Shown here: one piece after another, positions 1-29,803 of the stretch | How positions within the stretch are numbered: position 1 is the stretch's first letter | Layout: each line of letters begins with the position of its first letter | NCBI GenBank assembly: GCA_037446405.1 | Contig: JBBIIQ010000002.1 | Coordinates: 1 to 29,803, forward strand | Reading direction: 5' to 3' | DNA from: Armatimonadota bacterium | Lineage (GTDB): Bacteria; Sysuimicrobiota; Sysuimicrobiia; Sysuimicrobiales; Humicultoraceae | DNA: 29,803 nt | Made by a program: the position numbers and the translations under genes | The notes under the pieces: model-generated | Seen by the model: the letters and a program-made list of their open reading frames with translations, nothing else | Database searches by the model: none | What the model was told of the DNA's origin: nothing

Positions 1-1162
1 GGGCCGGGGCGGCGGGCCGGCCGAACTCCTCCGGAGGCGACGGCCGGCGGCCGAAGTAGCACCGCAGCGCCTCGACGATCCGTTCGGCGGCGCGCCCGTC
101 GCCGTAGGGATTGCGCGTGCGGGCCATCGCCTCGTACGCCGCCGGGTCGGAGAGCAGCCGCCCGGCCTCGGCCACGATGCGCGCCCGGTCGGTGCCCACC
201 AGGCGGGCCGTCCCCGCCTCGATCCCCTCCGGCCGCTCTGTCACCTGGCGCAGAACGAGGACGGGCTTGCCCAGCGCGGGCGCCTCCTCCTGGATGCCTC
301 CGGAGTCGGTGAGGATGAGGTAGGCGCGGCGCATCAGCTGCACCCAGGGGATGTACTCCGGCGGCTCCAGCAGGTGCGCCCGGGGGTGGCCGCGCAGCAC
401 CTGGTCCACCACCCGGCGCACCGCCGGGTTGAGGTGCACGGAGAAGACCAGCTCCACGTCGGGAAACCGCTCCAGCAGCTCAAGCAGGGCCAGGTAGATC
501 TGGCGCAGCGGCTCCCCCCAGTTCTCCCGCCGGTGCGTGGTGACCAGGAGGAGACGGCGGCCGTCCAGCGGCGGGAGCTGCGGCGGCAGCGCGGCCGCCG
601 TGCGCGCCACCACGGCCTGCAGGGCGTCGATCACGGTGTTCCCGGTGACGAAGATGCGCGGGGGGGGCACGGCCTCGCGCAGCAGGTTCTGCCGCGCCTG
701 CTCGGTGGGCGCAAAGTGCAGGTCGGCCAGCACCGAGACCAGACGCCGGTTCATCTCCTCGGGGAAGGGCTGGTACTTGTCGGCGGTGCGCAGCCCCGCC
801 TCCACGTGCCCGATGGGCAGGCGCTGGTAGTAGGCGGCCAGCGCGCCGACGAAGCAGGTGTGCGCGTCCCCCTGCACCAGGACCATGGCCGGCCGCAGCC
901 GCTCCAGCAGCGGGGAGAGTCCCTGCAGCGCCCGGGTGACGATGTCGCTGAGGCCCTGCTCGGGGAGCATGATGTCCAGGTCGTGGTCGGGGACGATGTC
1001 GAAGGCGGAGAGCACCTGGTCCAGCATCTCCCGGTGCTGCGCGGTGACCACCACCAGGGGCTGGAAGTCCCCGCTGCGGCGCAGCGCCGCCACCAGCGGG
1101 GCCATCTTCACGGCTTCGGGCCGTGTGCCGAAGATGGTGACGACGCGCAGGGGCTCGGGCAC
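1..1162 (-). CDS. wecB: UDP-N-acetylglucosamine 2-epimerase (non-hydrolysing); 3' end runs off the window edge
   Basis: Not in the ORF track (no stop inside window). Translated by hand from GTG at 1162: VPEPLRVVTIFGTRPEAVKMAPLV...; near the 3' end NPYGDGRAAERIV. Both are hallmark WecB/MnaA motifs. Confidence 0.95.
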   Translation of the reverse strand, partial: MPEPLRVVTIFGTRPEAVKMAPLVAALRRSGDFQPLVVVTAQHREMLDQVLSAFDIVPDHDLDIMLPEQGLSDIVTRALQGLSPLLERLRPAMVLVQGDAHTCFVGALAAYYQRLPIGHVEAGLRTADKYQPFPEEMNRRLVSVLADLHFAPTEQARQNLLREAVPPPRIFVTGNTVIDALQAVVARTAAALPPQLPPLDGRRLLLVTTHRRENWGEPLRQIYLALLELLERFPDVELVFSVHLNPAVRRVVDQVLRGHPRAHLLEPPEYIPWVQLMRRAYLILTDSGGIQEEAPALGKPVLVLRQVTERPEGIEAGTARLVGTDRARIVAEAGRLLSDPAAYEAMARTRNPYGDGRAAERIVEALRCYFGRRPSPPEEFGRPAAPA

Positions 1163-1164
1163 GG

Positions 1165-2298
1165 CTACGCCGGGCGGCCGCTGCCGCTGCGGGCGTCGCG
1201 CGCCACCGCGGCCTTCCGCTCCAGCAGCCCCATGCGCCGCGCCCCGACGTAGAGGACCGCGGCGATCACCCCCAGGGTGACCACCGAGGCCGTGCGGTTG
1301 ACGCCGGCCACCGCCAGCGCGCCCACACCGAAGAAGGCGCTCACCAGGTAGAGAAGGAGGACCGTCTGGCGCTGGGAGAGCCCCCGGTCCAGCAGCCGGT
1401 GGTGCAGGTGCCCGCGGTCCGGCAGGTAGATGGGCCGGTGGCTGCGGAAGCGGCGGACGATGGCGAAGGCGGTGTCCACGATGGGCACGGCCAGGGCCAG
1501 CAGGGGGACCACCAGGGAGAGGGCGGTGTAGGACTTGTACAGACCCATCACGGAGATGCCGCCCAGCACGTAGCCGACGAACATGGAGCCGGAATCGCCC
1601 ATGATGATGCGTGCCGGGTTGAAGTTGTGCCGCAGGAAGCCCAGCATGCTGCCGATGAGGCACGCCGCCAGGAGCATGGAGGTGGCGTCCCCCTTGACCA
1701 TCGCCGTGAGCAGCAGCGTGGTCCCGGCGATGGCGGCGATGCCGGAGGCCAGACCATCCACGCCGTCGATGAAGTTGGTGGCGTTGACCACCCCCACCAC
1801 CCAGACGATGGTGAACAGCGGCCCCAGCGGGCCCACAGCCACCGTCCGCCCGGTCAGCGGGTGGGTGACGAACTGCGTGCTCAGCCCGAAGGGGATGAGC
1901 ACGGCCGCCGCGGCCACCTGTAGGAGAAACTTCAGGGCCGGATGCATCCCCCGGGCATCGTCCCAGATCCCCACCAGGAACAGGAAGGTCGACCCCAGGA
2001 GGATCCCCAGGACCGCCTGGTCGGCCCGCGGGCTGAGGGGGATGCGGACGGTGAGGACGTCGCCGCGGTGGGTGAGGACGATGTCCCGCGTGATCACTGT
2101 GGCCACCAGCAGGGCGGCGAGGAAGCCGACGTAGATGGCCACCCCGCCCAGCCGCGGCATGGGGCGGACGTTGATCCGCCGCCCGCCGGGGTAGTCGATG
2201 GCGCCGATGCGCCTGGCAAAGCGACGCAGCCCCGGCGTCAGGGCGTTGGTCACCACCAGCGCTATCAGCGCTGCCGCAATCCAGGAGGGGACCGTCAT
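1165..2298 (-). CDS. MraY/WecA/TagO-family undecaprenyl-phosphate GlcNAc-1-phosphate transferase
   Basis: Polytopic membrane protein with MPRLGGVAI, GIWDD, NATNFIDGVDGLA, FNPARIIMGDSGS and PDRGHLHHRL motifs. Start moved to ATG 2298 (MTVPSW), AGGAG upstream. Confidence 0.92.
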   Translation of the reverse strand: MTVPSWIAAALIALVVTNALTPGLRRFARRIGAIDYPGGRRINVRPMPRLGGVAIYVGFLAALLVATVITRDIVLTHRGDVLTVRIPLSPRADQAVLGILLGSTFLFLVGIWDDARGMHPALKFLLQVAAAAVLIPFGLSTQFVTHPLTGRTVAVGPLGPLFTIVWVVGVVNATNFIDGVDGLASGIAAIAGTTLLLTAMVKGDATSMLLAACLIGSMLGFLRHNFNPARIIMGDSGSMFVGYVLGGISVMGLYKSYTALSLVVPLLALAVPIVDTAFAIVRRFRSHRPIYLPDRGHLHHRLLDRGLSQRQTVLLLYLVSAFFGVGALAVAGVNRTASVVTLGVIAAVLYVGARRMGLLERKAAVARDARSGSGRPA

Positions 2299-2393
2299 CG
2301 GTTCACTATTCTCCTGTGTGGGCGAACGCGGCACGCCCCGTCAGCGTCGAGAAGTTCCACCACACGCTCAAGAGCCAGCCCCGCCACGGACTT

Positions 2394-3362
2394 TCACACC
2401 GGCTGGGGCTGCGGCCGGGCCTCGAAGAGGTCGCTCACCGAGCGGCCCTCGTGGATGCGACGGATGGCCTCCCCCAGCAGCGGGGCCACGGAGATGACGC
2501 GGATCTTCTCGCTGCGCTTCTCTGCCGGCAGGGCCACGGTGTTGGTCACCACCAGCTCGCGCAGCGGGCTCTGGGCGATGCGCGCCAGCGCCGGCCCGGA
2601 GAGGATGGCGTGGGTGACGTAGGCAGCCACCTCCTCCACGCCGCGCCGCAGCAGGGCCTGCGCGGCCACGGTCAACGTCCCCGCCGTGTCGGCGATGTCG
2701 TCCACGATGACGGCGCGGCGGCGGTAGACCTTGCCGATGACGTGGACCACCTCGCGCACCTGGTTGGGCCGGTCCCGCCGCTTGTCGATGATGGCCAGAG
2801 GGGCGCCCAGCAGCGCGGCGAACTCCCGCGCCCGCTGCGTCCCTCCGATGTCGGGCGAGACGATGACCAGGTTCTCCGGCCGCTGCCGCCGCAGGTCCTC
2901 CGCCAGGAGCATGCGCGAGGGCAGGTGGTCCAGCGGGATGTCGAAGAAGCCCCAGATCTGGCCGGCGTGCAGGTCCACGGCCAGGATGCGGTGCGCCCCG
3001 GCGGCGGTGAGCAGGTTGGCCACCAGCTTGCTGCTGATGGGTTCGCGCGGCCGGATCTTGCGGTCCTGCCGCGCGTAGCCGAAGTAGGGTATCACCGCCG
3101 TGATCCGCGCCGCAGAGGCCCGGCGCAGGGCGTCGATGATCACCAGCAGCTCCATCAGGTGCTCGTTCACCGGGGGCGAGGTGGGCTGGATGACGAAGAC
3201 GTCCTCGCCGCGCACGCTCTCCTCGATGGTGATGCGCACCTCGCCGTCGGCAAAGCGGGCCAGGGTCATCTCCCCCAGGGGGATGTCCAGGTAGTCGGCC
3301 ACCTCCTGGGCCAGCGCCGGGTTGGCTGAGCCGCTGAAGACCTTGAGGGTGCGGCCGCCCAT
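2394..3362 (-). CDS. prs: ribose-phosphate pyrophosphokinase
   Basis: FADGEVRI, PYFGYARQDRK, DLHAGQI, VSPDIGG, DDIADTAGT motifs; directly follows glmU as in many bacteria. Confidence 0.97.
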   Translation of the reverse strand: MGGRTLKVFSGSANPALAQEVADYLDIPLGEMTLARFADGEVRITIEESVRGEDVFVIQPTSPPVNEHLMELLVIIDALRRASAARITAVIPYFGYARQDRKIRPREPISSKLVANLLTAAGAHRILAVDLHAGQIWGFFDIPLDHLPSRMLLAEDLRRQRPENLVIVSPDIGGTQRAREFAALLGAPLAIIDKRRDRPNQVREVVHVIGKVYRRRAVIVDDIADTAGTLTVAAQALLRRGVEEVAAYVTHAILSGPALARIAQSPLRELVVTNTVALPAEKRSEKIRVISVAPLLGEAIRRIHEGRSVSDLFEARPQPQPV

Positions 3363-3369
3363 GGCGCCC

Positions 3370-4728
3370 TCACCCGCCCACCCGGCTGTGCCGGATCACC
3401 CGCGCGGGCACTCCCACGGCCACAGCGCCGGCGGGGACATCCTTGGTCACCACCGATCCCGCGCCCGTGCTCGCCCCCCTGCCGATACGCACCGGCGCCA
3501 CCAGCATGGTGTCGCTGCCGATGAAGGCCTCGTCCTCGATCACCGTGGGCCACTTCCTCCCGGAGCGGTCGCGCAGGTTGCAGGTGATGGTGCCAGCGCC
3601 GATGTTCACCCGTTCCCCCACGGTGGCGTCCCCCAGGTAGGACTTGTGGTGCACCTTGGTCCCGTCGCCGATGGTGCTGTTCTTCACCTCGGCGAAGTTG
3701 CCGATCTCCACCCGCCGCCCGATGCGCGAGCCAGGGCGGAGGTGGCTGTAGGGGCCGACGCGGCTGCCCTCGCCCACCGTGGACTGCACCACGGTGGAGG
3801 CCACCACCGTCACCCCGTCAGCGATCACGGCATCGACCAAGCGGGCGTGCGGCCCGATGATGCAGCCGCGGCCGATGCGGGTCTCCCCCTCCAGGGAGCT
3901 GCCCGGGTGGATTACCGTCTCCTCCCCGACCACCACCCCCGCGTGCACGTAGGTGGCCTGGGGATCGACGACGGTGACCCCGCCGTCCATGAGATGGCCC
4001 AGCAGCCGGGCGCGCATGGCCGCTTCGGCCCGGGCCAGGTCGCGCCGCGAGTTGACGCCCAGCACCTCCAGGGGGTCGTCCACGGCCAGGGCGTCCACGC
4101 GGGCGCCGCCCTGCAGCGCCCAGGCGATGACGTCGGTCAGGTAGTACTCCCCCTGGGCGTTGGCCGGCTGCACGTGCCCCAGCCCTTCCCCCAGCAGGGC
4201 CGGGTCGAAGACGTAGGTGCCAGCGTTGATCTCCCGGATCGCCCGCTCCCCCGGGGTGGCGTCGGCTTCCTCCACAATGCGCTGCACCAATCCGCCGGTG
4301 CCGCGGACGACGCGCCCGTAGCCGGTCGGGTCGGAGAGGTGCGCCGTGAGCAGGGTGATCCCCGGCCGGACGTCCTCCTGGTGCGCCACCAGGCGCCGCA
4401 GCGTCTGCGCGGTGAGCAGGGGGACGTCGCCGTAGAGCACCAGCACGGCCTCTGCCGCTCCCACCGCCTCCAGCCCCACCAGCACCGCGTGCGCCGTCCC
4501 CTTCTGCTCCACCTGGACGACGAAGGTGGCGCCGTCGCCGACCTCCGCCTGCACCGCTTCCGCGCCGCGGCCGACGACCACCACCGGCCGCGCCAGGCCC
4601 GCCTCTTCCAGAGCCGCCAGGACGTAGCGGATCATCGGCCGCCCGCAGATGCGGTGCAGCACCTTGGGAAGGCTGGAACGCATGCGCTTGCCCACGCCGG
4701 CGGCGAGGACGATGGGGCGGACAGTCAT
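3370..4728 (-). CDS. glmU: bifunctional UDP-GlcNAc pyrophosphorylase / glucosamine-1-phosphate N-acetyltransferase
   Basis: LAAGVGKRMRSSLPKVLH, QKGTAHAV, NAQGEYYLTD, hexapeptide-repeat C-terminal half, GNFAEVKNS, HKSYLGDA. Confidence 0.96.
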   Translation of the reverse strand: MTVRPIVLAAGVGKRMRSSLPKVLHRICGRPMIRYVLAALEEAGLARPVVVVGRGAEAVQAEVGDGATFVVQVEQKGTAHAVLVGLEAVGAAEAVLVLYGDVPLLTAQTLRRLVAHQEDVRPGITLLTAHLSDPTGYGRVVRGTGGLVQRIVEEADATPGERAIREINAGTYVFDPALLGEGLGHVQPANAQGEYYLTDVIAWALQGGARVDALAVDDPLEVLGVNSRRDLARAEAAMRARLLGHLMDGGVTVVDPQATYVHAGVVVGEETVIHPGSSLEGETRIGRGCIIGPHARLVDAVIADGVTVVASTVVQSTVGEGSRVGPYSHLRPGSRIGRRVEIGNFAEVKNSTIGDGTKVHHKSYLGDATVGERVNIGAGTITCNLRDRSGRKWPTVIEDEAFIGSDTMLVAPVRIGRGASTGAGSVVTKDVPAGAVAVGVPARVIRHSRVGG

Positions 4729-4920
4729 CTACGGAAGGCCTTCACGGGAACCTCCTGCCGCACAGAAGTTCTTGACCCCCCGGGGCAATCCTTCCCCGCG
4801 CCCGCCGCCCACCCGGCCGCAGGCCCGCCGTCCGGCGTGACGGCGCCTCCGCAGCGGAACCGCTGTCCGCGTGGCGCAAAATCAGCCGTCTGCCCGATAC
4901 CGGAGCGCCGCTGGCTTCCC

Positions 4921-4926
4921 TATCCT
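4921..4926 (+). promoter_or_regulatory. candidate -10 element (TATCCT) for a leaderless transcript of the 4934-6676 gene
   Basis: TANNNT hexamer exactly 7 nt before GTG 4934, which opens a signal-peptide-like stretch; no SD is present. Confidence 0.45.
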
Positions 4927-4933
4927 CTGGGAC

Positions 4934-6676
4934 GTGCGCAGCCTTTCCGCCTCGGTCCTCGTCCTGCTGCTCGCCGCCCTGGTCGTGCCGACGTCTGCGG
5001 GCGACGACCCCGCGGGTCCCGCCTCCCTGGAGGAGCGCCTGGCCGGGCTAGCCGTACGTACTGGCGCCCGGGCCGTCCTGCTCCCCGCTGTCGTGCACGC
5101 CCTGGGCCGTCAGGAGGCCGGTCTTCCCGGGCAGCCCGGGGCGTTCGACCGGGCTCTGGCCCGGCGCCTGACCGCGCGGCCGGAGCTGCGCCCGGTAGTG
5201 CGCGATCTTCTGCAGCGCTACCGACGGCTCCCCCGGGCGACGCTGGAGGTTGCCTTCGACCGCACCTGGCTGGGCCGCCCGCTGGAGCGCTCTCTGAGCG
5301 CAGAGGAACTGTGGGGTCTGCTCGCCCCCTTCCGGGGACTGCGCCCCGGAGGTGCAGGGCTGCCTGGGCTCCCCTCGCCCGCCGCATCTCCCGGACCCTC
5401 CCTTGCCACCCCGCGCCTCAGGGTGGAGGTGGATCGCAACATCCTCAGCCGCGCGCTCCTGCGGCCGCTCGACCTGCGGACCCTCGCCCCCAGGATCGAC
5501 CGTGTGTCGACGCCCCAGCCGGTAGACCCGCGGGTGGCCACCTGGCTGGAAGGGTTCTTCCTCCACGGGGATGAGGTGCGTCTGGACGGGTACGACCGGC
5601 GCCGGGTGGAGACGCTGGGCGTCGTGGCCATCGCCGGCACCCTGAAGCTCGGCTTCATGGTCCCCGGATGGGCGGCGCCGGGGCCGCACGTGGTGCAGGT
5701 GCTGCGGCTGGACGCCTCCGGAGCGATCGTCAGCCGGAGCAACCGGTTCGCCCTGCAGGTGGGCACCGGCCAGGCCACCCGCCGGTTGGATCGGCTGGAG
5801 CCCGCTCGCCTGCACGGAGGCGAGGTCCTCACCGTGGTGGGCCGCTTCCTCCCCTCCGACCTCATCCTCCTGGACGGGGCGCGGCTGCCCACCGCGCCGG
5901 GAACGCACTGGCAGCCCGGCCCCGCCGAGTGGGTGGGGACGCTCCGGGCGGTGATCGCCGAGACCACCGCGCCCGGCGAGCACCGCGTGGCGGTGGCCTC
6001 CGCAGACGGCCAGGTCACGCCGGCGCTGCCCCTTACCGTCCTCCCGCCGCGACGCCCCGTGGTCGTGCTGACCATTCCCCGGCTGCGCTGCGTGGACGAG
6101 ACGAACCCCGAGAAGATCGGGGTCGGCCCGCTGGAGAAGAACCTGCACGATGAGGTCTTCCTGGTGGTGGTCACCGAGATCGACGGCTCGGTGGCCGTGA
6201 AGACTACGCGCACCTACTCCGGATTCGACGACGGCGATGAGCAGGTCCTGGATGCCGCCGACGCGCAGGTGGTCGGGGCGGGCGGGGCGGCCGTGGACGT
6301 GCGGCGGCACCTGCGCTTCTACGTCGCCGCCTACGAGGACGACGGCATCCGCGGGAGTATCGCCAGCGCCTACGCTCAGCTGGCGGCGCAGGTGGCGGAG
6401 GCCATGGGCGACGCCCTGCGGGACACGCGCCACCCGGTGCTGGAGTCGCTGGCGGATGCGGCCGGCCGGCTGCTGGATGAGCTCGTCACCTTCCTGGGGG
6501 GAGCAGACTTCATCGGCGACGACGCCCGGGAGTGGACGGCCTCCGAGCTCCTGGCGCTGGCCGGGACGGGGCCGCGCAGCGAATCCCTCCGCCTGCTGTA
6601 CAACGGCAACCGACATGGGGACACCGGCGAGTACGCCGTGGACCTGACGCTGGTGGCCCGCCAGGGCACGCCGTAG
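4934..6676 (+). CDS. secreted hypothetical protein: signal peptide, two Ig-like (IPT/TIG-like) repeats, C-terminal C2-like beta domain
   Basis: Long ORF with gene-like codon use. Start moved from 4871 to GTG 4934 (MRSLSASVLVLLLAALVVPTSA, signal-peptide-like). Two beta-rich repeats ending PGxHxVxV; LRCVDET...HDEVFLVV motif. Domain calls are pattern recognition only. Confidence 0.75.
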   Translation: MRSLSASVLVLLLAALVVPTSAGDDPAGPASLEERLAGLAVRTGARAVLLPAVVHALGRQEAGLPGQPGAFDRALARRLTARPELRPVVRDLLQRYRRLPRATLEVAFDRTWLGRPLERSLSAEELWGLLAPFRGLRPGGAGLPGLPSPAASPGPSLATPRLRVEVDRNILSRALLRPLDLRTLAPRIDRVSTPQPVDPRVATWLEGFFLHGDEVRLDGYDRRRVETLGVVAIAGTLKLGFMVPGWAAPGPHVVQVLRLDASGAIVSRSNRFALQVGTGQATRRLDRLEPARLHGGEVLTVVGRFLPSDLILLDGARLPTAPGTHWQPGPAEWVGTLRAVIAETTAPGEHRVAVASADGQVTPALPLTVLPPRRPVVVLTIPRLRCVDETNPEKIGVGPLEKNLHDEVFLVVVTEIDGSVAVKTTRTYSGFDDGDEQVLDAADAQVVGAGGAAVDVRRHLRFYVAAYEDDGIRGSIASAYAQLAAQVAEAMGDALRDTRHPVLESLADAAGRLLDELVTFLGGADFIGDDAREWTASELLALAGTGPRSESLRLLYNGNRHGDTGEYAVDLTLVARQGTP

Positions 6677-6753
6677 ACGGGGAGGTCGGGGCGGCCGGCC
6701 GCCGGCGAGGATCACGGCAGGGGGCGCCGCGGCGCTGGCAGCGGGCAGGACGG

Positions 6754-6828
6754 TGGCTGGGGGGGCAGGCTTCGATCCTGCGCTGCCGGAGTCAAAGTCC
6801 GGTGTCCTCCCGACTAGACGACCCCCCA
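6754..6828 (-). tRNA. tRNA-Gln (anticodon TTG), CCA encoded
   Basis: Folded by hand: acceptor TGGGGGG/CCCCCCA (U1-A72, G73, CCA), D stem GTCT/GGAC, anticodon arm CCGGA-CTTTGAC-TCCGG, T stem GCAGG/CCTGC with loop ATCGAAG. Confidence 0.95.
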
Positions 6829-6838
6829 GCGCACCTGT

Positions 6839-6867
6839 ATTCTCCAGAGCCGCGGCGGGCCGGTCAA
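6839..6867 (-). promoter_or_regulatory. sigma70-type promoter for tRNA-Gln
   Basis: TTGACC (6867-6862), 17-nt spacer, GAGAAT (6844-6839); predicted start a few nt before the tRNA 5' end at 6828. Confidence 0.6.
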
Positions 6868-6871
6868 CCCC

Positions 6872-7270
6872 TCATGTCGCCTGCCCCTCCCCTGCCAGCG
6901 CGATCACGTCGACCTCCACCAGCGCTCCGCGCGGCAGGCGGCTGACCGCTACCGTGGTCCGCGCCGGCGGCTCCTCCTGGAAGAACGCCCCGTACTCCTC
7001 GTTCATCGGCCCGAAGTCGCTCATCTCCGCCAGGAAGACGGTGCACTTGACCACGCGCTGCAGCGACGACCCTGCCGCCTCCAGAATGGCCCGCACGTTC
7101 TCCAGGGCCTGGCGTGTCTGCTGCTTGATGTCCGTCCCCACCAGCTGGCCGGTCTGGGGGTCCAGGGCAATCTGGCCCGAGAGGAAAAGCAGTCCCCCCG
7201 CCCGCACCGCCTGCGCGTACGGCCCGATGGCCCGCGGCGCCCGGTCTGTGCTGACGATCGCTCGCTGCAT
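6872..7270 (-). CDS. ridA: RidA family reactive intermediate/imine deaminase
   Basis: APRAIGPYAQA, SGQIALDP, VVKCTVFL, PPARTTVAV(SR)LP, VEVDVIA. ATG 7270 is 8 nt after GGAGG. Confidence 0.93.
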   Translation of the reverse strand: MQRAIVSTDRAPRAIGPYAQAVRAGGLLFLSGQIALDPQTGQLVGTDIKQQTRQALENVRAILEAAGSSLQRVVKCTVFLAEMSDFGPMNEEYGAFFQEEPPARTTVAVSRLPRGALVEVDVIALAGEGQAT

Positions 7271-7332
7271 ACCCACAGCCTCCCCGTGTGACGTGGAGCA
7301 GGAGCCGGCGCAGGCCGTCTCCCGCCGCGTCG

Positions 7333-7338
7333 ATTATA
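7333..7338 (-). promoter_or_regulatory. consensus -10 element TATAAT upstream of ridA
   Basis: Perfect TATAAT in a GC-rich intergenic gap about 60 nt upstream of the ridA ATG; no clear -35. Confidence 0.55.
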
Positions 7339-7428
7339 CGCGCAGCGGCACACCTCTATACGCGATATCCACGGGGGCACACCCCCGCGCACCGGGGCAT
7401 GGGGCGGCAGAGGGCACGGAGAGGACGG

Positions 7429-7662
7429 CTACAGGGTCTGCAGCATGGCCCGCAGGCGGCGGCGCAACGCCTCGGGGGCGGGCTGTCCTGCGCACCGCTG
7501 CCGGATGACCTCCCGCAGCCGCAGCTCGAACTCGTGGTGCGGCCCGCAGTCGCGGCACAGCCGCAGGTGCTCCTGCAGGCGGCGGGAGGTCTCGGGGTCC
7601 AGCTCCCGATCCATGTACTGCCAGAGCAGGCGCACGACCTCCTCGCAGTGGACCGCGCTCAT
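7429..7662 (-). CDS. zinc-binding anti-sigma factor, RsrA/RshA-like (zf-HC2)
   Basis: HCEEVVRLLWQYMDREL...HLRLCRDC (HxxxCxxC ZAS motif). ATG 7662 has a strong SD and overlaps the sigma stop (ATGA). Confidence 0.9.
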   Translation of the reverse strand: MSAVHCEEVVRLLWQYMDRELDPETSRRLQEHLRLCRDCGPHHEFELRLREVIRQRCAGQPAPEALRRRLRAMLQTL

Positions 7663-8264
7663 GGTTCCCTCCCCTTCTCGTCCGGGGTGACGTGACCTGT
7701 GCGCAGGGCGTATTCCCACAGCGCCTGCTGCAGCAGCCGCCGCCCGCGGAAGAGGCGGGACATCACCGTGCCCAGGGGGACCTCCAGGATGTGGGCAATC
7801 TCCTTGTAGGTGAAGCCCTCCAGGTCCGCCAGGATGACCGCGGCGCGGAAGGCCTCCGGCAGCGAGGCCAGGGCCGCCTCCACGTCGGCGTCCATGACCG
7901 CCTGCAGGACGACCTCTTCCGGGTTCCCCTGGCGGCGCAGCGCCTCGCTGGCTAGGACGCGGCTGTAGAGGTACTGCTCCTCCACGTCCTCCTGGTCCAC
8001 CACCTCCGGCTCCCGGTCCGCCCTACGGTAGGCGTCGATGTACGCGTTCATCAGGATGCGGTACAGCCAGGCGCGGGCGTTGCTGCCTGGCTGGAAGGTG
8101 TGAAAGGAGCGCCAGGCCTTGAGGAAGGTCTCCTGCACCAGGTCTTCCGCGGCGTCCCGGTTGCGGGTCAGGCGCAGGGCCGCGCCGTAGAGGCGGTCGA
8201 GGTGCTCCTCCGCCAGCGCCGCAAACTCCCGGGCGGCCGGGGTCTCCGGCGAAGGCTGGTTCAC
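7659..8264 (-). CDS. ECF sigma factor, SigH/SigR-like (start uncertain: GTG 8264, GTG 8300 or ATG 8333, all in frame)
   Basis: LYGAALRLTRNRDAAEDLVQETFLKAWRSFHTFQPGSNARAWLYRILMN (region 2) and DLEGFTYKEIAHILEVPLGTVMSRLFRGRR (region 4.2); paired with a ZAS anti-sigma. The track's 7659-8729 ORF is over-extended. Confidence 0.92.
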   Translation of the reverse strand: MNQPSPETPAAREFAALAEEHLDRLYGAALRLTRNRDAAEDLVQETFLKAWRSFHTFQPGSNARAWLYRILMNAYIDAYRRADREPEVVDQEDVEEQYLYSRVLASEALRRQGNPEEVVLQAVMDADVEAALASLPEAFRAAVILADLEGFTYKEIAHILEVPLGTVMSRLFRGRRLLQQALWEYALRTGHVTPDEKGREP

Positions 8265-8309
8265 GACCGGTGGACGGGACTCCCCCAGCGACGTCCCCAC
8301 GTCCCGCTC

Positions 8310-8336
8310 AACGTGCGGCTGCCGGGAAAGCATTCC
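8310..8336 (-). promoter_or_regulatory. SigH/SigR-type autoregulatory promoter GGAAT-N19-GTT
   Basis: GGAAT at 8336-8332, 19-nt spacer, (C)GTTG at 8313-8309, directly upstream of the ECF gene. Fits the known GGAAY-N18/19-GTT consensus of this ECF group. Confidence 0.7.
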
Positions 8337-8572
8337 AGCGCTGCGGCGGGCAGAAAGCGGAGGACAGGGCAACCCTGACAATCGCGCCCATTGGGGCCCT
8401 CGCCCCCGCCCTTTGATGGTCGGGCCAGACCTGCGTGTCCGGGGTGCCCTGCCCCTGCTCTGACCCTTCGACCAGGGAGGAGCGTTGTCCTGCCGCACGG
8501 GCAAGGCCGCCGGGAGCGGTGGGTCGCGGCGGCCCGGCATGCAGCTCGGCCGCCCGGCAAGCCATCTCGCCT

Positions 8573-9034
8573 CTACTCTCCGCTGGGGGCGTGCCCGTAG
8601 ATCATGTCGTGCAGGGTGAGGCGCTCCAGCACCCCTTCCGCCGCGGCTTTCATGGCCATCCAGATAGGGCGGATGCCGCATCCCGGGAGGTAGGCGCAGT
8701 TGGGATCCTCCACCCCCACGCACCACCACGGCGCCGCCCCTTCCTCCAGGACCTCGAAGGCTTCCCGCAGGGTGATCTCGGCGGGAGGGCGGGAGAGGGT
8801 GTGCCCCCCGGCGGGCCCGCGCTTGCTGGCCACCAGCCCGGCCCGGCGCAGCGAGGCCATGATCTGGTTGAGGTACGACTCGGGCAGTCCCTGGCGGGCG
8901 GCGATCTCGTGGCTCTGCACGTAGCCCTCGCCGTAGTGGCGGGCCAGATCCACCAGCGCGCGCAGGCCGTACTCCGCGCGGCTGCTCACCTTCACCGCGC
9001 GCGCGCCGTGGTCGACCCGGGTACGCACCCTCAC
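8573..9034 (-). CDS. Rrf2 family transcriptional regulator with three C-terminal Cys (possible Fe-S)
   Basis: VSSRAEYGLRALVDLA, YLNQIMASLRRAGLVASKRGPAGGHTLSRPPAEITL; C-x7-C-x5-C. GTG 9034 overlaps the mec stop (GTGA); alternative start GTG 8995. Confidence 0.92.
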   Translation of the reverse strand: MRVRTRVDHGARAVKVSSRAEYGLRALVDLARHYGEGYVQSHEIAARQGLPESYLNQIMASLRRAGLVASKRGPAGGHTLSRPPAEITLREAFEVLEEGAAPWWCVGVEDPNCAYLPGCGIRPIWMAMKAAAEGVLERLTLHDMIYGHAPSGE

Positions 9035-9432
9035 TGCACGATCACGTCCTCTTCGCTCACACGGCCATCGACAATGCGAAAGCCCCGCACCTGTGGCCGC
9101 TCAGCCCGTTGCAGCGATATTATCACATAGACCGCCTCCGGGTAGAATGCCCTGGCCACGTCCGTGCGCGAGGGCGTGGCCTCGGAGGCGGTGTGTGAGT
9201 GGTAGATGCCCACGACCTCCAGCCCCTCCCGGTCCATCTCCCGCAGGAACTGCAACAGCTGCCGGTCGTCCAGCCGGTAGGTGTAGGGGCTCTGATCCAC
9301 GTTGTCCCCGCGGTACACGCGGAGGACCTGCCCATCCCGCCCGGCCAGCAGCCCGCAGCACTCCAGGGGAAAGGTCTCCCGGGCGTGGGCGATCATCTCC
9401 TCCAGGTGCTCCCGCGTCAGACGCAGCGCCAT
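9031..9432 (-). CDS. mec: Mec/Mov34 JAMM (M67) metalloprotease, CysO-cysteine peptidase-like
   Basis: PLECCGLLAG and YHSHTASEATPSRTD (E...HxH-x7-S-x2-D JAMM motif); next to cysM. Confidence 0.88.
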   Translation of the reverse strand: MALRLTREHLEEMIAHARETFPLECCGLLAGRDGQVLRVYRGDNVDQSPYTYRLDDRQLLQFLREMDREGLEVVGIYHSHTASEATPSRTDVARAFYPEAVYVIISLQRAERPQVRGFRIVDGRVSEEDVIVQ

Positions 9433-10362
9433 CTACCCGAACACCCTGGTGGAGAGGTAGCGGCCGCCGCCGTCGGGGAGGACGACCACGATCACGCCCT
9501 CGCCGACCTCGCGGGCCACCTGCAGCGCCGCCAGCATCGCCGCGCCGGCCGAGGGGCCGACCAGCCAGCCCTCCTCCCGGGCCAGACGGCGGGTCATGGC
9601 GTAGGCCGCCTCGGTGCCCACGGCGATCACCCGGTGGTGCACGCTGGGGTCGTAGATGCCCGGGACGATGGAGGTGGCCATGTGCTTCAACCCCTCCAGC
9701 CCGTGCAGCGGGCCGTCGGGCTCCACGGCGATGATCTGCACCTGCGGCCGCTGCTCGCGCAGCCGCCGCCCCACCCCCACCAGCGTGCCGGAGGTGCCCA
9801 GGCCGGCGACGAAGTGGGTGAGGCGGCCGTCGCTCTGGGCGATGATCTCCGCCCCCGTGGTGTCGTAGTGGGCGCGCCAGTTGGCCGGGTTGTTGTACTG
9901 GTCCAGCAGGACGTAGCGCTGCGGTGCCGCGGCAAACACCTGCCGCGCCAGACGGATGGCCCCGTCGGACCCCTCCAGCGGGTCGGAGGGGATGACGGTG
10001 GCGCCGAAGGCCTGGATGATCCGCCGCCGCTCCACGCTCACGTTCTGCGGGACGACCAGCTCCACCTGGTACCCTTTGGCCGCGCCGATCATGGCGTAGG
10101 CGATGCCCGCGTTCCCCGAGGAGGCATCCAGCAGGACCTTCCCCGGGGTGAGCCGGCCCTCGCGTTCCGCCTCCTCGATCATCCGCAGCACGGGGCGGTC
10201 CTTCACCGACCCTCCCGGGTTGAACCACTCGGCCTTGGCCAGGATCTCCACCCCGGGGGGAACGCCGGCCAGGCGCGTCACCCGCAGCAGCGGCGTGCGG
10301 CCGATGCACCCCAGGAGGTGGCTGCCGAGGCGGTGGGCGGGTGAGGCCGGGCGGGAGGACAC
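9433..10362 (-). CDS. cysM: PLP-dependent cysteine synthase, CysM-type (candidate O-phosphoserine sulfhydrylase)
   Basis: IGRTPLL, NPGGSVKDR (PLP Lys), SSGNAG, QYNNPAN, GLGTSGT, GPSAGA, PDGGGRYLS. Its stop abuts the mec ATG. Confidence 0.85.
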   Translation of the reverse strand: MSSRPASPAHRLGSHLLGCIGRTPLLRVTRLAGVPPGVEILAKAEWFNPGGSVKDRPVLRMIEEAEREGRLTPGKVLLDASSGNAGIAYAMIGAAKGYQVELVVPQNVSVERRRIIQAFGATVIPSDPLEGSDGAIRLARQVFAAAPQRYVLLDQYNNPANWRAHYDTTGAEIIAQSDGRLTHFVAGLGTSGTLVGVGRRLREQRPQVQIIAVEPDGPLHGLEGLKHMATSIVPGIYDPSVHHRVIAVGTEAAYAMTRRLAREEGWLVGPSAGAAMLAALQVAREVGEGVIVVVLPDGGGRYLSTRVFG

Positions 10363-10375
10363 GGCCGCGCGTGCC

Positions 10376-11215
10376 TCAGTCGTCGAAGAGGACGGTGGGC
10401 TCCGGGTAGAGACGTACCCGGTGGGCCAGCAGGCGCGCGTGGACCAGGTCGTGCAGGGCGGCGTTCTTCTCCTCCACCGTGCCGGGGGCGCGCAGCAGCT
10501 CCAGCGGCAGGTTCACCCGCAGCGCCCGGTTGGGGATGACGTGGCGCGTGATGCCGGTGGGCAGCTTCTGCGGGAGGACGGCCAGGCGCAGGATCTGCGC
10601 CTTGGTGAACCGGGGGAAGACCACCAGCACGCCAATCCGGTCGTACTCGGCGCGCAGGAGGCGGCGGTCCGTGGTGAGGACGCGATAGATGGGGACCCGC
10701 CCGTTGTAGGCGTCCACCACGGCGCGCATGGCGCCCACGCGCGCGGAGAAAGACCGCCCCGCCCGCACGCCCAGCACGCCCTGCTCCCAGACCAGGCCGC
10801 AGGCCAGACGGCCGTCGCGCAGCGCGCCGGCCAGCCGGGCGGCGCTGTCCAGAGGGACCAGCGGCAGCCGCGGCAGCAGGCGGGCCAGCGCGGGGCCGTC
10901 CTCCCGCAGCAGGTGGTGCCACACCTCCAGGCGGACCCCCGCCGCGGCGTAGTCCACGACCTGGAGGAGGTGGTGCGGCACGCCCAGGCGCTGCAGGGCG
11001 CTGGTGCGGTTCGCCCCGTCCAGGACCACGTAGCCGCCGCCGGGCAACTCCGCCGCCACCGGCGGGTTGCGCAGCACCTCCTCGCTCTGCAGCTGCTCCA
11101 CCAGGGCGGCGACGCGCCGCGGGTCGGCGTCCTCATGCAGGTGGACCTGCGCCGCCGGGACGATGCGCAGGGTGGGGAGGGGCTGAGCGGAGGGGAGGCG
11201 GGCGGGAGGCGTCAC
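10376..11215 (-). CDS. ParB-fold protein, SbnI/SerK-like free L-serine kinase (candidate)
   Basis: C-terminal part of the track's 10376-12619 ORF; true start GTG 11215 overlaps the CBS stop (GTGA), 279 aa. LHEDADPRR, LRNPP, YVVLDGANR, VWHH, VVDAYNG, LPTGITRHVIPNRALRVNLPLELL, RLYPEPTVLF parallel the SbnI segments as I recall them. Confidence 0.8.
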   Translation of the reverse strand: MTPPARLPSAQPLPTLRIVPAAQVHLHEDADPRRVAALVEQLQSEEVLRNPPVAAELPGGGYVVLDGANRTSALQRLGVPHHLLQVVDYAAAGVRLEVWHHLLREDGPALARLLPRLPLVPLDSAARLAGALRDGRLACGLVWEQGVLGVRAGRSFSARVGAMRAVVDAYNGRVPIYRVLTTDRRLLRAEYDRIGVLVVFPRFTKAQILRLAVLPQKLPTGITRHVIPNRALRVNLPLELLRAPGTVEEKNAALHDLVHARLLAHRVRLYPEPTVLFDD

Positions 11216-12612
11216 GGGCGGCCGAGGACCCTGGCCAGGTGGTCGATGACGTCGATCTTGGTGACGATGCCGACGACACGCCCGCTGTCCACGACGATGG
11301 CCGCGTTGGCGCTGAGGAAGATCTCCGCCAGGTCGCCCACCGGCGTCTCCGGCGTGACCACGGGGGCGCTGGGGTTGACCAGGAGGGTGATGGGGTCGTC
11401 GAGGCCGTGTCCCCCCTCCAGCAGGTAGGAGAGCAGATCCACCTCGCTGACCATGCCCACCAGGCCGCCGTCGGCCACCACGGGCAGCTGGGAGACGTCG
11501 TACTGCTTCATCTTGGCGATCACCGCGCGCACCTGCTCGTCCGGCGTCGCGGTGATCAGCGGCAGGCCCTTGGCCCGCAGCAGGTCGGCCACGGTGCCCA
11601 TCTCCGCTTCCAGGTAGCCGTTCTCCCGCATCCAGTCGTCGTCGAAGAGTTTGGAGAGGTAGCGAAACCCGGAGTCGGGGAGGATGACCACGACCCGCTT
11701 CCCCTCCCCGTGGTCCGGCAGGCCGCGCAGGTACCGCAGGGCCCCGGCCACGGCGCTGCCGCTGCTGCCGCCGCAGAACAGCCCCTCCTCCCGCACCAGG
11801 CGGCGGGCCATGAGGAAGGACTCCCGGTCGGTCACCGGCACCACCTCGTCCACGACGCGGAAGTCCATGGTCCCGGGGAGGAAGTCCTCGCCGATCCCCT
11901 CCACCTTGTAGGTGTGCGCCTCCCCCAGCCTGCCGCTGCGGAAGTACTCGCTGTAGACCGAGCCCACCGGGTCCACGCCCACCACCTTCACCTGGGGGTT
12001 GCGCTCCTTGAGGAAGCGTCCCACCCCGGAGATGGTCCCCCCGGTGCCCATGCCGCAGACGAAGATGTCCACGCGGCCGCCGCTGTCCTCCCAGATCTCC
12101 GGTCCGGTGGTCTCGTAGTGGGCGGCGGGGTTGTGCGGGTTGTGGTACTGGTCTGCGTACCAGGCCTGGGCGGTCTCCTCCGCCAGCCGCCGGCTGACGC
12201 TGTAGTAGGAGCGCGGGTCCTCGGGGGCCACCGCCGTGGGCGTGATCACCACCCTGGCGCCGAAGGCGCGCAGCAGGCGGATCTTCTCCTCCGACATCTT
12301 GTCCGGCATGACGAAGATGCAGCGGTAGCCGCGCACGGCCGCCACCAGGGCCAGGCCCATCCCGGTGTTGCCCGAGGTGGCCTCGACGATGGTCCCCCCC
12401 GGCCGCAGCTCCCCCTGCGCCTCCGCCGCGGCCACCATGCGCACGCCGATGCGGTCCTTCACCGAGCCTCCGGGGTTGAGAAACTCCAGCTTGGCCACCA
12501 CGTCCGCGCGCACGCCCCGCGTCACCCGGTGCAGGCGCACCAGGGGGGTGTGCCCCACCACGTCCAGGATGCTGTCGTGGATGCGCTCGCCGGCGCGCGT
12601 CTGGACCTTCAC
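11212..12612 (-). CDS. cbs: cystathionine beta-synthase with C-terminal CBS domain pair
   Basis: KLEFLNPGGSVKDRIG, EATSGNTG, GMGTGGT, YKVEGIGEDF, GGSSGS, PDSGFRYLSK, then CBS repeats (YDVSQLPVV, VGIVTKIDVI). Start GTG 12612 is 7 nt after GGAGG and overlaps the upstream stop. Confidence 0.9.
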   Translation of the reverse strand: MKVQTRAGERIHDSILDVVGHTPLVRLHRVTRGVRADVVAKLEFLNPGGSVKDRIGVRMVAAAEAQGELRPGGTIVEATSGNTGMGLALVAAVRGYRCIFVMPDKMSEEKIRLLRAFGARVVITPTAVAPEDPRSYYSVSRRLAEETAQAWYADQYHNPHNPAAHYETTGPEIWEDSGGRVDIFVCGMGTGGTISGVGRFLKERNPQVKVVGVDPVGSVYSEYFRSGRLGEAHTYKVEGIGEDFLPGTMDFRVVDEVVPVTDRESFLMARRLVREEGLFCGGSSGSAVAGALRYLRGLPDHGEGKRVVVILPDSGFRYLSKLFDDDWMRENGYLEAEMGTVADLLRAKGLPLITATPDEQVRAVIAKMKQYDVSQLPVVADGGLVGMVSEVDLLSYLLEGGHGLDDPITLLVNPSAPVVTPETPVGDLAEIFLSANAAIVVDSGRVVGIVTKIDVIDHLARVLGRP

Positions 12613-12902
12613 CCGCCACCCTCCCCCGCCGTCCCCCCGGCCATGGCCGGAATGATGGACACCTCGTCCTGCGGCCCCACCGGGGTCTCCTCCCCGCGCA
12701 GGGTGCGCATCTCGTCGCCGTTGACGAAGACGTTGATGTAGGCGCGCACGTGCCCCTGCTCGTCCAGCACCTGCGCTCCCACCCCCGGGTAGGCCGCGCG
12801 CAGGTTCGCCAGCACCTCCCGCACCGTGCTCCCCGGCACCTGCACGCGGCTCTGCCCGCCGGTCTGGCGCCGCAGCGGCGCGGGAACGTAGACGGTTGCC
12901 AC
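12609..12902 (-). CDS. MoaD/ThiS/CysO-family ubiquitin-like sulfur carrier with a C-terminal extension after GG
   Basis: VYVPAPLRRQTGG...YINVFVNGDEMR...DEVSIIPAMAGG followed by TAGEGGG. GTG 12902 is 8 nt after AGGAGG. Confidence 0.88.
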   Translation of the reverse strand: MATVYVPAPLRRQTGGQSRVQVPGSTVREVLANLRAAYPGVGAQVLDEQGHVRAYINVFVNGDEMRTLRGEETPVGPQDEVSIIPAMAGGTAGEGGG

Positions 12903-12921
12903 GGTCATCACCTCCTGCCCA

Positions 12922-12952
12922 CCCCACGAATGCGTTCCGCGAATTCGTGGGG
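12922..12952. other. perfect 10-bp inverted repeat (hairpin or operator) between CGL and the sulfur carrier gene
   Basis: CCCCACGAAT (12922-12931) / ATTCGTGGGG (12943-12952). Confidence 0.6.
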
Positions 12953-12976
12953 ACCCCGGAACTTATCCACCGCTTC

Positions 12977-14119
12977 TCATGGCTGCAGCGCCTGCTCCAG
13001 GTCCGCGATCAGGTCGTCGGGGTGCTCCAGCCCCACCGAGAGGCGCAGCAGCCCCTCCTCCACCGCCAGGGGCGTTCCCGCCACGCTGGCGTGGGTCATC
13101 GACGCCGGGTGGTCGATCAGCGACTCCACCCCGCCCAGGCTCTCCGCCAGGAGGAAGAGCTTCGTCCGCGCCGCCACCCGCCGCGCCGCCGCGCCGCCGC
13201 CGTGGACGACAAAGGAGACCATCCCGCCGAAGCAGCGCATCTGCCGCGCGGCCAGCTCGTGGCCGGGATGGTCCGCCAGCCCCGGGTAGAGGACCCTGCT
13301 GACCCGCGGAGCCTGCCGCAGGAACGTCGCCACCCGGACGGCGTTCTGGGCGTGGCGCTCCATGCGTACCGCCAGGGTGCGCAGCCCGCGCAGGACCAGC
13401 CAGCAGTCCAGCGGGCCGGGGACGGCGCCGACCGCATTCTGCAGGAACTTCAGCCGCTCGTACAGGTCGGCGCGGGAGGTGAGCACCGCCCCGCCCACCA
13501 CGTCGCTGTGGCCCCCCAGGTACTTCGTCGTGGAGTGGACCACCAGGTCGGCGCCCAGGCGCAGCGGCTGCTGCCCGTAAGGGGTGGCGAAGGTGTTGTC
13601 CACGGCCACCAGCGCCCCGGCGGCGTGGCCCACGTCGGCCAGGCGGGCGATGTCCAGGATCCTCAGGTAGGGGTTGGTGGGCGTCTCCAGGAAGAGCAGC
13701 CGCGTGCGCTCGCGCATCGCCCGCTCCACCGCCGGCACCTCGCGCATGTCCACGAAGGTGGCCTCGATACCGTAGCGCTGCAGGACGCGGACGAAGAGGC
13801 GGTGCGTGCCGCCGTAGACGTCGTCCGGGGCCACCACGTGGTCACCGGGGGAGAGCAGCAGGGCCACCGCGGTGATAGCCGCCATCCCCGAGGCGAAGGC
13901 CAGCCCGTACTCCGCCTCCTCCAGGGAGGCCAGCGCCCGCTCCAGGGCGCTGCGCGTGGGGTTAGCGGTGCGGGAGTAGTCGTACCCGCGGTGCTCCCCC
14001 GGGGCCTGCTGCACGTAGGTGGAAGTCTGGTAGATGGGAGGGATCACCGCCCCGGTGGTGGGATCGGGCGCCTGGCCGTCGTGGATGGCCCGCGTCTCGA
14101 AGTGGTGGGAGGACGGCAT
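12977..14119 (-). CDS. cystathionine gamma-lyase/synthase (Cys/Met metabolism PLP enzyme)
   Basis: FETRAIHDGQ, PPIYQTSTY, YSRTANPT, FASGMAA, YGGT, ETPTNP, VDNTFATP, HSTTKYLGGHSDV, AESLGGVESL, LRLSVGLE. Confidence 0.93.
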   Translation of the reverse strand: MPSSHHFETRAIHDGQAPDPTTGAVIPPIYQTSTYVQQAPGEHRGYDYSRTANPTRSALERALASLEEAEYGLAFASGMAAITAVALLLSPGDHVVAPDDVYGGTHRLFVRVLQRYGIEATFVDMREVPAVERAMRERTRLLFLETPTNPYLRILDIARLADVGHAAGALVAVDNTFATPYGQQPLRLGADLVVHSTTKYLGGHSDVVGGAVLTSRADLYERLKFLQNAVGAVPGPLDCWLVLRGLRTLAVRMERHAQNAVRVATFLRQAPRVSRVLYPGLADHPGHELAARQMRCFGGMVSFVVHGGGAAARRVAARTKLFLLAESLGGVESLIDHPASMTHASVAGTPLAVEEGLLRLSVGLEHPDDLIADLEQALQP

Positions 14120-14826
14120 CAGGAGAGCACCGCCTCCGCGGCCAGCGCGGCCAGCCGCTCTTCCACCTGCGGCCGCGCCACCGGCAGCAGCTCCAGGGCG
14201 TACACCTCGGCGAAGCGCCGCGCGTAGGCGTCGGCCACCGCGGCAAAGGAGACCTCCCGGCCCAGCAGCCGCGCCATGGAGGTGACAGGGCGGTTCAGGC
14301 CGCAGGGATTGATCCAGGTGAAGGGCTCCAGGTCCGTGGTCACGTTCAGGGCCGCCCCGTGCATGGTCACCCTCCGCTTCACCGCCACGCCCACAGCGGC
14401 CAGCTTGGCCTCCCCCACCCAGACGCCAGGGAAACCGCGCACCCGGACGGCGCTGATCCCAAAGTCGGCGACGGTGCGGATCACCGACTCCTCCAGCGCC
14501 CGCATGAAGCGCACCACGTCCTCGTCCATGGCCCGCAGGTCGAGGATGGGATAGGCGACCAGCTGCCCAGGCCCGTGGTAGGTGGCGCCGCCGCCGCGCT
14601 CGATCTGGTAGATCTCGACGCCGCGCTGCCGCAGCACGTCGGGGGAGAGCAGCAGGTGCCCCCGATCCCCGGACCGCCCCAATGTGATCACAGGGTGATG
14701 CTGCAGCAGCAGGACCACGTCGGGAATCGCGGCCTGCTGGCGGGCGGCGACCAGCCGCCGCTGCAGCGTCCAGGCGTCGGCGAAGGGCGTCAGCCCCTCA
14801 AGGGTCACTAGCCACGCATCCCGCAT
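14119..14826 (-). CDS. lipB: lipoyl(octanoyl) transferase
   Basis: LLQHHPVITLGRS, ERGGGATYHGPGQLVAYPI, KLAAVGV, TMHGAALNV, INPCGL. Start moved to ATG 14826 (AGGAG 5 nt upstream); stop overlaps the CGL ATG (TGATG). Confidence 0.92.
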   Translation of the reverse strand: MRDAWLVTLEGLTPFADAWTLQRRLVAARQQAAIPDVVLLLQHHPVITLGRSGDRGHLLLSPDVLRQRGVEIYQIERGGGATYHGPGQLVAYPILDLRAMDEDVVRFMRALEESVIRTVADFGISAVRVRGFPGVWVGEAKLAAVGVAVKRRVTMHGAALNVTTDLEPFTWINPCGLNRPVTSMARLLGREVSFAAVADAYARRFAEVYALELLPVARPQVEERLAALAAEAVLS

Positions 14827-14850
14827 CTTGGCTCCTATTCTAGCCGGGTG

Positions 14851-15026
14851 CCCGCGGCCGGGCGCGGCCGCGGGCGGGACCGACCTGCGCGGTCGGACGC
14901 TCACGGCAATGTCGTCTGGGCTGGTCGGGCTCAGGGAGCCCGACGGGAGGGCGAAGGCCGCTAGGCCTCCGCCCGGAGACAGATGCAGGAGCGAGGGCGC
15001 GGTGCCAGGGGGTGCGCAGTTCCTGG
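14851..15026 (-). promoter_or_regulatory. highly structured leader (five tandem hairpins) upstream of the lipB-cys operon
   Basis: Stems at 14851-14874 (10 bp), 14880-14896 (6 bp), 14924-14944 (9 bp), 14949-14974 (11 bp, one G-U on the minus strand) and 15005-15026 (5 bp). No known RNA family recognised. Confidence 0.4.
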
Positions 15027-15048
15027 ACGCACGGACATAGCAGCAGGC

Positions 15049-15057
15049 ATCATAGCA
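15049..15057 (-). promoter_or_regulatory. extended -10 promoter TGcTATGAT
   Basis: TGn-TATGAT just downstream of the ABC ATPase stop, pointing into the leader and operon. Confidence 0.55.
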
Positions 15058-15063
15058 TGGCAT

Positions 15064-16130
<1,067 letters not shown>

Positions 16131-16134
<4 letters not shown>

Positions 16135-17753
16135 CCCTCTCCCCTCCACCGTTCCTGCGCCAGCAGCAGCCACAGGGAGAGGGAGGAGAACGCCAGCAGC
16201 AGCAGCGCCGGGGCGGCGGCCCGGGCGAAGAACCCTTCGGTGGCGGTGGACCAGATGCGCGTGGCCAGCGTCTCAAAGCCCGTGGGGCCAAGCAGCAGCG
16301 TCGCCGGCAGCTCCTTCATCGTGGTGAGGAAGACCAGCGCCGTCGCCGCCACCACGCCCGGGCGGACCAGCGGTACGGTGACGGTGCGCAGGACCTGGAA
16401 GGGGCTGCGCCCCAGGGTCTGCGCCGCCTCCTCCTGTGAGGGGCTCACCTGCGCCAAGCCCGCGCGCAGCGGGCCCAGCGCCTGCGGCAGGAAGTGGACG
16501 GCGTAGGCGAAGACCAGCAGCCCCAGCGTCTGGTAGACGAACGGCAGGTAGCGTGCGGCGAAGAAGACGAGGGAGAGCGCCAGGACGATGCCGGGAAGGG
16601 CGAACCCGGCGTAGGTCAGGCGCGAGATCAGGGCGGCCAGCCGCCCCCCGTGGCGCACGGAGAGGATGGCCACGGGCAGCGCCGCCGCCACCGTCGCTCC
16701 CGCCGCCAGGACGGAGGCATACAGGGAGCGGACGGCGGGGCGCAGCGCGAGCGCCAGGGGCTCTCCCTGCCGTATCCCCACCGCCAGCCAGTAGACGATG
16801 ACCCCCAGGGGGACGAGCACGCCCAGCAGGGTCGCCAGCGCACACAGCGCCAGGGCCGGCCACCGCCAGCGGCCCAGCCGCCGCGGGCGGATGGCGCGGG
16901 ACGTCCCCCGCAGACGGTGGAACCGGCCCCGCCCCCGCCGCTCCTCCAGGAGCACGATCAGCGAGGCCAGGGCCACCAGCACCAGGGAGAGGACGGCCGC
17001 GTAGTGCCGGTTGAAGGACGCCTGATACTGCAGGTAGATGGCCGTGGTGAATGACTCGAACTGCATCATGGAGACGGCGCCGAAGTCGCTGAGCACGTAC
17101 AGCGCGACCAGCACGGCTCCCGCGCCCACCCACGGCCTCAGGTGGGGGACGGTGATGCGGCAAAAGGCGCGCCAGCCCCCGTCGCCCAGGGTCCGCGCCG
17201 CCTCCTCAAGGGCCGGGTCCATCCCGCGCAGCCCCGCGCGGGCGCTGAGCAGGACGTAGGGATAGGTCACCAGGGTGAGGGTGATCCAGGCGCCGGGGAA
17301 GCCGTAGAGGCCTCCCGGCCGGAAGGCGATCCCCAGGCGGTCGAGCAGGTAGTGCACCATCCCCGCCGGCCCGAAGACGGTGGCGACGATGATCCCGCTG
17401 ATGAAGGAGGGCACCACCAGCGGCAGGACGGTGAGCGTGCTCCACAGCCGCGCGCCCGGCAGGTCGGTGCGGGTGGTCAGCCAGGCCAGGGGCAGGGCGA
17501 CGGCCACCGCGCTGACGGTGACGGCTGCAGCCAGCAGCACGGTGTGCAGGAGGATGCGGAGCGTACGGGGGTGCACCAGCAGGCGCCAGATCCCCTCGTC
17601 CGCGCCGGCCGCCCGCACTCCCAGGTAGACCACAGGCAGCAGCAGCGCCCCTGCCACCAGCAGCGACGGCAGCAGGACCAGGAGACCGGGAGGCCGGCGG
17701 CGGGCCGGGCCGTCCCTGCGCAGCGCCAGGGTGGACGGCAGGGCCACGGCCAT
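16131..17753 (-). CDS. Fe(III) ABC transporter permease (FbpB-like, duplicated domain)
   Basis: Two permease repeats with EAA loops (LEEAARTLG, QEEAAQTLG), SDFGAV and MKELPATLLL motifs. Confidence 0.9.
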
Positions 17754-17759
17754 GGCCCG

Positions 17760-18782
17760 CTACAGGACGCCTGCCTCCCGCAGCAGGCGGAGGGTCTCCT
17801 CCAGAGCCTGCAGGTGGTTTAGGTCCACGCGCGGGGTGCTGATCTGCGCCAGCGGCCGCAGCAGGGGGTGGGCGGGGACGCCGGCGACCAGCGGGTACTC
17901 GAACGTCTCGGTGGCAAAGTAGCGCTGCGCCTCGGGGGAGAGCAGGTACTCCACCAGGCGCAGCGCCGCGGCACTGCGCGCGGTGTCCACGATCCCCACG
18001 CCGGCCACGTTGATCAGGTTGCCGGCGTCGGGCCCGGGGAAGTAGTAGTTGCGCACCGGGAAGCCCTCCCCCCGCTCCTGCAGGAAGCGGAAGAGGTAGT
18101 AGTGGTTGACAAACCCGACGTCGATCTCCCCTGCCCCCAGGGCGGCGACGATGGCGACGTTGTTGCGGTAGGCCCGCGGGGCGTTCGCCTTCATCCCCAG
18201 GAGCCACTCCCGCGTGCGCTCATTGCCCCAGAGGAGGCGCATGGCCGTGACGTGCGCCTGGAAGGAGCCGTTGGTCGGCGCCCAGCCCATGCGCCCCCGC
18301 CAGCGGGGGTCAGTGAAGTCGCGGATGGAGGCGGGGAGATCGCGGGGGGAGAGGCGGCGTGTGTTGTAGGCCACGACGCGGGCCCGGCCGCTCACCCCCA
18401 CCCACAGCCCCTCGCCGGAGCGAAAGCGGGGCTCCACCTTCTGCAGCAGCGCGGCCGGGAGGCGCTGCAGCCGGCCGGCGTACGCCAGCGCCCCCAGCGC
18501 GCCGGCGTCCTGGGCGAAGTAGACATCCGCCGGGCTGTTCGCCCCTTCTTCCATGATGGTCGCGGCGAGCTCGGCTGTCTCCCCGTAGCGGACACGCAGC
18601 CGGATCCCGCTGGCCTGGGCAAACCGCTCCAGCAGCGGCCCCACCAGCTCCTGGTTGCGTCCCGAATAGACCGTGACCGCAGCCGGCTGCGCGCCCAGGG
18701 GGGCGAAGGCCCCGAGGAACAGGAGGACGGCAATTAGGAGGAACGGGGATATGCGCGCGCACCGCAGGCAGGCACCGGTCAT
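17760..18782 (-). CDS. Fe(III) ABC transporter substrate-binding protein (FutA/FbpA-like)
   Basis: Signal peptide; VYSGR, EGANSPADV, VGVSGRARV, NHYY (tandem Tyr iron ligands), NVAGVGI, EYP. Confidence 0.88.
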   Translation of the reverse strand: MTGACLRCARISPFLLIAVLLFLGAFAPLGAQPAAVTVYSGRNQELVGPLLERFAQASGIRLRVRYGETAELAATIMEEGANSPADVYFAQDAGALGALAYAGRLQRLPAALLQKVEPRFRSGEGLWVGVSGRARVVAYNTRRLSPRDLPASIRDFTDPRWRGRMGWAPTNGSFQAHVTAMRLLWGNERTREWLLGMKANAPRAYRNNVAIVAALGAGEIDVGFVNHYYLFRFLQERGEGFPVRNYYFPGPDAGNLINVAGVGIVDTARSAAALRLVEYLLSPEAQRYFATETFEYPLVAGVPAHPLLRPLAQISTPRVDLNHLQALEETLRLLREAGVL

Positions 18783-18886
18783 GACCTCATCCCCTCCTCC
18801 GCCCTGCCGCCCGGGCGCAGGGCGGGCTTGGATCGCTCCGCGCGTTACGCTATCCTAATTGTTGACTGTGGGACAACAGAATCTGA

Positions 18887-18901
18887 CAACAATCGTTGTT
18901 G
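18887..18901. promoter_or_regulatory. 7-1-7 imperfect palindrome, candidate Fur/PerR-family operator
   Basis: CAACAAT-C-GTTGTTG in an AT-rich patch (18851-18901) between the divergent iron-ABC and fur-family genes. Confidence 0.45.
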
Positions 18902-18916
18902 GCGGCAGGCCGCGGC

Positions 18917-19345
18917 ATGGTCAGCGCCGCTGAGCTGCGCCAGCGCTTCCGGGCGGCGGGCCGGCGTATCACGCCGCAGCGCGACCTGATCTTCCGCCTG
19001 CTGGAGCAGACCCAGGCCGACCACCCGACCGCCGAGGCGCTCTACCTGCGGGCCGCGCGCCAGATGCCCTCCATCTCCCTGCGCACGGTCTACGCAGTGC
19101 TGGCCGAGCTGCAGGAGCTGGCCGCGGTGCGGCCGCTGGACCTGGGGACCGGCAGCACACGCTTCTGCACCAACGTCCGCAACCACCACCACCTGGTCTG
19201 CGAGCGCTGCGGCAGGGTGAAAGACGTCTTCGTGGAGCTGGCCCCGCTGGAGATCCCCGCGGCGCAGCGCGGGGGATTCCTGGTCAGGGAGCAGGCCGTG
19301 GTCTTCCGCGGCCTGTGCGCCGAATGCCGGGGCGGAGGTTCCTGA
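18917..19345 (+). CDS. Fur family transcriptional regulator (PerR/FurA-like)
   Basis: GRRITPQR, HPTAEALY, SISLRTVY, HHHLVCERCGRVKD, GLCAEC (two CxxC Zn motifs). ATG 18917 preferred to TTG 18896. Confidence 0.92.
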   Translation: MVSAAELRQRFRAAGRRITPQRDLIFRLLEQTQADHPTAEALYLRAARQMPSISLRTVYAVLAELQELAAVRPLDLGTGSTRFCTNVRNHHHLVCERCGRVKDVFVELAPLEIPAAQRGGFLVREQAVVFRGLCAECRGGGS

Positions 19346-19372
19346 CCCCCGATCAGGGACATGCAGCCCGCT

Positions 19373-19876
19373 CTATCCGCTCCTCCCTCGCACCGCCGCG
19401 TACCAGCGGCGCAGCAGGAAGATCTGGGCCGCGTGGTAGGAGTCGTGGGTGGCCAGATCGGCGACGACGTCCAGCTTCGTCCAGGGACCTGTCCCCCCGG
19501 GCCGGTAGGGCTCGGCCAGCGCTTCGGCCGGAAGGCGGCGGATTGTGGCGGCACAGGCCTCGTGTGCCCGCCCCAGGTCCTCCTGGACGTCGATCCAGGC
19601 CTCAGTGGTCGGTGCGACGGGGCGCCACTCCTCCTCCCCGGGGTCGACCACGGCTGCCGGATCGAGCCACCGCGCCACCTTCCAACACCAGTAGGCCATA
19701 TGCCAGGCGATCTCGGCGATGGTGTGCTGCGCGGGAACGGGCCGCCAGTGCGCCTCCTCCGGGGTGACGCCTTCCAGGGCCGGGCGGACGCCCTTTCCCG
19801 ACCAGTTCCCTTCCAGGTACGTCCCCTGCAGCCGCTGCGCCAGCCACGCGGGCAGGTCGATCCCGGCGGCGGTCAT
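19373..19876 (-). CDS. DinB family protein
   Basis: [13 protein letters not shown] and [12 protein letters not shown] His triad; ATGA overlap with the trpB2 stop. Confidence 0.8.
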
Positions 19877-21231
19877 GGCTGCAGCGCCGCCAGCTCGCGC
19901 GTCGCCGCGGCCACCGCCTCCGCGGGGTAGGCGTAGTCCTCCAGGCGGCCGCTCAGGTACTCCTCGTAGGCCTGCAGGTCGAAGTGACCATGCCCGCTGA
20001 GGTTGAAGAGGATGACGCGCGGGACCCCCAGCTCCCGCGCCTCCAGGGCCTCGTCGATGACCCGGCGCACGGCGTGCGCCGACTCAGGCGCGGGGACGAT
20101 CCCCTCGCTGCGGGCGAACTGCACCGCCGCCTCGAAGACCGCGCGCTGGCCGTAGGCGGCGGCCTCCACGTAGCCGGCGTCGTAGAGCAGGCACAGCGAT
20201 GGTGCGTCGCCGTGGTAGCGCAGGCCGCCGGCGTGGATCCCCGGTGGGACAAAGGTGTGCCCCAGGGTGTACATCTTGAACAGCGGGGTGGTGGCCGCGG
20301 TGTCGCCGAAGTCGTAGAGGTAGCGGCCGCGGGTGAGCGACGGACACGCCTCCGGCTCCACGGCCACGAAGCGGACGTCCCTGCCCCTGAACCGGTCCGC
20401 CAGGAACGGATAGGCCAGGCCCGCGTAGTTGCTCCCCCCGCCCACGCAGCCGATGACCACGTCGGGGTACTCCCCGGCCAGCTCCATCTGCCGCCTGGCC
20501 TCCAGCCCGATGACGGTCTGGTGCAGGAGGACGTGGTTGGCCACGCTGCCGATGGAGTACTTGGTGTCCTCGTGCGTGGCCGCGTCCTCCACCGCCTCGC
20601 TGATGGCGATCCCCAGGCTCCCCGGTGAGTGCGGGTCCCGCTCGCGGATCGTGCGCCCGGCGCGGGTCTGCTCACTGGGACTGGGCAGGACCTGCGCCCC
20701 CCAGGTCTCCATGATCACGCGGCGGTAGGGCTTCTGCTCGTAGGAGACGCGCACCATGTAGACGGTGCACTCCAGGCCGAAGAGGCGGCAGGCCAGGGCC
20801 AGCGCGCTGCCCCACTGGCCGGCACCGGTCTCCGTGGTCAGGCGACGCACCCCCGCCTCCCTGTTGTAGAAAGCCTGGGCCACCGCGGTGTTGGGCTTGT
20901 GGCTACCCGCGGGGCTCGTCCCCTCGTACTTGTAGTAGATGTGCGCCGGCGTCCCCAGGGCCCGCTCCAGGCGGTGGGCGCGGTAGAGCGGTGTGGGGCG
21001 CCACAGCCGGTAGATCTCGCGCACCGGCTCGGGGATCTCCACCTCCCGCTCGGTGGAGACCTCCTGCTGGATGATCTGCGGCGGGAAGAGCGGGGCCAGG
21101 TCATCCGGGCCGATGGGCTGCTTGGTGGCCGGATGGAGCACCGGGGGGAGCGGCAGCGGCAGGTCCGCCAGGATGTTGTACCAGGCCTGCGGCAGGTCGC
21201 GCTCGTCCAGCACAAACTTGGTCTGCGGCAT
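19873..21231 (-). CDS. trpB2: TrpB2 (TrpB-like PLP enzyme, tryptophan synthase beta type 2)
   Basis: [87 protein letters not shown] 21231 after GGAGG; no trpA in the window. Confidence 0.93.
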
Positions 21232-21334
21232 GTAGCCCTCACCTCCGGGCAGGGAATGCGGTGGATGTGACACCGGAAACGCCGGGTAGCGGTTCGGCTC
21301 CGTCTGGGGAAATCCCTGCGATCGGGTGGCCGGC

Positions 21335-23056
21335 TCAGTCCGCCTGGCGCACAGCCAGGGTGCGCAGGCGGTTGATGGCGGCGGCCAGCTCGTAGCGCCG
21401 CGGCAGGGCGTAGTCGCCGGGGTGCCCCTCGAACCCCGAGAGGACCTCCAGGCCCCGCTGCGCGACGTCCGCCAGCACCGCGTCCAGCACCGCGCTCAGG
21501 GGGTGCTCGCCGTCGAAGTAGCCCTTTTCCAGCGCGTAGAAGATGGCGTCGCCGATGGCGCGGGTCTGGCTGGGGTCCACCACCTGCTCCACCGCAGAGA
21601 GGTCGATGGTCTCGCGGCCGAAGACGATGGTGCGCAGCCCTCTGGCGTCCACGCGGACGCGCCGCTCGCGGTAGGGGTTGAAACCGTGGGGCAGGGGGAT
21701 GCGGGCGCGGACGCGCTCAAAGGGCCGCCCCTCGCTCACCCGCCCGGCTGGCCGCGCGGCGGCGATGCGCCGCGCCTCCTCGGTGACCACGCGCGGGGTG
21801 AAGGTCTCCATGAGGATGACGGTGTCGGCCACGGAGAAGTAGTCGCCTGATCCGCCCATGACCAGCACCGTGGAGACGCCGTGGCCCTGGTAGAGGTGGC
21901 GCACCTGGTCGATGAAGGGGGTGATGGGCTCCAGGGCCTTGGGCACCAGCCGCTGCATGGCCTCGTCACGGATCATGAAGTTGGTGGCGCTGGTGTCCTC
22001 GTCAATGAGCAGGACGCGGGCCCCCACCTCCAGCGCCTCCATGATGTTCGCCGCCTGGGAGGTGCTGCCGCTGGCGTTGTCCGTGGAGAAGGCCTGTGTC
22101 TCCTGGCCGAAGGGCAGGTTGGTGATGAACGGGCTGATGTCCACGCGGGCGACACGGCGGCCGTCCTCGGCGCGGATCTTCACCGTGTCGGGGTGCGTGA
22201 CCACGTACTCCCGCCCGTCGCCGGGGACGTGGGCGTAGACGCCGCGTGCCAGGGCGGCCAGCAGCGTGGACTTGCCGTGGAAGCCCCCGCCGACGATCAG
22301 GGTGATCCCGGCGGGGATGGCCATGCCGCTGACCGCACCGCGGTGCGGCGCCTGAAGCGTCACCGCCAGCTGCGGCGGCGCGCGGAAGGGCACCGCCCGG
22401 TGGGCCGGAAGCGGCAGGTCGGAGGCGCCGCTCTCCCGAGGGAGGATGGCCCCGTCGGCGATGAAGGCGACCAGCCCCTTGGCCCGCAGGGCGTCCTGCA
22501 GGGCGGCGTGGTCCTCCGCGACCTCCACGTGGCGGCGCGCGGCCCGGGCGTCCAGGTTCGCCCACAGCAGCGCGCCCTCCACGGCGGCGGGGAGATCCTC
22601 GAAGAAGATGGCCTGCGCCTGCTTGGCCTGGATCTTCCGCCCCTCCGCGGGCAAACCCAGGGCCAGGCGCAGCTCCACGAAGTCCTCGTGCAGACGGCAG
22701 GCGGTCCGCGGCAGGATCTCCTGCCCGCCGGCGTCCACCAGGAGCATACCGCTGCGGCCCGGCCCCCCGCCGCGCCGTCCCTGGCGGCGGGTCACCTCGC
22801 GGAAGCGGCGGGCGAGGAAGTCCTCCAGGGCGACGCGCCGCGCCGCCCCGTCCCACAGGTCGGCGGGAATCTGTGCCTCCGCCATGTCCACCTGGACGCG
22901 CAGCAGGGAGGGCGGGGCGAAGGGGTCGGGCTGCACGTGGTCGATGAAGAGGACGAAGCGGGGAAAGCGGTAGGCCCCGGCGATGGCCTTGTAGGCGGCG
23001 TAGCCTTTGCCCTCCAGCGTCAGCAGCTTGTCCCGCAGGCGGTCGGCGGGCAGCAT
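21335..23056 (-). CDS. ABC-class ATPase domain protein (COG3044-like), function unknown
   Basis: [31 protein letters not shown] (Walker A), [44 protein letters not shown]. Confidence 0.85.
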
Positions 23057-23078
23057 GGTCAGGAACGACGGCGCGGCC

Positions 23079-24284
23079 TCACCGCTCGGGCCGGAGCAGG
23101 CGCGCCGCCACCTGCGCGTAGAACTTCGCCGCCGTGACCACCTCGTCCAGGTCCACGTACTCGTCGGCGGAATGGGCCAGATCGGGGATGCCCGGCCCGA
23201 AGAGGATGGTGGCGATGCCGCGGGCAGCGAAGAAGCGCCCGTCGCTGGCCTGCTGGTAGCCCACGGGGGCGGAGTCCAGCCCCAGCGCCGCGACCACCTC
23301 TCGGGCGGCGAGCACCAGCGGCGCGTCCGCCGGGGTCTCGATGGGCGGACCCTGCTGCAGCGGCTCCACGGTCACGTCCAGGTCGGGGTCCTCGTCGCGC
23401 AGCCGGGCCACAACCCGGTCGATCTCCGCGAGCGCATCGGCCGGGTGCTCGTGGGGCAGCGTGCGCCGGTCGATGGTCGCCTCGCAGCGGTCGGGGACCA
23501 CGTTGGTGGCGATCCCGCCGCTGATGGTCCCCACGGAGAGCGAGGGTGGCGGGGTAAGGGCGTGCGTCTCCCGGGCCAGCCGCGCGCCGATCTCCTGCTC
23601 CAGGGCGGTGAGCACCCTGACCATGGAGCGGATGGCGTTGACGCCGCGCCATGGGGTAGAGCCGTGGGCCGTGCGGCCGCGGGTGACCAGGCGCACCCAG
23701 AGGAGACCTTTCTCCGCGATGGCGATGCGGTTGTGGGTGACTTCGCCGACGATGACCTGGTCGGGCCGCAGCAGCCCCCGCTGCACCAGCATCTCCGTGC
23801 CCTTGGCCCCGCCCACCTCCTCGTCGCTCACCAGCGAGAGCAGCAGTGATCCCGCCAGCGGGACCTCCCGACGCACCAGCGTCTCCACGGCCGTCACCAT
23901 GGCCGCCACGGACCCCTTGGGGTCGGCTGCGCCGCGGCCGTAGAGGCGGGTGCCCTCGATCTGCGCGCCCAGCGGGTCGTGGCGCCAGGCGCGGCGGTCT
24001 CCCGGGGGCACCGTGTCCAGGTGGCTGTTCAGCAGGAGCTCCGGGCGCCCCGACCCCAGGCGTAGCAGGAGGTTGGGCTTCTTCGGCTCCTCCGCCAGGA
24101 CCTGGAAGTCCACCCCCAGTCTGCGCAGGCGCGCCCCGATCAGGTCCACGGCGCGGCGGGTGTCGCCCGGCGGGTTGGTGGTGTCGGTGCGCACCAGCGA
24201 GGCGAGCAGCCCCACCAGCGAGGGCCGCTGCCGCTCAATCTCCTCGGTCAGCGCCAGGGCGTCGGTGGGCGTCGTCGAGCTCAT
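23079..24284 (-). CDS. M20 (ArgE/DapE-like) metallohydrolase
   Basis: LNSHLDTV, GRGAADPKG, SDEEVGG, GEVT, AHGSTP, AHSADE. Start moved to ATG 24284. Confidence 0.88.
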   Translation of the reverse strand: MSSTTPTDALALTEEIERQRPSLVGLLASLVRTDTTNPPGDTRRAVDLIGARLRRLGVDFQVLAEEPKKPNLLLRLGSGRPELLLNSHLDTVPPGDRRAWRHDPLGAQIEGTRLYGRGAADPKGSVAAMVTAVETLVRREVPLAGSLLLSLVSDEEVGGAKGTEMLVQRGLLRPDQVIVGEVTHNRIAIAEKGLLWVRLVTRGRTAHGSTPWRGVNAIRSMVRVLTALEQEIGARLARETHALTPPPSLSVGTISGGIATNVVPDRCEATIDRRTLPHEHPADALAEIDRVVARLRDEDPDLDVTVEPLQQGPPIETPADAPLVLAAREVVAALGLDSAPVGYQQASDGRFFAARGIATILFGPGIPDLAHSADEYVDLDEVVTAAKFYAQVAARLLRPER

Positions 24285-24434
24285 CGCGCGGGAACGATAA
24301 CGGCGTCCGTCTGCACAGGCTCTTCGTCCTGCCCCCGGCACGGGGACCCTCAGGGAGAAGAGCTCTCCAACGAAGGGTTCTCCGCGGGCCGGGGCGGGGC
24401 CTGCGGGTGGCGGGATCGGCAGGTGGGGACGGGA

Positions 24435-25805
24435 TCAGCGGGTGGGGGCCGGCACCGGCGGGGAGGCGGCCGGGCGGGCCACCCGCTGCCGGGCGATCTC
24501 CACCGCCCGCGCCAGCTGGGCATCGCGGCCGAGGAGAAAGTCCTCCGAGGTGAGGTCGAGGACCACGTCCGGCGTCACCCCCGCGCCCTCCAGCCGCCGC
24601 CCCTTCCCGCTGGTGAGCCGGCGGATGGTCACGCTGAGCGCGGAGCCGTCGGAGAGCTCGAACAGCGTGCTGGCTTCCACGGCCCCGGCGGTCTTCACCC
24701 CCACCAGCATCCCCCGCTGGTGCTCCACCACCGCCGCCGCCAGCAGCTCCGCGGCGGAGGCTGTCCCTTCGTTTACCAGCACCACCAGGGGGATTGCAGC
24801 CGGCAGCAGGGGGCCGCGCTCCGTGTGCACCACCTCCGTCCCCCGGCTCGTCACCTGCTGGTAGATGGGGACGCCGCGGGGGAGCAGCAGGTTCAGGGCC
24901 TCCCGCAGCTCGTGGAGGAAACCGCCGATGTTGCTGCGCAGGTCCAGGACCAGCGCGCGCATACCCTGCCCCAGCAGCCGCTGCAGCGCGGCGCGCAGCT
25001 CCCGCGCCGACCCCTGCGTGAACTCGTACAGGTAGACGTACGCGACCCCCGGCTCGACCATCCGCGCGGCGAACAGCGGGGGCACGACGATGGGCGCCCG
25101 GGTGATGGTGCGGATCAGGGGCACTGGGTGGCCGGGACGCTCGAACGTCACCGTCACCGTGCTGCCGGCGGGGCCGCGGATCATGGAGACCACCTGCTCG
25201 GCGGTGAGGCCGCCGGTGGGCGTGCCGTTGACACGGACGATCCGGTCGAAAGGACGCACGTCCAGGGCCGCCGCCGGGCTGCGCGGGATGACCTGCCACA
25301 CATAGAAGCGCCCGTCCTTGGGCAGCAGGACCATCCCCACTCCCGCGAAGCCGGCCTGCTGCCGCTGCCGGGCGACTCGCTCGCGGTATTGCTCGGGCGT
25401 GAGGAAGCCGGTGTGCGAGTCGTTGAGGCTGCCGGTTACTGCGGTGATGGCGGCGTAGGCCAGCTCGCGGGGCGACACCTTCCCCTGCGCCGCGGTCAGC
25501 GCTGCGGTGAACGCCGCGCGGAAGATCCTCTCCGCCTCGGCGGGGGCGGTGCCCGGGGCGATGACGGCGAACCTGGCGGGGACGCCGACGGTGCTCAGGG
25601 CCGCCGCAATCCCGTCCAGGGCGGCGTTGAGCAGACGCACGCGGTCCACCAGCGCCTGCTCCACGTACTCCGCGTCCAGGACCTGGATCGCTTCCAGGAC
25701 CAGCCCGGCGTCGGCAGCGGTGCCGCGTGCGGTCGCGGGCAGGACGGCCACCGCCGCGGCGACCGCCAGCAGGAGCAGCCGCTGCCACTGGACGGCGAAC
25801 CTCAC
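24435..25805 (-). CDS. S41 family peptidase with PDZ domain and signal peptide
   Basis: Signal peptide; SLNDSHT; PDZ (GFAGVGM...SPAAALDVRPFDRIVRVNG); LDLRSNIGG; TASAAE; GVTPDV. Confidence 0.88.
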   Translation of the reverse strand: MRFAVQWQRLLLLAVAAAVAVLPATARGTAADAGLVLEAIQVLDAEYVEQALVDRVRLLNAALDGIAAALSTVGVPARFAVIAPGTAPAEAERIFRAAFTAALTAAQGKVSPRELAYAAITAVTGSLNDSHTGFLTPEQYRERVARQRQQAGFAGVGMVLLPKDGRFYVWQVIPRSPAAALDVRPFDRIVRVNGTPTGGLTAEQVVSMIRGPAGSTVTVTFERPGHPVPLIRTITRAPIVVPPLFAARMVEPGVAYVYLYEFTQGSARELRAALQRLLGQGMRALVLDLRSNIGGFLHELREALNLLLPRGVPIYQQVTSRGTEVVHTERGPLLPAAIPLVVLVNEGTASAAELLAAAVVEHQRGMLVGVKTAGAVEASTLFELSDGSALSVTIRRLTSGKGRRLEGAGVTPDVVLDLTSEDFLLGRDAQLARAVEIARQRVARPAASPPVPAPTR

Positions 25806-25838
25806 CCGCGTCCCTCCATCGTCAGGCTGGCCATCCGC

Positions 25839-26558
25839 TCACAGCGCTGGCCGGAAGGGCACCAGGCGCAGGATCCAGGTGTTCAGGACGAAGAGGGCGT
25901 CGCTGGCCAGAGCTACCCCCATGACCAGGAGGAAGACGCCGCTGAGGGCGGTCATGGGCCGGCTGTAGCGGCGCAGCCAGGAGAGGTCCAGGGCCAGCGT
26001 GAGCAGCAGGGCCGCCAGCAGGAACGGCACACCCAGACCGAGGGCGTAGGTGAAGAGGAGGAGCGCGCCACGCTGTGTGCTTTGCTCCTGCGCCGCCAGC
26101 GTCAGCACCGCGGTGAGCACCGGACCGATACACGGCGTCCAGGCGAAGCCGAAGGCCATCCCCACGGGAAACGCCCCTGCCAGCCCCCACGGGCGACGGC
26201 TGAGGTGGAAGCGGCGCTCCCGGTAGAGCAAGGGCGCCTTCAGCAGGACCGCCAGGCCCAGGGCGATGATCAGCACGCCGCCGACGCGGCTGAGCCAGAG
26301 GCGGTTGGCCAGGACGAAGCTGCCCAGCAGCGACGCCGACGCCCCCAGGGCTGTGAAGATGAGGGCGAAGCCCCCGACGAAGAGCGCGGTGGCCAGGAGC
26401 ACGCGCGCCGCGTGGCGGCGCCTCTGGGGAGCTTCCATCTCCTGGAGGGAGAGCCCGGAGACGAACGAGATGTACCCAGGGATCAAGGGGACGACGCAGG
26501 GCGAGAGAAACCCCAGCACGCCCGCGGCGAACGCAATGGGAAAGCTAACGTCAAGCAC
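25839..26558 (-). CDS. ccdA: cytochrome c biogenesis protein CcdA
   Basis: FLSPCVVPLIPGY and FAWTPCIGPVL Cys motifs in a six-TM protein; GGAG SD. Confidence 0.92.
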   Translation of the reverse strand: MLDVSFPIAFAAGVLGFLSPCVVPLIPGYISFVSGLSLQEMEAPQRRRHAARVLLATALFVGGFALIFTALGASASLLGSFVLANRLWLSRVGGVLIIALGLAVLLKAPLLYRERRFHLSRRPWGLAGAFPVGMAFGFAWTPCIGPVLTAVLTLAAQEQSTQRGALLLFTYALGLGVPFLLAALLLTLALDLSWLRRYSRPMTALSGVFLLVMGVALASDALFVLNTWILRLVPFRPAL

Positions 26559-26581
26559 CGCACCGTCTCCGCCTTCGGCCT

Positions 26582-26587
26582 ATTGTA
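26582..26587 (-). promoter_or_regulatory. -10 element TACAAT upstream of ccdA
   Basis: TACAAT in an AT-rich patch 24 nt upstream of the ccdA GTG. Confidence 0.45.
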
Positions 26588-26608
26588 CATTCCCGCCAAC
26601 GCGCGCGC

Positions 26609-27400
26609 CTACGCCTTTCTTCCCCTCCGCAGCGGGTGCAGCCGCAGGGACGAGCCGGCGCGCAGACCGGTGCGCGCGGCGGCGCTGCCCTCGCGCACCG
26701 CGATCTCCAGCAGCCCCTCGCTGCCGGGGACGAGGAGGAGCTCTCCCCGCCTGCCGCTCCCGTAGGTCGCCTGCAGGCGGAGGGGCCATGCGCCTCGGGC
26801 GGTGCGCAGCGTGAAGGCTGAGTGCGGTGCGGCGACCTCCGGGGGGATGCTGGTGACCAGGTTGCCGAAGGGATCGACGTAGAGCACCTCGCCGACCAGC
26901 ACGTCCCCGCGCCGCTCTCTTTGCGGTGCGGGCAGCTCCACCGGGTCATCGATAGGACGGCCAAGGAGGGTCGGCGGTTCGCCGAGCAACAGCCGCGCCG
27001 CCGCCGGGGCGAAGAGGTCGCGGCCGTGGAAGGTGCTGGAGGCAAAGGGCAGCACGACCGCGGGGTCCAGGTGAAAGGCGCGCGGCCGGCCCAGGCGGCG
27101 TGCCGCCGGCAGGAGCAGGCCGTTGTCGGGCCCGACGAAGCACTGCCCGCCCGAAGCCACCACCAGCGGCCGCCGCGCCGTGCCTACGCCCGGATCGACC
27201 ACGGCCAGGTGGACGGTGCCGGCCGGACAGAAGGGCGCCACGGCGGCCAGCAGGAACGCGCCCTCGCGCACGTCGTGGCGGCGCACATCGTGGCTGATGT
27301 CCAGAAAGCACGCCTCCACGCGCGCGGCCACCACCGCCTTCATGGCGGCGGGATAGGGGGAGCGGCTCCCGAAGTCAGACAGCAGGGTCAGCAGGCGCAT
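26609..27400 (-). CDS. DUF62 / SAM hydroxide adenosyltransferase (chlorinase/fluorinase superfamily)
   Basis: LTLLSDFG, DISHDV, AVVDPGVGTARR, GPDNGLL, STFHGRDLFAP, YVDPFGNLVT, GSEGLLEIAVREG. Confidence 0.92.
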   Translation of the reverse strand: MRLLTLLSDFGSRSPYPAAMKAVVAARVEACFLDISHDVRRHDVREGAFLLAAVAPFCPAGTVHLAVVDPGVGTARRPLVVASGGQCFVGPDNGLLLPAARRLGRPRAFHLDPAVVLPFASSTFHGRDLFAPAAARLLLGEPPTLLGRPIDDPVELPAPQRERRGDVLVGEVLYVDPFGNLVTSIPPEVAAPHSAFTLRTARGAWPLRLQATYGSGRRGELLLVPGSEGLLEIAVREGSAAARTGLRAGSSLRLHPLRRGRKA

Positions 27401-27469
27401 GGCGTCGTCCCGGCGCAGCCGTATCGTCTGCCGGGCCCGCTCTTCCCGGTCCGCCCCAGGTTCCGTCGC

Positions 27470-28651
27470 TCACCCCTGCTCCCCCCAGGTGATGATCAGC
27501 CGGGCCAGCACCTCGGCGGTAGCCGCCACCGAGGCCAGGTCCACCCACTCCTCCGCGGCGTGCGCACCCGAGCCGGCGGGGCCGAAGACCACGGTGGGGA
27601 TGCCGACGGCGGCCAGCAGCGCCGAGTCCATCCAGGGGGAGGCACCCACCAGTGCCGGCTCCCGCCCCAGCACCGCCGCCGCGGCGCGCCGCAGCGCGCG
27701 GACCAGCGGCGCCTGCGGCGGGATCTCCAGCCCGGGGCGGAACAGCGACAGGGACCAGGTGGCTTCGAAGGAGGGGTCCGCGCGGCGCAGCTCCGCGAGC
27801 AGCGCCTCCACTTCCGCGGCGACGTCCTCCGGGCCCTCCGCCGGGAGCGTCCGCCGCTCCACCTGCACCCGGCAGCGCTCCGGGTAGGTACTCAGGCCCT
27901 GCCCCCCGGCGATGAGCGAGGCGTGCACCGAGGGCCGCCCCAGCAGCGGGTGACGACGGCGTGGGTAGACCTCGCGCTCCAGGCGCTCCAGCGCCGCCAG
28001 CACACGGCCCATGCGGGCGATGGCGTCCACACCCTCATCGTAGCGGCTGCCGTGCGCGGCCCGGCCGACCGTCTCCACGGTGATCCAGGCGAAGCCCTTG
28101 TGCGCGACACACACGTCCAGCGCCGTGGGCTCGGTGACGACGGCCGCCCCCGCCGTGACCTCCCCGACGAGGGCCTCGGTGCCGCGGCTGGCGTATTCCT
28201 CGTCTGCAACCATGGCCAGCAGCACGTCCCCCGGCGGCGGCCCCCCGGCCGCGGCGGCCAGCGTCGCCTCCACCATGGCCGCCACCCCGCCCTTCATGTC
28301 GAAGGCACCGCGCCCGTAGAGTCGGCCCCCCCGAGTGACCGGCTCGAAGGGGTCAATGGTCATGCCCTCCACCCCCACCGTGTCCAGGTGGCCGTTCAGG
28401 AGCAGGGCGGGCCGCTCGCCCCGCCCGCGCAGGCGCGCCAGGACGCTGGCCCGTCCGGGGGCGACCTCCCGCACCTCCGCCTCCAGCCCGGCATCGCGGC
28501 AGTACTGGCAGAGAAAGGTGGCGACGGCTCCCTCCCCCGGCGCCCCGGGGACGAGGTCCGGGTTGACAGAGTTGTGGCGCACCAGCTCGGCGAGCAGACG
28601 GGCGAGGCGGCCGGGGTCGATGGTGCGCGCCGCGTCGGGAACCTCGGGCAT
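27470..28651 (-). CDS. M20 (ArgE/DapE-like) metallohydrolase
   Basis: LNGHLDTV, GRGAFDMKGG, ADEEYAS, TEPT, AAHGS, GAHAAEE. Confidence 0.9.
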   Translation of the reverse strand: MPEVPDAARTIDPGRLARLLAELVRHNSVNPDLVPGAPGEGAVATFLCQYCRDAGLEAEVREVAPGRASVLARLRGRGERPALLLNGHLDTVGVEGMTIDPFEPVTRGGRLYGRGAFDMKGGVAAMVEATLAAAAGGPPPGDVLLAMVADEEYASRGTEALVGEVTAGAAVVTEPTALDVCVAHKGFAWITVETVGRAAHGSRYDEGVDAIARMGRVLAALERLEREVYPRRRHPLLGRPSVHASLIAGGQGLSTYPERCRVQVERRTLPAEGPEDVAAEVEALLAELRRADPSFEATWSLSLFRPGLEIPPQAPLVRALRRAAAAVLGREPALVGASPWMDSALLAAVGIPTVVFGPAGSGAHAAEEWVDLASVAATAEVLARLIITWGEQG

Positions 28652-28663
28652 GGCGGTGCGCTC

Positions 28664-29521
28664 CTACTTCAGCAGACGGGAGAGGCGCCGGTCGGCGTAG
28701 AGCTTGCCGCCGGTCTGGCATCCCGGGCAGTAGGAGGTCTCGCGCTCCTGGAAGTAGACGGCCGCCAGCCGCGCACCACAACGGGGGCACGGCTGGCCGG
28801 CCCGGCGGTGGACGCGGAAGAGGTCCTCCGGCTCGCGCGACGGCAGGACCTGGCCGAATCGGGCGCGGTGCTCCTCGACCGACCGCCGCAGGACCTCCCG
28901 GATCGCCGTGTGCAGACGGCGCTGCTCCTCCGCCTGCAGCGACCCCGTGGGGGCAAACGGCGAGAGGCGGGCCTCCCAGAGGATCTCGTCGGCCCAGGCG
29001 TTGCCGATCCCGGCCAGGTAGCGCTGGCTGGTCAGGAAGCGCTTCAGCTGCATCTTCGCCTGCGCCAGCAGCGCCGCCAGCGCGGCGGTGGTGAAGGCTG
29101 CGTCCAGCGGCTCCAGGCCCAGCGCGGACAGCGGCTCGGTCCCCTCCGCCTCCTCCGCCCGCCGCAGGTACAGCGCGGCGCGCTTCTTCGGCCCCCGCTC
29201 CACCAGCCGCAGCTCCTCACCGCCGTCGAGGCCGAGCGCCAGGGCCACGTCCCTGGTCACGCGCTGCCGCGACGACACCACCTGCAGCCGGCCGTCACGC
29301 CGCAGGTGCACGATCATGACCAGCCCGCCGGAGAGGTCGAAGAGCAGCAGCTTGCCCCTGCGGCGCACGTCCTGGACGGTCGCCCCCGTCAGGGCCGCCA
29401 GCGGCGGGTGCACCGACTTCAGCAGGGCGACACTGTGCAGGCGCACCGCGCGAATCGTCCGCCCCGCCACCCGCGGCCTGAGGGCGGCGACCAGCGCCTC
29501 AAGCCACGGAATCTCAGGCAC
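28664..29521 (-). CDS. Fpg/Nei family DNA glycosylase/AP lyase
   Basis: True start GTG 29521 gives MPEIP; RRRGKLL, HLRRDG, GIGNAWADEIL (H2TH), CPRC...CPGC zinc finger, tail TGGKLYADRRLSRLLK. Confidence 0.92.
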   Translation of the reverse strand: MPEIPWLEALVAALRPRVAGRTIRAVRLHSVALLKSVHPPLAALTGATVQDVRRRGKLLLFDLSGGLVMIVHLRRDGRLQVVSSRQRVTRDVALALGLDGGEELRLVERGPKKRAALYLRRAEEAEGTEPLSALGLEPLDAAFTTAALAALLAQAKMQLKRFLTSQRYLAGIGNAWADEILWEARLSPFAPTGSLQAEEQRRLHTAIREVLRRSVEEHRARFGQVLPSREPEDLFRVHRRAGQPCPRCGARLAAVYFQERETSYCPGCQTGGKLYADRRLSRLLK

Positions 29522-29803
29522 CGCCCAGCTCCTCCGCAGCCCGGGCACGGGCCGCCTGCAGGGCCGCGGCCACCGCGCCGCCCAGGATCCCCTGGGCGAA
29601 CTCCGACCTCCCTCCGCCCCGTCCGCCGAACTGGTGGAGAATCCGCCGCAGCAGCGCGGCCACGTCCACCCCCACGTCGGCCGAGCGGGCAAAGACCACG
29701 TGCCCCTCTTCCGTCGCCAGCAGGGCGACCAGGCCACCCCCGCGGCCCGCGCCCCGGGCCGCCCGCCCCCCTCGTCGCGGGGCCGCCCCGCCAGGGCCAG
29801 CCC
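29514..29803 (-). CDS. 3' end of a DHHA1-domain protein (AlaRS/AlaX-like editing protein C-terminus); 5' part outside the window
   Basis: Frame is open to the window edge: LVALLATEEGHVVFARSADVGVDVAALLRRILHQFGGRGGGRSEFAQG, the GGRGGG...AQG DHHA1 pattern. Confidence 0.7.
   Translation of the reverse strand, partial: AGPGGAAPRRGGRAARGAGRGGGLVALLATEEGHVVFARSADVGVDVAALLRRILHQFGGRGGGRSEFAQGILGGAVAAALQAARARAAEELGGA

Follow-up and report, generated by a model that had tools for sequence, protein, structure and literature searches.

A conserved operon of the CSP1-3 (Sysuimicrobiota) lineage suggests a bacterial cysteine route through serine phosphorylation

Results

A probable cysteine operon with a candidate serine kinase gene

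The region at positions 8573-14826 of the window, by which we mean the whole 29,803-nucleotide stretch of DNA analysed, is probably an operon for cysteine biosynthesis that the CSP1-3 (Sysuimicrobiota) lineage has conserved. Here, serine would be converted to O-phospho-L-serine (OPS), OPS would be used by CysM together with a carrier thiocarboxylate, and cysteine would be released by a JAMM protease. This suggests a route to cysteine in bacteria in which serine is activated by phosphorylation, not acetylation. Our literature search found no paper joining a serine kinase with CysO/CysM/Mec. The work is computational only. The host is an uncultured bacterium of soil and hot springs.

The region holds eight genes, all on the minus strand: lipB, CGL, a ThiS-type carrier, CBS, the SbnI/SerK-like gene, CysM, a JAMM protease, and Rrf2. 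The original prediction described them as one translationally chained run. Its genes, span, and orientation held, and the five junction sequences it gave were all exact on re-reading: TGATG between lipB and CGL (1-nt overlap), GTGA at carrier/CBS, CBS/kinase, and JAMM/Rrf2, and TAGATG between CysM and JAMM (gap of 0). The chain is not unbroken, however, since gaps of 65 nt (CGL to carrier) and 13 nt (kinase to CysM) divide it into three coupled blocks. The eight genes are also not the core of the unit. CBS and CGL are optional, lipB has no evident role, and the constant core across loci was the kinase, JAMM, and Rrf2, to which ThiS and CysM are usually added. The gene arrangement is far beyond chance, with the same order in dozens of independent metagenome/MAG contigs.

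The 279-aa protein belongs with known free serine kinases

The SbnI/SerK-type free serine kinase candidate (279 aa; 10376..11215, minus strand) has a ParB/Srx-fold N-terminal domain and a C-terminal domain of its family. Its gene was masked in the open reading frame list by a spurious 747-aa frame. A Pfam search with the protein gave no matches, and its NCBIfam scores for SbnI (60.9 bits; cut-off 350) and SerK (39.1 bits) were both far under the equivalog cut-offs. The family is large and unnamed, with 1066 representatives in more than 555 species genomes. A profile built from 132 members was run against the PDB and matched SbnI over its full length (E 3.8e-39) and SerK (E 8.6e-16), while ParB and sulfiredoxin were matched only at E > 0.03. 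With an AF2 model of the candidate (pLDDT 94.7), the nine best Foldseek matches in the PDB were all SbnI or SerK (TM 0.66-0.82); similarity in sequence between the family and SerK is remote, with about 18% identity in the structural alignment. Across the 132 diverse members, H27, E28, D66, G67, R70, G221, R230, R268, and Y270 are invariant. H27-E28 aligns to H29-E30 of SerK and H19-E20 of SbnI, and E30 is the SerK residue altered in the E30A/E30Q structures. The DGxxR and TRH motifs are likewise invariant and common to this family, SbnI, and SerK. By profile, predicted fold, and catalytic motifs, the family is homologous over its full length to the two characterised free serine kinases, and the 279-aa gene encodes a genuine SbnI/SerK-type protein, as had been proposed. 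It would turn free L-serine into OPS.

Staphylococcus aureus SbnI is the closest characterised relative by profile and fold, shares the catalytic motifs, and makes OPS for the PALP-family enzyme SbnA. SbnI serves synthesis of the siderophore staphyloferrin B and is also a heme-responsive regulator, whereas the gene of the window protein is part of a cysteine operon that has no sbn genes. In Thermococcus, OPS from SerK feeds cysteine synthesis (PMC5120207). The Thermococcus kodakarensis route resembles the one proposed here in that serine is phosphorylated, not acetylated, by a two-domain ParB-fold kinase with the same HE catalytic motif, and OPS is then consumed by a cysteine synthase. It differs in using sulfide and a CysK-type enzyme, without carrier, JAMM, or MoeZ. 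The archaeal SerK is ADP-dependent, and its authors reported no clear bacterial homologues (PMC5120207).

CysM, carrier, and protease suggest a thiocarboxylate route

The CysM-type cysteine synthase (309 aa; 9433..10362, minus strand; PF00291 E 6e-71) directly follows the kinase gene in 34 of 41 near-relative loci. It scored 344.6 bits with TIGR01136 cysKM (over the cut-off of 344.15) and 363 bits with TIGR01138 cysM (under the cut-off of 394). Among PDB sequences it scores slightly higher against E. coli CysM, which uses O-acetylserine (237 bits), than against M. tuberculosis CysM (215 bits), a point against the proposed use of OPS. Under the proposed scheme it would prefer OPS and make PLP-aminoacrylate from it, which would then be attacked by the thiocarboxylated C-terminal glycine of the carrier.

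That carrier is a ubiquitin-like, CysO-like sulfur carrier of the ThiS/MoaD family (100 aa; 12609..12911, minus strand; PF02597 E 8e-13; SAMP1 model 63.4 bits, over the cut-off of 60). It ends in PAMAGG plus a 7-residue tail. In no relative does the carrier end at PAMAGG: either a tail of 2 to about 20 residues comes after it or the reading frame runs on into the next gene. Such fusions, to CBS or the kinase depending on which comes next, were seen in at least 11 related loci. Proteolytic maturation, with cleavage after GG, is therefore needed. The JAMM/MPN metalloprotease (133 aa; 9031..9432, minus strand; PF14464 (Prok-JAB) E 6e-28) is Mec-, QbsD-, or HcyD-like and has an intact HSHTASEATPSRTD motif. 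JAMM and Rrf2 each lie within 5 kb of the kinase in all 22 near-relative loci with enough flank, and one kinase family member, P0151, is fused to a JAMM domain. The protease may act twice, trimming the post-GG tail (or cutting the carrier from a fusion protein) and later freeing cysteine from the carrier-cysteine adduct. QbsE/QbsD and HcyS/HcyD are pairs in which carrier precursors with post-GG residues are trimmed by JAMM proteases. MoaX of M. tuberculosis is also a carrier precursor with residues or a whole protein after GG and is cleaved free (PMC4326299). Unlike in these systems, the tail of the window-type carrier varies, and related loci have in-frame fusions to CBS or the kinase.

Charging of the carrier would fall to a MoeZ-type ThiF-rhodanese. 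A check of the host genome found one on contig C105, outside the operon, and in several relatives a MoeZ-type gene lies 3-5 kb downstream of the cluster. The claim that the module is self-contained is not supported, since MoeZ and the sulfur supply are encoded elsewhere.

M. tuberculosis CysM takes OPS and the CysO thiocarboxylate (PMC9547175; also O'Leary 2008, as cited in PMC3141025). The likeness to its Mec-CysO-CysM system extends to the ThiS-family carrier with a C-terminal GG, the CysM-type PLP enzyme, the JAMM protease, a MoeZ-type ThiF-rhodanese encoded away from the operon, a SigH/RshA-like pair tied to thiol stress, and Rv1077-like CBS with Rv1079-like CGL/CGS. In contrast to M. tuberculosis, the window operon includes a dedicated free-serine-kinase gene, its type of carrier is tailed or fused to the next enzyme and requires proteolytic maturation, CBS and CGL stand in the same operon, Rrf2 is co-encoded, and no SigH-type promoter was found before the operon. 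The lineage also lacks a parallel CysE/CysK route and belongs to CSP1-3, not Actinomycetota. The Streptomyces MetM/MetO homocysteine route (Hasebe 2024, as listed in PMC13759103) likewise starts from an O-phospho-amino acid made by a kinase and relies on a carrier thiocarboxylate, a PLP enzyme, Mec, and MoeZ. Its substrate is O-phosphohomoserine from the ordinary homoserine kinase and its product is homocysteine. MetM is a threonine-synthase homologue (PMC12172450), whereas the PALP enzymes of the window, CysM and a true CBS, are not ThrC-like.

The cluster is conserved in a lineage without CysE

The cluster is near-universal in the CSP1-3 lineage, in nested forms. The predicted combination of serine kinase, cysM, mec, and moaD/thiS recurred in many contigs in a neighbourhood search and is thus not unique to this assembly. 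Of 41 relatives, 40 carry a member of the kinase family, in nearly every case a single copy. Searches agreed with the prediction that the window lacks cysE, serA/serC, and moeZ. At the genome level, cysE is absent from the host and from 40 of the 41 relatives; it exceeded the cut-off in the remaining one, and none of the 29 genomes with completeness of 90% or more had a match above it. In the host genome, no CysK-type enzyme was found besides CysM and CBS. Canonical SerC was not found in the 41 relatives with models that miss several control organisms. An AGXT-type aminotransferase is present, and OPS could also arise by that route. Some relatives (L012-14, L018, and L035) keep the kinase, JAMM, and Rrf2 in a cluster without CysM or ThiS, which counts against the proposed pathway. 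In Chloroflexota, the kinase, ThiS, CysM, and MoeZ occur in another gene order (L056, L072, L076, and L080), which favours the pathway; as a point against it, three of five genomes with this rearranged cluster have CysE.

CBS and CGL, where present, would provide an extra homocysteine-to-cysteine route. The CBS (466 aa, PALP domain plus CBS pair; 11212..12612, minus strand) scored 549.3 bits with TIGR01137, over the cut-off of 510, and its best solved relative is M. tuberculosis Rv1077 CBS (E 7e-123, full length). The second enzyme, a Cys/Met-metabolism PLP enzyme that is CGL or CGS (380 aa; 12977..14119, minus strand; PF01053 E 3e-149), is of the mycobacterial MetB/Rv1079 type (PRK07811 573.6 bits, over the cut-off of 513), with 8sf4 (CGL/CGS) and 3qhx as best solved relatives. 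CGL occurs only in loci with CBS.

Alternative roles of the kinase

The original prediction had two cysteine routes share the kinase. In such a scheme OPS would be used by CysM and also by CBS, which would join it to homocysteine to give cystathionine. This extends the main pathway and is compatible with it; we regard it as plausible, although on balance doubtful. A true CBS lies directly upstream of the kinase in 23 of 37 near-relative and 6 of 34 distant loci, often with a stop/start overlap, and this adjacency recurs in two phyla, which keeps the idea plausible. The pairs counted include Anaerolineae loci without CysM nearby (L051, L073, L074, and L083), and two of the genomes whose clusters lack CysM or ThiS have a CGL-ThiS-CBS-kinase locus without CysM. 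CBS enzymes that take activated serine, in the form of O-acetylserine, are known (Devi 2019, as cited in PMC8225704), and this lineage has no CysE to supply O-acetylserine. However, the window CBS is related over its full length to M. tuberculosis Rv1077 and to eukaryotic CBS, enzymes that use L-serine directly. The literature search gave no report of an OPS-dependent CBS, and the adjacency may just reflect common use of serine. Cluster forms free of CBS and CGL are common, so the kinase has no need of CBS.

Common use of serine is also the premise of a role mainly in general serine/phosphoserine metabolism, whether by breaking serine down to 3-phosphoglycerate or, run in reverse, by standing in for phosphoserine phosphatase, with the kinase placed beside cysteine genes for that reason only. 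We consider this improbable. In the CSP1-3 lineage the kinase is locked between CBS/ThiS and CysM and translationally coupled in nearly all genomes, and the canonical SerC that would pass OPS onward was not found in the 41 relatives. Many members of the kinase family are fused to a SerA-type D-2-hydroxyacid dehydrogenase, which hints at general metabolism and counts against a cysteine-specific pathway, but the window protein has neither such a fusion nor a SerA-like neighbour. Sulfur genes are missing from the vicinity of about two thirds of the more distant homologues. Archaeal serK has serA and aminotransferase genes as neighbours and functions in serine assimilation as well (PMC5120207), and in GapMind 2026 a distantly similar fold (DUF1015, 'SerBK') is put forward as taking the place of SerB (PMC13759103). 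Far less probable is a mainly regulatory role, in which the protein would act like SbnI in its DNA-binding and heme-sensing capacity, or like other nucleotide-binding switches with a ParB fold, to control the operon without supplying a metabolite. NCBIfam labels SbnI a bifunctional transcriptional regulator/OPS synthase, the ParB-CTPase fold is in wide use as an NTP switch, and for one archaeal SerK-like protein the nucleotide bound was CTP, not ATP (PMC12704722). Against this, the catalytic Glu and other active-site motifs are invariant across the 132 diverse members, a domain search detected no HTH domain, the operon already encodes an Rrf2 regulator, and the SerA-type and JAMM fusions suit a metabolic role.

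Regulators and flanking features

The Rrf2-family protein (153 aa; 8573..9034, minus strand; PF02082 E 2e-35) is likely the local regulator of the operon. Its cysteines, C105-x7-C113-x5-C119, have the spacing of cluster-binding Rrf2 proteins, and the motif is kept in 38 of 39 relatives. The protein is not CymR-like; the CymR model gave only 85.6 bits against a cut-off of 195.

The predicted thiol-stress sigma/anti-sigma pair does lie downstream of the operon. The SigH/SigR-like ECF sigma factor (about 7659..8300, start codon uncertain, minus strand) has Sigma70_r2 and r4_2 domains and scored 194.8 bits with TIGR02947 SigH_actino, under the cut-off of 251. The RsrA/RshA-like ZAS anti-sigma factor (7429..7662, minus strand; PF13490; TIGR03988 67.2 bits, over the cut-off of 62.5) is ATGA-coupled to the sigma gene and has an HLRLCRDC motif. 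A SigH/SigR-type promoter motif, GGAATG-N17-CGTT (8310..8336, minus strand), lies upstream of the sigma gene and is the sole strict match on both strands of the window, with none in front of the operon. The same motif precedes the sigma gene in 32 of 35 related loci. The suggested SigH control of the operon was thus not upheld, as the conserved promoter motif stands only ahead of the sigma gene itself; the pair would be driven by its own promoter.

The cluster begins with lipB, a lipoyl(octanoyl) transferase gene (235 aa; 14119..14826, minus strand; PF21948 E 6e-50; NCBIfam LipB PRK14345 180.9 bits, over the cut-off of 155), and among 22 near-relative loci with enough flank, 21 have it no more than 5 kb from the kinase. 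The conserved neighbourhood usually closes with a RidA/YjgF-family protein (134 aa; 6872..7276, minus strand), recognised here from its open reading frame and translation. Homologues follow the anti-sigma gene in many related loci, and PF01042 was called in L003 and L004. The 65-nt gap ahead of the carrier gene contains a REP-like intergenic hairpin (12922..12952, no strand assigned), a 13-nt inverted repeat with 92% complementarity and a 5-nt spacer. It is not conserved among the related loci compared; a near-identical copy lies at G000:C19:10237-10266, and looser copies are found on C49, C114, and C137.

Gene content and junctions of the operon

At the window's G+C content of ~72%, unfiltered ORF calls contain many spurious frames. 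Real genes were told from these by third-position GC, and identities were assigned with Pfam and NCBIfam. Eight genes were found on the minus strand between 14826 and 8573. The first is lipB, whose product exceeds the cut-off of the LipB model, and the second encodes a PLP enzyme of Cys/Met metabolism that passes the PRK07811 cut-off. They are followed by genes for a ThiS/MoaD-family carrier of 100 aa (PF02597; 12609-12911) and for a cystathionine beta-synthase of 466 aa, which has a CBS pair and scores above the TIGR01137 cut-off. Next is a 279-aa kinase candidate (10376-11215), which has no Pfam match and weak N-terminal matches to the NCBIfam SbnI and SerK models. Its gene is followed by those for a CysM-type cysteine synthase, a Prok-JAB/JAMM protease (PF14464) and an Rrf2 regulator, the last of the eight, which ends at 8573.

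The original prediction described these genes as a translationally chained operon, and its junction strings TGATG, GTGA (three times) and TAGATG were exact when checked against the sequence. Its account lacked a 65-nt gap between the CGL and carrier genes and a 13-nt gap between the kinase candidate and CysM. We infer the transcription units of the operon from the gene overlaps; the sequencing runs listed as containing the sequence are all DNA metagenomes. Downstream of the operon is a 272-nt gap and then a gene for a SigH/SigR-type ECF sigma factor, to which the gene of a ZAS anti-sigma factor is ATGA-coupled (HLRLCRDC motif; score above the RsrA cut-off). A RidA-family gene is next.

The beta-synthase was confirmed as a true CBS by its PALP domain and CBS pair, a TIGR01137 score of 549 bits (cut-off 510) and a match to Rv1077 at E 7e-123. 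For the Cys/Met-metabolism enzyme, the top NCBIfam model, PRK07811, is named a gamma-synthase, and the top PDB entries are annotated CGL/CGS. Directly 5' of lipB and on the same strand are genes for an Fe3+-type ABC transporter (ATPase, permease and binding protein), adjoined by a divergent Fur-family gene; transporter and Fur-family genes together occupy 15064-18782 and 18896-19345. The same adjacency of ABC transporter and lipB is seen at one related locus (L003).

The kinase candidate

The 279-aa protein has ~1000 homologues in a 90%-clustered protein collection, and an exhaustive search of a 50%-clustered library gave 1066 representatives at E ≤ 1e-3. Nearly all of them are unnamed or labelled 'ParB N-terminal domain'. 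A family profile was built from 132 diverse members and searched against the PDB. It matched SbnI along practically its entire length (profile positions 7-275 of 278), with E values of 3.8e-39 to 1.6e-37 for SbnI of S. aureus and S. pseudintermedius and of ~1e-16 to 8.6e-16 for Thermococcus SerK and its Pyrococcus homologue. ParB and sulfiredoxin gave marginal matches only.

An AlphaFold2 model from the 132-member alignment (pLDDT 94.7, pTM 0.91) predicts a two-domain fold, in which a ParB/Srx-like N-domain is joined to a family-specific C-domain. The best nine PDB matches in Foldseek were all SbnI or SerK structures, aligned over ~245-266 columns with TM scores of 0.66-0.82, and the matches after these covered the ~80-residue ParB/Srx core alone. 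Ten residues are invariant across the 132 members (H27, E28, P51, D66, G67, R70, G221, R230, R268 and Y270), and they sit in blocks common to SbnI and SerK. H27-E28 aligns with SerK H29-E30 and SbnI H19-E20, where SerK E30 is the glutamate substituted in the E30A and E30Q crystal structures. The DGxxR and TRH motifs of SbnI/SerK are also conserved in the family. The matches of profile, fold and motif place the kinase candidate in the free-serine-kinase superfamily, with its active site intact. The single 279-aa sequence falls far below the equivalog cut-offs of both the SbnI and the SerK NCBIfam models, and thus it belongs to a separate subfamily and is an orthologue of neither.

In some members of the family, the kinase domain is joined to a ThiS domain or, in P0151, to a JAMM domain. 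The commonest fusion partners are SerA-type D-2-hydroxyacid dehydrogenases. Open-frame length is uninformative for finding kinase fusions in loci at such GC content. The SerA-type domain is N-terminal to the kinase domain in seven proteins of ~560-600 aa from short contigs (P0161, P0175, P0206, P0223, P0245, P0246 and P0253). This arrangement parallels the known serK-serA adjacency in Desulfurococcales (PMC5120207), and the SerA fusions connect the family with phosphoserine metabolism as a whole. At one locus with a SerA-type fusion (L117), a PALP enzyme is encoded immediately upstream.

Conservation of the neighbourhood

A relative of the kinase candidate was found in at least 555 species genomes. 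Among the matches listed, the nearest relatives are from 'Armatimonadetes bacterium CSP1-3' and named Sysuimicrobiota MAGs, and the next are from Chloroflexota, Latescibacterota, Dormiibacterota, Eisenbacteria and a few Proteobacteria. The window's proteins were searched against 84 related loci, 43 of which are nearer (≥46% identity). In the nearer loci, CysM is directly 3' of the kinase gene in 34 of 41 and a true CBS is directly 5' of it in 23 of 37. Within 5 kb of the kinase gene, JAMM and Rrf2 genes were each present in 22 of 22 nearer loci, lipB in 21 of 22 and the sigma gene in 20 of 22. The original prediction would have failed if the gene combination were unique to one assembly. The cluster recurs among the 84 loci and, therefore, is not peculiar to this one. 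The sulfur context is absent from about two-thirds of the distant loci.

The cluster occurs in three nested forms, and the window carries the full one. The mid form, without CBS and CGL, reads lipB-ThiS-kinase-CysM-JAMM-Rrf2-sigma-anti-sigma-RidA (for example, L003, L017 and L022). The minimal form, without CysM and ThiS, begins lipB-kinase-JAMM-Rrf2 (L012-14, L018 and L035). Two minimal-form genomes have a second locus with the order CGL-ThiS-CBS-kinase (L108 on G043:C141 and L109 on G042:C293), and no CysM was found in either genome. The kinase copy at these second loci is split or divergent and so may be decaying.

In Chloroflexota, the kinase gene is accompanied by ThiS, CysM and a MoeZ-type gene at L056, L072, L076 and L080, in orders that differ from the window's, and at four other loci a true CBS is directly 5' of it (L051, L073, L074 and L083). 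This recurrence of the CBS-kinase adjacency in two phyla could mean that CBS also accepts O-phospho-L-serine (OPS), beside CysM. We consider this plausible, though less likely than not. The Rv1077-like CBS and the CGL look like an ordinary reverse-transsulfuration pair added onto the operon. Across the related loci, the Cys_Met_Meta_PP enzyme is present strictly together with CBS. At two of the Anaerolineae loci, the gene that comes after the CBS-kinase pair is a SufT-like one (FeS_assembly_P; L074, 9859-10209; L083, 9819-10202), a further link of the pair to sulfur/Fe-S metabolism.

The sulfur carrier and its processing

The carrier has the ThiS/MoaD fold (PF02597), and its PAMAGG motif is conserved in all relatives. 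In every locus, PAMAGG is followed by either a short variable tail, which is 7 residues after GG in the window's carrier, or an in-frame run-on into the next gene. Such a run-on joins ThiS to CBS in at least 11 full-form loci (L001, L011, L021, L032, L034, L036, L037, L039, L040, L041 and L046) and to the kinase in the mid form (L003 and L004). Since there is a tail or a fusion at every locus, the carrier is in all cases a precursor that needs cleavage after GG. The fusions could also be read as the sign of a specific enzymatic partner. This was rejected because the partner is whichever gene follows, CBS or kinase, and so what the fusions show is a need for processing. They resemble ubiquitin-fusion precursors. 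The JAMM protease (PF14464), encoded in the carrier/CysM cluster, has an intact HxHx7Sx2D motif (HSHTASEATPSRTD) and is presumably the enzyme that cuts the carrier after GG.

The carrier-CBS pair was also considered as a MetO/MetM pair. MetM is ThrC-like (PMC12172450), and the neighbours of the carrier are a true CBS and CysM, on which the NCBIfam threonine-synthase models score at most ~56 bits. The MetO/MetM identity was therefore rejected.

A proposed route from serine to cysteine

In the route that we propose, the kinase would phosphorylate free serine to OPS and CysM would turn OPS into aminoacrylate. The thiocarboxylate of the carrier, charged by a MoeZ-type enzyme, would then attack the aminoacrylate. 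The JAMM protease would mature the carrier and later free the cysteine. This reading covers most of the evidence, with all of the activities inferred. The kinase half has a precedent in Thermococcus, where SerK-derived OPS feeds cysteine synthesis (PMC5120207). The carrier half has one in M. tuberculosis, where CysM takes OPS and the CysO thiocarboxylate (PMC9547175; O'Leary 2008, cited in PMC3141025). The MetM/MetO route of Streptomyces follows the same logic and is one carbon longer (PMC13759103, PMC12172450). By sequence, the window's CysM matches E. coli CysM at 237 bits and M. tuberculosis CysM at 215 bits, which places it between the two, and its putative preference for OPS and the carrier thiocarboxylate is the weakest link of the pathway.

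The original prediction proposed a cysteine module independent of serine acetylation and called for a genome check for cysE, serC and moeZ. The window's genome is a 1.98-Mb draft, ~77% complete, and no cysE above the model cut-off was found in it. Such a gene is present in one of 41 relatives, where its contig is small, and is absent from all 29 relatives' genomes with a completeness of ≥90%. The kinase family is present in 40 of the 41 relatives, nearly always as a single copy. As for moeZ, the genome has one MoeZ-type ThiF-rhodanese gene, at 2991-4238 of contig C105 (ThiF 271 bits; the MoeZ model scores 413 bits, short of its cut-off, and aligns over 12-383 of 392 positions). In L001, L015, L019, L037, L040, L042 and L078, the cluster and a ThiF-rhodanese gene are 3-5 kb apart. 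Three models gave no canonical SerC in any of the relatives. These models miss several well-known control organisms and, thus, the missing match is weak evidence. The window's genome encodes an AGXT/BhcA-like class-V aminotransferase as well as five short 2-hydroxyacid dehydrogenases, and these could provide an alternative route to OPS. For both reasons, the lack of a SerC match does not establish the kinase as the only source of OPS.

Besides CysM and CBS, the PALP enzymes of the genome are a D-cysteine-desulfhydrase type, TrpB and a TrpB2-like enzyme. The last is encoded at 19873-21273 on the minus strand of the window, at a distance of ~9 kb from the kinase gene, and passes the PRK12391 cut-off with 744 bits. 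TrpB2 enzymes reportedly prefer O-phosphoserine to serine, and so the window's TrpB2 could be a further consumer of kinase-made OPS. CysE is present in three of the five Chloroflexota genomes with the rearranged cluster, and these would have the kinase-linked and O-acetylserine routes side by side, by analogy with M. tuberculosis. A broader reading can be offered only tentatively. In CSP1-3/Sysuimicrobiota and some Chloroflexota, OPS from the kinase may be the sole activated serine of a bacterial cysteine pathway not yet described, feeding CysM, an OPS-accepting CBS and possibly TrpB2. In this reading, the carrier would be made as a ubiquitin-like precursor or as a polyprotein with CBS or the kinase, from which JAMM has to cut it.

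Relation to known systems

Makino et al. did not find clear SerK homologues in bacteria (PMC5120207). SerK and SbnI are the only kinases mentioned in a 2025 survey of the ParB-CTPase fold (PMC12704722), and GapMind 2026 treats a different family, DUF1015 (PMC13759103). Two papers devoted to the CSP1-3 phylum say nothing of a serine kinase or of this operon. In the literature searched, with most subscription journals outside it, no report joined CysO or a thiocarboxylate with a serine kinase.

If the proposed route is true, this would be the first bacterial free serine kinase dedicated to cysteine synthesis, and two routes known only apart, archaeal SerK and the mycobacterial CysO/CysM/Mec system, would be joined. 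It would explain how a widespread uncultured phylum of soil, subsurface and hot springs supplies cysteine without serine acetyltransferase, and would give a function to >1000 proteins now called 'hypothetical' or 'ParB N-terminal domain'. Such genomes currently look like cysteine auxotrophs; therefore, pathway-annotation tools would need a new rule, and this bears on how cultivation media are designed. With the in-frame fusions of carrier and enzyme, bacteria would have a clear analogue of ubiquitin-fusion precursors.

Regulation

The window has a single strict match to the SigH/SigR-type motif GGAATG-N17-CGTT, at 8336-8310, 5' of the sigma gene; of 35 related loci, 32 also have the motif 5' of this gene. 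The sigma/anti-sigma unit thus has its own conserved promoter and is probably autoregulated. This suggests that an autoregulated thiol-stress sigma circuit is ancestral in CSP1-3 too, outside Actinomycetota. When the window was scanned, no strict motif was present ahead of lipB or the carrier gene. SigH control of the operon is therefore unsupported, and a SigH promoter ahead of the operon was rejected, the motif being the sigma gene's own.

The Rrf2 regulator was considered as CymR, the cluster-free cysteine regulator. It scores 85.6 bits against the CymR model, far below the cut-off of 195, and has the Cx7Cx5C cysteines, which are conserved in 38 of 39 relatives; CymR was therefore rejected. 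We take Cx7Cx5C to be the cysteine pattern of cluster-binding Rrf2 sensors. A Cys-rich short ORF in the lipB leader (14851-15057) was rejected as an attenuator, as it has no counterpart in most relatives and no Rfam match; apart from a tRNA, there were no Rfam matches at 6500-15400.

A 13-nt inverted repeat in the 65-nt gap was tried as an Rrf2 operator. This was rejected, since relatives do not share the repeat and the genome has further copies of it, near-identical or looser; the repeat is a REP-like hairpin. A near-identical 31-nt palindrome (CCCCACGAATTCG...CGAATTCGTGGGG) is present at 12922-12952 of the window and at 10237-10266 of contig C19 of the same genome, both times in a ~64-nt gap between co-oriented genes. 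With looser copies on contigs C49, C114 and C137, these palindromes make up a small family of REP-like hairpins. In some relatives, the stretch 5' of the carrier gene is filled by runs of heptamer-like direct repeats, of the GGTAGAC/GAAGACC types in L001, L015 and L021 and of the CTACTGA types in L068.

What the first reader, a model, noticed from the sequence alone, without database searches (positions are those of the whole stretch)
10376..11215. SbnI/SerK-like free serine kinase embedded in a bacterial cysteine operon
Seen: 279-aa gene (GTG 11215) coupled to CBS and directly upstream of cysM, masked in the track by a 747-aa ORF. Known: S. aureus SbnI (ATP-dependent, for staphyloferrin B) and Thermococcus SerK (ADP-dependent, for cysteine) are ParB-fold kinases making O-phospho-L-serine from free serine, with catalytic Glu in LHE and Asp in DGxHR. 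From memory of SbnI the match spans the whole protein: LHETFEPLR/LHEDADPRR, YMVIDGVHR/YVVLDGANR, TWQH/VWHH, VVASYSG/VVDAYNG, VPAGVTRF...LQVPLALL/LPTGITRH...VNLPLELL, RCYTEKVYL/RLYPEPTVL. Inference: it supplies OPS for cysteine synthesis rather than for a siderophore, and automated pipelines would probably mislabel it as a ParB protein.
Basis: partly seen in the sequence, partly recalled or inferred. Interest (0 to 1): 0.9.

Follow-up and report, generated by a model that had tools for sequence, protein, structure and literature searches.

The report
Bacterial free-serine kinase in cysteine operon
An unannotated 279-residue gene inside a cysteine-synthesis operon of an uncultured CSP1-3 (Sysuimicrobiota) bacterium is a full-length relative of the only known free-serine kinases (SbnI, SerK). 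It most likely makes the O-phosphoserine that the next enzyme turns into cysteine, in a phylum that has no serine acetyltransferase.

Summary
A real 279-aa gene (GTG 11215 to stop 10376, minus strand) is hidden inside a spurious 747-aa ORF. Its start overlaps the stop of the cystathionine beta-synthase (CBS) gene (GTGA), and it ends 13 nt before cysM.

Sequence, profile and predicted fold all match SbnI and SerK over both domains, while ParB, Noc and sulfiredoxin match only the first ~80 residues. The catalytic Glu (E28) and the Asp and Arg of DGxHR (D66, R70) are invariant in 42 diverse homologues. The His of that motif is always Asn, Thr or Ser.

The operon is CGL–CysO–CBS–kinase–CysM–Mec(JAB)–Rrf2. 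It is conserved across the phylum: the kinase is in 53 of 54 high-quality genomes and cysE in none. Relatives carry the kinase fused to CysO, to JAB, or to a phosphoglycerate-dehydrogenase catalytic domain. In some Chloroflexota it sits next to TrpB2, an O-phosphoserine-dependent tryptophan synthase.

It is a separate, unnamed family, far below the NCBIfam cut-offs for SbnI and SerK and with no Pfam hit. Databases label its members "hypothetical" or "ParB N-terminal domain". I found no paper describing it. Activity, phosphate donor and direction are untested.

This scan reached the same reading before on at least eight other genomes.

The parts
10376..11215 (-). SbnI/SerK-like putative free L-serine kinase, 279 aa (P0002). 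Catalytic candidates are E28 (in LHE) and D66/R70 (in DGANR); the C-domain carries a T223-R224-H225 motif.
   Evidence: GC3 is 0.96. phmmer gives SbnI 6e-12 and SerK 6e-9. The family profile gives SbnI 8e-24. The AF2 model has pLDDT 91.8. Foldseek places SerK and SbnI on top over the full length.
11212..11215 (-). GTGA overlap of the CBS stop and the kinase start (translational coupling).
   Evidence: Read directly in the sequence and the ORF coordinates.
11212..12612 (-). Cystathionine beta-synthase (PALP domain plus two CBS domains). Its GTG start overlaps the cysO stop.
   Evidence: TIGR01137 scores 548 bits against a cut-off of 510. Pfam finds PALP and CBS. The start was located at 12612.
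12609..12911 (-). CysO-like ThiS/MoaD sulfur carrier. It ends ...AMAGG followed by a 7-residue tail.
   Evidence: PF02597 scores 48.6 bits and is the only ThiS hit in the genome. Translation.
12977..14119 (-). Cystathionine gamma-lyase-type Cys/Met-metabolism PLP enzyme.
   Evidence: PF01053 scores 497 bits.
9433..10362 (-). CysM-type cysteine synthase, the presumed O-phosphoserine sulfhydrylase. Lys226 sits at the position of M. tuberculosis CysM Arg220 and E. coli CysM Arg210.
   Evidence: TIGR01138 scores 363 bits and TIGR01136 344.6 bits. The EGLKH motif is conserved in orthologues.
9031..9432 (-). Mec-like JAB/JAMM metalloprotease.
   Evidence: PF14464 scores 97 bits.
8573..9034 (-). Rrf2-family regulator closing the conserved operon core.
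   Evidence: PF02082 scores 122 bits. It is conserved next to JAB in related loci.
19873..21231 (-). Stand-alone TrpB2, a possible second consumer of O-phosphoserine about 9 kb away.
   Evidence: NF009057 scores 745 bits. TrpB2 lies directly upstream of the kinase homologue in six Chloroflexota loci.

Best explanation
The gene encodes a free L-serine kinase of a distinct bacterial clade of the SbnI/SerK superfamily.

Proposed mechanism, by analogy with SerK E30 and SbnI E20/D58 (inferred): the ParB/sulfiredoxin-like N-domain binds the nucleotide phosphate donor through the DGANR loop. Glu28 acts as the base on the serine hydroxyl. The C-domain, with a T-R-H motif shared with SerK, closes over the amino acid. 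The product is O-phospho-L-serine.

Proposed pathway (inferred): the next gene product, a CysM-type PLP enzyme, condenses O-phosphoserine with thiocarboxylated CysO. The JAB protease Mec then releases cysteine, as in M. tuberculosis. CysO is charged by an E1-like enzyme encoded elsewhere in the genome.

The phylum has no serine acetyltransferase, so phosphorylation replaces acetylation as the way to activate serine.

Shown here: homology, fold, conserved residues, operon structure, gene fusions and phyletic pattern. Inferred: the substrate, the donor (ATP, ADP or other) and the direction of flux.
For: Homology:
- phmmer to PDB gives SbnI at 6e-12 and SerK at 6e-9, covering residues 13-245.
- A 27-sequence profile gives SbnI 8.4e-24 and SerK 6.9e-10. 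The next hit is a ParB at E 0.25.
- An AF2 model (pLDDT 91.8) matches SerK and SbnI over the full length in Foldseek.

Conserved residues:
- H27, E28, D66, G67, R70, W99, H101, R178, G221, R230, R268, Y270 and E272 are invariant in 42 homologues of 30-74% identity.
- E28 aligns to SerK E30 and SbnI E20. D66 aligns to SbnI D58.

Operon:
- The order CGL-CysO-CBS-kinase-CysM-JAB-Rrf2, with overlapping junctions, is seen in this window.
- It is conserved across Sysuimicrobiota loci.

Fusions:
- CysO-kinase fusions exist (P0038 and others).
- A JAB-kinase fusion exists (P0156).
- At least seven clusters carry a PGDH catalytic domain fused to the kinase. The N-terminal part best matches TIGR01327, and the kinase motifs are intact.

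Other O-phosphoserine users:
- TrpB2 lies about 0.5 kb upstream in six Chloroflexota loci.
- TrpB2 enzymes use O-phosphoserine (Busch 2014, as cited in PMC11917138).

Phyletic pattern:
- The kinase is in 88 of 94 genomes and 53 of 54 high-quality genomes of the phylum.
- cysE is above cut-off in 1 of 94 genomes and 0 of 54 high-quality genomes.
- No cysK is above cut-off in five high-quality genomes. In genome G001 the operon's CysM is the only CysK/M-family gene.
- CysM keeps a basic residue at the position of Mtb Arg220.
- A ThiF/MoeZ-type E1 is present in the genome.
Against: - There is no biochemical evidence for any member of this clade.
- The His of the DGxHR motif of SbnI and SerK is Asn, Thr or Ser in all 42 sequences checked.
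- Scores are far below the NCBIfam equivalog cut-offs: SbnI 60.9 against 350, SerK 39.1 against 380. Pfam finds nothing.
- O-phosphoserine may also come from 3-phosphoglycerate. A full-length PGDH sits next to a class-V aminotransferase in relatives, so the kinase may not be essential.
- About half of the Chloroflexota and Latescibacterota loci show no cysteine- or phosphoserine-related neighbour.
- One genus keeps kinase-JAB-Rrf2 but has moved or lost CysM and CysO.
- O-phosphoserine preference of this CysM is inferred from M. tuberculosis, and the residue here is Lys, not Arg.
- The genomes compared are relatives, not independent samples.
Confidence: 0.75

Rival explanations
1. It is a serine/phosphoserine phosphotransferase whose main role is not cysteine synthesis but linking serine to 3-phosphoglycerate. 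It would either assimilate serine (Ser -> O-phosphoserine -> 3-phosphohydroxypyruvate -> 3PG) or run in reverse as a substitute for the missing phosphoserine phosphatase.
For: - PGDH-kinase fusions occur in Chloroflexota.
- No canonical serB is above cut-off in five high-quality genomes, while serA and an adjacent class-V aminotransferase are present.
- Makino 2016 proposed serine assimilation through SerK (PMC5120207).
- GapMind 2026 proposes kinase-type replacements of SerB (PMC13759103).
- The phylum includes users of the reductive glycine pathway, where serine is a central intermediate (abstract of PMC11604079).
Against: - In this phylum the gene is translationally coupled inside a cysteine operon and is fused to CysO or JAB, not placed with serA.
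- The reverse reaction is thermodynamically unfavourable, as noted in PMC13759103.
- The TIGR00338 model misses many non-canonical SerB enzymes: only 8 of 14 control genomes pass its cut-off.
Confidence: 0.12
2. It is a kinase-fold enzyme with another substrate. Candidates are homoserine or threonine, or the C-terminal carboxylate of CysO activated as an acyl phosphate, by analogy with sulfiredoxin phosphorylating a protein sulfinate.
For: - It is physically fused to CysO in some relatives.
- The phosphate-binding motif is altered to DG[AV][NT]R.
- No E1-like gene lies in the operon.
Against: - In the fusions CysO is N-terminal, so its Gly-Gly is not free until it is cleaved. CysO is also fused to CBS in other relatives, which points to polyprotein-style processing rather than a specific partnership.
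- A ThiF/MoeZ-type E1 is present in the own genome and in relatives.
- The C-domain T-R-H motif is shared with SerK.
- The PGDH and TrpB2 associations point to serine and phosphoserine.
Confidence: 0.06
3. It is mainly a regulator. It would be a ParB-like DNA-binding or ligand-sensing protein, comparable to the second role reported for SbnI, controlling the sulfur operon.
For: NCBIfam names SbnI a bifunctional transcriptional regulator/O-phospho-L-serine synthase. The fold derives from ParB.
Against: - There is no HTH or other DNA-binding domain; ParB and Noc align only to about 80 N-terminal residues.
- The catalytic residues are invariant, including in the enzyme fusions.
- The operon already has an Rrf2 regulator and an ECF sigma factor.
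- The gene is translationally coupled in the middle of the enzyme genes.
Confidence: 0.04

Closest known systems
SbnI (Staphylococcus aureus and S. pseudintermedius; PDB 5UJE, 5UJD, 6NR6; NCBIfam NF033589)
   Same: It has the same two-domain fold over the whole length (Foldseek E 2e-17, 263 columns, TM 0.72/0.79). It is the best sequence and profile match. The LHE Glu, the Asp and Arg of DGxHR, the W-x-H motif, the G-x-T-R motif and the C-terminal R-x-Y-x-E are conserved.
   Different: - Identity is only about 22%, and the score of 60.9 bits is far below the 350-bit cut-off.
- The His of DGVHR is Asn.
- The context is a cysteine operon (CysO/CysM/Mec/CBS/CGL), not a staphyloferrin B cluster with SbnA/SbnB.
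- There is no evidence here for heme sensing or DNA binding.
SerK (Thermococcus kodakarensis TK0378; PDB 5X0B and related entries; P. furiosus 1VK1; NCBIfam NF053625)
   Same: It has the same fold (Foldseek E 8e-18, TM 0.70/0.80). The catalytic Glu aligns (E30 to E28), and the C-domain T-R-H-V motif is shared. SerK has the same physiological logic: free serine to O-phosphoserine for cysteine synthesis (PMC5120207).
   Different: - Identity is about 17%, with 39 bits against a 380-bit cut-off.
- SerK is archaeal, ADP-dependent and has a DGHHR motif.
- Its partner is a sulfide-using sulfhydrylase, not a protein-thiocarboxylate system.
- Makino 2016 reported no clear bacterial homologues.
M. tuberculosis Mec-CysO-CysM pathway (Rv1334-1336)
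   Same: The operon has a ThiS-fold carrier, a CysM-type PLP enzyme with a basic residue at the Arg220 position, and a JAB protease. An E1-like enzyme is encoded elsewhere.
   Different: - M. tuberculosis has no dedicated serine kinase. Its O-phosphoserine is taken to come from SerA/SerC; this rests on general knowledge and on scan note e1-5317737, and I did not check it in a paper.
- Here a kinase gene lies inside the operon.
- CBS and CGL are inserted, and the carrier has a post-GG tail or is fused to the next protein.
SerBK / DUF1015 (GapMind 2026, PMC13759103)
   Same: It is another proposed bacterial serine kinase with remote structural similarity to SbnI, linked to serA and serC.
   Different: It is a different family. 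The DUF1015 proteins are associated with serine synthesis and utilisation, not with CysO/CysM. No Pfam family, DUF1015 included, matched this protein at E <= 0.1.

Membership tests
SbnI/SerK free L-serine kinases | Two-domain architecture: a ParB/sulfiredoxin-like N-domain plus a SerK-type C-domain | tested here: met
   Foldseek gives full-length matches to 5x0b, 6nr6, 5uje and 1vk1 (226-266 columns, TM 0.62-0.81). ParB and Srx match only about 80 residues.
SbnI/SerK free L-serine kinases | Catalytic Glu (SerK E30, SbnI E20) | tested here: met
   E28 aligns to it and is invariant in 42 of 42 homologues. The PDB entries of the SerK E30A/E30Q mutants identify the residue.
SbnI/SerK free L-serine kinases | Asp and Arg of the DGxHR loop (SbnI D58) | tested here: met
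   D66, G67 and R70 are invariant in 42 of 42.
SbnI/SerK free L-serine kinases | His of the DGxHR loop | tested here: not met
   Position 69 is Asn in 28, Thr in 13 and Ser in 1, and never His. SbnI has DGVHR and SerK DGHHR.
SbnI/SerK free L-serine kinases | Score above the curated equivalog cut-offs (NF033589 SbnI, NF053625 SerK), or a Pfam ParB_N or SerK_C hit | tested here: not met
   It scores 60.9 against 350 and 39.1 against 380 bits, with no Pfam family at E <= 0.1. It belongs to the superfamily but is a separate clade.
SbnI/SerK free L-serine kinases | Phosphorylates free L-serine to O-phospho-L-serine | not testable with these tools
   This needs an enzyme assay. Only context supports it.
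ParB/Noc CTP-dependent DNA clamps | HTH DNA-binding domain and GERRxR CTP-binding motif | tested here: not met
   Only the N-domain aligns (about 80 columns, E >= 2e-4). The motif is DGANR. The profile hit to ParB 7o0n has E 0.25.
Sulfiredoxin | Catalytic Cys in the GCHR motif, in a single ~100-aa domain | tested here: not met
   The equivalent loop is DGANR with no Cys. The protein has an extra 180-residue C-domain.
CysO-CysM-Mec thiocarboxylate cysteine pathway (context) | A ThiS-fold carrier with Gly-Gly, a CysM-type PLP enzyme, a JAB hydrolase and an E1-like activator | tested here: met
   PF02597 is found at 12609-12911, with AMAGG plus a 7-residue tail. CysM is, JAB, and ThiF at G000:C105. 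O-phosphoserine specificity of this CysM is not testable here.

The most novel reading that the evidence does not exclude
This clade is the general O-phosphoserine supplier of whole bacterial lineages (Sysuimicrobiota, many Chloroflexota and others) that have given up O-acetylserine. It would feed every O-phosphoserine-dependent PLP enzyme they carry: CysM with CysO thiocarboxylate, TrpB2, and perhaps the CBS-type enzyme. When fused to a PGDH domain it would form a serine <-> 3-phosphoglycerate shunt. The altered DG[AV][NT]R loop would reflect a phosphate donor different from those of SbnI (ATP) and SerK (ADP).
Probability: 0.35. Interest if true: 0.7.

Novelty: new variant of a known kind. 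Interest (0 to 1): 0.6.

Why it matters
Free-serine kinases are known only from a few hyperthermophilic archaea (SerK) and a staphylococcal siderophore cluster (SbnI). Makino 2016 stated that clear bacterial homologues of SerK were not found.

This family has about 1,000 clusters at 50% identity and is nearly universal in one phylum. If active, it would put serine phosphorylation into the core cysteine metabolism of widespread soil, groundwater and hot-spring bacteria.

It would explain how these bacteria make cysteine without CysE. It would also give a physiological source of O-phosphoserine for CysM-type and TrpB2 enzymes, and correct hundreds of "hypothetical" or "ParB" annotations and pathway gaps in metabolic reconstructions of MAGs.

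Tried and rejected
- Pfam scan of the protein: no family at E <= 0.1.
- The search for related loci with the 42-sequence alignment A2 failed because no stretch was conserved enough. I repeated it with a 10-sequence subset.
- Verstraete 2018 (PMC5912478) is not held. The roles of SbnI E20 and D58 therefore rest on the PDB mutant entries for SerK, on the alignments, and on my own knowledge.
- I considered that the kinase replaces the E1 and activates CysO. This is rejected as the main reading because a ThiF/MoeZ gene is present and CysO is also fused to CBS.
- I considered that CysM might be an O-acetylserine enzyme. This is unlikely because cysE is absent from the phylum.
- I looked for a canonical SerC. 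Only weak hits were found, but an AGXT-type aminotransferase lies next to serA.
- Several short contigs gave no useful context.
- Literature searches for a bacterial serine kinase linked to CysO/CysM, Chloroflexota or CSP1-3 found nothing.

Full report
**1. The observation**

The window is contig C2 of a 1.98-Mb MAG. It is 77% complete and has about 72% GC.

The ORF list shows a 747-aa ORF at 10376..12619 on the minus strand. GC by codon position splits it in two:
- The last 279 codons (11215 to 10376) have a coding pattern (0.83/0.46/0.96).
- The upstream part has 0.98/0.71/0.44. That is the signature of reading the CBS gene out of frame.

The GTG at 11215 overlaps the TGA of CBS (GTGA). The kinase stop lies 13 nt before the GTG of cysM at 10362. 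Homologues begin at the same place, some with ATG. The next in-frame start would delete the conserved LHE motif.

**2. What the protein is**

Family models:
- Pfam finds nothing.
- NCBIfam finds only SbnI (60.9 bits, cut-off 350) and SerK (39.1 bits, cut-off 380).

Sequence and profile searches against PDB:
- phmmer gives SbnI (6nr6, 6e-12, residues 13-245) and SerK (5x0b, 6e-9), and nothing else meaningful.
- A profile of 27 homologues raises SbnI to 8.4e-24 over positions 18-255. SerK stays at 6.9e-10. The best ParB is at E 0.25.

Structure:
- An AlphaFold2 model has mean pLDDT 91.8 and pTM 0.88.
- Its nine best Foldseek hits are all SerK or SbnI chains (E 8e-18 to 4e-16, 226-266 aligned columns, TM 0.62-0.72 by query and 0.70-0.81 by target).
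- Noc, ParB and sulfiredoxin align to about 80 residues only.
That is not what is seen.

Conserved residues:
- E28 aligns with SerK E30, the residue mutated in PDB entries 5x0e/5x0j/5x0k, and with the Glu of LHE in SbnI.
- D66 and R70 align with the Asp and Arg of DGVHR (SbnI) and DGHHR (SerK).
- In 42 homologues spanning 30-74% identity, these positions are invariant: H27, E28, P51, D66, G67, R70, W99, H101, R178, G221, R230, R268, Y270 and E272.
- T223-R224-H225 is nearly invariant and matches the TTRHV of SerK.
- The one consistent departure is the His of DGxHR. It is Asn (28), Thr (13) or Ser (1), and never His.

I therefore file the protein in the SbnI/SerK superfamily, as a separate clade and not as an equivalog of either enzyme.

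**3. Context in the window**

On the minus strand the genes run in this order:
- a LipB-like gene (14119-15063)
- a cystathionine gamma-lyase-type enzyme (12977-14119)
- a ThiS/CysO-like carrier (12609-12911)
- CBS (11212-12612)
- the kinase
- a CysM-type enzyme (9433-10362)
- a JAB/Mec protease (9031-9432)
- an Rrf2 regulator (8573-9034)
- further on, an ECF sigma factor and RidA

The junctions are overlapping or nearly so.

CysM aligns with M. tuberculosis CysM (3dwg) without the loop insertion typical of CysK. It carries Lys226 where Mtb has Arg220 and E. coli CysM has Arg210. The EGLKH motif is conserved in orthologues. The CBS gene has the usual VEGIG at that place.

A ThiF/MoeZ-type E1 is encoded elsewhere in the genome.

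**4. Comparative evidence**

Family size and labels:
- The family has 1,066 clusters at 50% identity with E <= 1e-3, and 172 with E <= 1e-30.
- Where named, members are called "hypothetical protein" or "ParB N-terminal domain-containing protein".
- The nearest ESM Atlas clusters are unnamed and mostly from Chloroflexota.

Taxonomy:
- Titles of related records place the genome in CSP1-3 / Candidatus Sysuimicrobiota.
- Homologues of 38-46% identity occur in Chloroflexota (Anaerolineae, Thermoflexus, Caldilineae, Ardenticatenales), Latescibacterota, Dormiibacterota and Eisenbacteria.
- Within the phylum the gene is present in 88 of 94 species genomes and 53 of 54 high-quality ones.

Four lines tie the protein to O-phosphoserine:

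(a) Synteny. LipB-(CGL)-CysO-(CBS)-kinase-CysM-JAB-Rrf2 recurs throughout the phylum. Some lineages lack CBS and CGL, so the core is CysO-kinase-CysM-JAB-Rrf2. Several Chloroflexota loci keep CBS, CysO, CysM or JAB nearby.

(b) Fusions.
- CysO-kinase fusions of 371-376 aa exist.
- A JAB-kinase fusion exists.
- At least seven distinct clusters carry an N-terminal D-2-hydroxyacid dehydrogenase whose best NCBIfam match is PGDH TIGR01327, over model positions 1-307. All kinase motifs are intact in them.

(c) TrpB2. In six Chloroflexota loci a TrpB2 gene (NF009057, above 700 bits) ends about 0.5 kb upstream on the same strand. TrpB2 also lies 5-9 kb away in this window and in five other Sysuimicrobiota loci. 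TrpB2 enzymes are O-phosphoserine-dependent (Busch 2014, cited in PMC11917138).

(d) Phyletic complement.
- cysE is above cut-off in 1 of 94 genomes, an 89%-complete one, and in 0 of 54 high-quality genomes.
- cysK is above cut-off in none of five high-quality genomes. In genome G001 (97% complete, 4 contigs) the operon's CysM is the only CysK/M-family gene.

Without O-acetylserine, an O-phosphoserine-using CysM is the simplest reading.

**5. What remains open**

- O-phosphoserine can probably also be made from 3-phosphoglycerate. Four of five high-quality genomes have a full-length PGDH. In G013 an AGXT-type class-V aminotransferase lies directly upstream of it in the same open frame.
- A canonical SerB was not found, but that model misses many known variants.
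- The kinase could therefore also, or instead, serve serine-3PG interconversion. The PGDH fusions fit this. I give that rival 0.12.
- In one genus the operon is LipB-kinase-JAB-Rrf2, and the only CysK/M-like gene lies elsewhere.
- About half of the non-Sysuimicrobiota loci have uninformative neighbours.
- The phosphate donor cannot be read from sequence. The His-to-Asn/Thr change lies in the phosphate-binding loop and may matter.
- The genomes compared are kin, so the counts are not independent tests.

**6. Comparison with what is known, and novelty**

The chemistry has precedents in T. kodakarensis SerK (PMC5120207) and in SbnI: free serine to O-phosphoserine, consumed by a PLP enzyme.

New elements, as far as the held literature shows:
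- a large bacterial clade with its own motif signature
- placement inside a CysO/CysM/Mec protein-thiocarboxylate operon
- near-universality in a phylum without cysE
- associations with PGDH and TrpB2

The two CSP1-3 genome papers do not mention it. The ParB-fold survey lists only SerK, SbnI and Srx as enzymes.

I rate it a new variant of a known kind, with interest 0.6.

**7. Earlier notes of this scan**

The same family in the same kind of operon was noted and followed up on at least eight other genomes, with the same reading. These are AI notes and not independent evidence. Everything stated here rests on the calls cited.

Noticed in passing
window 12609-12665 (-); L005 3318-4433; L007 4157-5854; L008 4355-6001: The CysO-like carrier does not end at its Gly-Gly. 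Here a 7-residue tail follows AMAGG. In relatives the carrier is fused in frame to the kinase (371 aa) or to CBS (548-565 aa). This implies that a protease, presumably the operon's JAB/Mec, must expose the Gly-Gly in a ubiquitin-precursor-like way.
   Followed up: partly
L108 998-3745 (-) (G013:C56): In a same-genus genome an AGXT-type class-V aminotransferase (BhcA-like, 325 bits) and a full-length PGDH (668 bits) lie in one 915-aa open frame. This is either a SerC-like/SerA fusion or two genes with no intervening stop. It is the likely 3PG-to-phosphoserine route of the phylum.
   Followed up: partly
P0166, P0179, P0211, P0228, P0249, P0251, P0258, P0272 (Chloroflexota MAGs; L106 184-1914, L107 5142-6836): These proteins have a PGDH catalytic and NAD domain fused to the serine-kinase-like domain in place of the usual ASB/ACT regulatory domains. 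All kinase motifs are intact.
   Followed up: partly
L071, L076, L077, L078, L085, L101 (about 4600-7860 in each): These Chloroflexota loci share a conserved block: TrpB2, a small MGMT-type DNA_binding_1 gene (plus DUF559 in L071), the kinase homologue, an NfeD-like gene and a flotillin/Band 7 gene.
   Followed up: partly
L033, L034, L035, L038; G026/G029/G030/G033 (L109-L112): One genus of the phylum has LipB-kinase-JAB-Rrf2-RidA with no CysO or CysM in the operon. Its single CysK/M-family gene lies on another contig and is only about 37% identical to both CysM and CBS of this window.
   Followed up: partly
five high-quality genomes of the phylum (G013, G001, G080, G047, G069): No canonical serB (TIGR00338) and no cysK (TIGR01139) are above cut-off. 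How these bacteria dephosphorylate phosphoserine, or whether they make serine from glycine instead, is open.
   Followed up: no
window 14119-15063 (-): A LipB/LplA-type catalytic-domain gene (PF21948) is the conserved first gene of the sulfur operon across the phylum. It is preceded by an ABC-transporter ATPase. Its link to cysteine synthesis is unexplained.
   Followed up: no
G011:C121:4415-4897: This is the only cysE above cut-off in the phylum (247 bits). It sits in an 89%-complete genome with 3% contamination, so it may be a contaminant contig or a recent acquisition.
   Followed up: no

Follow-up and report, generated by a model that had tools for sequence, protein, structure and literature searches.

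In Staphylococcus aureus, the ParB-fold serine kinase SbnI and the CysK-type, fold-type II PLP enzyme SbnA are encoded in one operon for siderophore synthesis, and the kinase supplies O-phospho-L-serine (OPS) to its partner for beta-replacement. A comparable division of labor is found in Thermococcus kodakarensis, where the ADP-dependent serine kinase SerK provides OPS for a PLP-dependent cysteine synthase (PMC5120207); the text of that paper mentions neither 'tryptophan' nor 'TrpB'. A different, remote SbnI-like family (DUF1015), encoded beside serA, was proposed by GapMind in 2026. OPS has also been linked to the TrpB-like enzyme TrpB2, for which PMC11917138, citing Busch 2014, gives it as the native substrate; a preference of TrpB2 enzymes for OPS was reported in 2014. 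Our literature searches returned no paper on a pairing of such a kinase with TrpB2 and none containing both 'serine kinase' and 'TrpB2'.

The window analyzed here is a stretch of 29,803 nucleotides (72% G+C) from contig C2 of an assembly that was built from a metagenome, is 77% complete and comprises 273 contigs totalling 1.98 Mb; close copies of its TrpB2 protein are labelled 'Armatimonadota bacterium' by NCBI. An initial annotation had described a stand-alone trpB2 without trpA, about 9 kb from an SbnI-like gene and coupled by ATGA to a DinB-family gene, and had proposed that the kinase may feed both cysteine and tryptophan synthesis. The relevant features of the window are as follows.

9031-9432: Mec-like JAB gene, after cysM
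9433-10362, minus strand: cysM-type cysteine synthase (TIGR01136, 345 bits, at the cut-off; TIGR01138, 363 bits), the probable OPS consumer adjoining the kinase
10376-11215, minus strand: SbnI/SerK-like putative free-serine kinase in the cysteine operon (PDB SbnI 6nr6, SerK 5x0b)
15064-18782, minus strand: Fe3+-type ABC transporter, with binding protein, permease and ATPase (SBP_bac_6, BPD_transp_1, ABC_tran/TOBE_2)
18896-19345, plus strand: Fur-family regulator (PF01475, 84 bits)
19373-19876, minus strand: DinB_2 family gene (PF12867, 63 bits), its start overlapping the trpB2 stop (ATGA)
19873-21231, minus strand: trpB2, stand-alone TrpB-like PLP enzyme of 452 aa (NF009057, TIGR01415, PDB 6hul_B)
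21239-21246, minus strand: Shine-Dalgarno sequence GGAGGTGA, 7 nt ahead of the trpB2 ATG, read from the sequence
21335-23056, minus strand: ABC_ATPase / MRB1590-like P-loop gene upstream of trpB2 (PF09818, 414 bits; PF20446, PF21117)

The window's arrangement shares with SbnI–SbnA the logic of a ParB-fold serine kinase supplying OPS to a beta-replacement PLP enzyme, and the match between the kinase family and SbnI is full-length. It differs in that the kinase adjoins CysM, and the TrpB-type consumer lies 8.7 kb away.

The trpB2 gene and its product

The trpB2 gene begins with an ATG at 21231-21229 on the minus strand. We assigned a protein to TrpB2 when its whole-protein HMM score lay above the curated cut-off for the family and below that for canonical TrpB. 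The window protein scores 744 bits with NF009057 (cut-off 366) and 664 bits with TIGR01415 (cut-off 519), and only 156 bits with the canonical trpB model TIGR00263, under the cut-off of 392. Its top solved relatives are chains of Sulfolobus solfataricus TrpB2: 6hul_B (470 bits), 4qys_B and 6hte_B. An alignment with 6hul_B, 4qys_B and the TrpB1 of its own genome shows that the catalytic lysine of the SHK motif, the GGGSN loop and the glutamate of TETGAGQ are retained. At the position equivalent to Asp305 of TrpB1, the window protein carries an arginine (GGLRYHG, versus AGLDYPA in the TrpB1 of the same genome) that is also present in the three S. solfataricus chains, and we take this residue to bind the phosphate of OPS. 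The window and S. solfataricus enzymes further have in common the N-terminal extension, and both are encoded apart from trpA. They differ in that the window copy comes from an uncultured bacterial phylum and shares a conserved block with genes for iron uptake and with a cysteine operon. Overall, the window encodes a normal and intact TrpB2.

The description of trpB2 as a stand-alone gene is borne out by the rest of the assembly. The window itself contains no trpA, and a search for trpA and trpB1, which the initial annotation had recommended, located the sole copies of both as neighbors on contig C11. TrpB2 is therefore an additional enzyme in this host.

It could be argued that the window TrpB2 uses no OPS or makes no tryptophan, working instead with L-serine or adding some other nucleophile to the aminoacrylate; such an enzyme would be metabolically unconnected to the kinase. 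What TrpB2 does physiologically is indeed unsettled in the literature consulted, and nothing ties the conserved neighbors of the gene, the ABC_ATPase and the iron-uptake genes, to tryptophan. However, all of the catalytic motifs and the arginine at the Asp305 position are kept, and the family is reported to be OPS-dependent (PMC11917138). Together with the identity to TrpB2 proteins from a very different genomic setting (see below), these observations lead us to regard this alternative as quite improbable.

TrpB2 is also encoded by the control organisms B. thetaiotaomicron, T. maritima, S. acidocaldarius and M. acetivorans. The copies from the window's phylum form one clade in a TrpB2 tree, which points to vertical inheritance. 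We also observed that this clade groups more with TrpB2 from kinase-bearing Chloroflexota genomes (7/9) than with TrpB2 from kinase-free ones (1/8), a grouping that may simply follow species relationships.

Gene order around trpB2

The trpB2 stop codon lies 8.7 kb upstream of the kinase gene, in agreement with the roughly 9 kb first estimated, and the Fur gene and iron transporter block stand between them. Of the six genes that separate the two, only Fur lies on the opposite strand, where it breaks any read-through from trpB2 to the cysteine operon; the other five share the strand of trpB2 and the kinase. A promoter and terminator scan of positions 18700-23300 detected none.

The trpB2 TGA overlaps the ATG of DinB_2, just as initially described. 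In G013, a genome of the same genus, the DinB_2 gene is exactly missing: 527 bases of the window (19350-19876) correspond to 26 bases there (L036). In G011 the gene lies about 0.9 kb downstream of TrpB2 and is uncoupled, and all other loci lack it. We therefore rejected the ATGA overlap as a functional clue. On the other side of trpB2, the ABC_ATPase / MRB1590-like gene is a conserved upstream neighbor in most genomes of families f1 and f3, and is found about 4 kb away in family f6.

TrpB2 and the kinase across the phylum

We surveyed 94 genomes of the phylum, all from one order. The kinase is present in 88 of them (53 of the 54 high-quality genomes) and TrpB2 in 62; TrpB2 is missing almost throughout family f4 and in several f1 genera. 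Both genes occur in 58 genomes, TrpB2 alone in four, the kinase alone in 30 and neither in two, giving an odds ratio of 0.97. Removing the two unpublished genomes (G016, among the 30, and G024, among the 58) changes nothing. These counts indicate that the kinase is kept independently of TrpB2; they have no power in the reverse direction. Most of the genomes used in this study are incomplete MAGs.

In 32 genomes the two genes lie on one contig and strand with TrpB2 upstream, at distances of 4.6-28 kb in 31 cases and 98 kb in one, and this linkage spans families f1 and f3 and part of f5. Mapping the window proteins onto 32 fetched loci revealed a shared backbone of S41 peptidase, ABC_ATPase (in most), TrpB2, an iron module, lipB, CGL, cysO, CBS, kinase, cysM, mec, sigma factor, RidA and glmU. 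In two genomes of genus g16 (G042 and G043), TrpB2, FTR1, lipB, CGL, cysO, CBS, kinase, cysM and mec form an unbroken same-strand string in which no gap exceeds about 130 nt. Family f4 keeps the cysteine operon and the flanking backbone without TrpB2, and in genus g29 and family f6 the TrpB2 and kinase loci are separated. Four loci of genus g12 (L026, L027, L028 and L059) show lipB, kinase and mec with no cysM, CBS, CGL or cysO between.

The slot between TrpB2 and lipB is always occupied by genes for iron uptake or regulation, the kind differing by family: Fur with an Fe ABC transporter, FTR1, or DtxR with an ABC transporter. Examples are at 15064-19345 of the window and at L024:3231-4097, L029:3608-4477 and L030:3669-4346. 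The FTR1 permease is sometimes accompanied by a NIF3-like gene, and the DtxR-like repressor is of the DtxR/FeoA type. Since an iron module always intervenes, TrpB2 never directly abuts the cysteine genes. We had considered that TrpB2–DinB might abut the cysteine operon where the Fe/Fur block is missing, and rejected this because FTR1 or another iron module is always found in between.

Two readings of this linkage can be weighed. In the first, trpB2 and the cysteine operon would constitute a selected supra-operon: selection would keep TrpB2 linked to a kinase that feeds two pathways, its OPS serving as the general activated serine for both CysM and TrpB2. The conserved same-strand linkage in the 32 genomes and the unbroken string from TrpB2 to mec in G042 and G043 both argue for it. 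Against it are the 30 genomes that retain the kinase without TrpB2, the lack of association between the two genes in the phylum and in Chloroflexota (see below), and the broken linkage in g29 and f6. Unrelated genes share the same conserved order, and in the window the opposite-strand Fur gene and the 3.7 kb transporter block separate the genes concerned. On balance we hold a selected supra-operon fed by one kinase to be a tentative idea and a somewhat unlikely one. In the second reading, the linkage would be mainly conserved synteny, and the comparison of gene orders appears to fit this better.

Other sources of OPS in the phylum

The search for serC suggested in the initial annotation came back empty: neither the window's genome nor any of four good relatives (five genomes in all) yielded a canonical SerC, which speaks for the kinase as a supplier of both enzymes. 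The four relatives (G013, G001, G047 and G080) do, however, encode a full-length SerA scoring over the cut-off, with a class-V aminotransferase of the serine–glyoxylate/serine–pyruvate type immediately upstream. The 77%-complete assembly that contains the window yielded no SerA. SerA and this aminotransferase would be a plausible second source of OPS; the SerA-adjacent enzyme is not a canonical SerC. At L044:1498-4323 (G013), the class-V aminotransferase and SerA occupy one open frame of 941 codons with no stop between them, which may represent either two same-frame genes or a fusion.

The kinase family

In a PDB search the window kinase matches both SbnI (6nr6, E 6e-12) and SerK (5x0b, E 6e-9) over the full length, with low identity to the T. 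kodakarensis enzyme. Its match to NF033589 is below the cut-off, and a Pfam search with it returned no family. The SbnI model had no match in any of 14 control organisms. The kinase family is large, with 1065 clusters at E<1e-3 in a library of 1.84 billion proteins.

A maximum-likelihood tree (IQ-TREE) places all 20 TrpB2-adjacent kinases in one clade (support 95), characterized by a DRVSYTN motif. The window kinase belongs to a separate CSP1-3 cysteine-operon clade (support 98), across the support-95 split from the TrpB2-linked kinases, and this position weighs against the supra-operon reading given above. An earlier FastTree topology had these two clades as sisters (support 84); it was not upheld by IQ-TREE and was dropped. 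The NCBIfam SerK model NF053625 matches the TrpB2-linked kinases of L065 and L068, and no such match was obtained for the window kinase.

Among family members, we noted fusions of about 565-605 aa in which the kinase forms the C-terminal part and a D-2-hydroxyacid dehydrogenase (SerA/glycerate dehydrogenase-like) the N-terminal part, and a second type of 438 aa that joins a Mec-like JAB domain to the kinase. The fusion proteins are P0047, P0060, P0091, P0109, P0130, P0132 and P0139, and P0036. No fusion of PALP or TrpB2 to the kinase was found among the best 150 representatives.

A kinase–TrpB2 pair outside the phylum

A distant representative of the kinase (P0028) led to six genomic loci. One, in a Chloroflexota MAG, has the kinase with cysO and cysM. 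In four, from Eisenbacteria MAGs, neither partner is close by, and searches of three of these genomes found no TrpB2. In the sixth, from an uncultured bacterium (G094), TrpB2 comes 107 nt after the kinase. We sampled 201 genomes of the phylum of G094, one member of which is named Candidatus Krumholzibacteria. Thirteen carry the kinase and 13 carry TrpB2; six have both, against a chance expectation of 0.84 genomes (Fisher's p 3e-5, which is overstated because the relatives are non-independent). In each of these six genomes TrpB2 comes right after the kinase, and the surrounding genes vary from genome to genome.

Of the genomes with the pair, the five checked have no genes for TrpB1, TrpA and SerC-like and SerA-like proteins, and TrpC was absent from all six, one of which is a single 4.1 Mb contig. 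Among the genomes of this phylum with TrpB2 alone, SerC or a class-V aminotransferase is present in most and TrpA in five of seven; the pair genomes have neither SerC nor such an aminotransferase. This difference suggests that a kinase is required only in genomes without the serine pathway. A further kinase clade is represented by kinase-only loci of the same phylum (L071-L075), which have no TrpB2 or cysM nearby and in which the neighbors of the kinase include a glycosyltransferase–HAD fusion, an amidohydrolase and AsnA.

A metagenome scan seeded by sequence alone yielded 80 kinase relatives with 34-68% identity to the query, on contigs of 36-69% G+C. A same-strand TrpB2 follows the kinase in 67 of these 80 loci, at a median gap of 52 nt. 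In 12 of the remaining 13 the contig continues for 212 nt or less downstream, and L149 alone truly lacks TrpB2; the kinase is thus linked to TrpB2 in 67 of 68 informative loci. These observations come from loci L065:9947-12269, L066-L070 and L102-L181, and one of the kinases (UCF06625.1) is a 'hypothetical protein' at NCBI. A sister clade of the kinase, outside the window's phylum, thus appears clearly dedicated to TrpB2. The comparative support for the view that ParB-fold serine kinases can provide TrpB2 with OPS is strong, and it comes from another kinase clade and another metabolic background than those of the window.

The initial annotation had proposed phylogenetic co-occurrence as a check and named its absence beyond chance as a refutation. 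The expectation holds for the TrpB2-linked kinases (6/6 genomes and 67/68 loci), but for the other clades nothing beyond chance was seen: the odds ratio in the window's phylum is given above, and in 201 Chloroflexota genomes TrpB2 is present in 12 of 25 with the kinase and in 85 of 176 without it, 48% in each case. Adjacency of kinase and TrpB2 never occurs in these Chloroflexota genomes. One of the 13 in which the kinase occurs alone (G443) is unpublished.

The pair bears on both alternatives raised so far. Its TrpB2 proteins are 60-72% identical to that of the window and come from genomes without any other route to OPS or tryptophan, which argues against a window enzyme that uses no OPS or makes no tryptophan. 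For the idea that the cysteine-operon kinase serves CysM and TrpB2 alike, the pair is a proof of principle from elsewhere, involving the same two protein families. The window, however, does not have the features of the pair. In a dedicated kinase–TrpB2 cassette as we define it, TrpB2 follows the kinase directly, on one strand and after a gap of 14-523 nt; in the window the order is reversed, with TrpB2 first and the kinase 8.7 kb downstream. The pair kinases form a clade of their own, and the window kinase lies outside it. The pair genomes that were checked lack SerA, SerC, TrpA, TrpB1 and TrpC, whereas the window's genome has trpB1 and trpA and four of its relatives have SerA.

Discussion

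We lean modestly toward the following explanation of the locus as a whole: the window gene is an intact TrpB2 that would serve indole salvage from a common OPS pool, without a dedicated kinase partner, and its position is inherited. TrpB2 would condense free indole with OPS to give tryptophan, as a salvage side route beside the canonical TrpA–TrpB1 synthase. The OPS would be drawn from a common cellular pool that could be filled by the cysteine-operon kinase and probably also by SerA with the class-V aminotransferase. The placement of TrpB2 8.7 kb upstream of the kinase would then be a gene order inherited phylum-wide. Several observations count against this explanation: the same-strand linkage in 32 genomes, the G042/G043 string, the existence of a sister kinase clade dedicated to TrpB2, the non-canonical type of the SerA-adjacent aminotransferase and the failure to find SerA in the window's own assembly.

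The original proposal that the kinase feeds both cysteine and tryptophan synthesis fares differently at two levels. As a general idea it is supported by the kinase–TrpB2 pairs found elsewhere. As a statement about the window it is opposed by the clade to which the kinase belongs, by the distribution of the two genes and by the putative SerA route, and is favored by the conserved same-strand linkage across the phylum; the evidence specific to the window is weak. The cysteine-operon kinase may well make part of the OPS used by TrpB2.

The window gene alone does not explain why phosphorylated serine would be spent on tryptophan. The kinase–TrpB2 unit offers a testable physiological setting for such an expense, in which ATP, serine and scavenged indole would be converted to tryptophan. 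This unit is widespread, in bacteria without a serine-phosphate or tryptophan pathway, and provides a benchmark for the looser arrangement in the window's phylum. An annotation as probable serine kinase could be given to many proteins now described as 'hypothetical' or as having a 'ParB N-terminal domain'.
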